Shown: positions 1-59,873, numbered from the stretch's first letter. The stretch is 59,873 nt of DNA from Deltaproteobacteria bacterium (GCA_016792665.1 JAEUKJ010000541.1:1-59873), one strand, 5' to 3'. The notes: generated from the sequence alone by a model not told the origin. Program-made: numbers and translations.

Positions 1-1271
1 TCGAGCTTCGAGAACGGTGGGTCGCGGACGACGTCGTGCTCGGAGAAGACGATGAGCTCGCGGATGGCGCTGTTGATGCGGACCTCCTCGCCCTCACGCG
101 CGGGGGAGAAGAAGCGCGCGAGACGGGCCGGGGAGAGGTCGGCCGAGATCGAAGCGGGGTAGAGACCGCGGCGGGCGATGGCGATGGCGCTCGGGTCGAC
201 GTCGGTCGCGAAGAGCTGGATCTTCAGGTCGAGCTGTCGCTGCGAGATGACCTCGGTCAGCAGCATGGCGAGCGAGTACGCCTCGGCCCCGTTCGAGCAG
301 CCCGGCACCCACACGCGCACGGTGGAGCCCGGGGGCTTGTGGGTGAGGACGTGGATGGCCGCGATGCCGAGCGCATCGAAGGCGTCGCGGTCGCGAAAGA
401 AGCTGGTCACGCCGATGAGCAGGTCGCCGAAGAGGACCTCGGCCTCGTGTGGATCGGTGTCGATGACGCCGCGATACGCGTCGAGGTTCGGCAGACGCAG
501 GGTCGCGATGCGCCGCTCGATGCGCCGCACGATGGTGTTGCGCTTGTAGCTCGCGAAGTCGTGGTGGGTCCGCTGCCGGATGGTGGCGAGGATGCTGCGG
601 ACCGTATCGTCGTCACCGTTGGCGATGGGTGCCGGTGCGGGGGCGGCAGGCGCGGCATCGGGGTCGCCCCGGTGGTGCACGGCGGCGATCAGCGCCTTGG
701 CGAGCTCGGCGGAGGCAAGGACCTGATCGGCGAGGTCGGTGGCGATGGCGCTCTGCGGCATGCCCGGGAAGTCGGCCGAGTCCGGGGCCTGCACGAAGAC
801 GAGGCCGCCGGCCTGGTGGATGGCGCGGATGCCGGCAGTGCCGTCGCTGCCGGTGCCGGACAGGATGACGGCGACCGCGTGCTCGCGGCGGGCGGTTGCC
901 AGCGAGGTGAGGAAGGAGTCGATGGGGAGGTGTTGGCCGCGGGCGGCGGAGGCCTCGACCTGGCGGAGGAGGTCGCCTTCGATCCGGAGGTCGCGGTTCG
1001 GGGGCGTCACGTAGACGTGGCCCCCCTCGAGCGTGACGTCGGCCACGACCTCGTGGACCGGGCAGGTCGTCCAGCGCTGGATGAGCTCGGAGAGGATGCT
1101 CTTGTAGTCGGGCGAGAGGTGCTGGACGACGACGAAGCCGAGGGCGGGGCAGGCGTCGACGGGCAGACCACGGAAGAAGGCCTCGAGGGCTGCGAGGCCG
1201 CCGGCGGAGGTGCCGATCCCGACCAGGGTCAGCCGCGTGGCGTCGATCTCTTGGGGACCATCAGGCGGCAT
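1..1271 (-). CDS. CheB-like methylesterase / CheR-like methyltransferase fusion protein, N-terminal 423 codons (3' end lies outside the window)
   Basis: Not in the ORF track because there is no stop codon in the window. My minus-strand translation from ATG 1271..1269 gives MPPDGPQEIDATRLTLVGIGTSAGGLAALEAFF..VVVQHLSPDYKS..LSGTGSDGTAGIRAI (CheB catalytic-domain pattern). This is followed by FASYKRNTIVRRIERR..VWVPGCSNGAEAYSLAMLL..ATDVD (CheR SAM-methyltransferase pattern). The + ORF 36..1424 is its antisense shadow. Confidence 0.8.
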   Translation of the reverse strand, partial: MPPDGPQEIDATRLTLVGIGTSAGGLAALEAFFRGLPVDACPALGFVVVQHLSPDYKSILSELIQRWTTCPVHEVVADVTLEGGHVYVTPPNRDLRIEGDLLRQVEASAARGQHLPIDSFLTSLATARREHAVAVILSGTGSDGTAGIRAIHQAGGLVFVQAPDSADFPGMPQSAIATDLADQVLASAELAKALIAAVHHRGDPDAAPAAPAPAPIANGDDDTVRSILATIRQRTHHDFASYKRNTIVRRIERRIATLRLPNLDAYRGVIDTDPHEAEVLFGDLLIGVTSFFRDRDAFDALGIAAIHVLTHKPPGSTVRVWVPGCSNGAEAYSLAMLLTEVISQRQLDLKIQLFATDVDPSAIAIARRGLYPASISADLSPARLARFFSPAREGEEVRINSAIRELIVFSEHDVVRDPPFSKL

Positions 1272-1395
1272 CTTGTAGCGCTCTCTGACACGGGGGGGCG
1301 TGTGCAGACAGGCCCTTCGGAATGGGCATGGTGCAAGCGTGAGGCCATCGTCGGCGGCTTGGCAGGCGCCGTCAATCGATTGCTCCGAATCGAGT

Positions 1396-2025
1396 CTATT
1401 CGGGGCAGGATGCGACCAAAGTGATGGACATCGGGTCGACGCCGTCGGCGAGCGGAGTGAGAGCCCACGACGAGCCGTCGAGGGCGAGGGTGACCGGGTC
1501 GGTGATGGAGCCCGCGATGGTGCCGCACGAGAAGGTCGCGGTCGAGGTGCAGCCGCTGAAGGTCAGCGTGGCGGTGACCGGTGCGGGCAGGATGGGGTTG
1601 GCGGCGGTCGGGACGACGATCGAGGGGAACGCCAGCACGAACTTGCCGTCGGCGGGCGTGATGGGCGAGGTCGCGGTGTAGATCTCGCCGACCGGGGTGC
1701 CCGCCGGGATGTCGCCGTTGTTGGGCGGAGCGGCCAGGGCCTGCATGGCGAAATCGATGGTGTTGGTCGTCAGATCGATGTCCACGTCGACCCTGAAGCG
1801 CAGCGGCTTGGTGCGGTCGATGGCGACCTCGACACCCTGGAGGTAGGTGCCGGAGAGGTCGACTGCGCCGCCGCACTCGCCGGCCGAGGGGCCCTTGCGG
1901 AAGGGTTCGCTGCGCTCGACGAAGTCGTCGAAGACGCCGCTCGTGTCGGGGCAGGCGGCAAGCGACAGCGCGGCGAACGCGAGGGTGGAGGCGGCGCGGC
2001 GCGAGGTCTGGGACGATGGGCGCAT
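1396..2025 (-). CDS. Hypothetical lipoprotein
   Basis: ORF 1396..2025 with an ATG start. The signal peptide carries a lipobox (AFAALSLAAC). GAGGAGGAG Shine-Dalgarno sequence lies directly upstream and overlaps the stop of the preceding OMP gene. GC3 is high. Confidence 0.8.
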   Translation of the reverse strand: MRPSSQTSRRAASTLAFAALSLAACPDTSGVFDDFVERSEPFRKGPSAGECGGAVDLSGTYLQGVEVAIDRTKPLRFRVDVDIDLTTNTIDFAMQALAAPPNNGDIPAGTPVGEIYTATSPITPADGKFVLAFPSIVVPTAANPILPAPVTATLTFSGCTSTATFSCGTIAGSITDPVTLALDGSSWALTPLADGVDPMSITLVASCPE

Positions 2026-2039
2026 CGGGGGTCTCCTCC

Positions 2040-3551
2040 TCAGAAGCGGTAGCTCATGCCGAGCTCGACGACGCCGACGGCATGCGTGTACTGGCCCGCG
2101 GCATCGGGCACGCGCACGGCGTCGCGGAGGCCGATGGTGGCGATGTCGGTCCAGGTGGCGCCGGTCGGGTCGTTCGGGTCCTTGGGGACGCGGCCGCGGG
2201 CGGCGATGTCGCGGTCGGGGTAGATGATCTGCGAGTAGGACAGCATGACCTCGAGCGCGTCACCGACGGTGAGCTTGGCGCCGAGGGTCAGGTGGAACTT
2301 GTCGCCGTCGTAGAGCGCGGGCTCGACCATCGCGTCGGGGACCGCGTTGCCATCCCAGCCGCCGCCCAGGACGAGTTCGAGGTCGGGAGTGGCCCACCAA
2401 CTGCCGCCGCCGCGCACGCCCCAGGCGTCCTTCCAGTGGCGCGGGATGATGATGATCTTGCCGGGCGGGGCGTCGCCGACACAGCTGCGATCGGCGACGG
2501 TCGCGTTCAGGATGCACTGCTCGGTGAGCACCGACCAGCGGGCCCAGTCGCCGAAGAGGCGGACCTCCCACGACTTCGGGGCGCCGTAGCGGACGCCGAA
2601 GCGGAGCACGTCGGGCATCGACTGGCGGACCTCGGCGGCGGTGCGCGTGCTCTCGGGGACGGGGCCCGAGCCGAGGACGAGGTCGACGTCGCCGGTCAGG
2701 CGCTGCTCGCCGAAGCCGGGCTGCGACTGATAGGAGAGGCCGATGAAGAGGTGGTCGATCGGTTCCCAGAGGAGGCCCAGCGAGACGGCGAGGTCGACCG
2801 ATGACACGTCGATGCGGGCGCGGCCTTCTTGGAGGCGCCCGTTGGCGACGAGGTTGTCGGTGCCGTCGACGTTGCGGGCCTGGATGTTGTCGATCTCGGA
2901 GATGACCACGTTCAGCCCGGCGCCGACCGAGAGGCGCAGCGGGGCGATGCGGTAGCCGGCGGCGGCGGTGGCGTACATCGAGCGGATGGTGCCCTCGATG
3001 GTCCACCAGCGCTGGGCCCCGTCCTCGGCGCCGGGGAACTCGGGCGAGGAGGCCTTGCGGTCCCAGATCGACTGGCCGCCGATGGGGACGTAGAAGCCCA
3101 GGGCGGCGCCGAAGCCGTCGATGCCGAAGTCGCTGCCGACCGCGAAGAACGGGGTCACGAGGAAGTTCGAGAGGGTGGCCTCCCCCGTGTTGGCGGAGAT
3201 GCCGGCGCCCTGCGGGGTACCGGCGCCGACGTCCGGGTCCTCGAGCACGTCGTCGAGGGCTGCTTCGCCGCGCGTGTAGCTCATCGCGCGCCAGGCGAAA
3301 CTGCCGGAGAGGGCGAGCTTCGTGGCGTCGAGCAGCGAGAGGCCGGCGGGGTTGTAATAGATGGACCAGAGGTCGTCCGACATGGGGTGGCCCCATTCGC
3401 CGCCGAAGCGCGCGACGAGGAGGCCGGTGGCCCGGGCCGGGAGGCTGGTCGCAGTCGTAAGGACCATTGCGACGAGCGCGATCGCGGGGGCGAGGCGCGT
3501 GCCGAGCGGCGACGGGCCTGGGGGGCGGCGGCAGTTGGCAGGCGCGGGCAT
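2040..3551 (-). CDS. FadL/Toluene_X-like outer-membrane beta-barrel transporter
   Basis: This is the C-terminal 504 codons of ORF 2040..4628, starting at the internal ATG 3551 (MPAPANCRR..AIALVAMVLTTATSLPARA signal peptide). Alternating beta-strand pattern, Gly- and aromatic-rich, ending in ..VVELGMSYRF with a terminal Phe, as is typical of OMP barrels. The upstream part of the ORF is antisense to the gene at 3733. Confidence 0.75.
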   Translation of the reverse strand: MPAPANCRRPPGPSPLGTRLAPAIALVAMVLTTATSLPARATGLLVARFGGEWGHPMSDDLWSIYYNPAGLSLLDATKLALSGSFAWRAMSYTRGEAALDDVLEDPDVGAGTPQGAGISANTGEATLSNFLVTPFFAVGSDFGIDGFGAALGFYVPIGGQSIWDRKASSPEFPGAEDGAQRWWTIEGTIRSMYATAAAGYRIAPLRLSVGAGLNVVISEIDNIQARNVDGTDNLVANGRLQEGRARIDVSSVDLAVSLGLLWEPIDHLFIGLSYQSQPGFGEQRLTGDVDLVLGSGPVPESTRTAAEVRQSMPDVLRFGVRYGAPKSWEVRLFGDWARWSVLTEQCILNATVADRSCVGDAPPGKIIIIPRHWKDAWGVRGGGSWWATPDLELVLGGGWDGNAVPDAMVEPALYDGDKFHLTLGAKLTVGDALEVMLSYSQIIYPDRDIAARGRVPKDPNDPTGATWTDIATIGLRDAVRVPDAAGQYTHAVGVVELGMSYRF

Positions 3552-3732
3552 GACGGACTCCGGCCAGAGGTGCGGACATGCTAACACCCTTGTACAGGGG
3601 CGTCGATCAGGTGTAGGGGGGCCCACCTCGAGCACCCGGCCCGCCTCTCCGGGACTTCCCAACAGCCTGCTACTATGGATTTCCCCTCGCGGAAGTTCGG
3701 GGTTCGGGGCCCCCAGTTCGGAGCGTGACGAG

Positions 3733-5751
3733 ATGAATTCGTCCTGGTCATTGATGATGTGCGCGGTGGTCTTCGTGGCCTGCCAAGAGGACACGAGCGA
3801 AGGCCTGAAGCAGCGCGCACCTTCGCCGCAGCTCCAGCTCGGTGACGACACGGCCATCGCGTCCGACACGAGTGACACCGTGGACGACACCGGCACCGAC
3901 ACGCAGGACTCGACCGATACCGTCGACACGACCGATACCGTCGACACGACGGACACCGTCGACACGACGGACACGGGTCCCGTCGCCTGCACCGAGGACG
4001 ACGACTGCGCGCCGGTGAGCTGCAAGACCACCAAGTGCAACCGCGGGATCTGCGAGCACCGCGACGCGGCGAACAACACGACCTGCGATGACGGCAACCC
4101 GTGCACGCTGACCGATCGCTGCGCTGAGGGCGCGTGCGTCGGTAGTGGGGCGCTCGACTGCCGCGACACCGAACCGTGCACCGAGGATCGCTGCACCGAC
4201 GGGGTCGGCTGCGAGCACCCGCCCGTGGTCTGCGACGACAACAACGCGTGCACCACCGACGCGTGCGAGCCGGGCGTGGGGTGCGTCAGCGCGCCGCGCG
4301 GGTGCCCGGCGTCGACCAACGCTTGCAAGGTCGCCGAGTGCGACCCGGCCCAAGGGTGCGTCGAGGTCGCGCGCGAGGACGGCGCGACCTGCAACGATGG
4401 CGATCCGTGCACGGTCGAAGCGTGCTCGGGCGGGCAGTGCAAGGCGGAGCCCCTGGGCTGCGACGACGGCAACGCGTGCACCGCGGACGCGTGTGTCGCC
4501 GGGGTCGGGTGCGTGTCCACGCCGATCCCCGGGTGCGCCAACGACCCGGCGTGCATCGGCCGCCTGGCGGGCGCGACCTGTGACGACGGCAACGCCGCGA
4601 CCAGCGCCGACATGTGCATCCTCGGCAACTGCCGCGGCTATGTGCTGACGCGGCTGCCCGGGTCGACGGTGCAGGATCAGCAGGGCCTGGTGGTGACCGA
4701 GATCGACTTCGGACCCGATGGGTGGTCGGCCATCTTCTGGACCGAGAACCTGCTCTTCGATCAGAAGTTCACGCTCGCGCGCGTGACCGACCCGACGATG
4801 CCCTTCGTCTACACGGCGACCACGGGGGACCAGTACTTCGCGGGTCTGCACGATGGCTTCGTCGGGGACGACGAGGGCGTCCTGTGGCGCTTCTCGGGCG
4901 CGGCCTGGCAGTCCAACAACGTGTGGAACGACGCGCTCGAGGTCTCGGGGGCGTCCGAGGTGAACGCGCTGGTGACCATGCGCGACACCGTCCAGGGCGG
5001 CGGCGTCGGGCGGCGGCGCATGTGGCTCGGCGGCAACGACTTCGGCAGCGAGTGGGTGCGCTACTGCCGCGAGGAGGCCAACGGCGCCATCACGTGCAGC
5101 GCCCAGGAGCTCGACGACTTCGACGATGCGTCGATCCCGATGGCGCTGGCGGCGGCGCCGATCTGCAACGCCAACGGCATCTGCACGAGCGCATCCCTCG
5201 TCATCGGGGCCGACGCCGACGGTGGCGGCGGGAGCTACTACACCGACATCTACACGAACCTCACCGGGACGGCGGGGACGTGGGCGCAGGGCGTCATTCC
5301 CGAGCAGGCCGCGAGCCGCCGCACGCGCGCCGCGACCGCGTGGGGCAGCGGCACGACGGCCCAGTTCATCGTGGTCGGAACGCGCGGCTATGTCGCGCAC
5401 CGACGCGCGGATGGGACCTGGAAGACGACCCTCGCGATGAAGGATGGGCAGTCCAATCGCGACTTCACCGGGGTCTGGGAAGGGGCGGGCGTGGTCGTCA
5501 TGTCGGCCTACCGCACGGGTGGCAACAACCAGACGATCGCCGAGCTCTGGGTCGCTCCCTCGGCCAGCGACGTCGAGCAGGGCGCGAACTGGGTCATCCA
5601 TGAGCTCGGGCGCACGCCCAACGTCGATGCCGACGGGGTGTACGACGTGCACGGGCGTGGCACAGGAGAGATCCGGGCGGTGGGCGCGGTGCGTCGTACC
5701 AACGGGGTCGTCGGGTGGCTCGACGGAGCGATCTGGGTGCGCACGCCGTGA
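3733..5751 (+). CDS. Cysteine-rich repeat lipoprotein with a C-terminal non-Cys (possibly propeller-like) domain
   Basis: Internal ATG of ORF 3361..5751. Lipobox is MMCAVVFVAC, followed by an acidic D/T linker with (DTVDTT)n. About 8 modules follow of the type CxDGNxCTxDxCxxGxGC (myxobacterial cysteine-rich repeat pattern). The last roughly 400 aa are Cys-poor. Confidence 0.85.
   Translation: MNSSWSLMMCAVVFVACQEDTSEGLKQRAPSPQLQLGDDTAIASDTSDTVDDTGTDTQDSTDTVDTTDTVDTTDTVDTTDTGPVACTEDDDCAPVSCKTTKCNRGICEHRDAANNTTCDDGNPCTLTDRCAEGACVGSGALDCRDTEPCTEDRCTDGVGCEHPPVVCDDNNACTTDACEPGVGCVSAPRGCPASTNACKVAECDPAQGCVEVAREDGATCNDGDPCTVEACSGGQCKAEPLGCDDGNACTADACVAGVGCVSTPIPGCANDPACIGRLAGATCDDGNAATSADMCILGNCRGYVLTRLPGSTVQDQQGLVVTEIDFGPDGWSAIFWTENLLFDQKFTLARVTDPTMPFVYTATTGDQYFAGLHDGFVGDDEGVLWRFSGAAWQSNNVWNDALEVSGASEVNALVTMRDTVQGGGVGRRRMWLGGNDFGSEWVRYCREEANGAITCSAQELDDFDDASIPMALAAAPICNANGICTSASLVIGADADGGGGSYYTDIYTNLTGTAGTWAQGVIPEQAASRRTRAATAWGSGTTAQFIVVGTRGYVAHRRADGTWKTTLAMKDGQSNRDFTGVWEGAGVVVMSAYRTGGNNQTIAELWVAPSASDVEQGANWVIHELGRTPNVDADGVYDVHGRGTGEIRAVGAVRRTNGVVGWLDGAIWVRTP
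3916..3975 (+). repeat. 18-bp in-frame tandem repeat (about 3.3 copies) encoding (DTVDTT)n
   Basis: gataccgtcgacacgacc / gataccgtcgacacgacg / gacaccgtcgacacgacg / gacacg, read directly from the sequence. Confidence 0.9.
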
Positions 5752-6608
5752 GCGACGATCGAGGTCCGCGCGCGCGGCTGCTGCTCACGAGCGCGCAGAA
5801 CCCGCGCGTGAAAGAGGCCGCGGGGCTGCGCGAGAGGCGGGCGCGCGAGCGCGCGGGGCGCGTGCTGGTCGAGGGGGCGCGCGAGATCGACAGGGCCCTG
5901 CGATCGGGCTGGGCACCGCTCGAGGTGTTTGCTGCCGAGGAGCTCTTGTCGCGTGAGGCGCGGGCCCTCGTGGGCGAGCTCGAGCGCCGGCTGCCCCATG
6001 CGTCGGTGGTCGGGGTGAGCGCGGCCGTGTTCGAGAAGCTCGCGCTGCGCGAGGGCTCTGACGGGTTGGTGGTGATCTTCGAGCGCCGCGAGGTCACGCT
6101 GGCTCAGGCCCTCGGCGGCGAGAGGCCGCTGGTCCTGGCCCTGCACGGGGTCGAAAAGCCTGGCAATATCGGGGCGTTGGCGCGCAGTGCCGATGGCTGC
6201 GGCGCGACCGGGATGGTGCTCCTCGAGGGGTGTTCGGACCCGATGGCGCCGCAGGCGATCCGCGCGAGCCTGGGCACGGTCTTCTCGGTGCCGGTCGCCA
6301 CCGCGACCAGCGAGGCGCTGAGAGAAGCTGCCCAAGCGCGGGGGCTGCCGGTCATCGCGGCGGCGCTGGGCGAGGCGGCGCGTCCCCCGTGGGAGCATCG
6401 CCTGGCCGAGGGAGCCATCGTGTTGCTGGGGGCCGAGGCGACGGGCCTGCCCGACGTGTGGCTTGCGTCGGCGACCGGGCGGGTCTTGATCCCGATGCGC
6501 GGGATCGCGGACTCGCTGAACGTGGCGGCGGCCGGGGCGATGTTGCTCTACGAGGCGCTCAAGCAGCGTTCCGCTTCGCCAGGCGGCGGCGCGCATCGAG
6601 GGCGATGA
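5748..6608 (+). CDS. TrmH/SpoU-family RNA 2'-O-methyltransferase
   Basis: ORF 5715..6608. SpoU motifs are present: GNIGALARSA, LLGAEATGL, IPMRGIADSLNVAAAGAMLLYE. I prefer the GTG at 5748, which forms a GTGA overlap with the upstream stop. The ATG at 5715 is the alternative start. Confidence 0.85.
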   Translation: MSDDRGPRARLLLTSAQNPRVKEAAGLRERRARERAGRVLVEGAREIDRALRSGWAPLEVFAAEELLSREARALVGELERRLPHASVVGVSAAVFEKLALREGSDGLVVIFERREVTLAQALGGERPLVLALHGVEKPGNIGALARSADGCGATGMVLLEGCSDPMAPQAIRASLGTVFSVPVATATSEALREAAQARGLPVIAAALGEAARPPWEHRLAEGAIVLLGAEATGLPDVWLASATGRVLIPMRGIADSLNVAAAGAMLLYEALKQRSASPGGGAHRGR

Positions 6609-7608
6609 GGGCGACGAGGCCGGCCAGGGAGGCCGAGCCGCCGCTGCAGTCCTCGGTGTAGTCCTCGTCGTCGAGCTCGTCCTCCGGGTCGAGGGGGTCT
6701 TCGGGATCGGTCGGGTCGGTCGGGTCGGTCGGGTCGGTCGGGTCGACCGTGCCGTCCCCCGTGTAGAGGCCGTTGGCGTGCTGCACGATCCAGCCGAGGT
6801 AGGCCGGCACGAACGAGTAGACGCCGCCCTCGCCGCAGTTCTTGGTCGAGTTCTGGCCCGCGCGCGAGGTCGCGCCGATGAGCTTCGGGGTGCCGCCGAG
6901 CAGATAGGCCGGGCCCCCCGAGTCGCCGGGGCAGGTGTCGGGCTCGCCGTTGGAGCCGAGCACGAGCTCGAAGCTGGTGCGGAGCTGGTAGCTGATGTCG
7001 GCGATGTAGAGGACGCCGGTCGCGTCGGTGTCGGGCGAGGTCGCGCCATAGCCGGTCACGGTCACGGTCGCGCCGCCGTCCAGCGCGGCGATGGCGTCGG
7101 CCAGGGTCGGCACGATGGCCGGGGTGGCGCCGCTGACGGCGCGGTCGAGGAGGAGGAGGCCGATGTCGTCGTAGCGACCGGCGCCGCTGGCCTCGTCGGT
7201 GGGCGGGGAGTCGTTCGGGTAGCCCTCGTGCACGATGACGTTCGACACGCCGTAGGTGTCACTGCCGCCCGCGTCCGCGACATCGAGCACGCCCCACACG
7301 ACGCGCACCGAGTCCGGGCTCGCGGTGCCGGTCACCGCGCCGGTCTGCTCGTCCTCGATGGCGAGGCAGTGGGCGGCCGTGACGACCACGCGCGGCGCGA
7401 TGAGGGTGCCGGTGCAGTTGCTCTCGCCGGCCTCGTCGATGAGCGAGACGGTCGCGTAGACCTCGCTTTGCGCGGCGCGGCGCCCATCGACGATCGGGGA
7501 GGTGCGGAGGTCGACACCAGGTCCACCGCCGTCGCAGGCCGCGAGCGTCGGGACGAGCGACACGAGGGGGACGACGAAGCACATCGCGAGGCGAGGAGGG
7601 CTACGCAT
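6559..7608 (-). CDS. Secreted trypsin-like (S1) serine protease lipoprotein with a C-terminal Cys-containing sorting tail
   Basis: Lipobox is VPTLAAC. S1 motifs present: TAAHC (His), DDIGLLLL (Asp), GDSGGP (Ser). A (DPT)n linker follows, then the tail CSGGSASLAGLVALIALDARRRLAKRNAA. Confidence 0.9.
   Translation of the reverse strand: MRSPPRLAMCFVVPLVSLVPTLAACDGGGPGVDLRTSPIVDGRRAAQSEVYATVSLIDEAGESNCTGTLIAPRVVVTAAHCLAIEDEQTGAVTGTASPDSVRVVWGVLDVADAGGSDTYGVSNVIVHEGYPNDSPPTDEASGAGRYDDIGLLLLDRAVSGATPAIVPTLADAIAALDGGATVTVTGYGATSPDTDATGVLYIADISYQLRTSFELVLGSNGEPDTCPGDSGGPAYLLGGTPKLIGATSRAGQNSTKNCGEGGVYSFVPAYLGWIVQHANGLYTGDGTVDPTDPTDPTDPTDPEDPLDPEDELDDEDYTEDCSGGSASLAGLVALIALDARRRLAKRNAA
6707..6742 (-). 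repeat. 9-bp in-frame tandem repeat x4 encoding (DPT)n
   Basis: tcggtcggg occurs four times in a row on the + strand. Confidence 0.9.
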
Positions 7609-7701
7609 GGGTCGGGTTCCTGGGACGAAGGAGGCGAGAGGTCGAGGTCGGTTCGATGGAGCTGGGCGACCGTGCAGGCGTGTCGCGGCGGTCGGCGGCG
7701 G

Positions 7702-8157
7702 TCAGTCGTTGCTCTCGCAGCGGCCGGCATGTCGGACGGAGACGCCGCGATTCTGGGCCGAGCAGGCGTTGCAGTAGCGCTTGCCGTCGCACCCGCAGAC
7801 GCCCTTGCAGTCTTTCTGGCAGCCGCGCGTGCGGGCCTCGCATACGCCCACGACGCCGCCATCGCCGCAGACGTTGGCGGCGGGGAAGACGCAGTAGCCG
7901 GCCGCGTCGCAGGCGCCGACGCCGGGTCCGCAGGCCTGGCCCAGCGGCACGGTGCCGGTCTCGGCGGTGGGCTCGGGCTCGACGATGTCATCGGTCGGCA
8001 CGGGCCGGGGATCGGTCGGCGCGGGCGAGGGATCGGTCGGCGCGGTGATGGTGTCGGCCTGGCCCGCGGCGGCCTCGGACTTGCGACAGTGCGAGGCGCA
8101 CGAGGTCAGCGCGAGGAAGGCGAGGGCGAGGGTCAGGGCGGAGAGGGGCTGGGGCAT
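7702..8157 (-). CDS. Small Cys-rich lipoprotein with a Kazal-like protease-inhibitor motif
   Basis: This is the C-terminal 151 codons of ORF 7702..8916, starting at ATG 8157. Lipobox is FLALTSC, followed by a Pro/Thr/Asp linker. The C-terminus reads ..CKGVCGCDGKRYCNACSAQNRGVSVRHAGRC, which matches the bacterial Kazal pattern CGCDGxxYxNxCxAxxxGVxVxxxGxC. Confidence 0.7.
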   Translation of the reverse strand: MPQPLSALTLALAFLALTSCASHCRKSEAAAGQADTITAPTDPSPAPTDPRPVPTDDIVEPEPTAETGTVPLGQACGPGVGACDAAGYCVFPAANVCGDGGVVGVCEARTRGCQKDCKGVCGCDGKRYCNACSAQNRGVSVRHAGRCESND

Positions 8158-8168
8158 GATGGCGAGGC

Positions 8169-9686
8169 TCACGGGGTGGGAGGGGCGCAGAATTTGACCT
8201 TGTCGATGACGCCGTTCAGGGCCGAGGTCAGCTCCGTCTCGGAGCCGGCCGGGATGAAGTTGCGGAGGCCGGAGCCGCCGTTGCGCGCGACGACGTCGAG
8301 CTCGCCCGCGGTGCTGCCGTAGGAGTAGCCGATGGCATAGGTGGTCACGCGGTGGTCGACGAAGAGGCCGCTGGTCGCCAGCGCCAGGAATGCCTGGATG
8401 CCGATCCCTTGGTTCCAGTAGCAGCTGTCCTCGCCGTCGGAGAGGACGATCATGCTGCCGCCGAGCGTGCCGAAGATGGCGTCGGCGGACTGGCGCATGG
8501 CCTCGATGCCGGCCGCGAGCGGGGTCGCGCCGATCGGCGGGTGATCGGCGAACCACTGGTCGAAGGCGTCGGCGTTGTCGGCGCCGAAGGGGATCTCCAA
8601 GGTCGAGGACACGTTGCAGTTGCCGTCCTGGACGTCGGGGAAGGACTTCAAGCCGAAGCGCAGGTCGGGGTTCGACTCGACGAGCTTCTTCACCGAGGCG
8701 CGCACCGATGCCCAGTGCGACCCCATCGAGCCCGAGTAGTCGACCAGTAGGAGGACGCGCGGCGAGCACGCATACGGGAAGCAGCGGCCGGCCGCGGTCT
8801 GGCCGGCGGGCTGCGGGTCTTCCAGGAGGCAGGCCTCGGCCTCGGGGCAGGTGAGGGTGCCGCTCCACGCCTTGCCGTCCGAGCTGCAGCGCCGGAAGGT
8901 CGTCTCCGAGAGGCACTGCACGAGGTCCGGCTCACACGCGCGGCACTCGCCGTCGGTGCAGGTCTCGTTGGCCTTGCACAAGGTGTCCTCTTGCCAGGTG
9001 ACCTCGCCCGAGGTGCAGCGCTGGCGGGCCTTGGACGCGTTGACGCAGGACTTCTCGAGGTCGCAGCGCTTGCAGCGCGTCTCGTCGCCACTGGCGTCGC
9101 AGCGATGATCGGGCGGGCACTGATAGGTCTCGGACCAGGCCGTCGCGTCCTCGGAGCAACGCCGATAGGACGAGGTGGACAGGCACTCGACCTCGTTCTC
9201 GGTGCACGCGCGGCAACGACCCTCGGCACAGAAGAGCGGGTCGGCGCAGGTCTGGACCTCGCCGTAGCCGCTGCCGTCGAAGGCGCACACCTGGTACTCG
9301 GAGAGGTTCAGACAGTTGAGGGTGTCGGGGGCGCAGATGGTCGCGCGGCAGAGGCCGGTCGACGGCTCGCACGCGGTCGCGCCGACGCACGCGGTGGTCT
9401 CGGCGTTGGCGTCGCCCGTGGCGTCGCAGAGGGCGGCGGTGCGTGGCGAGATGCAGTAGCGGCGGTTCGGGATGCAGAGGGCGCCCGGCGTCTCGGAGGT
9501 GTCGACCGTGTCGCGCGTGTCGCGTGCATCGCGCGTGTCGATGTCGCTCACGTCGAGGGTGTCGTCGCTGGTGTCCGCGGGCGCGCTCTCCTCGGAGCAG
9601 GCGAGCGAGGTCAGAGCGAGGGCGGCGACGCTCGCGCCGAGACGCGTGGCCAGGCGGACCGAAGGTGAAGTCGTGAGGTGTTTCAA
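8169..9686 (-). CDS. Cys-rich lipoprotein with a C-terminal von Willebrand factor A (VWA) domain
   Basis: ORF 8169..9686. The start codon is TTG, forming a TTGA overlap with the upstream stop. Lipobox is LALTSLAC, followed by a D/T/R acidic linker. Repeated Cx..C modules follow. The VWA MIDAS motif is LLLVDYSGSM, followed by ..MIVLSDGED. Confidence 0.8.
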   Translation of the reverse strand: MKHLTTSPSVRLATRLGASVAALALTSLACSEESAPADTSDDTLDVSDIDTRDARDTRDTVDTSETPGALCIPNRRYCISPRTAALCDATGDANAETTACVGATACEPSTGLCRATICAPDTLNCLNLSEYQVCAFDGSGYGEVQTCADPLFCAEGRCRACTENEVECLSTSSYRRCSEDATAWSETYQCPPDHRCDASGDETRCKRCDLEKSCVNASKARQRCTSGEVTWQEDTLCKANETCTDGECRACEPDLVQCLSETTFRRCSSDGKAWSGTLTCPEAEACLLEDPQPAGQTAAGRCFPYACSPRVLLLVDYSGSMGSHWASVRASVKKLVESNPDLRFGLKSFPDVQDGNCNVSSTLEIPFGADNADAFDQWFADHPPIGATPLAAGIEAMRQSADAIFGTLGGSMIVLSDGEDSCYWNQGIGIQAFLALATSGLFVDHRVTTYAIGYSYGSTAGELDVVARNGGSGLRNFIPAGSETELTSALNGVIDKVKFCAPPTP

Positions 9687-10621
9687 GGCGTCGCGAGCGT
9701 GGCGGCGAGAGAGAAGAGAAAGGCCTCCTGGCTCGGGGTCTCGATGGACCCTGGCCGCAGCGCTCGGATTCGAGCGATGGCCTGCGCTGCCGGTACGCCG
9801 TCCATGACCAGGCGCGCGGCGAGCATGGTACCCGTTCGGCCGAGCCCCGCAAAACAGTGAACGACGACCTTTCGTCCTTCGGCCTGCGCAGACCGGACGA
9901 GGGCGGTGAAGGTCCTGGCCTGGGAAGCGGTCGGCGGGGTCAGGTCGCGGATCGGCAGGTGGTAGGGGATCATGCCGTGGGCCGCGACGCGCGCGGCATC
10001 GGGCGCGGCCTCGGTGAGCGACACGAAGATGTCGAAGCCCAGGTGCTGGAGGTCGTCGAGGGCGGACTCGAGGACGGGGCCCTCGCCCGGGTGGGCCATG
10101 CCGGCCAGGCCGTCCTCGACCAGCGAGAAGTTGGCGAGGTGGGTCGGGACGAAGGCGTCGTCGTCCGGGTTGCCGGCCGTCGCGGCGGGGTCGTCCGGGA
10201 GGGGCTCGCTCGGGTCGTCGGGGTCGTCGGGCGCGCCGGGGTCGTGAGGGGCGTCGGGGTCGGTGGGGTCGACGGGGATCGGTCGGGGCCTGCCGGGGTC
10301 GTCGGGCGTCTCGGGCGTCTCGGGCTCGGGGTCGTCCGCGGTCGCGGCGTCGTGGCTCTCGAAGGCGACGGGCGGGCGCGGGACCGACGCGAAGGCCGCG
10401 CTGCGCACGGTGCGAGGGCGCTTCGGGGCAGGCGCGTCGAGTGTGCGGGGGTCGAGCTCGCGGGCGTCGAGAGCGTCGCGTGCGTCGCGGGCATCGAGAG
10501 CAAGGGCGCCGAGCGCGAGGGCCGGGGCATCGTCACAGACGTACCGCTCTTCGTAGGCGCAGGCCCCCGAGAGGAGCGCGAACGAGACGGTGACGGCGAT
10601 GCGGGCTCGCAAAAACAGCAT
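9683..10621 (-). CDS. Exported dual-specificity / tyrosine phosphatase-like protein (CX5R)
   Basis: Signal peptide with lipobox (FALLSGAC), then a long Pro/Asp linker. The C-terminal phosphatase domain carries VVVHCFAGLGRTG, which fits HCxxGxxR(S/T)G. Confidence 0.8.
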   Translation of the reverse strand: MLFLRARIAVTVSFALLSGACAYEERYVCDDAPALALGALALDARDARDALDARELDPRTLDAPAPKRPRTVRSAAFASVPRPPVAFESHDAATADDPEPETPETPDDPGRPRPIPVDPTDPDAPHDPGAPDDPDDPSEPLPDDPAATAGNPDDDAFVPTHLANFSLVEDGLAGMAHPGEGPVLESALDDLQHLGFDIFVSLTEAAPDAARVAAHGMIPYHLPIRDLTPPTASQARTFTALVRSAQAEGRKVVVHCFAGLGRTGTMLAARLVMDGVPAAQAIARIRALRPGSIETPSQEAFLFSLAATLATP

Positions 10622-10681
10622 CTGCCTGCGAGGTTAGCCCACTTCGATCGGCGTGGATACGGCGCCCCATTAATCGTCGGG

Positions 10682-11458
10682 TCAAGCGCCGCGGAGGCCG
10701 ATCCGCGCTGCGAGGGCGGCAAGCGCGAGCGCAAGTCCGAGGAGCGAAAACGGGCTCGCGGTGCACCCATCGGAGTCACCCGCATCGCCAACGATGCCCG
10801 AGCAATCGGGTCGGCAGGCACCGATGACCGTCTCCGAGCTGAGCTCGGCCGTGTCGCAGACCTCGTACCTGGCATCGACGACGCGGTCCCCGCAGATCGG
10901 CGTGACGATCTCGAAGGAGAGGTCGTCGAGCAGCAGGCCGCCTGAGCCGGTGCCCGCGGAGTCGTTCAAGAGGACGACGAAGCGCGCGTTGGCGGTCTCG
11001 AGGGGGGCGTCGACGACGACGAAAGCGGTCGACCAGGCGTCGCTGGTGGGCTGGTGGTCGGCGGTCGCGAAGACGTAGTCGGCGTCGAGGAAGTTGTTGC
11101 CGTCGCCGTCGAAGAGCTCGACGCGCAGCGTGGCTTTGGCGGCCCCGGTCAAGGCCTCGCCTCCTGGGATCGCGAAGGCGAGCTCGGCGCGAAGGCGCGC
11201 GGGAGGGGAGTTCGGGGAGGTCAACGCGACGTCCTGATAGAGGCCGGCGTCGTCGTTCGAGACGTTCGCGGGGTCGAGGCCCAGGTGCGCGACCTTCGAG
11301 CCGTGCCCGGCCACGGTCGTGACCTCGGAGGTGTGGCCCCAGTGTCCATCCCAGGCGGTGAAGTCACCTTCCTCGAAGTCGCCGTTATCGAGGGCGAGAG
11401 GGCCAGTGTAGATCGGCGATGCGAGGACCGCGGAGGCCAACAGTGTCAGCACGTTCAT
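10682..11458 (-). CDS. Secreted jelly-roll (CBM-like) protein with one cysteine-rich repeat and a C-terminal sorting tail
   Basis: Signal peptide MNVLTLLASAVLA. The N-terminal motif NGDFEEGDFTAWDG is typical of CBM4_9-like domains. This is followed by ICGDRVVDARYEVCD..CRPDC and the tail DGCTASPFSLLGLALALAALAARIGLRGA. Confidence 0.75.
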   Translation of the reverse strand: MNVLTLLASAVLASPIYTGPLALDNGDFEEGDFTAWDGHWGHTSEVTTVAGHGSKVAHLGLDPANVSNDDAGLYQDVALTSPNSPPARLRAELAFAIPGGEALTGAAKATLRVELFDGDGNNFLDADYVFATADHQPTSDAWSTAFVVVDAPLETANARFVVLLNDSAGTGSGGLLLDDLSFEIVTPICGDRVVDARYEVCDTAELSSETVIGACRPDCSGIVGDAGDSDGCTASPFSLLGLALALAALAARIGLRGA

Positions 11459-11488
11459 GAGGATCGGCTAGCACGTGCGACCTGGCGG

Positions 11489-11519
11489 AGCCAGGCTGAG
11501 GACCGCCGAAGGCCTGGCT
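11489..11519 (-). terminator. Candidate stem-loop terminator downstream of the kinase gene
   Basis: agccaggc..(15 nt)..gcctggct forms an 8-bp GC-rich stem, about 37 nt after the kinase stop codon. There is no U-tract, which is usual for high-GC genomes. Confidence 0.35.
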
Positions 11520-11555
11520 GAGCCGAGCTGCCCAACGGCCGGCCCAACGGCTTGA

Positions 11556-12845
11556 TCAGGGTGTCGTCTCTGCGCCCGCGTCAGGGTCCAGGCGCTCGAG
11601 GCCCGGGGGTGCGCGTTCGACCTTGGGGCGCGAGGGCTTGATGAGCAGGAAGGCGACGAGGCCGCCCAGCACCATGAGGACCGCTGCGGCCGACCAGATC
11701 CAGGCCGGGTTCGTCCCGCGCGGCCCGACCGCCTGGGCGAGGTTCACGGTCGAGCGCGGCTGCGGGCCGTCGTAGGTCGCGGTCGGCTCGCGCCCGGGCA
11801 GCGACGAGACCAGCGGCGAGCGCCCCCCTTGCGGCGTCGCGAGGCCCGATGCGCCCGGGCTCGGGGTCTTCGGTGGGGTCGGCCACGACGGGGACGTCTC
11901 GCTGCGCGAGGCCCCTTTCTGCGGCGGCGGGAAGCGAGCCTCGGCCCAGCGCTGCGCATCGGTTTCGAGCTGGCCGAGCCACGTCGCGACCTGGCTCGCG
12001 TCCTGCGGACGCTTCTCGGGGTTCTTCGTGAGGAGGGCCGTGACGAGCCCGCGCCAGGCCTCGGCCAGGGGCTCGGGGTAGCCGGGCAGGACGAGCGGCG
12101 GCGGCGGCTCGTTGATGTGCGCGATGGCGAGCGCCATGTTCGAGTCGGCCGAGAACGGGGTCACGCCGGTCAACATCTCGTACAAGATGACGCCCAGGGC
12201 GTAGAGGTCGGCGGCCGGCCCGACCTTCTTCGCCATCGCCTGCTCGGGGGGCATGTAGCGCGGCGTGCCGATCATCATGCCGGTGCGGGTCATCGAGTCG
12301 CTGGCGGTGACGAGGCGCGCGATGCCGAAGTCCATGACCTTCGTGAAGTCAGGGTCGCCGTGGTAGTTGCAGATGAAGACGTTGTCGGGCTTCAGGTCGC
12401 GATGGACGATGCCGAGCTGGTGGGCCTCGGCCAGGGACTTGGCGATCTGCTTGCCGATGGCGGCGACGCGCTCGGGTGCGAGCGGCGCCTCGCGACCGAT
12501 GAGGCGCGCGAGAGGGACCCCTTCGAGCAGCTCCAGCACCATGAAGAGGACGCCCTGGGTCTCGCCGAAGTCGATGACCTGGACGGTGTTGGGGTGGCGG
12601 AGACGCGAGGTCGCGACGGCCTCGCGGCGGAAGCGCTCGACGAGCTGGTGCTCGGAGACGCCAGCGACGGGGCGCAGCACCTTGACCGCGACGGGGCGCG
12701 ACACGGCGAGCTGGGTCGCGCGGTAGACGGCGCCCATGCCGCCCACGCCGATCAGCTTGTCGAGGTGATACTTGTCGGCCAGCACCGCGCCGATGAGCGG
12801 GTCACGAGCGGATTCGGGCGCGGGGGGACGGGAGGGGAACGCCAT
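11556..12845 (-). CDS. Ser/Thr protein kinase with a C-terminal transmembrane segment
   Basis: ORF 11556..12884, whose first codon is TTG. I prefer the internal ATG at 12845 (MAFPSRPP). Hanks kinase motifs present: GVGGMGAVY, VAVKVL, HRDLKPDNVF, DFG, GTPRYMPPE. A TM helix (AAAVLMVLGGLVAFLLI) lies near the C-terminus. Confidence 0.9.
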   Translation of the reverse strand: MAFPSRPPAPESARDPLIGAVLADKYHLDKLIGVGGMGAVYRATQLAVSRPVAVKVLRPVAGVSEHQLVERFRREAVATSRLRHPNTVQVIDFGETQGVLFMVLELLEGVPLARLIGREAPLAPERVAAIGKQIAKSLAEAHQLGIVHRDLKPDNVFICNYHGDPDFTKVMDFGIARLVTASDSMTRTGMMIGTPRYMPPEQAMAKKVGPAADLYALGVILYEMLTGVTPFSADSNMALAIAHINEPPPPLVLPGYPEPLAEAWRGLVTALLTKNPEKRPQDASQVATWLGQLETDAQRWAEARFPPPQKGASRSETSPSWPTPPKTPSPGASGLATPQGGRSPLVSSLPGREPTATYDGPQPRSTVNLAQAVGPRGTNPAWIWSAAAVLMVLGGLVAFLLIKPSRPKVERAPPGLERLDPDAGAETTP

Positions 12846-12936
12846 CGGCGTCGAGAGGATCGGGCCAATCGGCGCGGCTGGCAAGCATGTCGATGCGGTT
12901 GGGGCGTGTGTCGAAGCCGTGCGGTCCGTGTCGCCC

Positions 12937-14406
12937 TCAGCCGCGGGCGGGGAGGCCGAAGCGCACGCGTCCGACCTCGAGGTCGACCTCGCTCTCGGCG
13001 GTGAGGGTCAGGCAGTCGCCGGGCTCGATGACGGTCCGTCCGTCGGGGACGATGAAGCGGCCGTCGGCGCGCTCGATGAGGGTGACCCAGAGGCCGTGGG
13101 GAAGGTGTTGCGAGAGGAGCGTCGTGCCGAGCGCCGGCGAGCGCGCGTCGACCTGGATCTCGCAGCGATGACGCCGGGCGCGGAAGGCTGGGTGCTCGGG
13201 CGGGACGCCCTCGTCCGGGGGCCGCACGAGGCCGAGGCGGTGGGCGAGCCAGGGCATCGACCACCCTTGGACGAGCACCGAGGTCAGGGAGATGAAGAAG
13301 ACCAGGTTGAAGACCAGGCGCCCCACCGGCAGGCCGCTCATGAGGGGGTAGGTCGCGAACACGATGGGGACGGCGCCGCGGAGGCCGGCCCAGGCGATGA
13401 AGACGCGCTCGACGCGCGCGAAGCGGAACGGCAGGAGGGACAGGCCGACGGCGATGGGGCGCACGACGAAGACGAGCATTGCGGACAGGGCGAGGCCGGG
13501 GACGAGGACCTCGCCGAGCTGGCTCGGGAAGACGAGGAGGCCGAGGGCCAGGAAGAGGACGGCCTGCATCAACCACGCGAGCCCATCGAAGAAGTGAACG
13601 AGGGTCTGCTTGCGGATGAGGTCCGAGTTGCCGAGCACGAGGCCGACCAGGTAGACGGCGAGGAAGCCATTGCCGCCGGCGTGGTCCGTCAAGGTGTAGG
13701 CGAGCCCGGCGAGGCCGATGCACAAGACCGGATAGAGGCCTTCGACCTCGAGGCGGAGGCGGTTCAGGAGCCAGGCCGAGACCTTGCCGAAGGCCCAGCC
13801 CATCGCGCCGCCGAGCGCGAGCTGCAGGGCGACCCTGCCGATGGCCGGGGCGAGGTCGAGGTGCTTGGCTGCGACCGCGGCGGTGAAGGTCACGGTCATG
13901 AGGTAGGCGAGGGGATCGTTGGTGCCGCTCTCGACCTCGAGGGTGGCAGCGACGCGGCCCTTCAGCTCGAGGCGCTGCGCCTTGAGCTGGCCGAAGACGG
14001 CGGCGGCGTCGGTGGACGCGACGACGGCTCCGATGAGGATGCCTTCGAGGGGGGAGATGGGGAGGACGAGCCAGGCCCCGAGGCCGAGGAGCAGCATGGT
14101 GGCGAGGACGCCGACCGTGGCCAGGGTGAGGCCCGGGCCGAAGGCCGGGCGCACGACGTCGAAGCGCGTATCGAGCCCACCCGAGAAGAGGATGGCGATG
14201 AGCGCGATGACGCCGATGAACTGCGCGGCGGCAGGGTCATCGAAGGGGATGCCGCCGAATGACTCCGAGCCTGCGAGCATCCCGACAGCCACGAAGAGGA
14301 TGAGGGTCGGGATGCCGAAGCGCGCGCTGGCCTTGCTCGCGATGACGCAGAGCGTGAGGAGCAACGAGCCCCAGAGGAGGACGTCTTCAGGGGTGAGGTG
14401 CGTCAT
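12937..14406 (-). CDS. K+/H+ (CPA1, NhaP2/CvrA-like) antiporter with a C-terminal TrkA-C domain
   Basis: Polytopic membrane protein. It contains the motif ..VESGTNDPLAYLM.. and a soluble C-terminal roughly 80-aa domain (..IVPDGRTVIEPGDCLTL..). Confidence 0.85.
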   Translation of the reverse strand: MTHLTPEDVLLWGSLLLTLCVIASKASARFGIPTLILFVAVGMLAGSESFGGIPFDDPAAAQFIGVIALIAILFSGGLDTRFDVVRPAFGPGLTLATVGVLATMLLLGLGAWLVLPISPLEGILIGAVVASTDAAAVFGQLKAQRLELKGRVAATLEVESGTNDPLAYLMTVTFTAAVAAKHLDLAPAIGRVALQLALGGAMGWAFGKVSAWLLNRLRLEVEGLYPVLCIGLAGLAYTLTDHAGGNGFLAVYLVGLVLGNSDLIRKQTLVHFFDGLAWLMQAVLFLALGLLVFPSQLGEVLVPGLALSAMLVFVVRPIAVGLSLLPFRFARVERVFIAWAGLRGAVPIVFATYPLMSGLPVGRLVFNLVFFISLTSVLVQGWSMPWLAHRLGLVRPPDEGVPPEHPAFRARRHRCEIQVDARSPALGTTLLSQHLPHGLWVTLIERADGRFIVPDGRTVIEPGDCLTLTAESEVDLEVGRVRFGLPARG

Positions 14407-14545
14407 CGGGAGACCTCAGGTGGGCGCGAGCGGGCCGAGGTCAAGGCGTGGTGAAAGATTTCGCACAGTGCCTCGCGGAGCGAGGCTGGCGGCGAGTGCA
14501 ATCCTCGTCCGAGAGGCCGGGGTCGTGTGCGCGCCGGTCGCGCGA

Positions 14546-15274
14546 TCATGCCTCGTGCGGGTGGAACGCGCCCGGCCGCCCTGCCTCACGCATGAGCGCG
14601 TCGTACCACTCGGCCATCGACTGCCCCGAGCGCGTACTGGGCAGGCGCACGCCGAGCACCTGTGCCGCGACGATGCCCGCGTAGGCGATGGCGCGCGCGC
14701 GCTCGTCGAAGCCCTGGCCGTAGCGCATCGCCTCCAGGGCTTCGCGGACGCGGCGGCCGAGGAGCTCTTCCAGGCGGTGCGGGATGGTCGGTGCGGCGAA
14801 GGCCTCGGGCAGCGAGTCGAAGTGGGTGGTGAGCTCGATGGGGCCGCCCTGGGTCGGGTCGGCGGAGGCCGGGGTCTCGGCGTAGGCGCGCGCGAGCTCC
14901 TTGCGCTTCTTGCGGTCGAGGATGCGCACGATCTCGTCGAGCTCGAAGGGCTTGTGCAAGAGCTCGAGCCCGGCCGCGTCGGCCAGGCGGTGGAGGCGCG
15001 GGTCGGGGTCGCCCGTCATGAGGGCGACCTCCATGTGGGGGTTGTTCCGGTGCAGGTACTCGCCGAGGACGAGCCCCTCCATCCCGGGGAGGCGGTGGTC
15101 GAGGATGGCGACGTCGAAGACGTGATAGGGCAGGAGCTCGAGGCCGGCCTCGGCGGAGCCGACGGCGACCGACTGGTGGCCCTCGGACAGGACGACGCGG
15201 CTCACGAGGTCGCGGATCTGCGGGTCGTCGTCGATGACGAGCACCGTCAGGAACCCCTGGTCACGATAAGGCAT
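14546..15274 (-). CDS. Response-regulator receiver protein with an uncharacterised C-terminal domain
   Basis: ORF 14546..15301 has a GTG first codon. ATG at 15274 gives MPYRDQGFLTVLVIDDD. REC residues are present: DD, D in VAILDHRLPGM, and K in LHKPF. No recognisable DNA-binding output domain. Confidence 0.8.
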   Translation of the reverse strand: MPYRDQGFLTVLVIDDDPQIRDLVSRVVLSEGHQSVAVGSAEAGLELLPYHVFDVAILDHRLPGMEGLVLGEYLHRNNPHMEVALMTGDPDPRLHRLADAAGLELLHKPFELDEIVRILDRKKRKELARAYAETPASADPTQGGPIELTTHFDSLPEAFAAPTIPHRLEELLGRRVREALEAMRYGQGFDERARAIAYAGIVAAQVLGVRLPSTRSGQSMAEWYDALMREAGRPGAFHPHEA

Positions 15275-15366
15275 GTGCCCGGAGGTTAGCAGATTTCCCA
15301 CCCGGCGCCAGTCGCGTTAGGATCGCGGCACGATCCCCTGACCTCCTCACCAGGACCGAGCCGAGC

Positions 15367-15828
15367 ATGGGCAGTTCAACGGACGCACGCGACCCGAGCC
15401 AGAAGATCCAGCGCCCCGGCGACCGACCGCGGCGCCGGAAGTCCCTCGACACGGCGGTCGAGAACCACGTGGCCGAGCTGGCCGCGCTGGCCGAGCTCAT
15501 GCTGGCGGCGGCTTGGTCCGACGGCGACAAGCACGCCGTCGAGATCGTCGCCATCGCCGAGCAGTTGAAAGAGTTCGTCGACGCGCCGACCCTGCCCGAC
15601 CACGTGAGCCAGCGCATGGAACGCTTCGACCCGGAGCGCTTCGACCTCGCGGCCACCGTGGCTCAGCTGCATTGTGAGACCCAGGGCGACAAGATCGGCG
15701 TGCTGACGCTGCTGGCGCGCGTGACCGGCGCCGATCGGGTCATGCACCCGAGCGAGGTCGAGTTCCTCGACCGCGTCGCCATCGTGATGGGCCTCGACCC
15801 TTCGACGTTGTCGATCGACTTCACCTGA
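15367..15828 (+). CDS. TerB-like (tellurite-resistance TerB family) domain protein
   Basis: Two half-motifs typical of TerB: LMLAAAWSDGDKHAVE and LLARVTGADRVMHPSEVEFLDRVAIVMGL. Confidence 0.6.
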   Translation: MGSSTDARDPSQKIQRPGDRPRRRKSLDTAVENHVAELAALAELMLAAAWSDGDKHAVEIVAIAEQLKEFVDAPTLPDHVSQRMERFDPERFDLAATVAQLHCETQGDKIGVLTLLARVTGADRVMHPSEVEFLDRVAIVMGLDPSTLSIDFT

Positions 15829-15911
15829 TCGCGCTCGGGGGAGGCAAGCCTCTCCCCGACGGTCGTGCGTGTTCGGGAGAGGCAAGCCTCGCGCACAGCC
15901 ACAGCATGGGC

Positions 15912-15957
15912 GAGGTGCCCTTACTGGGTGACCTGAGGTGCCCTCACTGGGTGACGT
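15912..15957 (+). repeat. 23-bp tandem duplication spanning the 3' end of the POT transporter gene
   Basis: gaggtgcccttactgggtgacct / gaggtgccctcactgggtgacgt. The second copy contains the real stop codon (TGA, minus strand). The first copy carries TAA at the equivalent place. Confidence 0.85.
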
Positions 15958-17806
15958 CCTTGTACTTGTAGAAGTGGGCGCGCACGCCGAAGCCGAAGGC
16001 CGCAAAGCCCATGAGGCCGGCGAAGACCCAGAAGAAGGCCGCGGGGTCGAGACCCTCGAAGCCGGCCAGCGCCGCGACCAGCACGTTGCCGACCGCGACG
16101 GTCAGGAGCCAGAAGCCCATGATGACCGACTTCATGCGCTTGGGCGCCTGGCTGTAGCCGAACTCGAGGCCGGTGATCGAGACCATCACCTCGGCGATGG
16201 TGATGATGAGGTAGGGGATGAGCTGCCAGAGGACGTGGACCTTGGTGTCGCTGGCGTCGATGGCGTGCTGGAGGAGGGCCACCGCGACGAAGGACAGCGC
16301 CGTCACGAACATGCCGATGGTCATGCGGCGGAGCGGGTGCGGGTCGAAGCCGAGCTTCGCCATGAGCGGGTAGAGGCCCTTGCTGGTGATGGGGATGAGG
16401 ATCATCACGAGGAAGGGGTTCGAGGCGGGGATCTGCGAAGCGTCGAGCGTGAGCGTGGCGATGGACTCGCCCTCCTTCTTCAGGGCGAAGAAGGCGAGGA
16501 GGCCGAGCCCGATGCCGGCGGCGAGGCCGATCACCGAGGCGATGACGCGCTTTTCCTTGTTGTCGATCGAGAGCCAGAGCCCGAGCGCGATGAGCAGGCC
16601 GATCGCGAGGCCGGTGACGGACCAGCCGACGATGCCGAAGCTGAAGGTCCGGTCCATCTCCTGGGCCTGTGCGATCCAGGTCGAGCTGTGCTGATCGAAG
16701 AGCGCCCAGAAGACGCTGACCAGCCCGAACACGCTGACCACCCGCAGCACCGCGCGCGCCGACTCGCCCGCCTCGGGGCCGAAGCGATCCTCGGCCGGGG
16801 CGAAGAAGCCGCGGCCTTTGGACTTGGACTTGATGCCGAAGAGGGACGGGAAGGCGGCCATCAAGAACGTCACGAGGAAGCCACCTTCGTCGAGGGCGAT
16901 GCGCTGGCGCACGATGAAGAGGGCGAGGAAGCCGGCGAAGAAGCCGAGGCAGATGACGACGGTCCAGAGCGTGTTGGTCCCGAGGAGCTCGTTGAAGTGG
17001 AAGAGCGGATAGCCCACCACCATGAAGAGGCTCGTGCCGGACAAGACGTCGAGCAGCGCGACCTTGCCGCCGGGGCGCGGCGGGACCTGCACGAAGTCCT
17101 TGCGGCCGGCCCAGAAGGCGATGGTGGCGAGCCCCATCAAGATGCCGGGGACGGCGAAGGCGAGGCTCACGTTGCCGTCGTAGCTGTAGTGTCCGGTGAC
17201 CGGGTCGATGATGTGGGCGCCACGGATGGCCGGAATGAAGATGGTCGCGAAGGCCGAGCCGAAGTTGATGATGAAGTAGAAGGCGCTGTAGACGTTCTTC
17301 AGGAGGTGCCAGTTGCCGCGGCCGAACTGGTCACCGACGTTGGCCGACACGCACGGCTTGATGCCGCCCGAGCCGATGGCGATGAGGGCCAGGCCGATGG
17401 AGAGACCCATCTGGGGGTCGACCAGCACCGTGCCGAAGAGGTCTTGCTGGAAGGACGGGCTCTCGAAGAGGGCGAGCGCCGCGTGCCCCATGCAGTAGAC
17501 GATCGAGAGCCAGAAGATCGTGCGGTACTTGCCGAGGAGCCGGTCGGCGATCATCGCGCCGATCATCGGCAGCGCGTACACGGCCGCCCCGAAGAGGTGG
17601 TAGGCCGCCTTGCCCTCGGCCTCGGCCATCTTCGGGGCCATGCCGCCGAGGTTGATGTAGAGGCCGACGATGTACACGTACAGGATGGCCCGCATCCCGT
17701 AGAAGCTGAAGCGCTCGGCCCCCTCGTTCATGATGATCCACGGGACCCCCTTGGGGTAGGTCGTCAGCGTGTGATCGGGCTCGGTGCGCGCTTTATACTT
17801 GGCCAT
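15944..17806 (-). CDS. Proton-dependent oligopeptide transporter (POT/PTR2 family)
   Basis: Internal ATG 17806 of ORF 15944..17902 (MAKYKARTEPDH..). The PTR2 signature is NEGAERFSFYGMRAIL. About 14 hydrophobic segments. Confidence 0.9.
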   Translation of the reverse strand: MAKYKARTEPDHTLTTYPKGVPWIIMNEGAERFSFYGMRAILYVYIVGLYINLGGMAPKMAEAEGKAAYHLFGAAVYALPMIGAMIADRLLGKYRTIFWLSIVYCMGHAALALFESPSFQQDLFGTVLVDPQMGLSIGLALIAIGSGGIKPCVSANVGDQFGRGNWHLLKNVYSAFYFIINFGSAFATIFIPAIRGAHIIDPVTGHYSYDGNVSLAFAVPGILMGLATIAFWAGRKDFVQVPPRPGGKVALLDVLSGTSLFMVVGYPLFHFNELLGTNTLWTVVICLGFFAGFLALFIVRQRIALDEGGFLVTFLMAAFPSLFGIKSKSKGRGFFAPAEDRFGPEAGESARAVLRVVSVFGLVSVFWALFDQHSSTWIAQAQEMDRTFSFGIVGWSVTGLAIGLLIALGLWLSIDNKEKRVIASVIGLAAGIGLGLLAFFALKKEGESIATLTLDASQIPASNPFLVMILIPITSKGLYPLMAKLGFDPHPLRRMTIGMFVTALSFVAVALLQHAIDASDTKVHVLWQLIPYLIITIAEVMVSITGLEFGYSQAPKRMKSVIMGFWLLTVAVGNVLVAALAGFEGLDPAAFFWVFAGLMGFAAFGFGVRAHFYKYKDVTQ

Positions 17807-18099
17807 GCGTGATCGGGCTCCTCGGAGGGTCGCGAGAATCGCGGGTCGTCGTGCATAACCGGCAGGTCGACCTCTTGCCAAGCCCAGGGCGCCGCTTCCC
17901 ATATTCCGGTCGCCCCATCGCGCGCCGACCTAACACCGATCCGACACCCGGCCCCGCCTCGGCCCCGTGCCGCCGTGCCCCTGAACGCGATCGCTTCGCG
18001 CGCGGGCGGCAACTCACGGGTTCGTCTTCCCAACCGTCCGACGATTTGGTTAACCTCCCGGATACCCTTGCGGGCCCCCAGCTCTCCGGAGTCAGCTCC

Positions 18100-21000
18100 A
18101 TGCGCCGTCACGCGTCCCTCGCGGTCCCCCTCGCGACCGTCCTCTCGCTCTGGTCCTGCTCGTCCGACGACGGCAAGGGCGACGCCTCGTCCACGGGCGA
18201 CACCGGCGACGTCTTCTTCCCCGACACGGCCGCACCCGACAGCTCCGGCGACACGCAGATCGACACGCACGCCGACACGAACGTCGACCCGACCGACACG
18301 AGCATCGCCCCGAGCGACACGAACCCCGACGCGATCGGGTGTCGCACCTTCGGGTGTGCCTGCGCGAGCAACGCCGACTGCCTCGACGAGCTGTGCGTCG
18401 ACGGCCCCGACGGCAAGGTCTGTAGCAGCCCCTGCGTCACCGAGTGCCCGCAGGCCGACTACGCGTGTCTGCCCATCGTGGTCGGCGGCGACCCCTTCAA
18501 CGCCTGCGTCCCGCAGCACCCGAACCTCTGCAAGCCGTGCCGTGCCGACGCCGACTGCAAGAACGCCCTCCAGCCCGCGGCGACAGCCCTCTGCCTGCCC
18601 GCCCCGAACCCCGACGACGGCCGCTTCTGCGCGAGCTCGTGCGCCAACAACGTCCCGTGCCCGGACGGCTTCACCTGCGGCGACGTCGCCCTCGAAGGTG
18701 GCGGCACCGCGCGACAGTGCCTGCCGACCGACGGGTCCTGCGAGTGCCGCCCGGCCTGGGCCGGCATGAACCTCGTGACCGACTGCGCGCGCGCCGCCGC
18801 CTCGGGCACGTGTCACGGCGAGCGCACCTGCGGCCCCGGCGGCCTCACCGCGTGCGACGCCCCGCCGGCCGCGCCCGAGACCTGCGATGGGCAGGACAAC
18901 GACTGCAACGGCCTCACCGACGACGTCGTCCCGACCGCGTGCCAGGTCGACAACGGCCTCGGCACCTGCCCCGGCCAGACCGCCTGCCTGGGCGGCGCCC
19001 CGACCTGCGTGGGCGCACCCGCCGCGGCCGAGGCCTGCAACCTCGTCGACGATGACTGCGACGGGACGACCGACGAAGGGACCTGCGGCGATGGCCTCGC
19101 CTGCACCGACGACCGCTGTGTCGGGCTCGACGCCTGCGAGCACCCGATTCACGGCGGCTTCTGCGTCATCGGCGGCGCGTGCATCGCCGAGAACACGCCG
19201 AACCCGATCTTCCCATGCCAGCGCTGCGTGCCGGCCGTCTCGCAGACGAGCTGGACCGGCAGCGGGGACGGGCCCTCGTGCTACATCGGCGGCGAGTGCT
19301 GGCCGGCCAACGCGGGCAAGCCCGACGAGCCGTGCCTGCGCTGCCGCCCCGACGTGTCCACGACGACCTGGTCGCCCGCGGCCACTGCCGATCAGGTGCC
19401 CTGCGACGACGGCCTCGCGTGCACCAAGGGCGACCGCTGCAACGGCGGGAGCTGCATCGGCACGGCGTACACGTGCGGCGACGACAAGGCCTGCACCGAC
19501 GACGTCTGCGACGGGGCCGGCGGCTGCGCCTACCCCATCAAGAACGGCCAGTGCCTCATCGACGCGACCTGCTATGCGGCCGGTCAGCGCCCCGATCAGA
19601 CGACCTGCCGCGCCTGCGACCCGGCGCTCCCGACCCAGTGGTCGCCGCCGTCCAACGCCCAGCGCAACGCATGCAACGACGACAACGTGTGCACCTCGGG
19701 CGACAGCTGCAATGGCTTTGTCTGCGCCGGGCAGGCCTACTCGTGCGACGACCAGCGCGCCTGCACCCTGGACGCATGCACCGGCACGGGCGGCTGCACC
19801 AACGCGCTCCAGCCGGGCTTCTGCCTCATCGATGGGGCCTGCTACGCCAACGGCGCCGCGAACCCGTCGAACCCCTGCCTCGTCTGCAACGCCAATGTCG
19901 TCCAGACCGGCTGGTCGCTGGCCCCGGTCAACACCGCGTGCGACGACGGCAGCGCCTGCACCACCAACGACAAGTGCGCCTTCGGCTCGTGCTTCGGGAC
20001 GGCGTACTCGTGTGCCGGGCTCGGGTGCTGCGTGGGCGATGGGACGTGCACGACGGTCGCCCCGGCGGGCGCGGTCGAGGACTGCTCGAACCTGGAAGAC
20101 GACGACTGCGACGGCATCACTGACGAGGGCACGCCCGAGCAGTGCGGCGACGTGGTCGACAACGACTGCGACGGGCGCACCGACGAGTCGGGCAACACCT
20201 GGGGCGAGGTCTTCTTCGCGCGGCCCTACAACGAGAACGGCGCCGTGCGCATCGCGATCTACACGAGCCGCGGCGACTCGACCTTCGCGGCCCCGAAGAT
20301 CGTGCAGATGCCCGATGACCGGGTCTACAGCATCGCGGCCATCGGCGACTTCGACGACGACCGCTTCCTGGACCTCATCGTCACCTCGCCGCGCGTCGGC
20401 ACCCACACGCGCTGCACCACCAACGCGCAGTGCACGGGCGGGCAGACGTGCTCGGCCGGGATCTGCCTGACCTCGTGCTCGGCGCCTGCGGGCGACGGGT
20501 GCCCGGCGTCCGTCTCGGTGAAGACGGGCGCGTGCCCGGCCGGTGACGAGTGCTTCGACCAGAACCAATACAACGACACGCCGGGCGACATGTGCCTGCC
20601 GTCGACGCAGGTCTACCTCGTGCGCGAGCGCTGCCCCGACGGCGCGACCGAGCTGGTCGAGCTCGGCACGCTGAAGCCCGGTGGTGTCATCGAGTACCCG
20701 CTCTTGCGGCCGGGTGAGGGCATCCAGGCGATGGTCGATGCCAACAACGACGGCCAGCTCGACATCGTGGTGCGCTCGAACTGGGAGCTCAACACCGGCG
20801 CGACGCTCATCAACCAGGGGGCGGGCACGACCTTCTCGCGCGTCGACAACACCATCAAGCCGCGCCTCTGCTGCGGCTGGGTCAACTCGCTGTCGGGCAC
20901 GCCCAAGGACGTCGACGGCGATGGCATCGTCGACATGATCGGCTGGTGCAACCCCAACGGCGGCACGACCCCCGCGCAGTTCTCGTGGTGGAAGGGGCTC

Positions 21001-22116
21001 GGCGATGGGCGCTTCGGTGTCGACGCCAACAACGCCTTCACCGGCCTCCCGACCTCGCTCGGGGCGACCGCGGCGGCCCCGGCCTCGCTCATGACGACGG
21101 CCGACTTCGACGGCGACGGTGACATCGACATCGTCAACGGGCTCGACGACGACGGCAACCCGGGAGCGGTCTCGATCCTCGTCAACCGCGGTAGCGGCGG
21201 AACGCTGGCGTGGGCCAACCCCTACGTCATCTACGACGTCACGCCGCTCATCACGAGCGGCTCGGACAGCCCTGGCACCGGCAACGGGACCTCGTTCGAC
21301 TGGGACCGCGATGGCTTCCCCGACCTCTTGCTGGGGTGGACCCCCGAGGGCGTGTGCGCGGTCGGCACCGGCTTCACCTGCGCGTACAAAGAGGTCGCCG
21401 TCATCCGCAACCTGACCGACGACCCGTGCGGCCACGACATGACCTGCTCGGCGCAGAGCACGTGCGTCGCGTGCAGCGCGAGCTGCGACGACAAGAGCTG
21501 CGGCGACGACGGCTGCGGTGGGAGCTGCGGGCGCTGCCCACCGGCCGAGACCTGCCAGTCGGGTCGCTGCATCGCCAAGCTGGACTGCACGCCGCAGTGC
21601 ACCGGCAAGGTCTGTGGCGACAACGGCTGCGGTGGGATCTGCGGGCGCTGCCCCGCCGGTCAGGCCTGCGACGGCGGGGCGTGCAAGGCCAACTGCGTGC
21701 CGTCGTGCACGCTCGCCAACGGGCAGCCCAAGCCGTGTGGGCCGGACGGATGCGGCGGGCAGTGCGCGGTCTTTGGCGACAAGAAGCGCGTCGTCCAGGA
21801 CCAGAACCAGAGCGGCTATGTCGTCGCGCCGTCCAACGCGCCGCCGCGCCTCGACTCGGCCCAGCTCCTGCCGACCCAGCCGCGCGTCAGCGACTCGCTG
21901 TCCTGCAGCCCGGGCCTGGTCTATGACCTCGATCGCGTCGAGCTCCACTACGACTGGTACCTGAACGGCGCCTTCTTCGCGGGTGCGGGCGATGTGCCCG
22001 TGCTGGATGCGCGGCACACGAAGGTCGGCGAGCAGTGGCACTGCATCATCCGCGCGACCGATGGCACCGAGTGGTCCATCCCGCGGCGCAGCCCGACCCG
22101 GACCATCACCAACTGA
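18100..22116 (+). CDS. Giant (1338 aa) multi-domain cysteine-rich / FG-GAP repeat lipoprotein
   Basis: Internal ATG 18100 of ORF 17809..22116 (MRRHASLAVPLATVLSLWSC lipobox).
- Cys-rich modules are present.
- CDGQDNDCNGLTDD-type motifs occur four times.
- FG-GAP/VCBS-like Ca-binding repeats are present: DFDDDRFLDLIV, DANNDGQLDIVV, DVDGDGIVDMIGW, DFDGDGDIDIV, DWDRDGFPDLLL.
- Three CGDDGCGGSCGxCP modules follow. Confidence 0.9.
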   Translation: MRRHASLAVPLATVLSLWSCSSDDGKGDASSTGDTGDVFFPDTAAPDSSGDTQIDTHADTNVDPTDTSIAPSDTNPDAIGCRTFGCACASNADCLDELCVDGPDGKVCSSPCVTECPQADYACLPIVVGGDPFNACVPQHPNLCKPCRADADCKNALQPAATALCLPAPNPDDGRFCASSCANNVPCPDGFTCGDVALEGGGTARQCLPTDGSCECRPAWAGMNLVTDCARAAASGTCHGERTCGPGGLTACDAPPAAPETCDGQDNDCNGLTDDVVPTACQVDNGLGTCPGQTACLGGAPTCVGAPAAAEACNLVDDDCDGTTDEGTCGDGLACTDDRCVGLDACEHPIHGGFCVIGGACIAENTPNPIFPCQRCVPAVSQTSWTGSGDGPSCYIGGECWPANAGKPDEPCLRCRPDVSTTTWSPAATADQVPCDDGLACTKGDRCNGGSCIGTAYTCGDDKACTDDVCDGAGGCAYPIKNGQCLIDATCYAAGQRPDQTTCRACDPALPTQWSPPSNAQRNACNDDNVCTSGDSCNGFVCAGQAYSCDDQRACTLDACTGTGGCTNALQPGFCLIDGACYANGAANPSNPCLVCNANVVQTGWSLAPVNTACDDGSACTTNDKCAFGSCFGTAYSCAGLGCCVGDGTCTTVAPAGAVEDCSNLEDDDCDGITDEGTPEQCGDVVDNDCDGRTDESGNTWGEVFFARPYNENGAVRIAIYTSRGDSTFAAPKIVQMPDDRVYSIAAIGDFDDDRFLDLIVTSPRVGTHTRCTTNAQCTGGQTCSAGICLTSCSAPAGDGCPASVSVKTGACPAGDECFDQNQYNDTPGDMCLPSTQVYLVRERCPDGATELVELGTLKPGGVIEYPLLRPGEGIQAMVDANNDGQLDIVVRSNWELNTGATLINQGAGTTFSRVDNTIKPRLCCGWVNSLSGTPKDVDGDGIVDMIGWCNPNGGTTPAQFSWWKGLGDGRFGVDANNAFTGLPTSLGATAAAPASLMTTADFDGDGDIDIVNGLDDDGNPGAVSILVNRGSGGTLAWANPYVIYDVTPLITSGSDSPGTGNGTSFDWDRDGFPDLLLGWTPEGVCAVGTGFTCAYKEVAVIRNLTDDPCGHDMTCSAQSTCVACSASCDDKSCGDDGCGGSCGRCPPAETCQSGRCIAKLDCTPQCTGKVCGDNGCGGICGRCPAGQACDGGACKANCVPSCTLANGQPKPCGPDGCGGQCAVFGDKKRVVQDQNQSGYVVAPSNAPPRLDSAQLLPTQPRVSDSLSCSPGLVYDLDRVELHYDWYLNGAFFAGAGDVPVLDARHTKVGEQWHCIIRATDGTEWSIPRRSPTRTITN

Positions 22117-22140
22117 TCGTCAGGGCAGCGACGGCGCGCC

Positions 22141-23409
22141 TCAGGTGAAGAGGGCCTGGGCGGCGAGCCGGCCCGAGCGGAGGGCGCCGTCGATCGAGCG
22201 GTCCGCGATGTGGTCGCCGGCGACCGCGAGGCCCGGCATCGGCAGCGCGAAGTCGGTCGGCTCGCGCTCGATGACGGGCAGGCCGCGCGCGATGGCGCGC
22301 ACCGCGATGAGGGTCCACGTCGTGTCGGGGAACCAGGCCCGGAGCTCGGCGCCGAGGGCGGGCTCCAGCGCCGGGTCGGCCACCCCGTCATGGCTCGCGA
22401 CGACGAGGCCGCGGCCTTCGGGCGCGAAGCCGGGGCCGAGGCTCGAGAGGGGGGCGAGGTGGTGGAGCGGCCCGAGTCCATCGCCGTCGAGGATGAGCAG
22501 GCGTTGGTCGAGTGGGGCGGGCAGGGGGCCCTGGCTGGCGTAGTAGCAGCTCGTCGTGGCGCGCCAGCGGGTGGTGGGGATGCTCTCGGGCAAGAGGCGG
22601 CTGGCCTCGTCGCCGTCGGTCGCGACGAGCACGCGGCCCGAGACGAGGCGGGCGCCGGTGTCGAGGATGACGTGGTTCTGACCGACCGACTGGACCTTCG
22701 TGCGGAGCACGATGCGGTCGGGGTCGAGGCCCGTGGCGAGCGCGGCGGGCAAGGCGCGCATGCCGCCGATGGGGATGGCGGCGTCGCCGCGGGAGAACGC
22801 GTCGAAGAGGCGCGCGGTGAAGGACCAGGGCGCGGCGAGCTCGCGGTCGAGGAGGACGCCACCCCAGAAGGGGACGAAGAAGCGGGCCAGGGCGCGCTCC
22901 GAGAAGCCGCGCGCGACGAGCTCGTCGCGGGTGGTGCGAGTGCTCTCGATGTTGCCGTTGCGGGCGTCGCGGCGCATGCGCATGAGCGCCATCGCCTCGC
23001 CCGGCGAAAAGACGTGGCGCCAGTCGAAGGTGAGGGCGCTCATCGGGCGCCGCCAGACATCGAGGGCGCGGTGGAAGCGCGTCTTGCTCCGGGTCGTGAC
23101 GCGGACGTTGGCGCCCGGCTCGAAGCGTCCGAGTGGCAGGGAGGAAAGGACGCCGCTCTCTTCGAGCTCCGGGTAGCTCGTCAGGAGGACCTGGAAGCCG
23201 CGGTCGATGACGAAGGGCTCGCCGGTCTCGGAGTCGGGGACGAGGTCCGTCCCGACGCGGCCGCCGAGGGTGTCCGAGCCTTCGAAGAGAAGCCAGTCCG
23301 CCCCGCGGGCGGCGGCGACGCGGGCGGCAGCGAGGCCGGCGAGACCGCCGCCGACGATGAGGAGGTCGAGCCCGCGGGGGACCTTGATGAGTGAGTCGAT
23401 CGTAGCCAT
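22141..23409 (-). CDS. NAD(P)/FAD-dependent oxidoreductase (amine-oxidase / desaturase superfamily)
   Basis: Internal ATG 23409 of ORF 22141..23550. The dinucleotide-binding motif is LLIVGGGLAGLAAARVAAARG..FEGSDTLGGR. Confidence 0.8.
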   Translation of the reverse strand: MATIDSLIKVPRGLDLLIVGGGLAGLAAARVAAARGADWLLFEGSDTLGGRVGTDLVPDSETGEPFVIDRGFQVLLTSYPELEESGVLSSLPLGRFEPGANVRVTTRSKTRFHRALDVWRRPMSALTFDWRHVFSPGEAMALMRMRRDARNGNIESTRTTRDELVARGFSERALARFFVPFWGGVLLDRELAAPWSFTARLFDAFSRGDAAIPIGGMRALPAALATGLDPDRIVLRTKVQSVGQNHVILDTGARLVSGRVLVATDGDEASRLLPESIPTTRWRATTSCYYASQGPLPAPLDQRLLILDGDGLGPLHHLAPLSSLGPGFAPEGRGLVVASHDGVADPALEPALGAELRAWFPDTTWTLIAVRAIARGLPVIEREPTDFALPMPGLAVAGDHIADRSIDGALRSGRLAAQALFT

Positions 23410-23657
23410 GGAAACAACCATAACAGGCAGCGGGTCCGACCCCTTGAACCGTCGGTCAAAGATACCGAGGTTCACAGGTGGACTCCGAAAATTTCCGGCT
23501 GATCGCCGGGCACGCGGTAACCGCCACCGCGAAACGTTCATAACGTTCATCGCTGCGGGTCACAAGGACGACTCGCTGGGGGACTTCTCACAGCTGTGAT
23601 GTCGCGCAATCGCGCGGGGGCCCCCCTTTGCCAAATGCCTGACTCAGGACGACCACG

Positions 23658-24212
23658 ATGAACCTCTTCAAGACCTCGCTCTTCGCTCTCGGCCTCTCCC
23701 TCGCCCCGGTCTCGACCGCCTTCGCCGGCGGGCCGGACACGTGCGGGTCCTCGTCGCCCATGGCCGCCGAGGGTGACCTCGTCGACGTGGCCGCCGGCTC
23801 GAAGGACTTCTCGACCCTCGTCGCCGCGGTGAAGGCCGCGGGCCTCGTCGAGACCCTGAAGGGCAAGGGCCCGTTCACGGTCTTCGCCCCGACCAACGCG
23901 GCCTTCGCCAAGCTCCCGGCGGGCACCGTCGAGGGGCTCCTGAAGCCCGAGGCCAAGGGCACGCTGACCGCCGTCCTGACCTACCACGTGGTCGCGGGCA
24001 AGGTGGACGCCAAGGCGCTCATCGGCCAGATCAAGGCCGGCAACGGCAAGGCCACCCTGACCACGGTGCAGGGCGGCAAGCTCGTGGCGTCGATCGTCGG
24101 GAACGACGTCGTGCTGACCGATGCCAAGCGCGGCACGGCCAAGGTCACCGCCACCGATCTCGCGGCGAAGAACGGCCTCATCCACGTCATCGACACGGTC
24201 GTCATGCCGTGA
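23658..24212 (+). CDS. Secreted fasciclin (FAS1) domain protein
   Basis: Signal peptide ..[11 protein letters not shown]1 motifs present: [28 protein letters not shown]. Confidence 0.9.
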
Positions 24213-24220
24213 GCCACCGC

Positions 24221-24244
24221 CGCGAGGGGAAGTGACCTCTCGCG
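24221..24244. terminator. Candidate bidirectional hairpin between convergent genes
   Basis: cgcgagggg-aagtga-cctctcgcg (6+2 bp stem with one mismatch). It lies between the stop at 24212 (+) and the stop at 24259 (-). Confidence 0.3.
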
Positions 24245-24258
24245 GGCACGGGCGAGCG

Positions 24259-25605
24259 TCAGGGCCCCTGGCAACACGCGCTGAGGCAGCAGCCCTCGAG
24301 CGTGTAGGTGTCGTCGGCGGGCAGCGCGAAGACCCCGCTCGCCGCCCCGAGGTGGACCTCGATGGCGGGCACGGCCTGCCCACCGTCGTCGAGGGTGCGT
24401 GCCTTGAAGACCCCGTCCGTCGCGCCCGCGCACGTCACCGTGCCGGGCTCGGCGGGGGCGGTGCCGCAGCGATGGTGCGCGACGAAGGGCGCGAGGGCCG
24501 GCGAGCCCGCGGTCGCGGTGCCGATGTACGCGGTGCGGACACCGCTCTCGTCGGCGTCGAGGGCGTGGTTCGAACACAGCGCGCCCTGGTCCAACACCGG
24601 GACCGACCAGGTGATGACGGGGCGGACCTCGTCCGCGGGCGGGACGAGCCCGGGCCACAGCGTCGTCGCGGCCGCGCCGGTGGCGTCGAGCGTGCACGTG
24701 CGCCCGGCGAGCAGGGTCAGGTCGAGGCCGCCCGCGAGGTTCCAGTAGCACTTGTCGAAGGCCGTGCCGCCGATGGCCTCGTCCCCGCTGGTCTGCATCC
24801 ACTGCACGAGGCCGGGGCCGGGTGCACCCTGGTTGCCGTCGCGCGTGACGGTGGCGAGCGGCAGGGTCACCGGGGCGAGGCCGTCGCAGCGGAGGGTGAC
24901 GTCACTGAGGTAGAGGTAGCTCGGCTCGGCCTGGCCGTCGGCGCCCGTGCCCGAGGTGCAGGCGAAGCCGAGGACGAAGCTCGCGACGCGCTTGCCGGTG
25001 ACCGGGTCGAAGACCAGGCCGGGCGAGGGGCCGACGCAGTCGAGCTTGGCCGAGCAGAAGACGTCGTCGAAGGTCACCGCGACGTCGAAGAAGCCCTGGC
25101 GCGCGCGGCGCATGACGGTCAGGTCGAAGCCCACCGCGACGTCCGCGTTCTCGCGGCAGGCGACGGTCTGGCGGCACGGCCCGAAGCCGTCCCAGTTGGT
25201 GCCGCTCACGCCGCAGGGGTTGGTGTAGTCGTCCTCGGGGACGAGGTTGGCGGGCACGGCCTGGTCGGCGGTGTAGAGGCCGCTGAGGACCAGGGTCACG
25301 GTGTTGTCGTTGGTGGTGTCGCCGGGAGGGAGGCCGCGCGTGTCGGCGTCGCAGGGGCCGACCCAGCTCACCGCGCCGCGCCCGTCGCCGAACTGGTCGG
25401 CGCAGATCTGGTCGCGCGTCGTGACGACCTGGCCCTGTTGGTTCGTGACGGTGATCGCGTAGCAGGCGTTGGCGATGGCTGCCAAGGTGAGGGGGGCGAT
25501 GGTCACGGTCAGGGGATCGCGGGTGGCGTCGACCGGAGGCGCGGCGCTACTGCACGCGACGAGCTGGGACGCGACGAGGAGGCACGCAGCGAGGGGCTTC
25601 ATCAT
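24259..25605 (-). CDS. Cys-rich hypothetical lipoprotein
   Basis: Internal ATG 25605 of ORF 24259..25686 (MMKPLAACLLVASQLVAC lipobox). More than 20 Cys residues. The C-terminus is ..EGCCLSACCQGP. The start overlaps the upstream stop (ATGATGA). Confidence 0.8.
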   Translation of the reverse strand: MMKPLAACLLVASQLVACSSAAPPVDATRDPLTVTIAPLTLAAIANACYAITVTNQQGQVVTTRDQICADQFGDGRGAVSWVGPCDADTRGLPPGDTTNDNTVTLVLSGLYTADQAVPANLVPEDDYTNPCGVSGTNWDGFGPCRQTVACRENADVAVGFDLTVMRRARQGFFDVAVTFDDVFCSAKLDCVGPSPGLVFDPVTGKRVASFVLGFACTSGTGADGQAEPSYLYLSDVTLRCDGLAPVTLPLATVTRDGNQGAPGPGLVQWMQTSGDEAIGGTAFDKCYWNLAGGLDLTLLAGRTCTLDATGAAATTLWPGLVPPADEVRPVITWSVPVLDQGALCSNHALDADESGVRTAYIGTATAGSPALAPFVAHHRCGTAPAEPGTVTCAGATDGVFKARTLDDGGQAVPAIEVHLGAASGVFALPADDTYTLEGCCLSACCQGP

Positions 25606-26603
25606 GGGGCGCACTCCGGCGGTCCGATGAGCAGCGCCCCGGAGGCGTCGCGGCGGCACTCCACCGCGCTTCCCACCGACCAGCACTGGATGCTGCCGAG
25701 CGTGCCGTCGCTGCCGCGGCGCACGACGCCGAAGAAGACGCGCTCGGTCTGGGGCTGGCAGGCGATGGGGCAGGCGTCACAGGCGTCGAGGGCGGCGCCG
25801 CCCGCGGCCAGCTCGGCGACGTCGGCCGAGTCGAGCGCGGTGGTGTAGATGCGCGGGTCGTCGATGTGGCCGCGGTAGAAGGAACTGCGCCCGACCTGGC
25901 GGCCGGACACGGAGTGGACCGCGCCGATCTCCACCGGGACCGCCCCCTGGTACATGCCGGTGAACTCGCGGTTGGCGAAGTAGGCGGTCGCAGAGGCGAC
26001 CCCGTCGACGTACAGGCGGATGCTGCTCGGGCCGGTGCCGCCGACCCAGACGCCGACGATGTGGCTCCAGACGCCGGGGGTGAGGGTCGCCCCGTCGGCG
26101 CCGAGGTAGACCTCGTTGCTGCTGTTCTGTCCGCCGGCCCCGCCGATGAGCATGCGCACGCGCAGGTCGCCGGGGTTCAGGCCGAGGTAGTACGAGAGCC
26201 ACGCGTTGTGGGTGTCGTACTTCGAGATGACGGCGCCGCCCGCCGTGCCGTCGGGCTTCACCCACGCGGAGAGGGTCACGGCCGAGAAGCCGTCGAGGTC
26301 GGCACTGCCTCCGGGATCGACGATGGCCACGTAGTCGTCGGCCCCATCGAAGTACAGCGCCGCGCGGTTGCAGTCGATGCCGGGCAGCGCGCTCGTGCCG
26401 ACGGTGAAGGTCGGGCCGGCAGCGCCGATGTTCGAGGCGAGGTCGCCGGTCACGCCGTGGATGAGCTCGGCAGTGGGGTCCGAGTCGTCGTCGAAGGGCC
26501 ACCAGGCCCAGGGACTGGGGAGGGCCTGGGCCGCGGGCCCGAGCACCATGAGCGCGAGCGCGGTCACCGTGACGGCGACCCTGCTCTCGAGACGAAGCCG
26601 CAT
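25602..26603 (-). CDS. Secreted LamG / concanavalin-A-like lectin domain protein
   Basis: Internal ATG 26603 (MRLRLESRVAVTVTALALMVLGPAAQA). The Laminin_G_3-like pattern is ..ALYFDGADDYV..FSAVTLSAWVKP..WSHIVGVW..IRLYVDG..IDDPRIY. The tail is Cys-rich. Confidence 0.8.
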   Translation of the reverse strand: MRLRLESRVAVTVTALALMVLGPAAQALPSPWAWWPFDDDSDPTAELIHGVTGDLASNIGAAGPTFTVGTSALPGIDCNRAALYFDGADDYVAIVDPGGSADLDGFSAVTLSAWVKPDGTAGGAVISKYDTHNAWLSYYLGLNPGDLRVRMLIGGAGGQNSSNEVYLGADGATLTPGVWSHIVGVWVGGTGPSSIRLYVDGVASATAYFANREFTGMYQGAVPVEIGAVHSVSGRQVGRSSFYRGHIDDPRIYTTALDSADVAELAAGGAALDACDACPIACQPQTERVFFGVVRRGSDGTLGSIQCWSVGSAVECRRDASGALLIGPPECAP

Positions 26604-26753
26604 CGGCTGCTCCCTTGGGCCCCGACGTGACGGTGAGGCGCCCTTGGACGAGCCACGAAAGCCCATCCAGAGAGCGACGTTAGCGGATCACTCCCGCAGC
26701 GACAAGGGGCGCGATGAGGGGCGATGCGGCGCGCCGAGGTGCGCAACAGGCCG

Positions 26754-27104
26754 TCACCAGTTGGACATGGCGCCGAGGTCGAAGACCTTGGTGAAGCCGG
26801 CCGCGCCGAGGATGCGGGCAGCCTGTCCGCTGCGGTTGCCGCTGCGGCAGTAGACCACGATGGGGCGGTCCTTCTTGCCGAGCTTGGCGAGGCGACCGCC
26901 GAGGTCCGAGACCGGGATGTTCACGGCGCCGTCGAGGTGCCCGCTCGCGTACTCGCTGGGCGAGCGCACATCGAGGAGCATCGCCCCGGCCGACACCATG
27001 GAGCGGGCTTCGTTGGCGCGCGCCGAGTCCTTCGGACGCATGAAGTACCAGGCGGCGAAGAGAGCCAGGACGCCGACGATGATGATCTTCAGAGTGCCGT
27101 CCAT
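26754..27104 (-). CDS. Membrane-anchored rhodanese-domain sulfurtransferase
   Basis: N-terminal TM helix IIIVGVLALFAAWYF. Rhodanese active-site loop is VVYCRSGNRS. ATG at 27104 overlaps the thioredoxin stop codon. GTG at 27107 is the alternative start. Confidence 0.85.
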   Translation of the reverse strand: MDGTLKIIIVGVLALFAAWYFMRPKDSARANEARSMVSAGAMLLDVRSPSEYASGHLDGAVNIPVSDLGGRLAKLGKKDRPIVVYCRSGNRSGQAARILGAAGFTKVFDLGAMSNW

Positions 27105-27502
27105 CACGCCCTCGCCCGCTGTGCGCCGTCACGGGCGGCCGCGACGCGGCGCGCCACGTCTTGCATGTCGAGGGCCTTTACCTTGGCGACGAGGTCGTCC
27201 AGGGCGGCCGCGGGGACGACGCCCGGCTGTTGGAAGACGAGGATGCCGTCGCGCAAGATGGCGAGGGTCGGGATGGCGCTCACCTGGAAGGTCGCGGCCA
27301 GGCGCTGCTGGGCCTCGGTGTCGACCTTGCCGAAGACGACGTCGGGATGGCGCGCGGCGGCGGCCTCGAAGATCGGTGCGAAGGCGCGGCACGGACCGCA
27401 CCAGCTCGCCCAGAAGTCCATGAAGACGATCCCCCGCTTGAGGGTCGCTTCGAAGTTCAGCTCCGTGATCTCGATCGTGTTCTTCGTCGTGTTCGTGCCC
27501 AT
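27104..27502 (-). CDS. Thioredoxin
   Basis: Internal ATG 27502 of ORF 27104..27763. An AGGAGG Shine-Dalgarno sequence lies upstream (cataggaggctcggcATG). Active site is WASWCGPC. Confidence 0.9.
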   Translation of the reverse strand: MGTNTTKNTIEITELNFEATLKRGIVFMDFWASWCGPCRAFAPIFEAAAARHPDVVFGKVDTEAQQRLAATFQVSAIPTLAILRDGILVFQQPGVVPAAALDDLVAKVKALDMQDVARRVAAARDGAQRARA

Positions 27503-27572
27503 GCCGAGCCTCCTATGAAGGGGAGAGGCACAGTCGGGGCAAAAGGATTCGACGAGTTTCCGGTGACGATTC

Positions 27573-28229
27573 TCAGCGCTGGCAGGGCGCGTCCACGACC
27601 ACGCCGCGCACGTCGATGTGCAGGGTGTGCGGGGCCTTCTCCTGGCCGCCGAAGTAGGCGGTCCGGAGGAGCCAGGTCGAGACCGGCACCCAGCTCGCGA
27701 CACCGAGGCTGCCGCGCTCTTCATGGCGGTGGCCGTCGACCTCGAGGGACATGCCGCCGTCATCGAAGGTGATCGACACGTCGGCCCATTGGCCGAGCGG
27801 GACCTGCGCGAGCTCGGGCATGGTGCGCTTGCTGTCGAGGTAGCCGTAGTAGCCGAGGCTGACGCGCTCGGTGCGCGGGTTCCAGGCCCAGCCGAGGCGG
27901 ATCGAGTTCTTGTGGATCCGGTTGGTGGTGAAGCCCATGAGCTTGCCCCAGTCGGACTGGTTCTGCGGGTCGGCGGTCGTGTAGCGAACGTCCTCGCGGA
28001 AGCGCACCTGGAAGTGGAGCTGGCGCGAGAAGGACTTGCCGAGGTGGAGCTTGCGCACGCCGTGCGGCTTCGACTTGTGGCGGTTGCGCTCGATCTTGAA
28101 GCCGATGTCGTCGAGGTTCGCGTTGCGGCAGGGGTCGGCGGCGCGTCCCGACGGGGCGAGCGAGGCGAGACCGACGAGGGCCGCGAAGGCCAGGAGGGCG
28201 ATGGGGCGGAGCATGGCCGAGGTCCTCAT
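27573..28229 (-). CDS. Secreted hypothetical protein (possibly a concanavalin-like beta-sandwich)
   Basis: Internal ATG 28229 of ORF 27573..28520 (MRTSAMLRPIALLAFAALVGLASLAPSGRA signal peptide). The start shares one nucleotide with the upstream stop (TGATG). I recognise no motif. Confidence 0.65.
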   Translation of the reverse strand: MRTSAMLRPIALLAFAALVGLASLAPSGRAADPCRNANLDDIGFKIERNRHKSKPHGVRKLHLGKSFSRQLHFQVRFREDVRYTTADPQNQSDWGKLMGFTTNRIHKNSIRLGWAWNPRTERVSLGYYGYLDSKRTMPELAQVPLGQWADVSITFDDGGMSLEVDGHRHEERGSLGVASWVPVSTWLLRTAYFGGQEKAPHTLHIDVRGVVVDAPCQR

Positions 28230-29515
28230 CAGCGGAGCCGATAGCGAAAGCCGACGTTGATGTCGTATGTCGTCGCGCCGCAGCGCGAGGCGGGGCGAGC
28301 GCAGTGACCCGCGACGCAGGCGAGCGCGCCGCAGCTCGCGTCGTCGCTGCACGCGGCGCCCGGCGCGAGGAAGTCCTGGCAGGTGCCGATGCCGCTCGCG
28401 TCCTGGGCGACGCACACGCCAAAGCGGCAGGAGGGCGCGCTCGGGTCGCAGGCGTCGCCGAGCATCGGCTCGAGCTCGCAGAGGCTCGCGTCGCAGACGA
28501 GGCCCTTGCCTTCGCCGCACGGGGCGGCATCGGCCACGCAGCTCTCGCCCGCGGTGTCGGGCACGGATGCGCAGACCTCGCGCGCCTCGTCGCAGGCCAG
28601 GCCGTCGGCGCAGCCGCCGATCAGCGGGTCGCAGCCCGCGCCGGCCGCGAGGCGGGCCTCGCAGGTGCCGGTCTCGAGGGCGACGTCATCGCCGAGGACG
28701 AGGAAGCGGCAGTAGTCGCTGGCGGGGCACTGCTCGTCGTCGGTGCAGGCCCGGCCGCGTGACTTGCGCAATACGCAAGTGGCGTCGTCGCAGTAGGCGT
28801 CGGGCGGGCACTGCGCGGTAGTGGCGCAGGCGTCGCCGAGCGCGACCGAGGCGGGGAGGCAGCGGCCGTCTTCGCAGGTGAGGCCGTCGGCGCAGGGGGC
28901 GAGCTCGGTGTCGCAGCGGGCGCCGCGCGGGCCGAGCGGTTCGCAGGTGCCAGGGCAGGAGCCGTCGCGGGTCACGCAGGCCAGGCCGGGAGCGCAATCG
29001 CCGGCGTCGACGCAGGCGCCGGTCGTGACGCGCCCGACGAAGACGTCGTCGCAGTCGCGGCCGAGAGCGGCCTGCATGTCGGCGGGCGGGGCGCAGGCGA
29101 CCATGGCCGCGCGGGCCTGGCAGGTGGAGAGAGCCGAGGCATCGAAGCGCAGGCGACCCGCGGCGATGCGCGCCTCGAGGTGGGGGCGCTCGGCCTCGCA
29201 GGCCGCGGTGAGGTGGGCCTCACAGCCCAGCAGCAGCTCGCGCGAGACGCCGCTCCGGCAGCCGAGGTGCACGCGGCAGGTGGCGGCGGCGAGAGGCTCG
29301 CACACGTGGTCGAGCCGGACCGGTGGGGGCGTCGGTGAGTCGAGGTCGACCGCGCTCGAGATCGGATCGCCGGGGTCGGGCTGGGTCGGGAGCGGGTCCA
29401 CGGGGTGGGCGATGCCGGGGCTCGGCTCGCGCACGAGCTCGGCAGGGCGGTCGACCTCGCAGGCCGACAGCGGCCACAGGATCGGCAGGCTCGATAGAAA
29501 GGTGACGTATCTCAA
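28229..29515 (-). CDS. Cys-rich repeat lipoprotein
   Basis: ORF 28229..29515 with a TTG start. Lipobox is LWPLSAC. Repeated modules of the type G..C....C..GL.C...G.C are present (for example GDCAPGLACVTRDGSCPGTC, APCADGLTCEDGRC, GGCADGLACDEAREVC). Confidence 0.7.
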   Translation of the reverse strand: MRYVTFLSSLPILWPLSACEVDRPAELVREPSPGIAHPVDPLPTQPDPGDPISSAVDLDSPTPPPVRLDHVCEPLAAATCRVHLGCRSGVSRELLLGCEAHLTAACEAERPHLEARIAAGRLRFDASALSTCQARAAMVACAPPADMQAALGRDCDDVFVGRVTTGACVDAGDCAPGLACVTRDGSCPGTCEPLGPRGARCDTELAPCADGLTCEDGRCLPASVALGDACATTAQCPPDAYCDDATCVLRKSRGRACTDDEQCPASDYCRFLVLGDDVALETGTCEARLAAGAGCDPLIGGCADGLACDEAREVCASVPDTAGESCVADAAPCGEGKGLVCDASLCELEPMLGDACDPSAPSCRFGVCVAQDASGIGTCQDFLAPGAACSDDASCGALACVAGHCARPASRCGATTYDINVGFRYRLR

Positions 29516-29679
29516 GCGCCAGCTCCGGCAACGACGGGGCGCTCGTACTACGGGGCGGTGCGCGAGATCAACGGAATCGTTTGGTCATATGATTCGGATG
29601 GGAGGTCGCCGCGGCGGCTCCGCGGCGCTGGCGCAAGTGAGGCGGAGGCGGCATGGTCGGCGTCCTGACCTGGGAGCCT

Positions 29680-30168
29680 ATGCGCCACATCATCCTGTTC
29701 GCCATGTCCGTGTTCTCGCTCGTCGCCTGTGATGCCCTGGAGGAGAGCCTCCAGGGGCAGGCCGCTCCGCTGAAGGAGCCCGAGCTCCCCAACTGCTCGC
29801 GCGTGCTCACGTGCTGTACGAACCTGAACGGGCAGCGCCTGGTGCCGTCCTCGATCAAGGACGCGTGCATGACCATCGCGGAGCCGACCGACGTGGTCAT
29901 CAGCGAGTACCAGTCGAGCCGCGAGACCATCCGCGGCAATACGGCGACCTCGGCAGAGACCAAGGCGGAGCTCGAGGCGGAGCTGCGCACGCGCTCGCAG
30001 GGCACGCTCGAGCCCGCGTGCCGCTGTCTGCTCGAAGAGACCATCGGTCGGCTCTCGCTGAACAACGTGTTGTCGCCGGCGGACTGCGAGGTCGTTCCGA
30101 GCTCGGGGGCGCTGCCCGAGGGCAAGCAGTGCTCGGACGTGACCGGGGCGGTCACCGACCCGAAGTGA
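29680..30168 (+). CDS. Small hypothetical lipoprotein
   Basis: Internal ATG of ORF 29653..30168 (MRHIILFAMSVFSLVAC lipobox). GC3 is high on the + strand. The antisense ORF 29568..30155 is rejected. Confidence 0.7.
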   Translation: MRHIILFAMSVFSLVACDALEESLQGQAAPLKEPELPNCSRVLTCCTNLNGQRLVPSSIKDACMTIAEPTDVVISEYQSSRETIRGNTATSAETKAELEAELRTRSQGTLEPACRCLLEETIGRLSLNNVLSPADCEVVPSSGALPEGKQCSDVTGAVTDPK

Positions 30169-30187
30169 CGAGGTCGCTCGTCCGGAT

Positions 30188-31162
30188 TCAGGCGACCTCG
30201 AGGCGGGCGTTCAGGGCGTCGTCATTGGGGAGGAGGCCGGGGATGCGGGTGAGCTGGCTCCAGCCGTCGGCCCCGGAGACTGCGTAGACGCCGCTCGGCG
30301 GTGTGGGCGGGACGTGAGCCCACAGGCGGCCGGCCTGGGCGTCGTAGATCGGGGCGTCGGGGCGCAGCGTGACGCGGCGCTCGGCGCTGCTCGTGATGCA
30401 CGCGCCGCGACCGTATGCGAGCTTGCCCATGGGGCTCAGTCGGAGCTGCGTCGAGAGTTGGTCGTTGGAGACCCATCCGCGTACGCGCGTGCCCTCTGAG
30501 AAGCGCGCTTCGACCTCGGTCCAGCCGCGGCCGCGACGGAGCTCGGTGAGAGGGAGCTTGGCCAGGCGTCGGGCCTCCTCGGGTGGGGGGGCGGCGCGCT
30601 CGACGAGGGTGAAGACGGCACCGCGACCGGGGGCGGCGTAGAGGCTCAGTACAGGGCCACGCCACCGGACGGCGGCCGGGCTCGCATGGACCTCGTCGTC
30701 GCGGCGGCTGGGGCGGAGCACGAGGGTGTCGCAGGGGACCTCGACGGGGTCGATGCGCCACTTGGGGCCGAGGTCGAGGTGGGCGCGGAGGCGGTCGCCG
30801 GCGACGGCGTCGGCGACGAGCCAGGTCGAGGCCGAGGCGGTGACGAAGGGTGAGAGGCGACCGGCGCGGCGGACTCCGAGTGGGACGGCGGCGAGCGGGA
30901 CGCGTGCCTCGAAGGCGAGGGGGGACGAGACCGAGACGGTGACTTCGTCGCGGGCGGAGCCGGCGTCGAGCGCGATGTCGACGGCTGCGCGCTCGAGGCG
31001 GAGCGCGAAGGTGGGGCCGCTTTCGGGTTGGACCGGGAGATCGTACCAGTCGCGGGCCAGGCCCTGGAGGCGGCACGGCGTGGCGGCGGCCGGGGGCGCG
31101 GGGAGCGTGGCGAGCGTGAGGAGCGTGAGGAGCGTGAGGAGCGCGAGGAGGTGGGCGAGCAT
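30188..31162 (-). CDS. Secreted hypothetical protein, possibly with SH3b-like C-terminal domains
   Basis: Internal ATG 31162 (MLAHLLALLTLLTLLTLATLPAPPAAA signal peptide). GWTEVEARFSEGTRVRGWVSNDQL resembles the bacterial SH3 pattern. Confidence 0.65.
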   Translation of the reverse strand: MLAHLLALLTLLTLLTLATLPAPPAAATPCRLQGLARDWYDLPVQPESGPTFALRLERAAVDIALDAGSARDEVTVSVSSPLAFEARVPLAAVPLGVRRAGRLSPFVTASASTWLVADAVAGDRLRAHLDLGPKWRIDPVEVPCDTLVLRPSRRDDEVHASPAAVRWRGPVLSLYAAPGRGAVFTLVERAAPPPEEARRLAKLPLTELRRGRGWTEVEARFSEGTRVRGWVSNDQLSTQLRLSPMGKLAYGRGACITSSAERRVTLRPDAPIYDAQAGRLWAHVPPTPPSGVYAVSGADGWSQLTRIPGLLPNDDALNARLEVA

Positions 31163-31356
31163 GGGTCGGGTGGACAACGGCGTGGGCGCGAAGTTCCCGG
31201 GCGGTTCATGCGCGCCGACGTGAGGTCGGTGGCACGACGGGGCGTTGGCGGGCGCGCGCATCGACAGGCGCGGCGTGTCTCGCTACGTTGTCGGCGGAGG
31301 TCCCGATGGCTTGGTGCCGGCGTGCGACTCCGGCCGTACGACGGTGAGGTGACGCG

Positions 31357-32034
31357 GTGATCTTCCGGCAGATGTTCGAGCGTGAGTCGTCGACCTACAC
31401 CTATCTGGTCGGATCGGAGGGGGAGGCCGCGCTCATCGATCCGGTGCGTGAGGAGGTTCCGCGCTATCTGCAGCTCCTGTCGGAGCTCGGGCTGCGGCTG
31501 GTCGTGGCCATCGACACGCACGTGCACGCCGACCACGTGACCGGGCTCGGCGAGCTGCGGGCGCAGACGGGGTGCGTCACGGTGATGGGTGAGCGTGCGG
31601 GGTCGGACTGTGTGACGCGCAAGGTGAGGGACGGCGAGGTGATCGCGGTCGGGGCGCTGCGGCTGACCGCGCTCGCGACGCCGGGGCATACCGATGACTC
31701 GATGAGCTACCTCATGGGGGACCGGGTCTTCACGGGCGACACGTTGCTCATCCGCTCGACGGGCCGCACCGACTTCCAGAACGGCGACCCGGAGGCGCAG
31801 TACGAGAGCCTCTTCGAGAGGCTCTTGAGATTGCCGGAGGCGACGGCGGTGTATCCGGGCCACGACTACAAGGGATGGACGGTGAGCTCGATCGGCGAGG
31901 AGAGGGCGCACAACCCGCGCTTGAAGGCGACCACGCCCGAGGCGTACGTGGCGCAGATGCGGGCGTTGAAGCTGCCGAACCCGAAGCTGATGGACATCGC
32001 GGTGCCGGCCAACCTGGCCTGTGGGCGGGTCTGA
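31357..32034 (+). CDS. MBL-fold persulfide dioxygenase (ETHE1-like)
   Basis: GTG start. The N-terminus IFRQMFERESSTYTYLV is typical of ETHE1. Metal-binding motif is THVHADH, followed by ..TPGHTDDS..GDTLLIR..GRTDFQ. Confidence 0.8.
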   Translation: MIFRQMFERESSTYTYLVGSEGEAALIDPVREEVPRYLQLLSELGLRLVVAIDTHVHADHVTGLGELRAQTGCVTVMGERAGSDCVTRKVRDGEVIAVGALRLTALATPGHTDDSMSYLMGDRVFTGDTLLIRSTGRTDFQNGDPEAQYESLFERLLRLPEATAVYPGHDYKGWTVSSIGEERAHNPRLKATTPEAYVAQMRALKLPNPKLMDIAVPANLACGRV

Positions 32035-32268
32035 CAGGCATGTGACAGGTCCCCGGGTTCGTGGGATCGGTCCTCTGGCGATCTCGCTGCTGCACCTTCG
32101 TCGACACTCTCGATAGGTCTCGGGTCGGCTCCTTGGCTCGCGCGCGAGCTTGCTCCGAATCCCTGAGCCAGAATTCCGATCGACCCTGTGCGGCGTGGGA
32201 CTTGTCCGGCGCGTGGGGGTGGCTATGCGTGGCGGTCGCTCGAGGGGAAGTCGGGCGAGGGGGACACG

Positions 32269-33219
32269 ATGACACTGGCAAAGCAGCGGCTGCCTGGGAC
32301 GACGTATTTCGTGACGGGGGTGTGTGAGCGGCACGAGTTTCGGCTGAAGCCGACGCCGGAGACGCGGGCGGCGTTCGCGTTCACGCTGGTCGAGAGTGCG
32401 ACGCGACACGGGATAGACGTCATCGCGGTGTGCCAGATGTCGAGTCACTATCACGCGGTGGTGTTCGATCGGCAGGGGTGGCTGTCGGAGTTCCTGCGCG
32501 ACTTCCATGGGGTCATGGGGCGGTTTGGGAGCTCGCGGGACGGGGTGGAGCAGACGAAGTTCTGGAGCGCGCAGGATGGGGACGCGGTGGCGCTCGGGGA
32601 CATCGATACGGTGATCGCGAAGGTGGCGTACACGCTGGCGAATCCGGTGAAGGACTTCATCGTGCCGCGGCCGGAGGCGTGGATAGGGGTGATGACGCCG
32701 GTGGCGACGCTGGGGAGTGGGATGGGGACGATCTTTGCGCGGCCGAAGCGGTTCTTCGACCCGGAAGGGTGGACGTCGGAGATGGTGATCATGGGGTCGG
32801 ACTACCCGCATGAGTTCTACGATCTCATGCCCCTCGACACCTTCCGGAGGAAGGTCGCCGAGCGGGTCGAAGCGTACGTGGCCGACGCTGACCGCGAGGT
32901 CAAAGCGGGCCGTCGGCGCTGGTCCGGCGTCGAGAAAGTCAAGAAGGCCTCGGTCTGGCACGCGGCCGACGTGCCGCTGCGGCGCGAGGTTGGGCACCGC
33001 TCAGGGGCGCGGAAGCGCGTAGCCGCAGCCACGAAAGGGCGCGTCCTGGCGATGCTCGCGAGCCTGCTGGCCTTCAGGAAGGCGCGGCTGGAAGCGTGGC
33101 AGCGGTTCCGAAGCGGCCTCCATGACACGCTGTTTCCACCAGGGACTTGGTTCTCGTGGCGGTTCTATGGCGCGCGCCGCGAGCCGGGCGTCGCAGTGCC
33201 GCTCGCGGCCCCGAGTTAG
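32269..33219 (+). CDS. IS200/IS605-type Y1 HUH transposase-like protein (REP-associated tyrosine transposase-like) with a long C-terminal extension
   Basis: Internal ATG of ORF 32188..33219. N-terminus is GTTYFVTGVCERHEF. HUH motif is SSHYHAVV. The catalytic-Tyr motif is VAYTLANPVKD, which fits YxxxNPV. The intergenic DNA upstream is less GC-rich. Confidence 0.7.
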   Translation: MTLAKQRLPGTTYFVTGVCERHEFRLKPTPETRAAFAFTLVESATRHGIDVIAVCQMSSHYHAVVFDRQGWLSEFLRDFHGVMGRFGSSRDGVEQTKFWSAQDGDAVALGDIDTVIAKVAYTLANPVKDFIVPRPEAWIGVMTPVATLGSGMGTIFARPKRFFDPEGWTSEMVIMGSDYPHEFYDLMPLDTFRRKVAERVEAYVADADREVKAGRRRWSGVEKVKKASVWHAADVPLRREVGHRSGARKRVAAATKGRVLAMLASLLAFRKARLEAWQRFRSGLHDTLFPPGTWFSWRFYGARREPGVAVPLAAPS

Positions 33220-33370
33220 ACTCCGCCCAGGCCGACCGCGCTCTGGCGCCATGCGGCCGCCTCGCAGTATCCGCCTCGACCCCCCCCAACTCATCTTGAC
33301 CCGCGGCTATCCACACCCGCCAAGGCCGAGTTGCGCCCAGGGTCCGCCGTGCGCCACCCAGCGCGCTAGG

Positions 33371-33432
33371 TCCGTCGCGACCTTCCCTCGGAGGGGGCGT
33401 AGTTCGTCGCGACCTTCCGTCGGAGGGGGCGT
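33371..33432 (+). repeat. Imperfect direct repeat (2 copies of a 30-bp unit, 32-bp period) downstream of the transposase-like gene
   Basis: tccgtcgcgaccttccctcggagggggcgt (33371..33400) and ttcgtcgcgaccttccgtcggagggggcgt (33403..33432). Confidence 0.85.
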
Positions 33433-33499
33433 GGCGGCACGCCGAAGCACCGGAAAACGACGGCTTGTCTCCAGGGCCAAAGGCTCGCATGATGCCGCC

Positions 33500-35068
33500 G
33501 TGTTTCGCCCGCGGACCGTCGCACTCCTGGCCCTCCTCTCGACCCTGCTCGCCTGCTCCGAGCCGGGCGACGGCAGTGGCGTTGGCCCGCGCGATACGCT
33601 CGACACCAGCGACGGCATCCTCTTCCCCGACCTCGGCTTCGACTCCCAGCCCGACACCGACCCCGGCCCCGACACCGCCGACACCGCCGACACCGCGCCT
33701 GCCGACACGCTGTCGCCCGACACCACGCCACCGGTCGACACCGCGCCCGACACCACGGGCTGCGTCAACGGCGCCGGCTGTGACGACCGCGACCCCTGCA
33801 CCGTCAACGACCGCTGCCGGGCCGGCACGTGCCGCGGCGACGCCATCGACTGCAACGACAACAACCCCTGCACCGACGACTCCTGCTTTGGCGGCATCTG
33901 CCAACACTCCCTCGCCGCCGCCAAGTGCCTCATCAACGGCGTCTGCTGGAGCGACCAGCAACCCAACCCCCAGAACCCCTGCCTCCGCTGCCAATCCAGC
34001 GCCTCGACCTCGACCTGGACCTCCTCGGACGGTCTGAAGTGCGACGACGGCGACGCCTGCACCGAGGGCGAGACCTGTCAGGCCGGTGCCTGCAAGGGCG
34101 GCGTCATCCCGCCCGAAATCTGCGACAACGGCCAGGACGACGACTGCAACGGCCAGACCGATCTCGCCGACGACACCTGCGGCGGCGTCAAGCTCTGCAC
34201 CTACCACACCGACTGCTACCCCGAACGCGTCTGCGCACGCTGGGACACGACCGGCGTGCTCCGCTGCTCCGACCCGTGTGCCGGTGCCTCCGACTGCGGC
34301 GCCGGACAGATCTGCTCGAAGGTCCCGGGCTCGGCCCAGGTCGGCTTCTGCCAGGACACGCCCGACGGCTTGGTCGACGGCGCCCCCTGCACCGACGAGA
34401 TCGAGTGCCAGAGTCGCATCTGCTCGGACGGTCGGTGCGCTCCCCTCTGCCTCGACGAGGCCCACTGCGACACCCCAGGCCGCACCTGCCACCCGGTCGG
34501 CGACCTGTCGATCGGCCTCATCAGCGCGGCCTGCGACCCAGACCCGGCCGGCACGCGCTCCATCGGGCAGGTGTGCAGCCTCGACGGCGGCCTCAGCTTC
34601 GACGGCTCGGTCTGCACGTCCGGACACTGCGACCTGCTCGCCCCGGTCGCCCAGACCACCAACTGCGCGCCCCTCTGCAAGACGGACTTCGATTGCTCGC
34701 CATCGCAGGAGTGCAACCTCGTCCTCGGCACCAACACCGAGCGCGCCGAGGCCGTCGCCTACGATCCCCTCTTCACTCAGAAGACCCGCGACACGCTCAC
34801 CGCCTGCTACACGCGCAGCGGCACCGGCAACGCCGCCACCGGCACGCAGTGCACCCAGCGTTCGCAGTGCCGCTCCAACAAGTGCCTCGGCCTCATCCCG
34901 AACGACGCGCGCACCTTCTGCACGAGCTTCTGCACCACGGACGCACAGTGCCCCGCCAACATGGCCTGCAAGCTCGAGGTCCTGAACCTCGCGAGCGAGT
35001 GGCTCTACGCCGCCGGCACCCAGGCCACTGGCGCCTACACCTTCGTGCGCGTCTGCAAGTTCCGTTGA
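33500..35068 (+). CDS. Cysteine-rich repeat lipoprotein
   Basis: In frame with ORF 33122..35068. There is no ATG near the signal peptide, so I call the GTG at 33500 (V/M-FRPRTVALLALLSTLLAC lipobox). A D/T-rich linker follows, then CxDxxPCTxDxC modules, a CDNGQDDDCNGQTD motif and further Cys-rich modules. Confidence 0.75.
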   Translation: MFRPRTVALLALLSTLLACSEPGDGSGVGPRDTLDTSDGILFPDLGFDSQPDTDPGPDTADTADTAPADTLSPDTTPPVDTAPDTTGCVNGAGCDDRDPCTVNDRCRAGTCRGDAIDCNDNNPCTDDSCFGGICQHSLAAAKCLINGVCWSDQQPNPQNPCLRCQSSASTSTWTSSDGLKCDDGDACTEGETCQAGACKGGVIPPEICDNGQDDDCNGQTDLADDTCGGVKLCTYHTDCYPERVCARWDTTGVLRCSDPCAGASDCGAGQICSKVPGSAQVGFCQDTPDGLVDGAPCTDEIECQSRICSDGRCAPLCLDEAHCDTPGRTCHPVGDLSIGLISAACDPDPAGTRSIGQVCSLDGGLSFDGSVCTSGHCDLLAPVAQTTNCAPLCKTDFDCSPSQECNLVLGTNTERAEAVAYDPLFTQKTRDTLTACYTRSGTGNAATGTQCTQRSQCRSNKCLGLIPNDARTFCTSFCTTDAQCPANMACKLEVLNLASEWLYAAGTQATGAYTFVRVCKFR

Positions 35069-35125
35069 ACGTGCCACTTCCGAGACTCCGTCACACCGAC
35101 CTTCGATCGTCCCCAAGGTGTCCTC

Positions 35126-36349
35126 ATGAGAACCGTCGTCTTCGTCGCGCCGCTCTTTCGCGAGGGCAGTAACCGCTTCCTCCGCGCCTTCGCCCAGGTC
35201 CCCGACGTGCGCCTCGGCGTCATCTCGATGGAGCCCGCGGCCGCCATCCCGGCCGACCTGCGCGAGACCCTGCACGCGCACTACCAGGTCCGCGACGCCA
35301 TGGACGCCAAGGAGATCGAGCGCGGCGTGCGCGGCCTCGCCCCGATGATGGGGGGCCACATCGACCGCCTCGTCGCCCACCTCGAGGAGCTCCAGATCGC
35401 CACCGCCGACGCGCGCGAGCACCTCGGCATCGACGGCATGCACGGCCTCGCCGCGCGCAACTTCCGCGAGAAGGACCGCATGAAGGCCGTGCTGCGCAAA
35501 CACGGCGTGCCGGTCGCGCGCAGTCGCCTCCTCGCCTCGGAGCCGGCCGTCCGCCGCTTTGCCGCCGAGGTCGGCCTGCCCATCGTCGTGAAGCCCCCGG
35601 CCGGACTCGGCGCCCGCTCGACCTTCCGCGTCGCGACCCAGGCCGACCTCGACGCCCTCTTGAAGACGCGCCCGCCCTCGGCCAGCGACCCCTACCAGGC
35701 CGAGGAGTACGTCGACGGCTGGGAGAGCACCTGCGAGACGGTGACCATCGACGGGCAGCACGTCTGGCGCTCGGGCACCCACTACCTGCCCGGCCCGCTC
35801 GAGGTCCTCGAGAACCCCTGGATGCAGTACTGCGTCCTCCTCCCGCGCGACGAGGGCGAGAAGCACTTCCGCGAGTTCGACGCCGTCAACGGCGCCGCCC
35901 TCGACGCCCTCGGCATGAAGACCGGCCTCTCCCACATGGAGTGGTTCCGCCGCACCGGCGGCTCGGTCCTCGTCAACGAGGTCGGCGCCCGCCCGCCCGG
36001 CGCCAACATCATGCCGCTCATGAGCGAGGCCTACGGCTGCGACATGTGGGCGAAGTGGGCCGAGCTCATGTCCCACGATCGCTTCGTCGCACCCACCCGC
36101 CAGTTCGCGGCCGGCACCGCGTTCTTCCGCGGCCAGGGACAAGGCAAGGTCAAGGCGGTCCACGGCCTCGCCGAGGCCCAGGCCGAGGTCGGCGAGTACG
36201 TCGTCGACCGCAAGCTGCCGGTCGTCGGCCAGCCCAAGTCGTCCAGCTACGAGGGCGAGGGCTGGGCCGTCGTCAAGCACCCCGACACGGCCGTCGTCAT
36301 GCGCGCCCTCAAGCGCCTGGTCGAGCTCGTGAAGATCGAATATGCCTGA
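35126..36349 (+). CDS. ATP-grasp domain protein (carboxylate-amine ligase-like)
   Basis: ORF 35126..36349. The ATP-grasp pattern is REKDRMKAVLRKHGVPVA..GLPIVVKPPAGLGARSTFRV..AEEYVDG..MEWF..VNEVGARPPG. Confidence 0.75.
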   Translation: MRTVVFVAPLFREGSNRFLRAFAQVPDVRLGVISMEPAAAIPADLRETLHAHYQVRDAMDAKEIERGVRGLAPMMGGHIDRLVAHLEELQIATADAREHLGIDGMHGLAARNFREKDRMKAVLRKHGVPVARSRLLASEPAVRRFAAEVGLPIVVKPPAGLGARSTFRVATQADLDALLKTRPPSASDPYQAEEYVDGWESTCETVTIDGQHVWRSGTHYLPGPLEVLENPWMQYCVLLPRDEGEKHFREFDAVNGAALDALGMKTGLSHMEWFRRTGGSVLVNEVGARPPGANIMPLMSEAYGCDMWAKWAELMSHDRFVAPTRQFAAGTAFFRGQGQGKVKAVHGLAEAQAEVGEYVVDRKLPVVGQPKSSSYEGEGWAVVKHPDTAVVMRALKRLVELVKIEYA

Positions 36350-36887
36350 GTCTGCCGCGCTGGCCATCCGGCCCGTGACGCCCGCGGACGTGCCCGTGCT
36401 CTTGCGTCTCGTGCGCGACCTCGCCGCGTACGAGCAGCTCGAGCACGAGGTCACAGCGACCGTCGACGACTACCAGCGCGCCCTCTTCGCGGGTGATGCC
36501 TCCGCACGCGTCGCCCACGCCGCCCTCGCCGAGCTCGATCACCAGCCCATCGGCTACATGGTCTGGTTCCGATCGTTCTCGACCTTCAAGGCGCGCTCGA
36601 AGCTCTACCTCGAAGACCTCTACGTCGCACCCGAGTACCGCGGCCGCGGCTTCGGCACGGCCATGCTCGCCCACCTCGCGGCGCTGTGCCACGCCGAAGG
36701 GCTCGCCCGCATGCAGTGGCAGGTGCTCGACTGGAACGCGCCGTCCATCGCCTTCTACCGGTCGCTCGGCGCCGACGTGAGCTCGCACTGGTGGGACTGC
36801 TCCCTCGCAGGCGACGCCCTCGCCGCGCTCGCGGCCCGCGCCACGCACGACGCTTCGCGCGTCACCCCTCCAGGAGACGGCACATGA
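36342..36887 (+). CDS. GNAT-family N-acetyltransferase
   Basis: Overlaps the ATP-grasp gene by 8 nt. GNAT motif A is LEDLYVAPEYRGRGFGTAMLAHL, with ..FYRSLGA downstream. Confidence 0.85.
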   Translation: MPESAALAIRPVTPADVPVLLRLVRDLAAYEQLEHEVTATVDDYQRALFAGDASARVAHAALAELDHQPIGYMVWFRSFSTFKARSKLYLEDLYVAPEYRGRGFGTAMLAHLAALCHAEGLARMQWQVLDWNAPSIAFYRSLGADVSSHWWDCSLAGDALAALAARATHDASRVTPPGDGT

Positions 36888-37483
36888 GATGGATCGAAGC
36901 GGTCGTCGGCGTCATCGGCCTGGCGTTCATCGTCTGGCGCATCGCGCGCCTCTTCAACGATCGAAAGCGGCTCCTCACCCTCGTCGTCAGTGACGGCGCG
37001 ACCTCGGACTACCGCGGCATCGTCACCCCCGATCTCATGGCGCTCGGCCTCGGCGACGCCGTCCGTCACGGTCGCTTCCTCGGCGCGCGCGGCGTCATCG
37101 ACGGGCGCATCGTGACAGCGCTCAGTGTCAACGAGGGCGCGCCCGGCATGCCCCAGCGCGCCTGGACCGTCGGCATCGCCGGCCTCGACCTCGGCGCCTT
37201 CTCGGCCAGGGCCCAGAAGACGCGCCGCGCCGCGGACGCGGTCCCGCTCGGCATCGAGGACATCGACTCGCGCGTCGATGTCACCGGCGATCCCGAGGCC
37301 GCGCGCGCCCTCTTCAGCGGTCCCGTCAGCGCTCGCGTGGTCGACCTCATCACGGTCTACGGTTGGCAGATCCTCGACGGGCAGCTCGTGCGCCGCATCG
37401 CGACCGAGTCGATGATGCCGGTCGTCATCAAGGCCGGCCTCGACGTGGCGCGCCTCGTCCGCCCGAGCGCGCCCAGGCCCTGA
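36884..37483 (+). CDS. Membrane-anchored hypothetical protein
   Basis: Internal ATG 36884 of ORF 36686..37483, forming an ATGA overlap with the GNAT stop. N-terminal TM helix is AVVGVIGLAFIVW. Confidence 0.65.
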   Translation: MRWIEAVVGVIGLAFIVWRIARLFNDRKRLLTLVVSDGATSDYRGIVTPDLMALGLGDAVRHGRFLGARGVIDGRIVTALSVNEGAPGMPQRAWTVGIAGLDLGAFSARAQKTRRAADAVPLGIEDIDSRVDVTGDPEAARALFSGPVSARVVDLITVYGWQILDGQLVRRIATESMMPVVIKAGLDVARLVRPSAPRP

Positions 37484-37489
37484 GCCTCC

Positions 37490-39595
37490 TCAGGGTCGCG
37501 CCTCGCGCAGCAGCGCCTCCCAGCCGCGCACGAAGGCCTCCATGCTCGCGGCCTCGGTCCCGAACCCCTCGCCGGAGAACAGGTCCGGGTGAACCTTGGC
37601 CCACGCGCGGAGCTTCTTCGCCAGCGCGGCCAGGACATCCTCGCCGAGCGCCAGCGCGCCCCTCAGGTTGCGCGCCACGCCATCGAGCCAGCCGAGCGGG
37701 TCGAAGCCCTCGGACGTGGGGGTCGCCGTGCCGACCTCGACGCCCGCCTCGAGGGCCTCCAGGACCGCGAGGTACGCATCACTCGAGAGGCTGCGTCGCC
37801 CGGTCGATTCCTGTGCGAGCGCGACGCCCGCCCCCACGTCCGCCTCGCCGAAGATGACGCGCAGCGCGGGCGCCATGACGTGGGGCAGTCCCGCCCGGAA
37901 GAGGACCGTGTCGATCGCCCGTCCCGCCGCGAACAGCCAGTGCTCGCTCAGCGGATAGATCGCGGGCCAGTCGTGTTCGTGGATCCCCTCGCGATGCGCG
38001 ATGACCCGCACGGCCCGCCGCGCGGCCTCGTTGGCGCTCTCCATCGAGGCGAGGTCGGTGTACGTGCGCACGTAGTCCGCCGCGATGAGGAGGTTTCGGG
38101 CCCGCGTCTCGGCGAGAGGACGCAGGTTGAAGGACCCGCGCGGGTGTACGAGCAGCGGCGTCTCGTTCTTGAAGTGCCCCGCGACGATCTGCATCTCGCT
38201 GCAGAGGTGCGACGCGATGAGCAGGTCGCCGCGCATGTCGATGACGTTGCCGTCGACGTCCTCGGTCCCGTGCAGCGCATCGACCAGCTCGCGCCAGACT
38301 TCTTCCAGCACGGCCTCGCGACTGCCGAGCTGGCGCGCCGTCTTGCCCTGGTGCGGACCGTCGGGGATCACCGTGTCCCAGTCCGAGACGACGACCGACA
38401 AGACCCCCTGGAGGTCCGGGATCCCGAAGCTCGCGAAGTCCGCCTCGGTCCAGAACTGCCGCTGCGAGATCGAGGTCAGCGCCAACGGCGTCATCGGGTA
38501 GGCGATGTGCCCCTTGCACACGCGGATATCGCGACGCAGGAAGAACTGCGCGCCGACCATGTCGCGCACCGTGCCATCGAGGTGCGGGGAGGCGATGTTG
38601 GCGAAGGCCTGGTCGAAGTCGAGGAGTTGCTTGCCCCCGGCCGACCGCAGGTGCTTCCGGACGACCTCGATCGGGACCGCGAGGACGTAGTAGTCGGCCT
38701 CGATCTCATGCGCTGCACCCGCCGCATCGGCAAGCGTCGCGCCGGTCACGACCCCCTGGTCGACGTCCAGCGCGAAGCCGTCCCAGTGCTGCCCGTAGTG
38801 GATTGCGACCCCTTCGGCCGCGAGGTGCTCGGTCCATGGCTCGAGCCACGAGAGGTCGGTCGGCGCCGGCAGGACAGCGTCGATGCGCTGGTTGCGCGCC
38901 GAGTTGAAGTTGAAGAGGACCTGCAGCGAGGTGTTGCCGATGGTGCGCGAGCTGCCCTCGTGCGCCTTCATCGCCGACAGGTTGCCGGGGATGGCCAGCA
39001 ACAGGTCGCGCGTGCGGTCCGAGTAGAAGCCGCGCTTGGCCCCGATGAAGTCATCCCAACCGACCGTGTCGTACTCGTAGAGGCGACGCTCATAGGAAGA
39101 GGTCAAGAACTGGAGGAGCACCAGCGAGTACGCGGCGAGCTCGCGCGGTTGGAGGCGCAGGTTCGCCATCGTCTGCCGCGCCGCGTCGAGGACGCTGTCG
39201 GCACTCGTGGCCGGCCGCTCGATGAGGGTCAGGGTGTGCTCGAGCGCGACCCCGCCGCGGTTGCTCGGGTTGAGCTCGGCCCCGACGCTCGACACCGTGC
39301 CGTCCGAGCGCCGGTAGGGCGTCGTCTGCATCGTCTCGATGACGTGGCTGTAGAAGGCCGGGAAGAAGCGAAAGCCGTGCTCGCCCGGCCACGTGCCGCC
39401 CCCGGGTCGATGCTCGAGCTGGCTGCGCGCCTTGCCGCCCAGCGCGTCCCGGGCCTCGTAGATGCGGATGTCGAAGGCCTGGCCGCTGCGCTTGCCGAGC
39501 TCGACCAGCTCGTGCGCAGCGCTCATGCCGCCGATGCCGCCGCCCAGGATGGCGATGCGAATGGGTGCGGAAGAGGGCTGAAGGTCGTTGGTCAT
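37490..39595 (-). CDS. Large FAD-dependent amine-oxidase / phytoene-desaturase-superfamily oxidoreductase (701 aa)
   Basis: Internal ATG 39595 of ORF 37490..39673 (MTNDLQ..). The dinucleotide-binding motif is IAILGGGIGGMSAAHEL..YEARDALGGK..GEHGFRFFP. An extra C-terminal segment of about 130 aa is present. The start overlaps the upstream stop (ATGA). Confidence 0.8.
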   Translation of the reverse strand: MTNDLQPSSAPIRIAILGGGIGGMSAAHELVELGKRSGQAFDIRIYEARDALGGKARSQLEHRPGGGTWPGEHGFRFFPAFYSHVIETMQTTPYRRSDGTVSSVGAELNPSNRGGVALEHTLTLIERPATSADSVLDAARQTMANLRLQPRELAAYSLVLLQFLTSSYERRLYEYDTVGWDDFIGAKRGFYSDRTRDLLLAIPGNLSAMKAHEGSSRTIGNTSLQVLFNFNSARNQRIDAVLPAPTDLSWLEPWTEHLAAEGVAIHYGQHWDGFALDVDQGVVTGATLADAAGAAHEIEADYYVLAVPIEVVRKHLRSAGGKQLLDFDQAFANIASPHLDGTVRDMVGAQFFLRRDIRVCKGHIAYPMTPLALTSISQRQFWTEADFASFGIPDLQGVLSVVVSDWDTVIPDGPHQGKTARQLGSREAVLEEVWRELVDALHGTEDVDGNVIDMRGDLLIASHLCSEMQIVAGHFKNETPLLVHPRGSFNLRPLAETRARNLLIAADYVRTYTDLASMESANEAARRAVRVIAHREGIHEHDWPAIYPLSEHWLFAAGRAIDTVLFRAGLPHVMAPALRVIFGEADVGAGVALAQESTGRRSLSSDAYLAVLEALEAGVEVGTATPTSEGFDPLGWLDGVARNLRGALALGEDVLAALAKKLRAWAKVHPDLFSGEGFGTEAASMEAFVRGWEALLREARP

Positions 39596-40674
39596 CGGGG
39601 CCTCGCGAGAGAGATTTCGGTCATGGCGCGACCCGTCACGGCCTGGCCATCGAGGGTGCCGGACGCGGTGCACGCGCCCTCCCAGAAGGTCGGGACGCCC
39701 GGGATGAGGGTCGAGACGAGCTGATCCTCGAACACCGGGCGAATCGTGAGCTCGAGGGTCATCTTGCCGGACGCGTCGAAGTTCCGGATGCGCGTGTGGG
39801 TCCGGTAGGGCGTGCGACTCAGCGGCGGGGTGAAGCCGCGCGTCTCGTCGTCGACGATCTCCAGACCCTTGAACTCCTCGACCTCTCCGCGAGAGAGGCG
39901 CGCGCCGAAGACCTTCTCGTTCAGGGCCTTGGGATGCTTCACGCGAAAGAAGATCAGTCGCCTTCCATCATCGAGCTGCACGGGGATGTACTTCCACGTG
40001 AACGCGCGCACGTCGGCCGCGCCCCACTGCCGCTCCATCCAGGCCGTGCCGGTGACCGCCTCGTCGCGGCCGGCCACGCGCGCCGTGCCGGTCACCGTGA
40101 GATCGGGCCGCGCGTAGTAGGCGAGCGTCTCGCCGCCGCCGTAGTCGACGATGCCGCGCTCGCCGAGCAGTGCTGCGCGCGCGTGCGTCTCGAGGCGCAG
40201 GTCGAGTCCGTGCTCGCCATCGATCTTCAGGCGATAGCCGTCGCGACGCCCCACGATCTCGCTGGCGACCGACCAGCTCGGCCCTTCGCCGATCCCCGGC
40301 AGCTGCGCGCCGAAGCGGAACGCGATGCGGGTCGGATCGGTCGAGCCTTCGTAGCTGTGTGCCAACGACTGCACGCGCACGAAGTGCGGCGAGAGACGTG
40401 CGCCACCCTGCCAGTCGATGCGCTTGGTGATGCCGGCGACCACGTCGACACCCAGTACGCGCTGGCGCAGCACGACGGCCAGGAAGCTCAGCCGCCGGCC
40501 GCTCGCGGTGTCGAGGTGTCCCTTGTAGTACCACCACTCCGACGGGTCGCGATGCGCGGTCTCGTCCTCGGGGAGGACCACGGCGCCGAGCGTCGGGCCG
40601 CCCTGCTCCATCCTGGGGAGGTCACGTTCGAGGCCGAGGCCGGCGGGTGGCGTGAGGAGGTCGAAGGAGAACAT
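39592..40674 (-). CDS. AttH / CrtC (hydroxyneurosporene-synthase)-like lipocalin-fold protein
   Basis: Internal ATG 40674 of ORF 39592..41514. The motif DPSEWWYYKGHL.., followed by ..TGTAWMERQWG, is typical of the AttH/CrtC family. No signal peptide is evident. Confidence 0.7.
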   Translation of the reverse strand: MFSFDLLTPPAGLGLERDLPRMEQGGPTLGAVVLPEDETAHRDPSEWWYYKGHLDTASGRRLSFLAVVLRQRVLGVDVVAGITKRIDWQGGARLSPHFVRVQSLAHSYEGSTDPTRIAFRFGAQLPGIGEGPSWSVASEIVGRRDGYRLKIDGEHGLDLRLETHARAALLGERGIVDYGGGETLAYYARPDLTVTGTARVAGRDEAVTGTAWMERQWGAADVRAFTWKYIPVQLDDGRRLIFFRVKHPKALNEKVFGARLSRGEVEEFKGLEIVDDETRGFTPPLSRTPYRTHTRIRNFDASGKMTLELTIRPVFEDQLVSTLIPGVPTFWEGACTASGTLDGQAVTGRAMTEISLARPR

Positions 40675-40676
40675 GG

Positions 40677-41645
40677 TCAGGGTCCTTGCAGGATGGCGTC
40701 GAGGCGCGCGTTGACGACGTCGATGTGGATGCCTTCGTTGTAGTGGCCGGGCCGGCCCGCGTGGTGGACTGCGACCGGGCGCCACATCAGGTCGACCACC
40801 AGCCCGCCCGAGGACCCGTCCTCGGTGTGCGCCGAGTAGCGGACGTAGATGCCGTCCACCGCGAGGACCTCGCCCTTGAAGAGCGAGACCTGCTTCGCGC
40901 CGCCCTTGGGGTGCTGGATGACCATGACCCGGTCCCCCACCTTGGGGCGCCCCGCGGGGCGCAGGCGGACGGCGCCGAAGCGCTCGCGCAACGCAGTCAC
41001 GCGCTCGGCGGGGAGGGCGACGAAGGCCAGGTCTTCCGGCTGCGCGCCTGCCCAGCGTCGCGGTGAGGGCCCGAGCGGCTCGACCTCCACGCGCGTGTCG
41101 TCGGTGCTCGCCGCGTAGGTGCGGAACTCGCAGTTCGTGTTCTCGGCCTCCTCGTTCGAGGCGATGACGTGCTCGTTGGTCACGATGAGGCCGCCCGTCG
41201 GCCCGCCCAGCGCCAGGAAGCCGGTGCCCTTCTTGGCGGCCTGGAAGTTCGAGAGCAGGCAGACGGCATCCACCGCGTTCTTGCCGTGCGCGAACCAGAT
41301 CGCGTCGACGAGCTCGGGGGTGTCGTCGATCTTGGCCTCGAGCCGGAGCTCTCCCTCGTTCAAGCGATCGGCGAGCTGCGCGTATTGCGCGACGCGCCCG
41401 ACGTCGAGATCGAGGTTGCGCCAGCCCGGATGGCGCGGGTGCTGATGCACCGCCTTCTGGAGCACGCGCTCCCACGTGGCCTCGTCGGCGCGCTGCGCGA
41501 CCGCGAACCAACACCCCTGCGAGTCGTGCCCCTGGACCTCTTCCTTGAGAGTGCCGGTTGCGTCCGCACGCTCGAGCGCGGCCTCGACCTTGCCGCGGGT
41601 CTCGTACAGCGTAGCGAGGGTGTCGATCGCAGGGTCTCGAGACAT
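40677..41645 (-). CDS. Cytoplasmic trypsin-like serine peptidase with an uncharacterised N-terminal roughly 120-aa domain
   Basis: Internal ATG 41645 of ORF 40677..41690 (MSRDPAID..). There is no signal peptide. The triad candidates are LIVTNEHV (His), EDLAFVAL (Asp) and TEDGSSGG (Ser). The stop codon lies 2 nt before the AttH-like start. Confidence 0.75.
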   Translation of the reverse strand: MSRDPAIDTLATLYETRGKVEAALERADATGTLKEEVQGHDSQGCWFAVAQRADEATWERVLQKAVHQHPRHPGWRNLDLDVGRVAQYAQLADRLNEGELRLEAKIDDTPELVDAIWFAHGKNAVDAVCLLSNFQAAKKGTGFLALGGPTGGLIVTNEHVIASNEEAENTNCEFRTYAASTDDTRVEVEPLGPSPRRWAGAQPEDLAFVALPAERVTALRERFGAVRLRPAGRPKVGDRVMVIQHPKGGAKQVSLFKGEVLAVDGIYVRYSAHTEDGSSGGLVVDLMWRPVAVHHAGRPGHYNEGIHIDVVNARLDAILQGP

Positions 41646-41781
41646 GCGTGCCTCACGAGTCGGGGGACGTCGGTGGCGAACGCAGGGCACTTCCGCTGAA
41701 GCCCTGGCGAGCCGACGCCCATGGACCTACTCAGTGGCGCGAGATTGGCTGACCGTTTCGCGAACTTACGCGAACCCGCGA

Positions 41782-41804
41782 GCACCTGGCTCCGCGGCAG
41801 GTGC
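41782..41804 (-). terminator. Candidate hairpin immediately after the STAND-kinase stop codon
   Basis: gcacctg-(9 nt)-caggtgc gives a 7-bp stem that abuts the stop codon at 41805..41807. Confidence 0.35.
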
Positions 41805-44800
41805 TCAGCGATCCCAGGGCAAAAAGATTCGGTGACCGGGCAGCGATGCGAGGTCTCGGCGCTCGCGCAACGCGAAGGAGAGTTGCTCGAGGTGGGCTTG
41901 TCCGGTCGAGGCGAAGGCCCGGTTCGCGAGCCCGGCTTGCCTCTGGCACTGCGCGTCATCGCCTGCGAGTCGCGCGCGCGCGGCGTCGAGGAACGAGGCA
42001 TAGGCCGTGGCGTAGGCCGGGCCCTCTTTGCGGAGGGCGCGGATCTGTCGACCCAGGTCCTGTACGGCCGCGCGTGCCTCGTCCTGGCCCGACGCAGCAG
42101 CGGCAAGCGCGGCGCGCGCCCGGAGCCAACGGGCCTCGATGCGGAAGTAGCGCATGCGCAGGAAGAAGATCTTCCGCAGCGAAGACCAACCCTCACACAT
42201 GCGCTTCCACGCGCCGACCCCGTCGCCCCGGCTCAGCGCGAGGTTCGTCTGCGCGAAGAGATCGAAGTAGTGCGGGGTCTGGAACGGCTCGGCAGGGAAC
42301 GCGGCGATCGCGTCCTGGGCCCGCGCGGCGGCCTCCTCGGCGCGACCGGCGACGAGCCATACGAGGTTCGAGCGACCGCTCGAGAGAGCCGCGCGCGCGC
42401 TGCGATCGCCGCGTGCTTCGGCGGCCTCGATGGCGGGCAGGAGCTCTTCCTCCAGCATCGTGAAGTCGCCGAGGTGGGTCGCCGCCCAGGTCCGATACAT
42501 GAGGCAGTTCCATGCCTCCCAGGTGCCGCGCCCCTGGTTCTCGACCAGCAGCGCCTCGGCGCGATGCGAGGTCGCGATGGCTTCCCGCCAGCGCCCCGCG
42601 AAGACCTCGGCCGCGGACAGGCACAGCGTGTAGAAGCCGCGCGCCGCGCCGTCACCGCTCTCCTCGGCCAACGCGCCGGCCTGCGCCATGAAGCGCTTGA
42701 CCCGCGTACCGTCGATGGGCGCCCCCTCGGCGACGCGGTAGACGAACTCGGTGCTGAGCCCGCGCACGGCACGCGCGCGGTCGCCCGACTTCAGGGCCAG
42801 GCGGAGGTGGCGCGTCTGGAAGGCGGCCGAGCGCATGATGTCGAGGTGGTTCAGGCCGAGGGTCGCCGACCAGCACGCGTCGACGCGCGCCAGGACCTCG
42901 GGATCGGGCGGGCCCGCGGACGGGGTGAAGGGCGTGCCGCGGACATCGACCTTGATGCGACCCCAGAGCACGGTCACGAGCGCCGCGACCATCGAGCTCG
43001 GGAAGCCGAGCCCCCGGTCTCTCAGGACCTCGCGCAGCCGGCTCTCGCCGCGCACCGAGTCGCCCGAGCGCAACCATTGGTCGGCGGCGTCGCGCCGTGC
43101 GCTGGCGGCCTGCGCCGGGTCGCTGGTGCGCTGGGTGATCTCGTCATACATGCGCGCCGCTTCTTCGCTGCGCCCCGACAGCGCCAGGGCACTCGCGGCC
43201 TGCACGAGCAGCGGCAGCGCTCGCGTCGGGTCCGTCTCCAGCGCGGCGAGGTAGAGCCGGCTCGCCTGATCGAAAGCGAGCTGTCTCCGCGCACGCTCGG
43301 CCGAGGCCAGGAGCAGCTCCCGCACCTCGCTCGGATCGGAGACACCGGCCTGCTCGAGGTGCTTCGCGATGAGCGCCGGGTCGACGTCGAGGCGATGGGT
43401 CAGCGTCTCGGCGATGCGCGCGTGCAGGGCCGCTCGTCGCGGTGCCGCGATGAAGCTCTGGGCCGCCTCGGCCACGCGCTGGTGATACAGTTGGACGCGC
43501 GGCGGCTCGTCGGGGCTCGGTGCCAGGAGGCGCGTCGCGAGCAGCCGGCGGATGGCGTTGACCCCTTCGCGCGGGTCATCGCAGGTCAGCGCGACCAGAT
43601 CGGACAGCGGCATCGGGTGCTCGGCGACGCTCGCGATGTCGATGGCCGCGCGCTCGATCGCAGGCAGCGTGTCGAGGCGCTTCTCGATGAGGGCCTCCCA
43701 CGATGTCGGGATCCCGCCCGCGAGGGCGTCGGCCGCGAGGTCATGGGCAAAGAGCGGCAGGCCTCCCGAGATGTCGAGGACCTGGGTGGCGGTCCGGTCG
43801 GCGATGTCCGTGGCCCCCAGCTCGCGGAGCAGCGCGCGGATGTCCGCCTCTCCCCACGGAGAGAGCGCGATGATCGCATCGGCATGTGCCGCGAGCTGCC
43901 GCTCGATGCGCTTGGCGACCGCCTCGTAGAGCGGCTCGGACCGGAGCGCGAGCACCACGAGGAGGTTCGGGCAGGCACCGCGCATGGTCAGCGCCGCCAG
44001 CACGCGCAGGCTGTCCTGGTCGCACCACTGGGCGTCGTCGATGACCAGCACGACCCTCCCGAGGTGCCCGACGATCGCCGTCAGGCTCTCGAAGGCGCGT
44101 CGCTGGACCTCCTGGACCTCGCGCGCCACGCGCGCCTCTCGCGCCCGCCAGGCGGTCACGCGAGAGAACGTCGGGAACACCGTGAAGAGGTCCGCGAGGT
44201 GCGGCACCTCGAGGGCCGAGACCTCGTCGGTCGTGCGCCGCGCGAGGTCCGCGGCGAGCTCGTCGAGGATGCGGTCCACGCCGCGATAGGCGACCGCCTC
44301 GGCGAAGTGGCACTGCCCGAAGAAGACGCGCGCGCCGTGGACGTGCTCGGCGCGCCGGGCGAACTCGCGGAGGAGGAACGACTTGCCGATGCCCGAGGGG
44401 CCCTTGACGATCAGCGCACCCGGGCGTGGGCCGTGGGCGTCGGGCAGCGCGCGCTCGAGCCGTGCGACGAACGCGTCGCGCCCGATGAACGGGAACGCGT
44501 CGCTGAATGGGTCGCTCGCGCGCGGCTCGGTCGCGGGGTCGACGGCGGGCCCGGCCGATCCCCAGGGACGCGGGGCTTGGCGCGAGCTCGGGTCGGGGTC
44601 GAGCAGGTCCTCGATGAGCAACGCCAGCCACGGCGGGACCTCGGGCACCAACGTGTCGACGCGCGGCGGGTAGCGGCGCTCGAAGAGCTCGAGGTGCGAA
44701 TAGGCGGGTCGCCCCGTGAGCACGAGGAAGAGGGTCGCACCCAGCGCGTACCAGTCGCCGAGCGGGGTCAGCGGCTCTCCGCGCGCGAGCTCGGGGGACA

Positions 44801-45320
44801 TCAACGAGGGCGTTCCGCGGAAGTTTCCGAGCGCCTCGTGGGCGCTTCGCGACGCGTCGCGCGACAGGCCGAAGTCGACGAGCTTCACGGTCCCGTCGAC
44901 GCGCACCAGGATGTTGGCGGGCTTCAGGTCGCCGTGGAGGACGCCCGCGCCATGCATCGCGTGCACGCCGTCGATGATGCGCGGCAAGACGGCGAGCAGC
45001 CGCGAGACGCGCACGGCCGGCTCGGCGTCGGGGTCGATGTAGGTCGCGAGGTCGAGCCCGTCGACCAACTCCATCGTGAAGAAGGCCCGGTCGTCGCGGA
45101 CCTCGAGCTCGTGGAAGACGACCACGTTCGGGCTGTTGACGGACACCAGCGTGCGGAACTCTTTCTTGAGCTCGCTCGTGTCGGTGTCGCGCGCGATCGC
45201 GAAGGTCTTCAGCGCGACGTAGCAACCCATGGCGCGATCGAAGACCTGGTAGACGACGCCTTCGGAACCGGTTCCGATGAGGGTGGCCTGCTGGTAGCGA
45301 TCGCCAAAGTCGACGGACAT
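41805..45320 (-). CDS. Ser/Thr protein kinase fused to a STAND/AAA+ NTPase and a helical (TPR-like) repeat region (1171 aa)
   Basis: Internal ATG 45320 of ORF 41805..45608 (MSVDFGDRYQQATLIGTGSEGVVY). Kinase motifs present: VALKTF, HGDLKPANILV (non-RD), DFG, GTPSLMSPE. Walker A is GPSGIGKS and Walker B is VLVIDDAQW. A helical tail of roughly 600 aa follows. Confidence 0.9.
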   Translation of the reverse strand: MSVDFGDRYQQATLIGTGSEGVVYQVFDRAMGCYVALKTFAIARDTDTSELKKEFRTLVSVNSPNVVVFHELEVRDDRAFFTMELVDGLDLATYIDPDAEPAVRVSRLLAVLPRIIDGVHAMHGAGVLHGDLKPANILVRVDGTVKLVDFGLSRDASRSAHEALGNFRGTPSLMSPELARGEPLTPLGDWYALGATLFLVLTGRPAYSHLELFERRYPPRVDTLVPEVPPWLALLIEDLLDPDPSSRQAPRPWGSAGPAVDPATEPRASDPFSDAFPFIGRDAFVARLERALPDAHGPRPGALIVKGPSGIGKSFLLREFARRAEHVHGARVFFGQCHFAEAVAYRGVDRILDELAADLARRTTDEVSALEVPHLADLFTVFPTFSRVTAWRAREARVAREVQEVQRRAFESLTAIVGHLGRVVLVIDDAQWCDQDSLRVLAALTMRGACPNLLVVLALRSEPLYEAVAKRIERQLAAHADAIIALSPWGEADIRALLRELGATDIADRTATQVLDISGGLPLFAHDLAADALAGGIPTSWEALIEKRLDTLPAIERAAIDIASVAEHPMPLSDLVALTCDDPREGVNAIRRLLATRLLAPSPDEPPRVQLYHQRVAEAAQSFIAAPRRAALHARIAETLTHRLDVDPALIAKHLEQAGVSDPSEVRELLLASAERARRQLAFDQASRLYLAALETDPTRALPLLVQAASALALSGRSEEAARMYDEITQRTSDPAQAASARRDAADQWLRSGDSVRGESRLREVLRDRGLGFPSSMVAALVTVLWGRIKVDVRGTPFTPSAGPPDPEVLARVDACWSATLGLNHLDIMRSAAFQTRHLRLALKSGDRARAVRGLSTEFVYRVAEGAPIDGTRVKRFMAQAGALAEESGDGAARGFYTLCLSAAEVFAGRWREAIATSHRAEALLVENQGRGTWEAWNCLMYRTWAATHLGDFTMLEEELLPAIEAAEARGDRSARAALSSGRSNLVWLVAGRAEEAAARAQDAIAAFPAEPFQTPHYFDLFAQTNLALSRGDGVGAWKRMCEGWSSLRKIFFLRMRYFRIEARWLRARAALAAAASGQDEARAAVQDLGRQIRALRKEGPAYATAYASFLDAARARLAGDDAQCQRQAGLANRAFASTGQAHLEQLSFALRERRDLASLPGHRIFLPWDR

Positions 45321-45326
45321 CCTCGC

Positions 45327-45354
45327 GACGCTCGCACGTGGCGCCGGGAGCGTC
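45327..45354 (-). terminator. Candidate hairpin between the aminotransferase and STAND-kinase genes
   Basis: gacgctc-(14 nt)-gagcgtc gives a 7-bp stem in the 46-nt spacer. Confidence 0.3.
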
Positions 45355-45366
45355 CAGCACTCGCCC

Positions 45367-46548
45367 TCAGCGCAAGGTCGCCAGTGCCTCGATGAGGCGC
45401 GCGACGTCGTCGAGGTCGCTGTGCAGGTGGATGGCGATGCGCAGCACGCGCTGCCCGGCGGCGGGCCATGGGAAGATCGGGAGCTCGACGCGATGCTCGC
45501 GAAAGAGGCGCGTGTGCAGCGCCATCGCATCCAGCTCGGGCGCGAGGTCGGGCGGCAGTGGGAACGACGCGAGCGACCCGAGGAGCGCATCGTCCGCGGG
45601 CGCCGCAATCTGCAGCGCCGTTGCGATACGGTCGCGGGCCAGCACGGTGAGGTCGTGGTTGCGCTTGCGGATGCCTGCCCAGCCTTGGGGATCGAGCGAC
45701 GCGATGAACGCCACCGCGTCCGGCCAGGTGAGGTACGGACTCGGGTCGCTCGTGCCGGTCCAGTCGTGCTCGGCGCGAAAGCGCGACTGACCCGGGGCCA
45801 GCGGTGCGGTCAGCCCGTGCGAGATGACCAGCGGGTGGAAGCCGTCGCGCCGCGCCGCATGCACCCAGAGGAGGGCCGCGCCCTTGGCGGCGCAGGGCCA
45901 CTTGTGCCCGTTGGCGGCGTAGTAGGTCAGGCCCAGGGTCGCCAGGTGATCGATGTCCACGTCGACCATGCCCGGCGCGTGGGCACCATCGATCAAGACC
46001 TCGATCCCGCGCGCGGCGAAGTGCGGCAAGAGTGCTTCCAGCGGGAAGACGAGGCCTGTCGGACTGGTGACGTGGTCCAGCATGACGAGGCGCGTGCGCT
46101 CGGTCACGGCGGCAAGGACCGACGCGACGATCGCCTCGGCCGTGGTCCCGGGAAAGGGGATGTGCGCGGTGACGACGCGCGCGCCGCTGCGCTGGGCCGC
46201 GAGCGCGAACGCGTTCTTGCACGCGCCGTAGGCATGGTCGGTGACGAGCAGCTCGTCGCCCGGGCCGAAGGTCGCGTTGGCGAGCACCGTCGCGACGCCG
46301 CTCGAGGCATTGGGCACGAAGACCAGGCCCTCGGGGTCGGCGTGGATCCAGTCCGCCACCTGGCGCCGCGCCTCGGTCAGGGCCACCGGCAGGAAGCGCG
46401 CGAAGAAGTCGACGGGGTTCGCCTCCATGCGCGCGCGCAGCCGCGCCTGGGCCTCCAGCACGACGCGCGGGGTGGCCCCGAAGCTGCCGTGGTTCAAGAA
46501 GGCGAGGTCGGGGTCGAGCTGCCAGTGATGCCGCCAGGGAGTGCTCAT
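45367..46548 (-). CDS. Class-V PLP-dependent aminotransferase (isopenicillin-N-epimerase / cysteine-desulfurase-like)
   Basis: N-terminus LNHGSFGATP. The PLP-Lys motif is YAANGHKW. Also contains DGAHAPG. Confidence 0.8.
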   Translation of the reverse strand: MSTPWRHHWQLDPDLAFLNHGSFGATPRVVLEAQARLRARMEANPVDFFARFLPVALTEARRQVADWIHADPEGLVFVPNASSGVATVLANATFGPGDELLVTDHAYGACKNAFALAAQRSGARVVTAHIPFPGTTAEAIVASVLAAVTERTRLVMLDHVTSPTGLVFPLEALLPHFAARGIEVLIDGAHAPGMVDVDIDHLATLGLTYYAANGHKWPCAAKGAALLWVHAARRDGFHPLVISHGLTAPLAPGQSRFRAEHDWTGTSDPSPYLTWPDAVAFIASLDPQGWAGIRKRNHDLTVLARDRIATALQIAAPADDALLGSLASFPLPPDLAPELDAMALHTRLFREHRVELPIFPWPAAGQRVLRIAIHLHSDLDDVARLIEALATLR

Positions 46549-46979
46549 CGCGATGGGCTCGGGGGCTCGGGTGGCAAGGCGTAGGTCACCGACGCGTGCG
46601 CGACCGGGCGCGGGTCATCGGCGAGTGCCAGCGTCACGCGCCCCACGGCCAGCGTCCTCCCGAGCTTCAAGAGCTCGGCCTTGGCCGTGATGGGGCGCGG
46701 CTCGGGGCGGCGCAGGAAGTCGATGTGCAGGCTGGTCGTGACCGCCAAGGCGATCGGGCCGAGCTTCGCCAGGAGCAGGAAGTACATCGCCGTGTCGGCC
46801 AGCGTCATCAGGACCGGACCCGAGATGGTGCCGCCAGGTCGCAGGTGCGAGTCGTCCACCGCGAGGCCGATGGTCACCGAGTCGTCGACCAGGGGGCCTA
46901 TCTCGAGCGGCCACTCGAGGGCCTGGGGAAAGCGCTCGGCCAGGAAGCGGCGGATTCCGTCGGGGTCGAGTCCGGGCAT
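46545..46979 (-). CDS. PaaI-family hotdog-fold thioesterase
   Basis: Contains HLRPGGTISGPVLMTLADTA and ..AKAELLKLGRTLAVG. Overlaps the downstream gene by 4 nt. Confidence 0.75.
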   Translation of the reverse strand: MPGLDPDGIRRFLAERFPQALEWPLEIGPLVDDSVTIGLAVDDSHLRPGGTISGPVLMTLADTAMYFLLLAKLGPIALAVTTSLHIDFLRRPEPRPITAKAELLKLGRTLAVGRVTLALADDPRPVAHASVTYALPPEPPSPSR

Positions 46980-47000
46980 TTTCGGGGGTTCCTCGCGACG

Positions 47001-48089
47001 TCAGGTGAGCGCAGGCAGGGCCGCGAGCGCGCGCCGCATCTCGAGGGCGCTCGGGAAGCGCTCGAGCGGGTTCTTCGCGAGGGCGCGCTGGAGGAAGTGC
47101 TGCCACGGGGCCAGCGCGTCGCGGTCGTAGGTCGTCCCGTGGTCCTCGCGCGGCACGAGCGTCTCGGCGAGCGCCGGCATCGGGTCGCGGAGATGCGCCG
47201 CGTAGAGCTCGTGTCGGTCCACGCCGCGAAAGGGCAGGCGTCCCGTCATGAGGTGGAAGAGCATGATGCCGACCGCGTAGAGGTCGACGCGGAGGTCGAG
47301 GGCCTGGCCCAGCACCTGCTCGGGCGCCATGTACTCGGGGGTGCCGAGGATGCGCAGCGGCTGGGTCACGCGCATGGCGCGCTCGCGCTCGATGTTGATG
47401 ACGCCCTCGGGCGTGGTCGCGCTGTCGGCCAGGCGCGCGATGCCGAAGTCGAGGAGCTTCAGCACGAAGGGGTCGTCGTCGACCGCCGTCACGAAGAGGT
47501 TGGCCGGCTTCACGTCGCGGTGGATGTAGCCCTTGCGATGGACGTGCTCCAGGGCGGCGAGGGTCTGGAGGCAGGCCGAGCGGGCCTGCTCGGGCGTGAA
47601 GCCGCGGGTGAAGAAGCGCGCGAGCGGGGCGCCCTCGAGGCGGTCCATGACGAGGAAGTGCTCGAACCCCTCGGGGCCCATCGTCTCGCCGTAATCATGG
47701 AGGGCCACGATGTTCGGGTGCGACATCTTGGCCATGACGATGGCGCCGCGACGGAAGCGGGTCTCGGCCTCCTCGTCGTTGGCGCGCATGAGCTTCACGG
47801 CGACCTTGCGGTGGAGCGTCAGCTGCTCGGCCTCCCAGATGACGCCCATCGCGCCGCGGCCCAGGGGACGGCGGAAGCGATACCGATGCGCGAGCACTTC
47901 GCCCGTGCGGTCCGGGAGGACCTCGATGCCGTCCTTGATGCAGGGTGCGGCGGTCGGAAAGGTCGTCCGGCAGCGGGGGCAGAGGTAGCGAATGGGTTTG
48001 GGGAGATCGGTGACCGTGTCACGCAAGGCGCCACCACTATCGAAGGGTCGATGAGAGAACGCAACCCCTTCCGGCCGTCCGTGGCTCAA
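47001..48089 (-). CDS. Ser/Thr protein kinase with an N-terminal CxxC zinc-ribbon-like motif
   Basis: TTG start, forming a TTGA overlap with the gloB stop. The N-terminal motif is YLCPRCRTTFPTAAPC. Kinase motifs present: GRGAMGVIW, VAVKLM, HRDVKPANLF, DFG, GTPEYMAPE. Confidence 0.85.
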   Translation of the reverse strand: MSHGRPEGVAFSHRPFDSGGALRDTVTDLPKPIRYLCPRCRTTFPTAAPCIKDGIEVLPDRTGEVLAHRYRFRRPLGRGAMGVIWEAEQLTLHRKVAVKLMRANDEEAETRFRRGAIVMAKMSHPNIVALHDYGETMGPEGFEHFLVMDRLEGAPLARFFTRGFTPEQARSACLQTLAALEHVHRKGYIHRDVKPANLFVTAVDDDPFVLKLLDFGIARLADSATTPEGVINIERERAMRVTQPLRILGTPEYMAPEQVLGQALDLRVDLYAVGIMLFHLMTGRLPFRGVDRHELYAAHLRDPMPALAETLVPREDHGTTYDRDALAPWQHFLQRALAKNPLERFPSALEMRRALAALPALT

Positions 48090-48961
48090 CCCTCGCGATA
48101 GCGCTTCAGGTCCTTCAGGCGGCGCGTGGCGGTGAAGATCTCCAGAGCGGTCGTCAGCGGCAGATCCGGCAGCGCGCGGGCGACCGACGCGACGAGCTCG
48201 GGCGCGTGCGTGCGCAGGAACGGGTTGGTGTCGAGCTCGACCGCGAGGCGCTCGGGTACGGTGGCGCGCCCTTCGCGACGCACGCTGGCGACACGGGCGA
48301 CACGCTCGCGCAGTGCGAGGTTGCCGGGCTCGAGCGAGAGCGCGAAGCGGAGGTTGTCCTCGGTGTACTCGTGGGCGCAGAAGATCCAGGTCTCGGGGGG
48401 CAGCGCGGCGAGGCGGGCGAGCCCTTCGTGCATGGCCGCGGGAGGGCCCGTGAAGAGGTAGCCACAGCCGCCGGTGAAGAGGCTGTCGCCGGTGAAGGCG
48501 AGGTCTTCGAAGACGAACGAGACGTGCCCCGCGAGGTGTCCCTCGGTCGTGAGGACGCGCCCCTCGTGTCCCGCGAAGGTGATCGTCTGGCCGCCCTCGA
48601 CCCCCTGGGTCAGGCCCGGGACCTGGGCTGCCACCGCGGCCGGGCCGACGATGGTGAGGGCCCCGGGAATGCTCGGGTCCGGGGCGCCGAGCGCGACGAG
48701 CTCGGGTGTGCGCTCGAGGAGGCCGCGGTTGATGCCGATGTGATCGGGGTGGGTGTGGGTGTTCAGGACGGTCGTCAGGCGCACCCCGAGCTCGCGGCAG
48801 GCCTTCAACACCGAGGTCGCCTCGGGACCGTCGATGCCCGCGGCTTCGTCGCCCGCGACCAGCAGCCAGCCGAGGTTGTCCTTGGCCATCGGGACGGCGT
48901 GCACCGCGAGCCTTCCCGAGCGCGACACGGTCGGGGGCGATAGGGTCGTGACGACATGCAT
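48086..48961 (-). CDS. gloB: Hydroxyacylglutathione hydrolase (glyoxalase II)
   Basis: Contains AKDNLGWLLV. Metal-binding motif is THTHPDH, followed by ..TEGHLAGHVSF..FTGDSLFTGGCG..CAHEYT..NPFLR. Confidence 0.85.
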   Translation of the reverse strand: MHVVTTLSPPTVSRSGRLAVHAVPMAKDNLGWLLVAGDEAAGIDGPEATSVLKACRELGVRLTTVLNTHTHPDHIGINRGLLERTPELVALGAPDPSIPGALTIVGPAAVAAQVPGLTQGVEGGQTITFAGHEGRVLTTEGHLAGHVSFVFEDLAFTGDSLFTGGCGYLFTGPPAAMHEGLARLAALPPETWIFCAHEYTEDNLRFALSLEPGNLALRERVARVASVRREGRATVPERLAVELDTNPFLRTHAPELVASVARALPDLPLTTALEIFTATRRLKDLKRYREG

Positions 48962-49041
48962 GGCACTGACCCTAGCGCATCCGCGGCTGCGCGCGGGACA
49001 TCTATTGACGAGGACCGAGGGTCCGGCCAGGGTCCGCCCTC

Positions 49042-49590
49042 ATGTGGATCTATCTGCTCGTCGGGCTGGGGGTCGGAGTGCTGGCCGTGATGTTCACGGT
49101 GCTGAGGCAGGAGAAGCGCTATCGCGTGCTCTTCTCCGACACGCACCTCGCCGCGCTGGCCGAGGCCGTCGACACCTCGCGCCGCGGCGATCTCGGTACC
49201 ACCTTCGAAGGCCTCACGGTGAGCTACCACCCGCTGCCGAAGCACCTCGCCCTGCGCATCCGCAGCGCGAAGCCCATCGCGAAGCCGGCCGCGCGCTTCC
49301 TCCTGGCCTTCGTCGATGCGTTGGTGCGCGGCGAGGCCCGTGGGGATGGCGCTGGTGAGGCACGTGCGGAAGGCGAAGGCGCGACGCGCGCCGAAGGCGA
49401 CACCGACGCGTGCCACTTCCTGAGCTCGGGCAACACCATGGCGCTGGTGTGGAGCCGCGAGAGCGGGGTCGATCTCGAGCACGGGTCCATCGCGTTCGAC
49501 GCCGATCGCGTCCAGGCCGTGCGCGCGGTGGCCGCCGATCGGATGCGCGATCTGGTCGTGGTCGAGGGCACCCTCGAGGCCTACGCCTGA
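49042..49590 (+). CDS. Membrane-anchored hypothetical protein
   Basis: ORF 49042..49590. N-terminal TM helix is IYLLVGLGVGVLAVMFTVL. A low-complexity stretch GEARGDGAGEARAEGEGATRAEGD is present. Confidence 0.6.
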   Translation: MWIYLLVGLGVGVLAVMFTVLRQEKRYRVLFSDTHLAALAEAVDTSRRGDLGTTFEGLTVSYHPLPKHLALRIRSAKPIAKPAARFLLAFVDALVRGEARGDGAGEARAEGEGATRAEGDTDACHFLSSGNTMALVWSRESGVDLEHGSIAFDADRVQAVRAVAADRMRDLVVVEGTLEAYA

Positions 49591-49659
49591 GCCACTGGCC
49601 GCGCGGGGTTCGTGCTTTCGGCGTGACAAGTGTTCAGTGATGCGTCACGCGATTGGACC

Positions 49660-52600
49660 ATGGTCGACGAGGTGACAGACGAGGTCTTCGGGCCGGCGAC
49701 CGCGGCCTGGTTCGCGCGCGCCTTCGGCACGCCCACGCGGGTGCAGGCCGAGGGGTGGCGAGCCATCGCGCGCGGGGACGACGCCCTGCTCATCGCGCCG
49801 ACCGGATCGGGCAAGACGCTGGCCGCCTTCCTGGTCGCGATCGATCGCATCGGCAGCGTCGTGCGTGCCGAGCGTGCCACGCGTCCTGGGCGCGCCGTGG
49901 CGTCCAAGGTCGATCGCCTCGCGTCGGTCGATGCCCCGACCGAGGGCTGGCGCGCGATCTACGTCTCGCCGCTGAAGGCCCTGGTCTACGACGTCGAGCG
50001 CAACCTCTCCGCGCCACTCCGCGGCATCGAGACCGTGGCCGCCCAGCTCGGCCTGGCCTTCGGTACGCTGCGCGTCGATGTGCGCACGGGCGACACCAGC
50101 CAGCGCGATCGGAAGCGTCAGGTCGATGCCCCGGGCGACATCCTCGTGACCACGCCCGAGTCCTTGTACCTCCTCCTCACGTCGGAGGCGCGGCGCAACC
50201 TGCGCACGGTCGAGACGCTCATCATCGATGAGATCCACGCCCTCGCGCCGACCAAGCGCGGGGCACATCTCATGCTCTCGGTCGAGCGCATGGCGGCCCT
50301 GCGCGGTGAGGCCGGGCTCCAGCGCATCGGGCTCTCGGCGACGGTGCGGCCCGCGGAGGAGGTCGCGCGCTTCCTGTCGGGGGCGCGTGCTTGCGCCATC
50401 GTGGACACGGCCGCGCCGCCGCGCCTCGAGCTCGAGATCGTCGTCCCGGTGGACGACATGACCAAGCCCTGGCTCGAGCTGGCGGTGGCCCCCGGGGCCG
50501 AGACCGCGCGACCCTCGGGCTCGCTCCTGGCGATCGCGCGGCACGAGCGCGGCGAGCGCGCGGACAAGGTCGCGGACAAAGCTGCGGCCAAACAGGATCT
50601 CTCGCCCGAGCAACGCGCGAGCTTGTGGCCGGCCATCGAGCCGAAGATCCTGGAGCTCGTCCTCGAGCATCGCTCGACCATCGTCTTCGTGAACTCGCGC
50701 GGTCTGGCCGAGCGGCTCGCGCAGCGCCTGAACGAGCTCGCGGCCGAGCTCGGCGTGGCCCCGCCCGGTGGCCTCGTGCGGGCGCATCATGGATCGGTGG
50801 CGCATGCCCAGCGGCGCGAGATCGAAGAGCTCCTGAAGGCCGGCGAGCTGAGGGCCATCGTCGCGACCAGCTCGCTCGAGCTCGGCATCGACATGGGCGC
50901 GGTCGAGCTCGTCATCCAGGTCGAGTCGCCGGACTCGTCGGCGCGCGGGCTCCAGCGCGTCGGGCGCGCGGGCCATCAGGTCGGCGGCGTCTCGCGCGGC
51001 CGCATCTTCCCGAAGCATCGCAACGACCTGCTCGAGGCCGCGGTCGTCTCGCGCATGATGATCGAGGGGCGCATCGAGTCGGTGAGCGTGCCGAAGAACG
51101 CGCTCGACGTGCTGGCCCAGCAGGTCGTTGCGATGTGCGCGATGGAGCCCTGGGCGCGAAAGGACATGTTGGCGCTGGTGCGGCGCGCGAGCTCGTATCG
51201 CGACCTGAGCGACGAGGTCTTCGACGCCGTGCTCGAGATGCTGACGGGTCGCTTTCCCTCGAGCGAGGTCGCCGATCTGCGCCCGCGCCTCGAGTGGGAC
51301 CGCAGCCTCGACGTCCTCACCGCCCGCAAGGGCGCGCGCCTCCTGGCGGTCGTCAACGGCGGGACCATCCCCGATCGCGGCCTCTACGGCGTCTTCACCC
51401 AGGGCGAGGGCGGCAAGGCGAGTCGCGTCGGCGAGCTCGACGAGGAGATGGTCCACGAGGCGCGCGTCGGCGAGACCTTCATGCTCGGGGCCTCGACCTG
51501 GCGCATCCAGGAGATCACGCGCGACCGCGTGATGGTGACGCCGGCCCCGGGCGAGCCCGGCAAGATGCCGTTCTGGCACGGCGATGGACCCGGCCGCCCC
51601 ATCGAGACCGGCCGCGAGCTCGGGGCCTTCGTGCGCCAGGTCGGCGAGCTCGAACCAGACGCTGCCGACCGCCTCCTGGCGGCGCGCTACCCCCTGGATG
51701 CGAAGGCGCGCAAGAACCTCATCCGCCACCTGGCCGACCAGCGCGAGGCGACCGGCCTCTTGCCGAGCGACCGTACGATCGTCGTCGAGCGCTTCCGCGA
51801 CGAGCTCGGCGACTACCGCGTCTGTATCCTCACGCCCTTCGGGGCGCGCGTGCACGCACCCTGGGCGCTGGCCATCGAAGAGACCATCGGCCGCCGCGCC
51901 GGCATGGAAGTCCAGACCCTGTACACGGACGATGGCATCGCGCTGCGCTTTGCCGACCAGGGCGCGGGCACGGGCGCAACCCCCGACGAGACCCGCCGCG
52001 CCCCAGGCTGGAGTGAGCTCTGGGTCGAGCCGAGCGAGGTCGAGGAGCTCCTGGTCGAGCGGCTCTCGACCGCGGCGGTCTTCTCGTCGGTCTTCCGTGA
52101 GAGCGCGGCGCGCGCGCTGCTCCTGCCGCGGCGCAGTCCGGACGGTCGCGCCCCGCTCTGGCAGCAGCGGCTCCGCGCGCAGAACCTCTTGTCGGCGGTG
52201 CGGCAGTTCGCGGGCTTTCCGATCGTGCTCGAGACCTATCGCACCTGCCTCCAGGACATCTTCGATGTGCCGGCCCTGGTCGGCCTGCTCCAGGCGATCG
52301 AGCGCCGCGAGGTGCGCGTCCACGAGGTCGAGACGCGCGCGGCCTCGCCGTTCTCGCGGTCCTTGGCCTTCGCCTACGTCGCTTCGTACATGTACGAGGT
52401 CGACAACCCCGTGGCCGAGCGGCGGGCCCAGGCGCTCTCGCTGGACCGCAACCTCTTGCGCGAGCTCCTGGGTCAGGACGAGCTCCGCTCGGTCCTCTCG
52501 ACCGAGGTCCTGGACGAGGTCGAGGCCGAGCTGCAGTGCCTCATCCCGCCCTACCAGGCGACCGATGCCGATCGGCTCCACGATGTCCTGCGCCGCGTCG

Positions 52601-54552
52601 GGGCCTTGTCCGGCGACGCGCTGCGCTCGCGCGTGGCCGCCTCTCCCGCCGAGCTCGCGACCTGGCTCGAGGTCCTCGCGCGCTCGCGGCGCGCGGTGCG
52701 GATGCGGGTCGCCGAGGTCGACGCGTGGGTCGCGGTCGAGGACGTCGCTGCCTATCGCGATGGGCTCGGGTGCGCGCCGCCGAGCGGCCTGCCTGCCAGC
52801 TTGCTGGCGCCGATCGATCGGCCCCTCGAAGGGCTGGTCGCCAAGTACGCGCGCAGTCACGGGCCGTTCTCACGCGCCGAGGTGGCGGCACACCTCGGCC
52901 TGCCCGAGGTCGCGGTCGATGCGGCCGTGACCGCGCTCCTGCGCGCCGGTCGCCTGTCCGAGGGCGCCTATCGCCCCGGCCGCAGTGGCAGCGAGCTCTG
53001 CGATACCGAGGTCCTGAGGCGCATCCGTCGCCGCATGATGGCGCAGCTCCGCAGCGAGGTCGCGCCGGTCGATGGCGCGGCGCTGGCGCGCTTCTGGCTT
53101 GGCTGGCACGGGGTGCTGGCGGTCGACGAGGCGCGGGGGCGGCGGCCGACCCCCGAGCGCCTCCTGGAGGTCGTCGCGCAGCTGGAGGGCTTTGCGCTGC
53201 CGCTGGGCGAGCTCGAGGCCGTCATCCTGCCCGCGCGCATCCCGGGGTATCAGCCGCGCATGCTCGACGAGCTCATGACCTCGGGCCTGATCGTGTGGGT
53301 CGGGGTGGCTGCGATCGGATCGAAGGACGGGCGCGTGGCCCTCTATCGGCGCGAGAAGCTCTCGGCGCTGGCCGCCCCGAGGGACCTTACAACAGCCTTG
53401 TTGGACTCGCTGGAGCCCTTGCAACAGCGCCTGCTGGCGCACTTCGCGTCGCGCGGCGCGACCTTCTTCGGCGAGGTCGAGCTCGGCGCGGCGACGCGGG
53501 ATGAGGCGCTGGCTGCGCTCTGGGATCTGGTGTGGATGGGGTGGCTCACCAACGACACGCTCGGCCCGGTGCGGTCCTTGTCGGCAGGAGCGGCGGCCCG
53601 CTCCCGGGTGCAGAGCGGCGGCCGCTGGAGTCTCGTCGGCGCGGGTCTCAAAGTCCTGCCCGCGGCCGAGATCGCGCTCGCGCGGGCCGCGATGTTGTTC
53701 GAGCGTTGGGGCCTCGTCGCGCGCGGCGTCCTGGATGGCGAGACGCTACCAGGCGGCTTCGCGGGTCTCTACGACACGCTGCGCGCCATGGAAGAGGTCG
53801 GGCGCGTGCGGCGTGGGCACTTCGTCGACGGGCTCGAGGGTGCGCAGATGGCGCTGCCGGGGGTGGTCGATCGCCTGCGCGCGGCGCGGTCCCAGACCGA
53901 CGGCAAGGTGGTCCTGGTCTCGGCCATCGACCCCGCGAGCCCGTGGGGCAACGTCATGCCATGGCCCACCGACCCTCTCGAGGGCACGCTCGCGCAGCGC
54001 CGCGACCCGGCCGGAGCGACCCCGCGCGGGCTGGCGCGCAAGGCCGGGGCGCTGGTCGCGCTGGAGGACGGCGTGCCGGTCTTCTGGTTCGGTCCCGGGG
54101 GCAAGCGCATCGCGAGCATGCCGGCCGCGCGCGAGGACGAGGGGAGGGCGGTGCGCGCGCTGATGGCCTGGGCGCGAACGGGGCGTGAGGGCGTGACCCT
54201 GGTCACCGAGATCGACGGTGGCGCGGTGCGCGGCACACGCTGGGAGGCCCTCTTGCGCGAGGCCGGCTTCGTCGGAGACTATCGCGGCATGGTGCTCGCG
54301 AAGCGTCCGGAGGTCGTGGCGCGGAGCGAGGTCGAGCGCCGCTTCGACAGCGCGCTGAGCGAGCTCCGGGCTCGGACCGGCAACGTCGCCCCGGCACCGG
54401 TCCCTGGCGCCTGGCCGGAGGGGCCCTGGGGTGCATCGCGATCGCCGGCGCCGCGCGAAGATTCGACGGACATCGAAGGAGGGCCGGATGAGCACGGGGG
54501 GCGCGTTCGAAAGTTCAGTTTCCGCCGCGCGCGCAGCGATCGCCCGAGCTGA
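49660..54552 (+). CDS. lhr: Lhr-family ATP-dependent DExH helicase (large)
   Basis: ORF 49630..54552 has a GTG first codon. The first ATG is at 49660. Helicase motif I is APTGSGKT, motif II is IIDEIHAL, and the motif VI region is GRAGH. The long C-terminal domain is typical of full-length Lhr. Confidence 0.9.
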   Translation: MVDEVTDEVFGPATAAWFARAFGTPTRVQAEGWRAIARGDDALLIAPTGSGKTLAAFLVAIDRIGSVVRAERATRPGRAVASKVDRLASVDAPTEGWRAIYVSPLKALVYDVERNLSAPLRGIETVAAQLGLAFGTLRVDVRTGDTSQRDRKRQVDAPGDILVTTPESLYLLLTSEARRNLRTVETLIIDEIHALAPTKRGAHLMLSVERMAALRGEAGLQRIGLSATVRPAEEVARFLSGARACAIVDTAAPPRLELEIVVPVDDMTKPWLELAVAPGAETARPSGSLLAIARHERGERADKVADKAAAKQDLSPEQRASLWPAIEPKILELVLEHRSTIVFVNSRGLAERLAQRLNELAAELGVAPPGGLVRAHHGSVAHAQRREIEELLKAGELRAIVATSSLELGIDMGAVELVIQVESPDSSARGLQRVGRAGHQVGGVSRGRIFPKHRNDLLEAAVVSRMMIEGRIESVSVPKNALDVLAQQVVAMCAMEPWARKDMLALVRRASSYRDLSDEVFDAVLEMLTGRFPSSEVADLRPRLEWDRSLDVLTARKGARLLAVVNGGTIPDRGLYGVFTQGEGGKASRVGELDEEMVHEARVGETFMLGASTWRIQEITRDRVMVTPAPGEPGKMPFWHGDGPGRPIETGRELGAFVRQVGELEPDAADRLLAARYPLDAKARKNLIRHLADQREATGLLPSDRTIVVERFRDELGDYRVCILTPFGARVHAPWALAIEETIGRRAGMEVQTLYTDDGIALRFADQGAGTGATPDETRRAPGWSELWVEPSEVEELLVERLSTAAVFSSVFRESAARALLLPRRSPDGRAPLWQQRLRAQNLLSAVRQFAGFPIVLETYRTCLQDIFDVPALVGLLQAIERREVRVHEVETRAASPFSRSLAFAYVASYMYEVDNPVAERRAQALSLDRNLLRELLGQDELRSVLSTEVLDEVEAELQCLIPPYQATDADRLHDVLRRVGALSGDALRSRVAASPAELATWLEVLARSRRAVRMRVAEVDAWVAVEDVAAYRDGLGCAPPSGLPASLLAPIDRPLEGLVAKYARSHGPFSRAEVAAHLGLPEVAVDAAVTALLRAGRLSEGAYRPGRSGSELCDTEVLRRIRRRMMAQLRSEVAPVDGAALARFWLGWHGVLAVDEARGRRPTPERLLEVVAQLEGFALPLGELEAVILPARIPGYQPRMLDELMTSGLIVWVGVAAIGSKDGRVALYRREKLSALAAPRDLTTALLDSLEPLQQRLLAHFASRGATFFGEVELGAATRDEALAALWDLVWMGWLTNDTLGPVRSLSAGAAARSRVQSGGRWSLVGAGLKVLPAAEIALARAAMLFERWGLVARGVLDGETLPGGFAGLYDTLRAMEEVGRVRRGHFVDGLEGAQMALPGVVDRLRAARSQTDGKVVLVSAIDPASPWGNVMPWPTDPLEGTLAQRRDPAGATPRGLARKAGALVALEDGVPVFWFGPGGKRIASMPAAREDEGRAVRALMAWARTGREGVTLVTEIDGGAVRGTRWEALLREAGFVGDYRGMVLAKRPEVVARSEVERRFDSALSELRARTGNVAPAPVPGAWPEGPWGASRSPAPREDSTDIEGGPDEHGGRVRKFSFRRARSDRPS

Positions 54553-55339
54553 GGGCCTGATCGTCACGGCCGGGGCCGGCATGGGGGTCGACTCGGGGCT
54601 GCCGGACTTTCGCGGCAACGAGGGCTTCTGGAAGGCCTACCCGCCCTTTGCGAAGCTCGGCCTCGGCTTCTCGGCCCTGGCCAACCCGCGTTGGTTCGTC
54701 GACGACCCCGCGCTCGCGTGGGGCTTCTACGGTCATCGCCTCCACCTCTATCGCGACACGACACCACACGCGGGCTTTGGGTGGCTCGCGGCGTTCGGCG
54801 CGCGTCTCCCCGGCGGCCTGTTCGCGTTCACGTCGAACGTCGATGGTCAGTTCCAGAAGGCCGGCCTCGTCGACGTGGTCGAGGCGCACGGATCGATCCA
54901 CCACCTTCAATGCGTGGCCGGCTGCGCGGCCCCTATCTGGAGCGCCGAGGGCGTCGAGGTCCAGGTCTCCCCCGAGACCCTGCGCGCGTCCGAGCCCTTC
55001 CCGTGCTGCCCGCGCTGCGGCGCCCTGGCGCGCCCCAACATCCTCATGTTCGGCGACGGCGCCTGGCGCTCGGAGCGGACCGACGCGCAAGAGACCCGGC
55101 TCGGTGCGTGGCTCGAGCGCCCTTCCGTCCGCAAGGCGGGCAAGGCCCTGGTCGTCATCGAGCTCGGCGCGGGCTCGGCGGTGCCGACGGTGCGGCGCTT
55201 CTCCGAGGCGGTGGCCCGGTCGCTCGGTGGGACGCTCATCCGCATCAACCCGCGCGAGCCCGAGGTGCCGCTTGGCGCGATAGGCCTCTCGCTCGGGGCC
55301 CTCGACGGGCTCCGCGCCATCCTCATGCCGAGCGCTTAG
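54488..55339 (+). CDS. SIR2-family NAD-dependent protein deacylase
   Basis: Internal ATG of ORF 54431..55339, preceded by a GAAGGAGGG Shine-Dalgarno sequence. Sirtuin motifs present: GAGMGVDSGLPDFRG, TSNVDGQF, HGS. The Zn-ribbon cysteines are LQCVAGC..CCPRCG. Confidence 0.85.
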   Translation: MSTGGAFESSVSAARAAIARAEGLIVTAGAGMGVDSGLPDFRGNEGFWKAYPPFAKLGLGFSALANPRWFVDDPALAWGFYGHRLHLYRDTTPHAGFGWLAAFGARLPGGLFAFTSNVDGQFQKAGLVDVVEAHGSIHHLQCVAGCAAPIWSAEGVEVQVSPETLRASEPFPCCPRCGALARPNILMFGDGAWRSERTDAQETRLGAWLERPSVRKAGKALVVIELGAGSAVPTVRRFSEAVARSLGGTLIRINPREPEVPLGAIGLSLGALDGLRAILMPSA

Positions 55340-55341
55340 GC

Positions 55342-56220
55342 ATGCCCGAGGGCGACACGATCCACACGGTCGCGCGCGTCATGCGACCCGATCTGGAAGG
55401 CCAGGTCGTGGTCCTGCTCGAGGTCCACCAGCGCCCCTGCGCGTGGGCCGAGGGCAGTCGCGCGACCTCGGTCGAGGCGGTCGGCAAGCACCTCGTCATC
55501 ACGCTCGAAGGGGCCTTCGGGGTGCGCACGCTGCGGGTGCACCTGGGCATGAAGGGAAGCTGGCATCGCTATCGACCGGGCGAGGTGTGGCCGCGTCCCG
55601 CGAGCGGTCGGCGCGCGCTGATCGCCACCGCCGAGTGGCTCTTCGTGTGCTTTGGCCCGAAGGAGGTCGCCGTCGGCGAGGCTTTCTCCGGTGACACGGC
55701 GGGGGCGGCCCGCGCCCGCGCGGTGGGGCATCTCGGGCCTGATCTGCTGGCGGGCGTCGCCGCCGGGCAGGGCGTCTTCGCGGCCCGCGACGCGGTCGAG
55801 CGGGCCCGTCACCCGGGCCTCGCGGCGATGGCGGTGGCCGATGTCCTCCTCACCCAGACCGTCGCAAGCGGCATCGGCAACGTCTACAAGTCGGAGACCC
55901 TCTTCCTCGAGCGCGTCGACCCGTGGTACCCGATCGGGGCCCTCGACGACGCGCGCCTCCTGGCGATCTACGAGCGCGCGGCCACGCTCATGAAGGTGAA
56001 CGTCGAGGCCGGCGGCTGGCGCACGACGACACGCGTCACGGCCAGCGACGACGTCCCCGCGGCCGAGCGCTACTGGGTCTATCGGCGCGCGCGCCACCCG
56101 TGTCGCGTGTGTGGGGCGCTCGTCCGCAGTCGGCTCCAGGGCCCGATGGCGCGCATGACCTACTGGTGCCCGAAGTGCCAGGTGCATGGAAAAGTGGCGG
56201 GGTCCAAGACGGCGTTCTAG
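55342..56220 (+). CDS. nei: Fpg/Nei-family DNA glycosylase / AP lyase (endonuclease VIII-like)
   Basis: Internal ATG of ORF 54691..56220. N-terminus is MPEGDT. The H2TH motif is GIGNVYKSETLF. The C-terminal zinc finger is CRVCG..CPKCQ. The start lies 2 nt after the sirtuin stop. Confidence 0.85.
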   Translation: MPEGDTIHTVARVMRPDLEGQVVVLLEVHQRPCAWAEGSRATSVEAVGKHLVITLEGAFGVRTLRVHLGMKGSWHRYRPGEVWPRPASGRRALIATAEWLFVCFGPKEVAVGEAFSGDTAGAARARAVGHLGPDLLAGVAAGQGVFAARDAVERARHPGLAAMAVADVLLTQTVASGIGNVYKSETLFLERVDPWYPIGALDDARLLAIYERAATLMKVNVEAGGWRTTTRVTASDDVPAAERYWVYRRARHPCRVCGALVRSRLQGPMARMTYWCPKCQVHGKVAGSKTAF

Positions 56221-56269
56221 CCTCGACGCCGAGCCGCGACACGGATGCGCGGTCACACAGAGGACAGGT

Positions 56270-56716
56270 ATGCGCCAGTACACCATCGCCGGGATCATCG
56301 CCGCCACCACCGCCACCGGGGCCCTCGGGGCTTGCGGAGGCAACGCGCAGTACGTCGTTCGCGGCACCGAGAAGTCGATCGGCGTCGACGGAGTCATCAC
56401 GATCCAGCCGCAGTCCGAGGACGTGAACGTCGTCTCGGTCGAGCTCGTGAACCTGCCCCCGCCCGAGCGTCACGAGAAGAGCAAAAAGGCCTTCATCGTG
56501 TGGCTCACGCCGACCGACGGGCCGCCGATCCGCGCCGGCCGCCTGGCCTACGACGCCGACGAGCGCGCTGGCCGCCTCCAGGTCACGACCCCCAACGATC
56601 AGGTCTTCGTGCAGGTCACCGCCGAGGAGACCTCGACCGCTCCGAAGCCGTCCGACTTCGTGGTCATCTCGAAGCACGTCGTCTTGAAGCGCGCCCAGAC
56701 CTCCAACGAGATCTGA
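56270..56716 (+). CDS. Hypothetical lipoprotein
   Basis: Internal ATG of ORF 56186..56716 (MRQYTIAGIIAATTATGALGAC lipobox). Confidence 0.7.
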   Translation: MRQYTIAGIIAATTATGALGACGGNAQYVVRGTEKSIGVDGVITIQPQSEDVNVVSVELVNLPPPERHEKSKKAFIVWLTPTDGPPIRAGRLAYDADERAGRLQVTTPNDQVFVQVTAEETSTAPKPSDFVVISKHVVLKRAQTSNEI

Positions 56717-56723
56717 CGCGACG

Positions 56724-57287
56724 TCAGCGCAGGGCCTCGAGCGCGCGCAGCGCCGCGGCCTTGACCGTGACCGAGCGGAGCGCCGGCGAGGCCTCTGTCA
56801 ACAGCGGCCCGTCGACGCGATACGCCTCGCGACGCCAGATGATCGCCATCAGCCCCGGGGCGAAGCGGGCCAGCGCCAAGCGATGCACCGACCGCACGGC
56901 GCGCAGCACGCGCGCGGCTCCGAGCGACGCCAGGTCGTTGCGCAGGGTGAGCTCGGCGGCGTCCCGACGCTCGAACGGCTCATGCACGGGGTGCATATCG
57001 CTCCCCGGGTCGTCATGAACGTCGTGCATGATGTCGTCGGGCAGGACGAGGACCAGTCCGTCGTCGAAGCGACGATCGAGGTCGCCGAGGGCGGCTTCGA
57101 TCTCGGCGCTCGTCAGGTGGTTGCCCTCGCGGAAGCGCTCGACCTCCGCGCGCGCCGCGGTCAGCGCACGCCCCTGCATGCCGCCTCGCCACCAGGTGAG
57201 GGCCTCGGGCAAGGCCGGGGCGCTGGCGCAGCCCGTGACCAGGAGACCCACGAGCACGAGGGCGGCCTGCGCGCGCACCCGGCTCAC
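56724..57287 (-). CDS. Hypothetical lipoprotein
   Basis: In frame with ORF 56724..57536. GTG at 57287 forms a GTGA overlap with the upstream stop and gives VSRVRAQAALVLVGLLVTGC (lipobox). Confidence 0.6.
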   Translation of the reverse strand: MSRVRAQAALVLVGLLVTGCASAPALPEALTWWRGGMQGRALTAARAEVERFREGNHLTSAEIEAALGDLDRRFDDGLVLVLPDDIMHDVHDDPGSDMHPVHEPFERRDAAELTLRNDLASLGAARVLRAVRSVHRLALARFAPGLMAIIWRREAYRVDGPLLTEASPALRSVTVKAAALRALEALR

Positions 57288-58396
57288 GCAGCCCCCCAGA
57301 GCTCTTTGAAGAGGGCGATGGCGCCCGGCACGATGACGCACGCCGCGGCGTGATAGGCCGACTGGGCCAGCGCCAGGCTGACGCGCTCGCCGTGGCGCAC
57401 GAAGTGGAGGCTCAGCGTCATCGGGTGCGAGCTCGAGGTCGGCGCGGCGTTGACGAGGGCGCCCGGGAACCCGCCGCCGTCGGCGGGCTCGAGCACGCAC
57501 CAGAGGCGGTCCCGCGCCCCTGCGAGGAAGCCCCACAGGTCGGCGTCATGGTGGGCGCGCGCGGTCGGTTCGAGGTAGGGGCGGACGACGCTCTCGTAGA
57601 CGATGACGGTCCGGCCGAGGCCGACCCCGAGGGACGCGATGCGGCTCGCCGTGATGCCCTGGCCCAGCTCGTGCGCGAGGAGCTCGGGGGCGGGTGCGTC
57701 GCCGCGCCACGGGCGGCGGTAGAGGTCGCGCGTGGCGGCGAGGCGCTCCATGCGCTCGGGCTGGCCCGGCCAGATACAGGCCTCGAGCCAGCGTGACTCG
57801 GCCTCGTCGTGCAGATCGATCGGGGCGCGGTCGAGGCCGACGCGGCGCTCGGGCGAGGGGAAGTCGAAGCCCGCGAGGCGGTTCACGCCGAAGCGATAGG
57901 GGATCGCGGTGCGGTCGACGACGAGGTTCAGCCCGGCCGAGCAGCCGAGGTCGACGAGGTCGAAGGCACGGTGTCCGAGGCCTAGCGTGAGAGCCGGGAG
58001 CCCCCACGCGAAGGCGCGCCCGGGCTCGTTGGTCTGGACGCTGCGCGCCGCGAGGACGGGCACGAGGTCGGGGTCGGCGAGGGCGGCGAGGAGGCGCTGG
58101 TCGAGGTCGGGCGCCTCCGCGTCCATGAGGAGCTCGAGGGCGAGTGGGTGGTCGGGGTTCTCGAGGGCGCGGTAGCGCATCGCCGCCAGGAGCAGCATCG
58201 GCCGCGCGTAGGCGGTCTCGAAGTGGCGCCCCTGCCAGGCACGCGCGAGCGGCTCGAGGAGGCGCGCATCGTCGCCGAGGGCGCGCACCGCCATGACGAG
58301 CCGATCGTAGGCGCCCGGGCCCTGGCTCACGGCGTTGCCGACGCCGAGCTTGGGCGAGCCCAGGTCTGCTCGAAAGCCTTCGATTCCGACCGCCAT
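57284..58396 (-). CDS. DUF2332-like protein (putative SAM-methyltransferase-like fold)
   Basis: Internal ATG 58396 of ORF 57284..58492. As I remember the DUF2332 family, DLVDLGCSAGLNL resembles its GxSAGLNL motif. Confidence 0.55.
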   Translation of the reverse strand: MAVGIEGFRADLGSPKLGVGNAVSQGPGAYDRLVMAVRALGDDARLLEPLARAWQGRHFETAYARPMLLLAAMRYRALENPDHPLALELLMDAEAPDLDQRLLAALADPDLVPVLAARSVQTNEPGRAFAWGLPALTLGLGHRAFDLVDLGCSAGLNLVVDRTAIPYRFGVNRLAGFDFPSPERRVGLDRAPIDLHDEAESRWLEACIWPGQPERMERLAATRDLYRRPWRGDAPAPELLAHELGQGITASRIASLGVGLGRTVIVYESVVRPYLEPTARAHHDADLWGFLAGARDRLWCVLEPADGGGFPGALVNAAPTSSSHPMTLSLHFVRHGERVSLALAQSAYHAAACVIVPGAIALFKELWGAA

Positions 58397-58485
58397 CACG
58401 CTCTCCTGTCGTCCCGCCGCGAGGCCCGTCGCGGCCGCCGCACGACTCCCTACCACGCGAGGCGAGTCGCGAGTAGGTTCCACGC

Positions 58486-59148
58486 ATGGCACTTCCGCGA
58501 CCGACGCCTGCGAAGCGAAAGAAGGCCCAGCGAATCGGCGAGCTCCTGGACGAGCACTTCCCCGATCCCGAGATCCCGCTGGACCACCAAGACCCCTTCA
58601 CCTTCCTGTGCGCGGTCCTGCTCTCGGCGCAGACGACCGACAAGAAGGTGAACCAGGTGACCCCCGCGCTCTTCACGCGGGCCCCCACGCCAGAGGCCAT
58701 GGCCGCGCTCGAGGTCGCCGAGATCCAGGGCTACATCCGCGAGGTCGGGCTCGCACCGACCAAGGCCAAGCATCTCAAAGCCATGGCCGCCCTCCTGGTC
58801 GAGCGCCACGGCGGCATCGTCCCTCAGGACATCGACGCCCTCGAGGCCCTGCCCGGCGTGGGCCACAAGACCGCGTCGGTGGTGATGGTGCAGGCCTTCG
58901 GCGTCCCGACCTTCCCGGTCGACACCCACATCCATCGCCTTGCCGAGCGCTGGGGCTTGTCCGACGGCAAGAACGTCGAGCGCACCGAGGCCGACCTGAA
59001 AGCGCTGTTCCCCGAGGAGGAGTGGAACCGCCGGCACCTGCAGATCATCTACTTCGGTCGCAAGTTCTGCCCGGCCCGCGGCCACGACATCGACGCGTGC
59101 CCGATCTGCACGTGGGCGATGGCGCCGTCGCGTCGCAAGTCGGGCTGA
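58486..59148 (+). CDS. nth: Endonuclease III (Nth) DNA glycosylase / AP lyase
   Basis: Contains FLCAVLLSAQTTDKKVN. The HhH-GPD motif is LPGVGHKTASVV (catalytic Lys), with VDTHIHRL (Asp). The C-terminal Cys loop is CPARGHDIDACPIC. Confidence 0.9.
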   Translation: MALPRPTPAKRKKAQRIGELLDEHFPDPEIPLDHQDPFTFLCAVLLSAQTTDKKVNQVTPALFTRAPTPEAMAALEVAEIQGYIREVGLAPTKAKHLKAMAALLVERHGGIVPQDIDALEALPGVGHKTASVVMVQAFGVPTFPVDTHIHRLAERWGLSDGKNVERTEADLKALFPEEEWNRRHLQIIYFGRKFCPARGHDIDACPICTWAMAPSRRKSG

Positions 59149-59267
59149 CCTGCCCATCGGGTTCCCCCACCACAAGTGCGGAACCCCGACTGACGATCTC
59201 GTTACAACTCCGGTGGAATCGCCCTGAGCATCGGGAGTCCGTGCCGCATCGGCCTGCGCCCCGCAGG

Positions 59268-59399
59268 CCTGAGCTCCGCCCATCTCGGACGGGGCTCGCA
59301 CCTGAGCTCCGCCCATCTCGGACGGGGCCCGCACCTGAGCTCCGCCCATCTCGGACGGGGCCCGCACCTGAGCTCCGCCCATCTCGGACGGGGCCCGCA
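59268..59399 (+). repeat. 33-bp tandem repeat, 4 contiguous copies, intergenic
   Basis: cctgagctccgcccatctcggacggggcccgca occurs four times. Copy 1 has one substitution (ggggctcgca). The array ends 17 nt before the ATG at 59417 (catccAGGAGAcccgccATG). Confidence 0.95.
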
Positions 59400-59416
59400 C
59401 ATCCAGGAGACCCGCC

Positions 59417-59873
59417 ATGCTCAAGCACGTCCTGCCGCTCGCATCCTTGGCCCTGCTCGCCACCGCGCCCACCCACGCCCAAGATCTAGACCCCGCTGAT
59501 CGCGACAGCCTCGGCGACCTCGACACCGATGACGCGAGCCCAGCCACCACCTGGTTCTCCCTCGAATCCGGGGGCCGCTGCCTCGCCGTCGACGGCTCGC
59601 GCATCGAGACCGACGCCTGCAGCGATGCCAACCGCCAGCTCTGGTCGCAGCAGGGCGACCACCTCGTCAACGGCGACGGCCTCTGCCTGGCCAGCGTGAA
59701 GGGCCGCCGCGGCGCGGGTCGCATGCTGCGCGCCGAGTCCTGCGCCGACGTCGCATCGCAGCGCGTGACCCTGGACGAGACGGGCATCGTGCTCGGCCAT
59801 GACCTCGGTGTCGAGGTCGACCGCCGTGGCCGTGTGAGCGCGCAGCCCTGCGACGGTCGCGCCGCGCAGGCTT
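59417..59873 (+). CDS. Secreted ricin-B-type (beta-trefoil) lectin domain protein, N-terminal part (3' end outside window)
   Basis: Not in the ORF track because there is no stop codon in the window. My translation gives MLKHVLPLASLALLATAPTHAQD.. (signal peptide). It continues ..GRCLAVDG..CSDANRQLWSQQGDHLVNGDGLCLA.. with a QxW-type motif. An AGGAGA Shine-Dalgarno sequence lies upstream. Confidence 0.75.
   Translation, partial: MLKHVLPLASLALLATAPTHAQDLDPADRDSLGDLDTDDASPATTWFSLESGGRCLAVDGSRIETDACSDANRQLWSQQGDHLVNGDGLCLASVKGRRGAGRMLRAESCADVASQRVTLDETGIVLGHDLGVEVDRRGRVSAQPCDGRAAQA

Follow-up and report, generated by a model that had tools for sequence, protein, structure and literature searches.

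A kinase-STAND gene, a putative lipid-enzyme gene pair and a variable protease slot at a deltaproteobacterial locus

Results

Gene content and junctions of the locus

The window analysed in this study is the whole stretch of 59,873 nt from a Deltaproteobacteria bacterium (GCA_016792665.1, JAEUKJ010000541.1:1-59873). It harbors a locus of four genes on one strand, with K followed by T, A and O, which comprises the following features:

41805..45320, minus strand: K, 1171 aa, HGD-type Ser/Thr kinase, AAA_16 STAND NTPase and TPR-like solenoid (Pfam, AF2 model)
41646..41804, minus strand: K-T spacer of 159 nt with a hairpin, a palindrome and heptamer copies
40677..41645, minus strand: T, 322 aa, EAD1-like N-terminal domain and trypsin fold of the S1 V8/Spl/HtrA type
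39592..40674, minus strand: A, AttH-like protein with CrtC N-terminal lipocalin and Lipocalin_9 domains (Pfam), starting 2 nt past the T stop
37490..39595, minus strand: O, 701 aa, flavin amine-oxidase or phytoene-desaturase-like protein (Pfam Amino_oxidase, NAD_binding_8)

According to Pfam searches of essentially all window genes, the surroundings are ordinary, housekeeping-rich chromosomal genes and do not represent a defence island, and no mobile-element genes flank T. Three Ser/Thr kinases are encoded in the window. Judging by the names of homologues alone, the source is probably a member of the Myxococcota.

A gap of 2 nt separates the T stop from the A start (TGA-CC-ATG), as had been pointed out in a preliminary description of the locus, and the ATG of O overlaps the stop codon of A (ATGA). 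T, A and O are predicted to form a tightly coupled three-cistron operon, in which T is coupled translationally to A and O and not to K. The caution voiced earlier, that K and the protease may be transcribed separately, is therefore well founded.

The K-T spacer contains all elements that had been described for it. The hairpin spans positions 41780-41806 and has 9 bp when the stop codon is counted, the palindrome TTCGCGAA is located at 41757-41764, and the heptamer CGCGAAC (present as GTTCGCG copies) occurs at 41759-41765 and 41769-41775. With 20 occurrences against 25.7 expected, this heptamer shows no enrichment across the window. The fold of the spacer does not surpass that of shuffled sequence (z = -0.37), the hairpin lacks an accompanying T-tract, and neither a sigma-70-like nor a sigma-54-like site was found in the spacer in the right orientation. 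Promoter and terminator scans as well as Rfam and tRNA scans of the spacer were uninformative. Given the hairpin and the 159 nt between the two genes, co-transcription of K and T is only putative.

K combines a non-RD kinase with a STAND NTPase and a repeat sensor

The preliminary description had divided K into a kinase, a STAND module and a long helical region and had named three motifs. Pfam and the AF2 model bear out this division as Pkinase, AAA_16 and a solenoid, and all three motifs are present:

44577..45296, minus strand: kinase domain, residues 9-248 (Pfam Pkinase, E 1e-39)
44913-44936, minus strand: catalytic loop HGDLKPAN
43455..44477, minus strand: NOD consisting of NBD, helical domain and winged helix, residues 282-622 (AAA_16 and AF2 model)
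44379-44402, minus strand: Walker A motif GPSGIGKS
44025-44051, minus strand: Walker B motif VLVIDDAQW
41823..43445, minus strand: C-terminal TPR-like alpha-solenoid, sensor region, residues 626-1166 (profile matches to consensus TPR proteins)

The kinase keeps K38, E54, D131, N136 and the DFG motif (D149-F-G). Its sole loss is the R of the HRD motif, which reads H129-G130-D131, and position 130 is R in at least 90% of the family (26 homologues). These residues mark it as a predicted Hanks-type Ser/Thr kinase of the non-RD subclass. AAA_16 covers residues 277-456 (Pfam, E 2.2e-21) and the Pfam NACHT profile falls short of its cutoff (25.4 against 26.7 bits); with Walker A and Walker B, the P-loop NTPase motifs expected of a STAND protein are recognizable in the sequence. 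In the AF2 model (pLDDT 84.4), a disordered linker (253-275) connects the kinase to the NBD (301-485), in which helices flank five parallel strands. A helical bundle spans 507-566, residues 572-622 form a winged helix that includes a beta-hairpin, and the alpha-solenoid extends over 626-1166; the modelled order of NBD, HD and WHD followed by a repeat sensor corresponds to that of STAND proteins.

Sequence searches of the PDB returned TPR matches and one weak NB-ARC match for K, and none to the MalT or PH0952 chains. A Foldseek search with the K model was saturated by kinase matches and returned kinases only, so the NOD could not be placed by fold. The same architecture was found in 92 homologues; weaker homologues (E 1e-11 to 1e-14) have GerE or BTAD as their output, and JGI lists one of these under the name MalT. 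The kinase-STAND architecture as such is already known as the PknK/MalT type.

T is a trypsin-fold protease with a marginal EAD1 domain

T had been described as a signal-less protease of the trypsin fold downstream of K on the same strand, with an unassigned N-terminal domain and a length of 337 aa. The latter would require the GTG at 41690; the likelier start is the ATG at 41645, which follows a GAGG and gives 322 aa. Two domains are distinguished:

41412..41624, minus strand: EAD1-like helical adaptor domain, residues 8-78 (Pfam PF19955)
40767..41228, minus strand: Trypsin_2 catalytic domain (Pfam, E 1e-20) with the triad H159, D205 and S279

The triad is invariant in the alignment. PDB profile matches (SplA, V8) and Foldseek matches to DegS, V8 and Esp (probability 1.0) likewise identify T as a predicted S1 chymotrypsin-fold serine peptidase. 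No hydrophobic stretch was found at its N-terminus, and it is predicted to be cytoplasmic and signal-less, as claimed before.

The N-terminal domain is helical and adaptor-like as had been supposed, but it is not unassigned: Pfam places EAD1 (PF19955) there with 25.9 bits against a GA threshold of 24.2 (E 1.4e-5), and PF19955 also appears in the precomputed Pfam annotation of an identical protein (P0001). With a local EAD1 HMM from which the window sequence had been left out, T scores only 7.3 bits (E 0.006), and a phmmer search with the N-terminal 125 aa against 1.84 billion representatives returned only T itself and repeat-like noise. The AF2 model of the region is a helical bundle with a pLDDT of about 70-79. 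The EAD1 assignment is thus marginal.

The T family is a very rare one: a search of 5.8 billion proteins yielded 8 homologues. Closest to its protease domain (39-40% identity) are EAD8-trypsin proteins adjoining NACHT-FGE-sulfatase STANDs (L003-L006), and other relatives are EAD1-trypsin proteins beside a second EAD1 gene (L001, L095, L110). By sequence, T appears to belong to a clade of conflict-system proteases, in line with the role as a conflict- or death-type effector proposed for it earlier. The GC3 of T is 0.92 and thus native-like.

A and O resemble a lipid-modifying enzyme pair

A matches both AttH/CrtC profiles (PF07143, E 5e-20; PF17186, E 2e-10), carries the EWWY motif, which is invariant in the alignment, and is 26.5% identical to AttH of the Agrobacterium pAt plasmid. 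Domains and motif place it in the AttH/CrtC hydratase family, and it is a putative isoprenoid or lipid double-bond hydratase. A plasmid collection searched with AttH contained only distant Agrobacterium and Variovorax AttH proteins. Orthologues of A share 53% identity in L173 and 33-36% in L175, L176, L013 and L174. The N-terminal extension of A was considered as a propeptide in the protease-bearing lineages, but in the alignment this N-terminus varies in an ordinary way and carries the canonical LPxDE..H..EWWY motif.

More than 1692 homologues were found for O. Identity amounts to 56% with the L173 protein and 38-40% with those of L013, L174, L175 and L176, and O has a C-terminal extension of about 110 aa. 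For a pair of an AttH-type protein and a desaturase acting on isoprenoid lipids there is a precedent (bioRxiv 10.1101/2025.10.20.683597).

K, A and O recur together around a variable slot

HGD-type K, A and O form a neighbourhood that is conserved across three lineages at six loci including the window; all are metagenome or MAG contigs and the sample is small. An O homologue lies directly beside K at 5 of 80 K-family loci, compared with none of 80 protease-family control loci. Among the contexts of the O subfamily with enough flanking sequence, K is adjacent in L174, L175 and L176 and not in L177. HGD is found in all four AttH-linked K proteins (window, L013, L174, L176) and at none of 73 other K-family loci. 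The AttH/oxidase pair is, by gene order, the conserved partner of the HGD kinase-STAND subfamily, a partnership that the preliminary description had missed. The window and L013 group as sisters in a neighbour-joining tree.

The slot between K and A differs between these loci: it holds T, a TIR-nSTAND1-WD40 gene with a caspase gene, or no protease. In L173, a gene at the position of T ends 2 nt before A and its last 30 aa align with the T C-terminus; the contig is cut inside T and so K is unseen there. The 2-nt gap between T and A is shared by the window and L173 although the O proteins are only 56% identical. L175 and L176 (lineage 2) show the order K, TIR-nSTAND1-WD40, Peptidase_C14, A and O on one strand, and in L176 the K/TIR and TIR/caspase junctions are both ATGA overlaps. 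L013 and L174 (lineage 3) have no protease; a B12-radical-SAM gene stands in front of A, a PEMT-like methyltransferase is also present, and K is convergent with A and O. The core would thus work without T. Furthermore, the caspase of lineage 2 comes with its own STAND, so this cassette could be autonomous and merely inserted. The C-terminal domain of about 140 aa in the L175 and L176 caspases was considered as a TIR domain because of a DVFLNYHPGD motif, for which Pfam at E up to 10 and BLAST against the neighbouring TIR gave no support.

Within lineages, identity reaches 56-62% for K, 54-58% for A and 57-66% for O, compared with only 32% for the TIR-STAND, whose sensor is its least conserved region in L175 and L176. 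In K the solenoid is the best-conserved part (64-69%, NOD 45-57%). This conservation points to K as a conserved partner rather than an arms-race sensor.

K and T do not co-occur outside the window

The preliminary description regarded K and T as a candidate self-contained system and suggested neighbourhood searches and a comparison with defence catalogues as checks. Neither came out in its favour. A related protease or EAD1 domain was found at none of 80 K-family genome loci (tblastn and HMM), and a K-like STAND, AttH or oxidase at none of 80 protease-family metagenome loci. In K itself no EAD1 was detected (-0.5 bits by HMM; hhalign probability 0.3%). Two local HMMs, phmmer and hhalign found no second EAD1 in six frames of the 59.9-kb window, and Pfam searches of essentially all its genes identified no vWA-MoxR-VMAP, GAP1 GTPase or EAD-bearing STAND.

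In PADLOC-DB v2, K is matched through its generic kinase domain only (PD-T4-6, mad6) and is outscored by an unrelated neighbouring kinase, its STAND and sensor part has no match, and T matches only the protease domain of RT-Protease (E 7e-8). NCBIfam searches yielded generic kinase and protease matches only, with nothing above curated cutoffs.

Discussion

Comparison with known systems

Five kinds of described systems share features with the locus. T resembles the EAD-coupled effector proteases of NTP-dependent conflict systems (Kaur, Burroughs, Iyer, Aravind 2020, eLife, PMC7159879; 2021, PMC8195603) in its small all-helical N-terminal adaptor, assigned marginally by Pfam to EAD1, in front of a cytoplasmic trypsin-fold peptidase, in its host from a multicellular-type lineage, and in relatives that adjoin EAD-bearing partners or STAND NTPases. 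It differs in that the window holds neither a second EAD1 nor a vWA-MoxR, GAP1 or EAD-STAND core, in that K has no EAD1, and in its place as the first cistron of an AttH/oxidase operon, a link absent from both surveys. The cassette of L175 and L176 resembles the TIR- or caspase-associated nSTAND1 and AP-ATPase death systems (Kaur et al. 2021) in its TIR-nSTAND1-WD40 and Peptidase_C14 genes and its fast-evolving TIR-STAND sensor, but it lies between K and the AttH/oxidase pair as part of a single operon, and the window has no TIR, nSTAND1 or caspase.

K shares with the PknK/MalT type an N-terminal Ser/Thr kinase output, an AAA_16-type NOD (NBD, HD, WHD) and a long TPR-like sensor; in weaker homologues, GerE or BTAD DNA-binding outputs replace the kinase. 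It departs from the type by its HGD loop, its fixed AttH/oxidase partnership and the lack of a sequence match to solved MalT or PH0952. The tripartite layout of N-terminal enzyme, STAND NTPase and C-terminal repeat sensor also recalls single-protein antiphage STANDs (Avs, bNACHT); in contrast to these, the sensor is the most conserved part of K, PADLOC matches only its kinase domain, there is no defence island, and the output is a kinase and not a nuclease, protease, TIR or SIR2. The overlap of an AttH/CrtC-fold gene with a desaturase-type gene, finally, is reminiscent of CrtC/CrtD (carotenoid) and Hgs/Ted (archaeal hydroxy-GDGT; bioRxiv 10.1101/2025.10.20.683597), and in lineage 3 a B12-radical-SAM enzyme and a PEMT-like methyltransferase join the pair. 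Unlike in these pairs, O is of the flavin amine-oxidase or phytoene-desaturase-like kind with its C-terminal extension. We found no precedent for a protease or a kinase-STAND in operons of AttH-like hydratases and desaturases.

Possible explanations

Taken together, the earlier reading is partly supported: the data describe a conserved core of K, A and O and a variable slot for death-type proteases, with a mechanism that we infer. We suggest, as a quite possible explanation that we would not yet call probable, that K is the constant sensor and switch for the lipid chemistry of A and O, and that T is a co-expressed death-type effector in the variable slot. The solenoid of K would bind a conserved, probably endogenous cue tied to this chemistry; the ligand would open the NOD, and ATP-dependent oligomerisation would then gather the kinase domains. 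Being non-RD, the kinase would need no activation-loop phosphorylation, and once activated it may phosphorylate downstream targets. A and O would act on an isoprenoid or lipid chain by desaturation and hydration, while T, expressed with them, may act as an effector protease that docks on an activator or a substrate via its EAD1-like domain. Since K has no EAD1, any link from K to T would run through phosphorylation or a third protein and not through homotypic EAD pairing. Against this explanation count the small sample, the protease-free lineage 3, the own STAND of lineage 2, the lack of EAD1 in K and of a second EAD1 in the window, the marginal EAD1 call, the hairpin and 159-nt spacer between K and T, and the non-island context.

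Different accounts of T were weighed against it. T may be an orphan EAD1-type effector in a permissive slot, part of an EAD1 network whose core, an EAD1-bearing NTPase, vWA or GAP1 component, lies elsewhere in the genome; T and the lineage-2 cassette would then be insertions between K and A, and K would only regulate or answer the A-O pathway. We consider this rather unlikely, but it has several observations on its side: according to Kaur et al., additional copies of an EAD frequently lie elsewhere and correlate with a cognate EAD on a core component, the relatives of T have a neighbouring EAD1 gene (L001, L095, L110) or NACHT-FGE-sulfatase STAND (L003-L006) as their partner, K has no EAD1, lineage 3 has no protease at all, and the lineage-2 cassette brings its own STAND. 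It is opposed by two non-homologous death proteases at the same position directly 5′ of AttH, by distances typical of translational coupling (the 2-nt gap and the ATGA overlaps), by a T-A adjacency kept to a divergence of about 56% identity, and by a slot order that exceeds the prediction of random insertion; the native-like GC3 of T (0.92) and the lack of flanking mobile-element genes speak in the same direction. The two-gene conflict system originally proposed, in which the STAND would respond to an invader by oligomerising and would itself recruit or activate T, which then kills the cell, draws on the adjacency of K and T on the same strand, on the known logic of STAND plus protease and on the lack of another NTPase partner for T in the window. 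It is very unlikely in view of the absent co-occurrence (0/80 and 0/80 loci), a K protein without EAD1 and without a PADLOC match to its STAND or sensor part, a sensor that is the most conserved part of K, which is the opposite of invader sensors, the sister locus L013, which keeps K, A and O without T, and the coupling of T to A and O behind a hairpin and spacer.

We likewise give little credence to ordinary housekeeping, in which T processes or quality-controls A, O or the membrane environment, its N-terminal domain is not a true EAD, and K is just another of the numerous signalling kinases of myxobacteria, with no conflict or death role. The marginal EAD1 call (25.9 against 24.2 bits, 7.3 bits with the independent HMM, no phmmer relatives), the chromosomal, housekeeping-rich context and the three Ser/Thr kinases in the window would suit such a role. 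By its protease domain, however, T clusters with conflict proteases that are fused to EADs, the corresponding slot of L175 and L176 contains components that unmistakably belong to conflict systems (TIR, nSTAND1, caspase), and the rarity of the T family is unlike that of a housekeeping protease.

The content of the sister-locus slot, TIR-nSTAND1-WD40 and caspase, revives the idea of a system in a changed form. Beyond the explanation preferred here, K, A and O might be the constant core of an undescribed lipid-linked module of programmed death or immunity in Myxococcota-type bacteria. K would monitor a conserved cue, a lipid or a membrane signal that A and O produce or use up, and once activated would license interchangeable executioner cassettes in one slot, EAD1-trypsin in the window and TIR-nSTAND1-WD40 plus caspase elsewhere. 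This bolder version is improbable as matters stand; in it, T might act on A, on O or on targets of their products.

Significance

If the K-A-O core and its swappable slot are real, a lipid-enzyme pair would be tied to STAND, caspase and trypsin death machinery in social bacteria, a link not described in the surveys of EAD and Death-domain systems consulted here. It would also provide a case from bacteria in which a STAND switch has a non-RD kinase for its output, within a compact four-gene locus open to genetic testing. If the link is not real, the locus would teach that a STAND gene beside a protease gene is insufficient to call a system, and that both the adaptor-domain rule and the conservation of the neighbourhood lead away from the K-T pair.

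Genetic organization of the locus

Gene calls by codon-position G+C in the window, which has a G+C content of 71%, placed the following genes around the kinase-STAND protein (K) and the trypsin-fold protease (T):

48086-48961, minus: GloB-like metallo-beta-lactamase
47001-48089, minus: ordinary RD Ser/Thr kinase
46545-46979, minus: PaaI thioesterase
45367-46548, minus: class-V aminotransferase
41805-45320, minus: K; Pfam Pkinase (residues 9-248, E 1e-39) and AAA_16 (277-456, E 2e-21)
between K and T: spacer of 159 nt
40677-41645, minus: T; Pfam Trypsin_2 (E 1e-20) and EAD1 (PF19955)
39592-40674, minus: AttH-like protein (A); Pfam CrtC N-terminal lipocalin and Lipocalin_9
37490-39595, minus: flavin oxidase (O); Pfam Amino_oxidase and NAD_binding_8

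T is coupled in an operon with A and O: the close packing reported in the preliminary description was read directly at the T/A junction as TGA-CC-ATG (stop of T, 2 nt, start of A), and A and O overlap by ATGA. The genes 5' of K (45367-48961, minus) form a tightly packed co-directional string with 4-nt overlaps between the GloB-like and RD kinase genes and between the thioesterase and aminotransferase genes, and a gap of 46 nt before K; none of these four is kept beside K in other loci. The previously described hairpin, which follows the stop codon of K, the TTCGCGAA palindrome and two CGCGAAC copies were each confirmed in the K/T spacer at the reported position. The fold of the spacer (z-score -0.37) and the frequency of the heptamer in the window (20 copies vs 25.7 expected) are at chance level.

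AttH-family proteins hydrate isoprenoid double bonds, as in CrtC, kievitone hydratase and archaeal hydroxy-GDGT synthase, and the gene of the latter overlaps a desaturase gene (bioRxiv 10.1101/2025.10.20.683597). The large family of O has more than 1692 members and is of the phytoene-desaturase or amine-oxidase type. The most economical inference from these sequences is a putative hydratase and desaturase pair.

Elsewhere the window encodes, in region 49660-56220 (plus), a full-length Lhr helicase (1630 aa, all Lhr winged-helix domains) with genes for a Sir2-family protein and for an Fpg/Nei-type DNA glycosylase directly after it, and, at 58486-59148, an EndoIII-like HhH-GPD glycosylase. Region 9683-12884 (minus) encodes a dual-specificity phosphatase matching PF22784 and PF22785 (PTP of the "Swiss Army Knife / polymorphic toxin" type), two genes away from the third Ser/Thr kinase of the window (11556-12884). 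Neither the second, ordinary flavin amine oxidase of the window (22141-23409, minus; 422 aa) nor its classical trypsin (PF00089; 6559-7584, minus; 341 aa) has subfamily-level kinship with O or T. High-GC3 ORFs of 302, 522 and 451 aa at 32311-35068 and 24259-25614 are devoid of Pfam matches, and at about 33074-36454 long ORFs overlap in such a way that the coding strand is ambiguous.

K is a non-RD kinase with a STAND layout

The HGD loop, GPSGIGKS and VLVIDDAQW motifs described for K are all present. The kinase retains K38, E54, D131, N136 and DFG, the Arg of HRD being the sole replacement. An AlphaFold2 model (26-sequence alignment, pLDDT 84.4, pTM 0.72) shows kinase, disordered linker, five-stranded P-loop NBD, helical domain, winged helix and an alpha-solenoid of 540 residues, which corresponds to the long helical sensor-like region noticed earlier; this predicted domain order is that of STAND proteins. 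The architecture is common to at least 92 proteins of at most 35% identity, the majority of which belong to Myxococcota, Acidobacteriota or related MAGs; weaker matches beyond these are GerE- and BTAD-type regulators. Since the MalT literature already counts PknK-type kinases in the MalT STAND subfamily, the kinase-STAND fusion is of a known kind.

T carries an EAD1-like N-terminal domain

T has a triad of H159/D205/S279, its profile matches SplA, V8 and exfoliative toxins, its predicted model matches DegS, V8 and Esp, and its N-terminus is free of hydrophobic stretches, in agreement with a signal-less trypsin-fold protease. The N-terminal domain, formerly considered unassigned, matches Pfam EAD1, if marginally (25.9 bits, cutoff 24.2); an EAD1 HMM based on 11 relatives, from which the window sequence was left out, gives just 7.3 bits, and phmmer against 1.84 billion representatives returned nothing beyond T itself. 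The domain is modelled as a helical bundle (pLDDT 70-79). Architecture and model agree with EAD1.

It has been proposed that homotypic pairing of EADs links effectors with core NTPase components, the second copy usually residing in an adjacent gene (Kaur et al. 2020, PMC7159879). Only eight relatives of T were found among 5.8 billion proteins, all of them EAD1 or EAD8 plus trypsin; the partner in their neighbourhood is either a second EAD1 gene (L001, L002, L095, L110) or, in L003-L006, a NACHT-FGE-sulfatase STAND. In L095:167-5514, the EAD1-trypsin is convergent with a 1433-aa protein bearing an N-terminal EAD1 and HEAT repeats, a textbook EAD pairing which the window lacks. In L001/L002:8223-14366 it adjoins a 221-aa EAD1 protein and 171- and 687-aa proteins without Pfam match, with a PhdYeFM/ParE toxin-antitoxin pair immediately upstream and, in L002, a phage-integrase fragment, which suggests a mobile context.

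A K-A-O neighbourhood with a variable protease slot

An O homologue lies directly downstream of K in 5 of 80 K-family loci, including the three best matches, and L013 additionally has A. A second sampling, started from the O side, found the closest O (56% identity) in L173, with A upstream; 2 nt before A ends a gene whose final 30 residues (VHHAGMSGQYNQGIHIDTV...) can be aligned to the T C-terminus. Together, the K-side and O-side loci yield three lineages of two loci each:

lineage 1 (window, L173): EAD1-like trypsin, A, O
lineage 2 (L175, L176): K, TIR-STAND, caspase, A, O
lineage 3 (L013, L174; same layout): B12-radical-SAM, A, O, convergent with K

In lineage 2 (L176:108-12001, L175:1-11022), K (HGD), TIR-nSTAND1-WD40, Peptidase_C14 caspase, A and O lie on one strand, with ATGA overlaps at the K/TIR and TIR/caspase junctions of L176. 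HGD occurs in all four AttH-linked K proteins with a visible kinase domain and in 0 of 73 other K-family loci. This sample of six contigs, of which L173 is cut inside its T-like gene and does not reach K, shows a K(HGD)-A-O neighbourhood in which the protease slot is variable.

The lineage 2 caspases end in a domain of about 140 aa without Pfam match (L176:8470-8901, L175:7477-7926), which begins with a TIR-like DVFLNYHPGD and has no BLAST similarity to the neighbouring TIR domain. In the protease-less lineage, a B12-binding radical-SAM enzyme precedes A-O (L013:14724-17728, L174:2-3344); over its C-terminal 120 aa the two loci share 93% identity, far above A, O or K, and a PEMT-like methyltransferase gene precedes it in L013. 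This gene set looks like a lipid-tailoring cluster. In L007/L046 (e.g. L007:7001-15735), an HRD-type kinase-STAND is convergent with an oxidase homologue followed by DUF5995, a GAF-sigma54 activator and a stand-alone Peptidase_C14; DUF5995 also occurs as a fusion with some oxidase homologues (about 833 aa). L177 (5006-13716) has O without K, among a PemK toxin, a Scabin-like ADP-ribosyltransferase, an Rce1-like protease, an FHA-sigma54 activator and a 530-aa Ser/Thr kinase.

Within-lineage identities are 56-62% for K, 54-58% for A, 57-66% for O, 54% for the caspase and 32% for TIR-STAND, the neighbours of which are 54-57% identical between L175 and L176. The solenoid is the best-conserved part of K (64-69% vs 45-57% for its NTPase part, the NOD), whereas the C-terminal sensor is the worst-conserved part of TIR-STAND (28% vs 50%). 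Judged from these rates, it is a conserved cue, and not a fast-evolving invader, that K appears to sense.

Discussion

The preliminary description proposed K and T as a candidate two-gene conflict or programmed-death system. Neither a related protease nor EAD1 was found in 80 K-family genome loci (1.28 Mb), nor a K-like STAND in 80 protease-family metagenome loci. K contains no EAD1 (HMM -0.5 bits, hhalign probability 0.3%), the window holds no second copy, and EAD pairing between K and T is thus absent. PADLOC matches were confined to generic kinase and protease domains. A lack of enrichment of kinase-STAND homologues beside this protease family is an outcome that the preliminary description itself had named as refuting, and we now regard the two-gene model as improbable despite the adjacency of both genes. 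Equally improbable is a housekeeping protease: the EAD1 match is marginal, but the relatives of T are EAD-trypsins throughout. That T is an orphan EAD1 effector which came to occupy a permissive slot is a more serious alternative, albeit still an unlikely one; the slot is variable and T has no EAD partner in the window, but T is coupled to A and O, and L173 has a similar C-terminus at the same place.

Each part of the locus is known in kind, namely a PknK-type STAND kinase, an EAD-trypsin effector and an AttH/desaturase pair. We know of no earlier case of their combination, in which AttH/oxidase accompanies a non-RD kinase-STAND and a single slot is filled by trypsin or by TIR-STAND plus caspase. 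It is missing from two surveys of the Aravind group (PMC7159879; Kaur et al. 2021, PMC8195603), where AttH, lipocalin and oxidase do not appear as terms, and literature searches did not turn it up either. Our leading, still tentative reading is that K may be a STAND switch with kinase output, answering a conserved lipid-related cue, and that T would be a death-type effector attached to the K-A-O core. Any link from K to T would then run through phosphorylation or a third protein.
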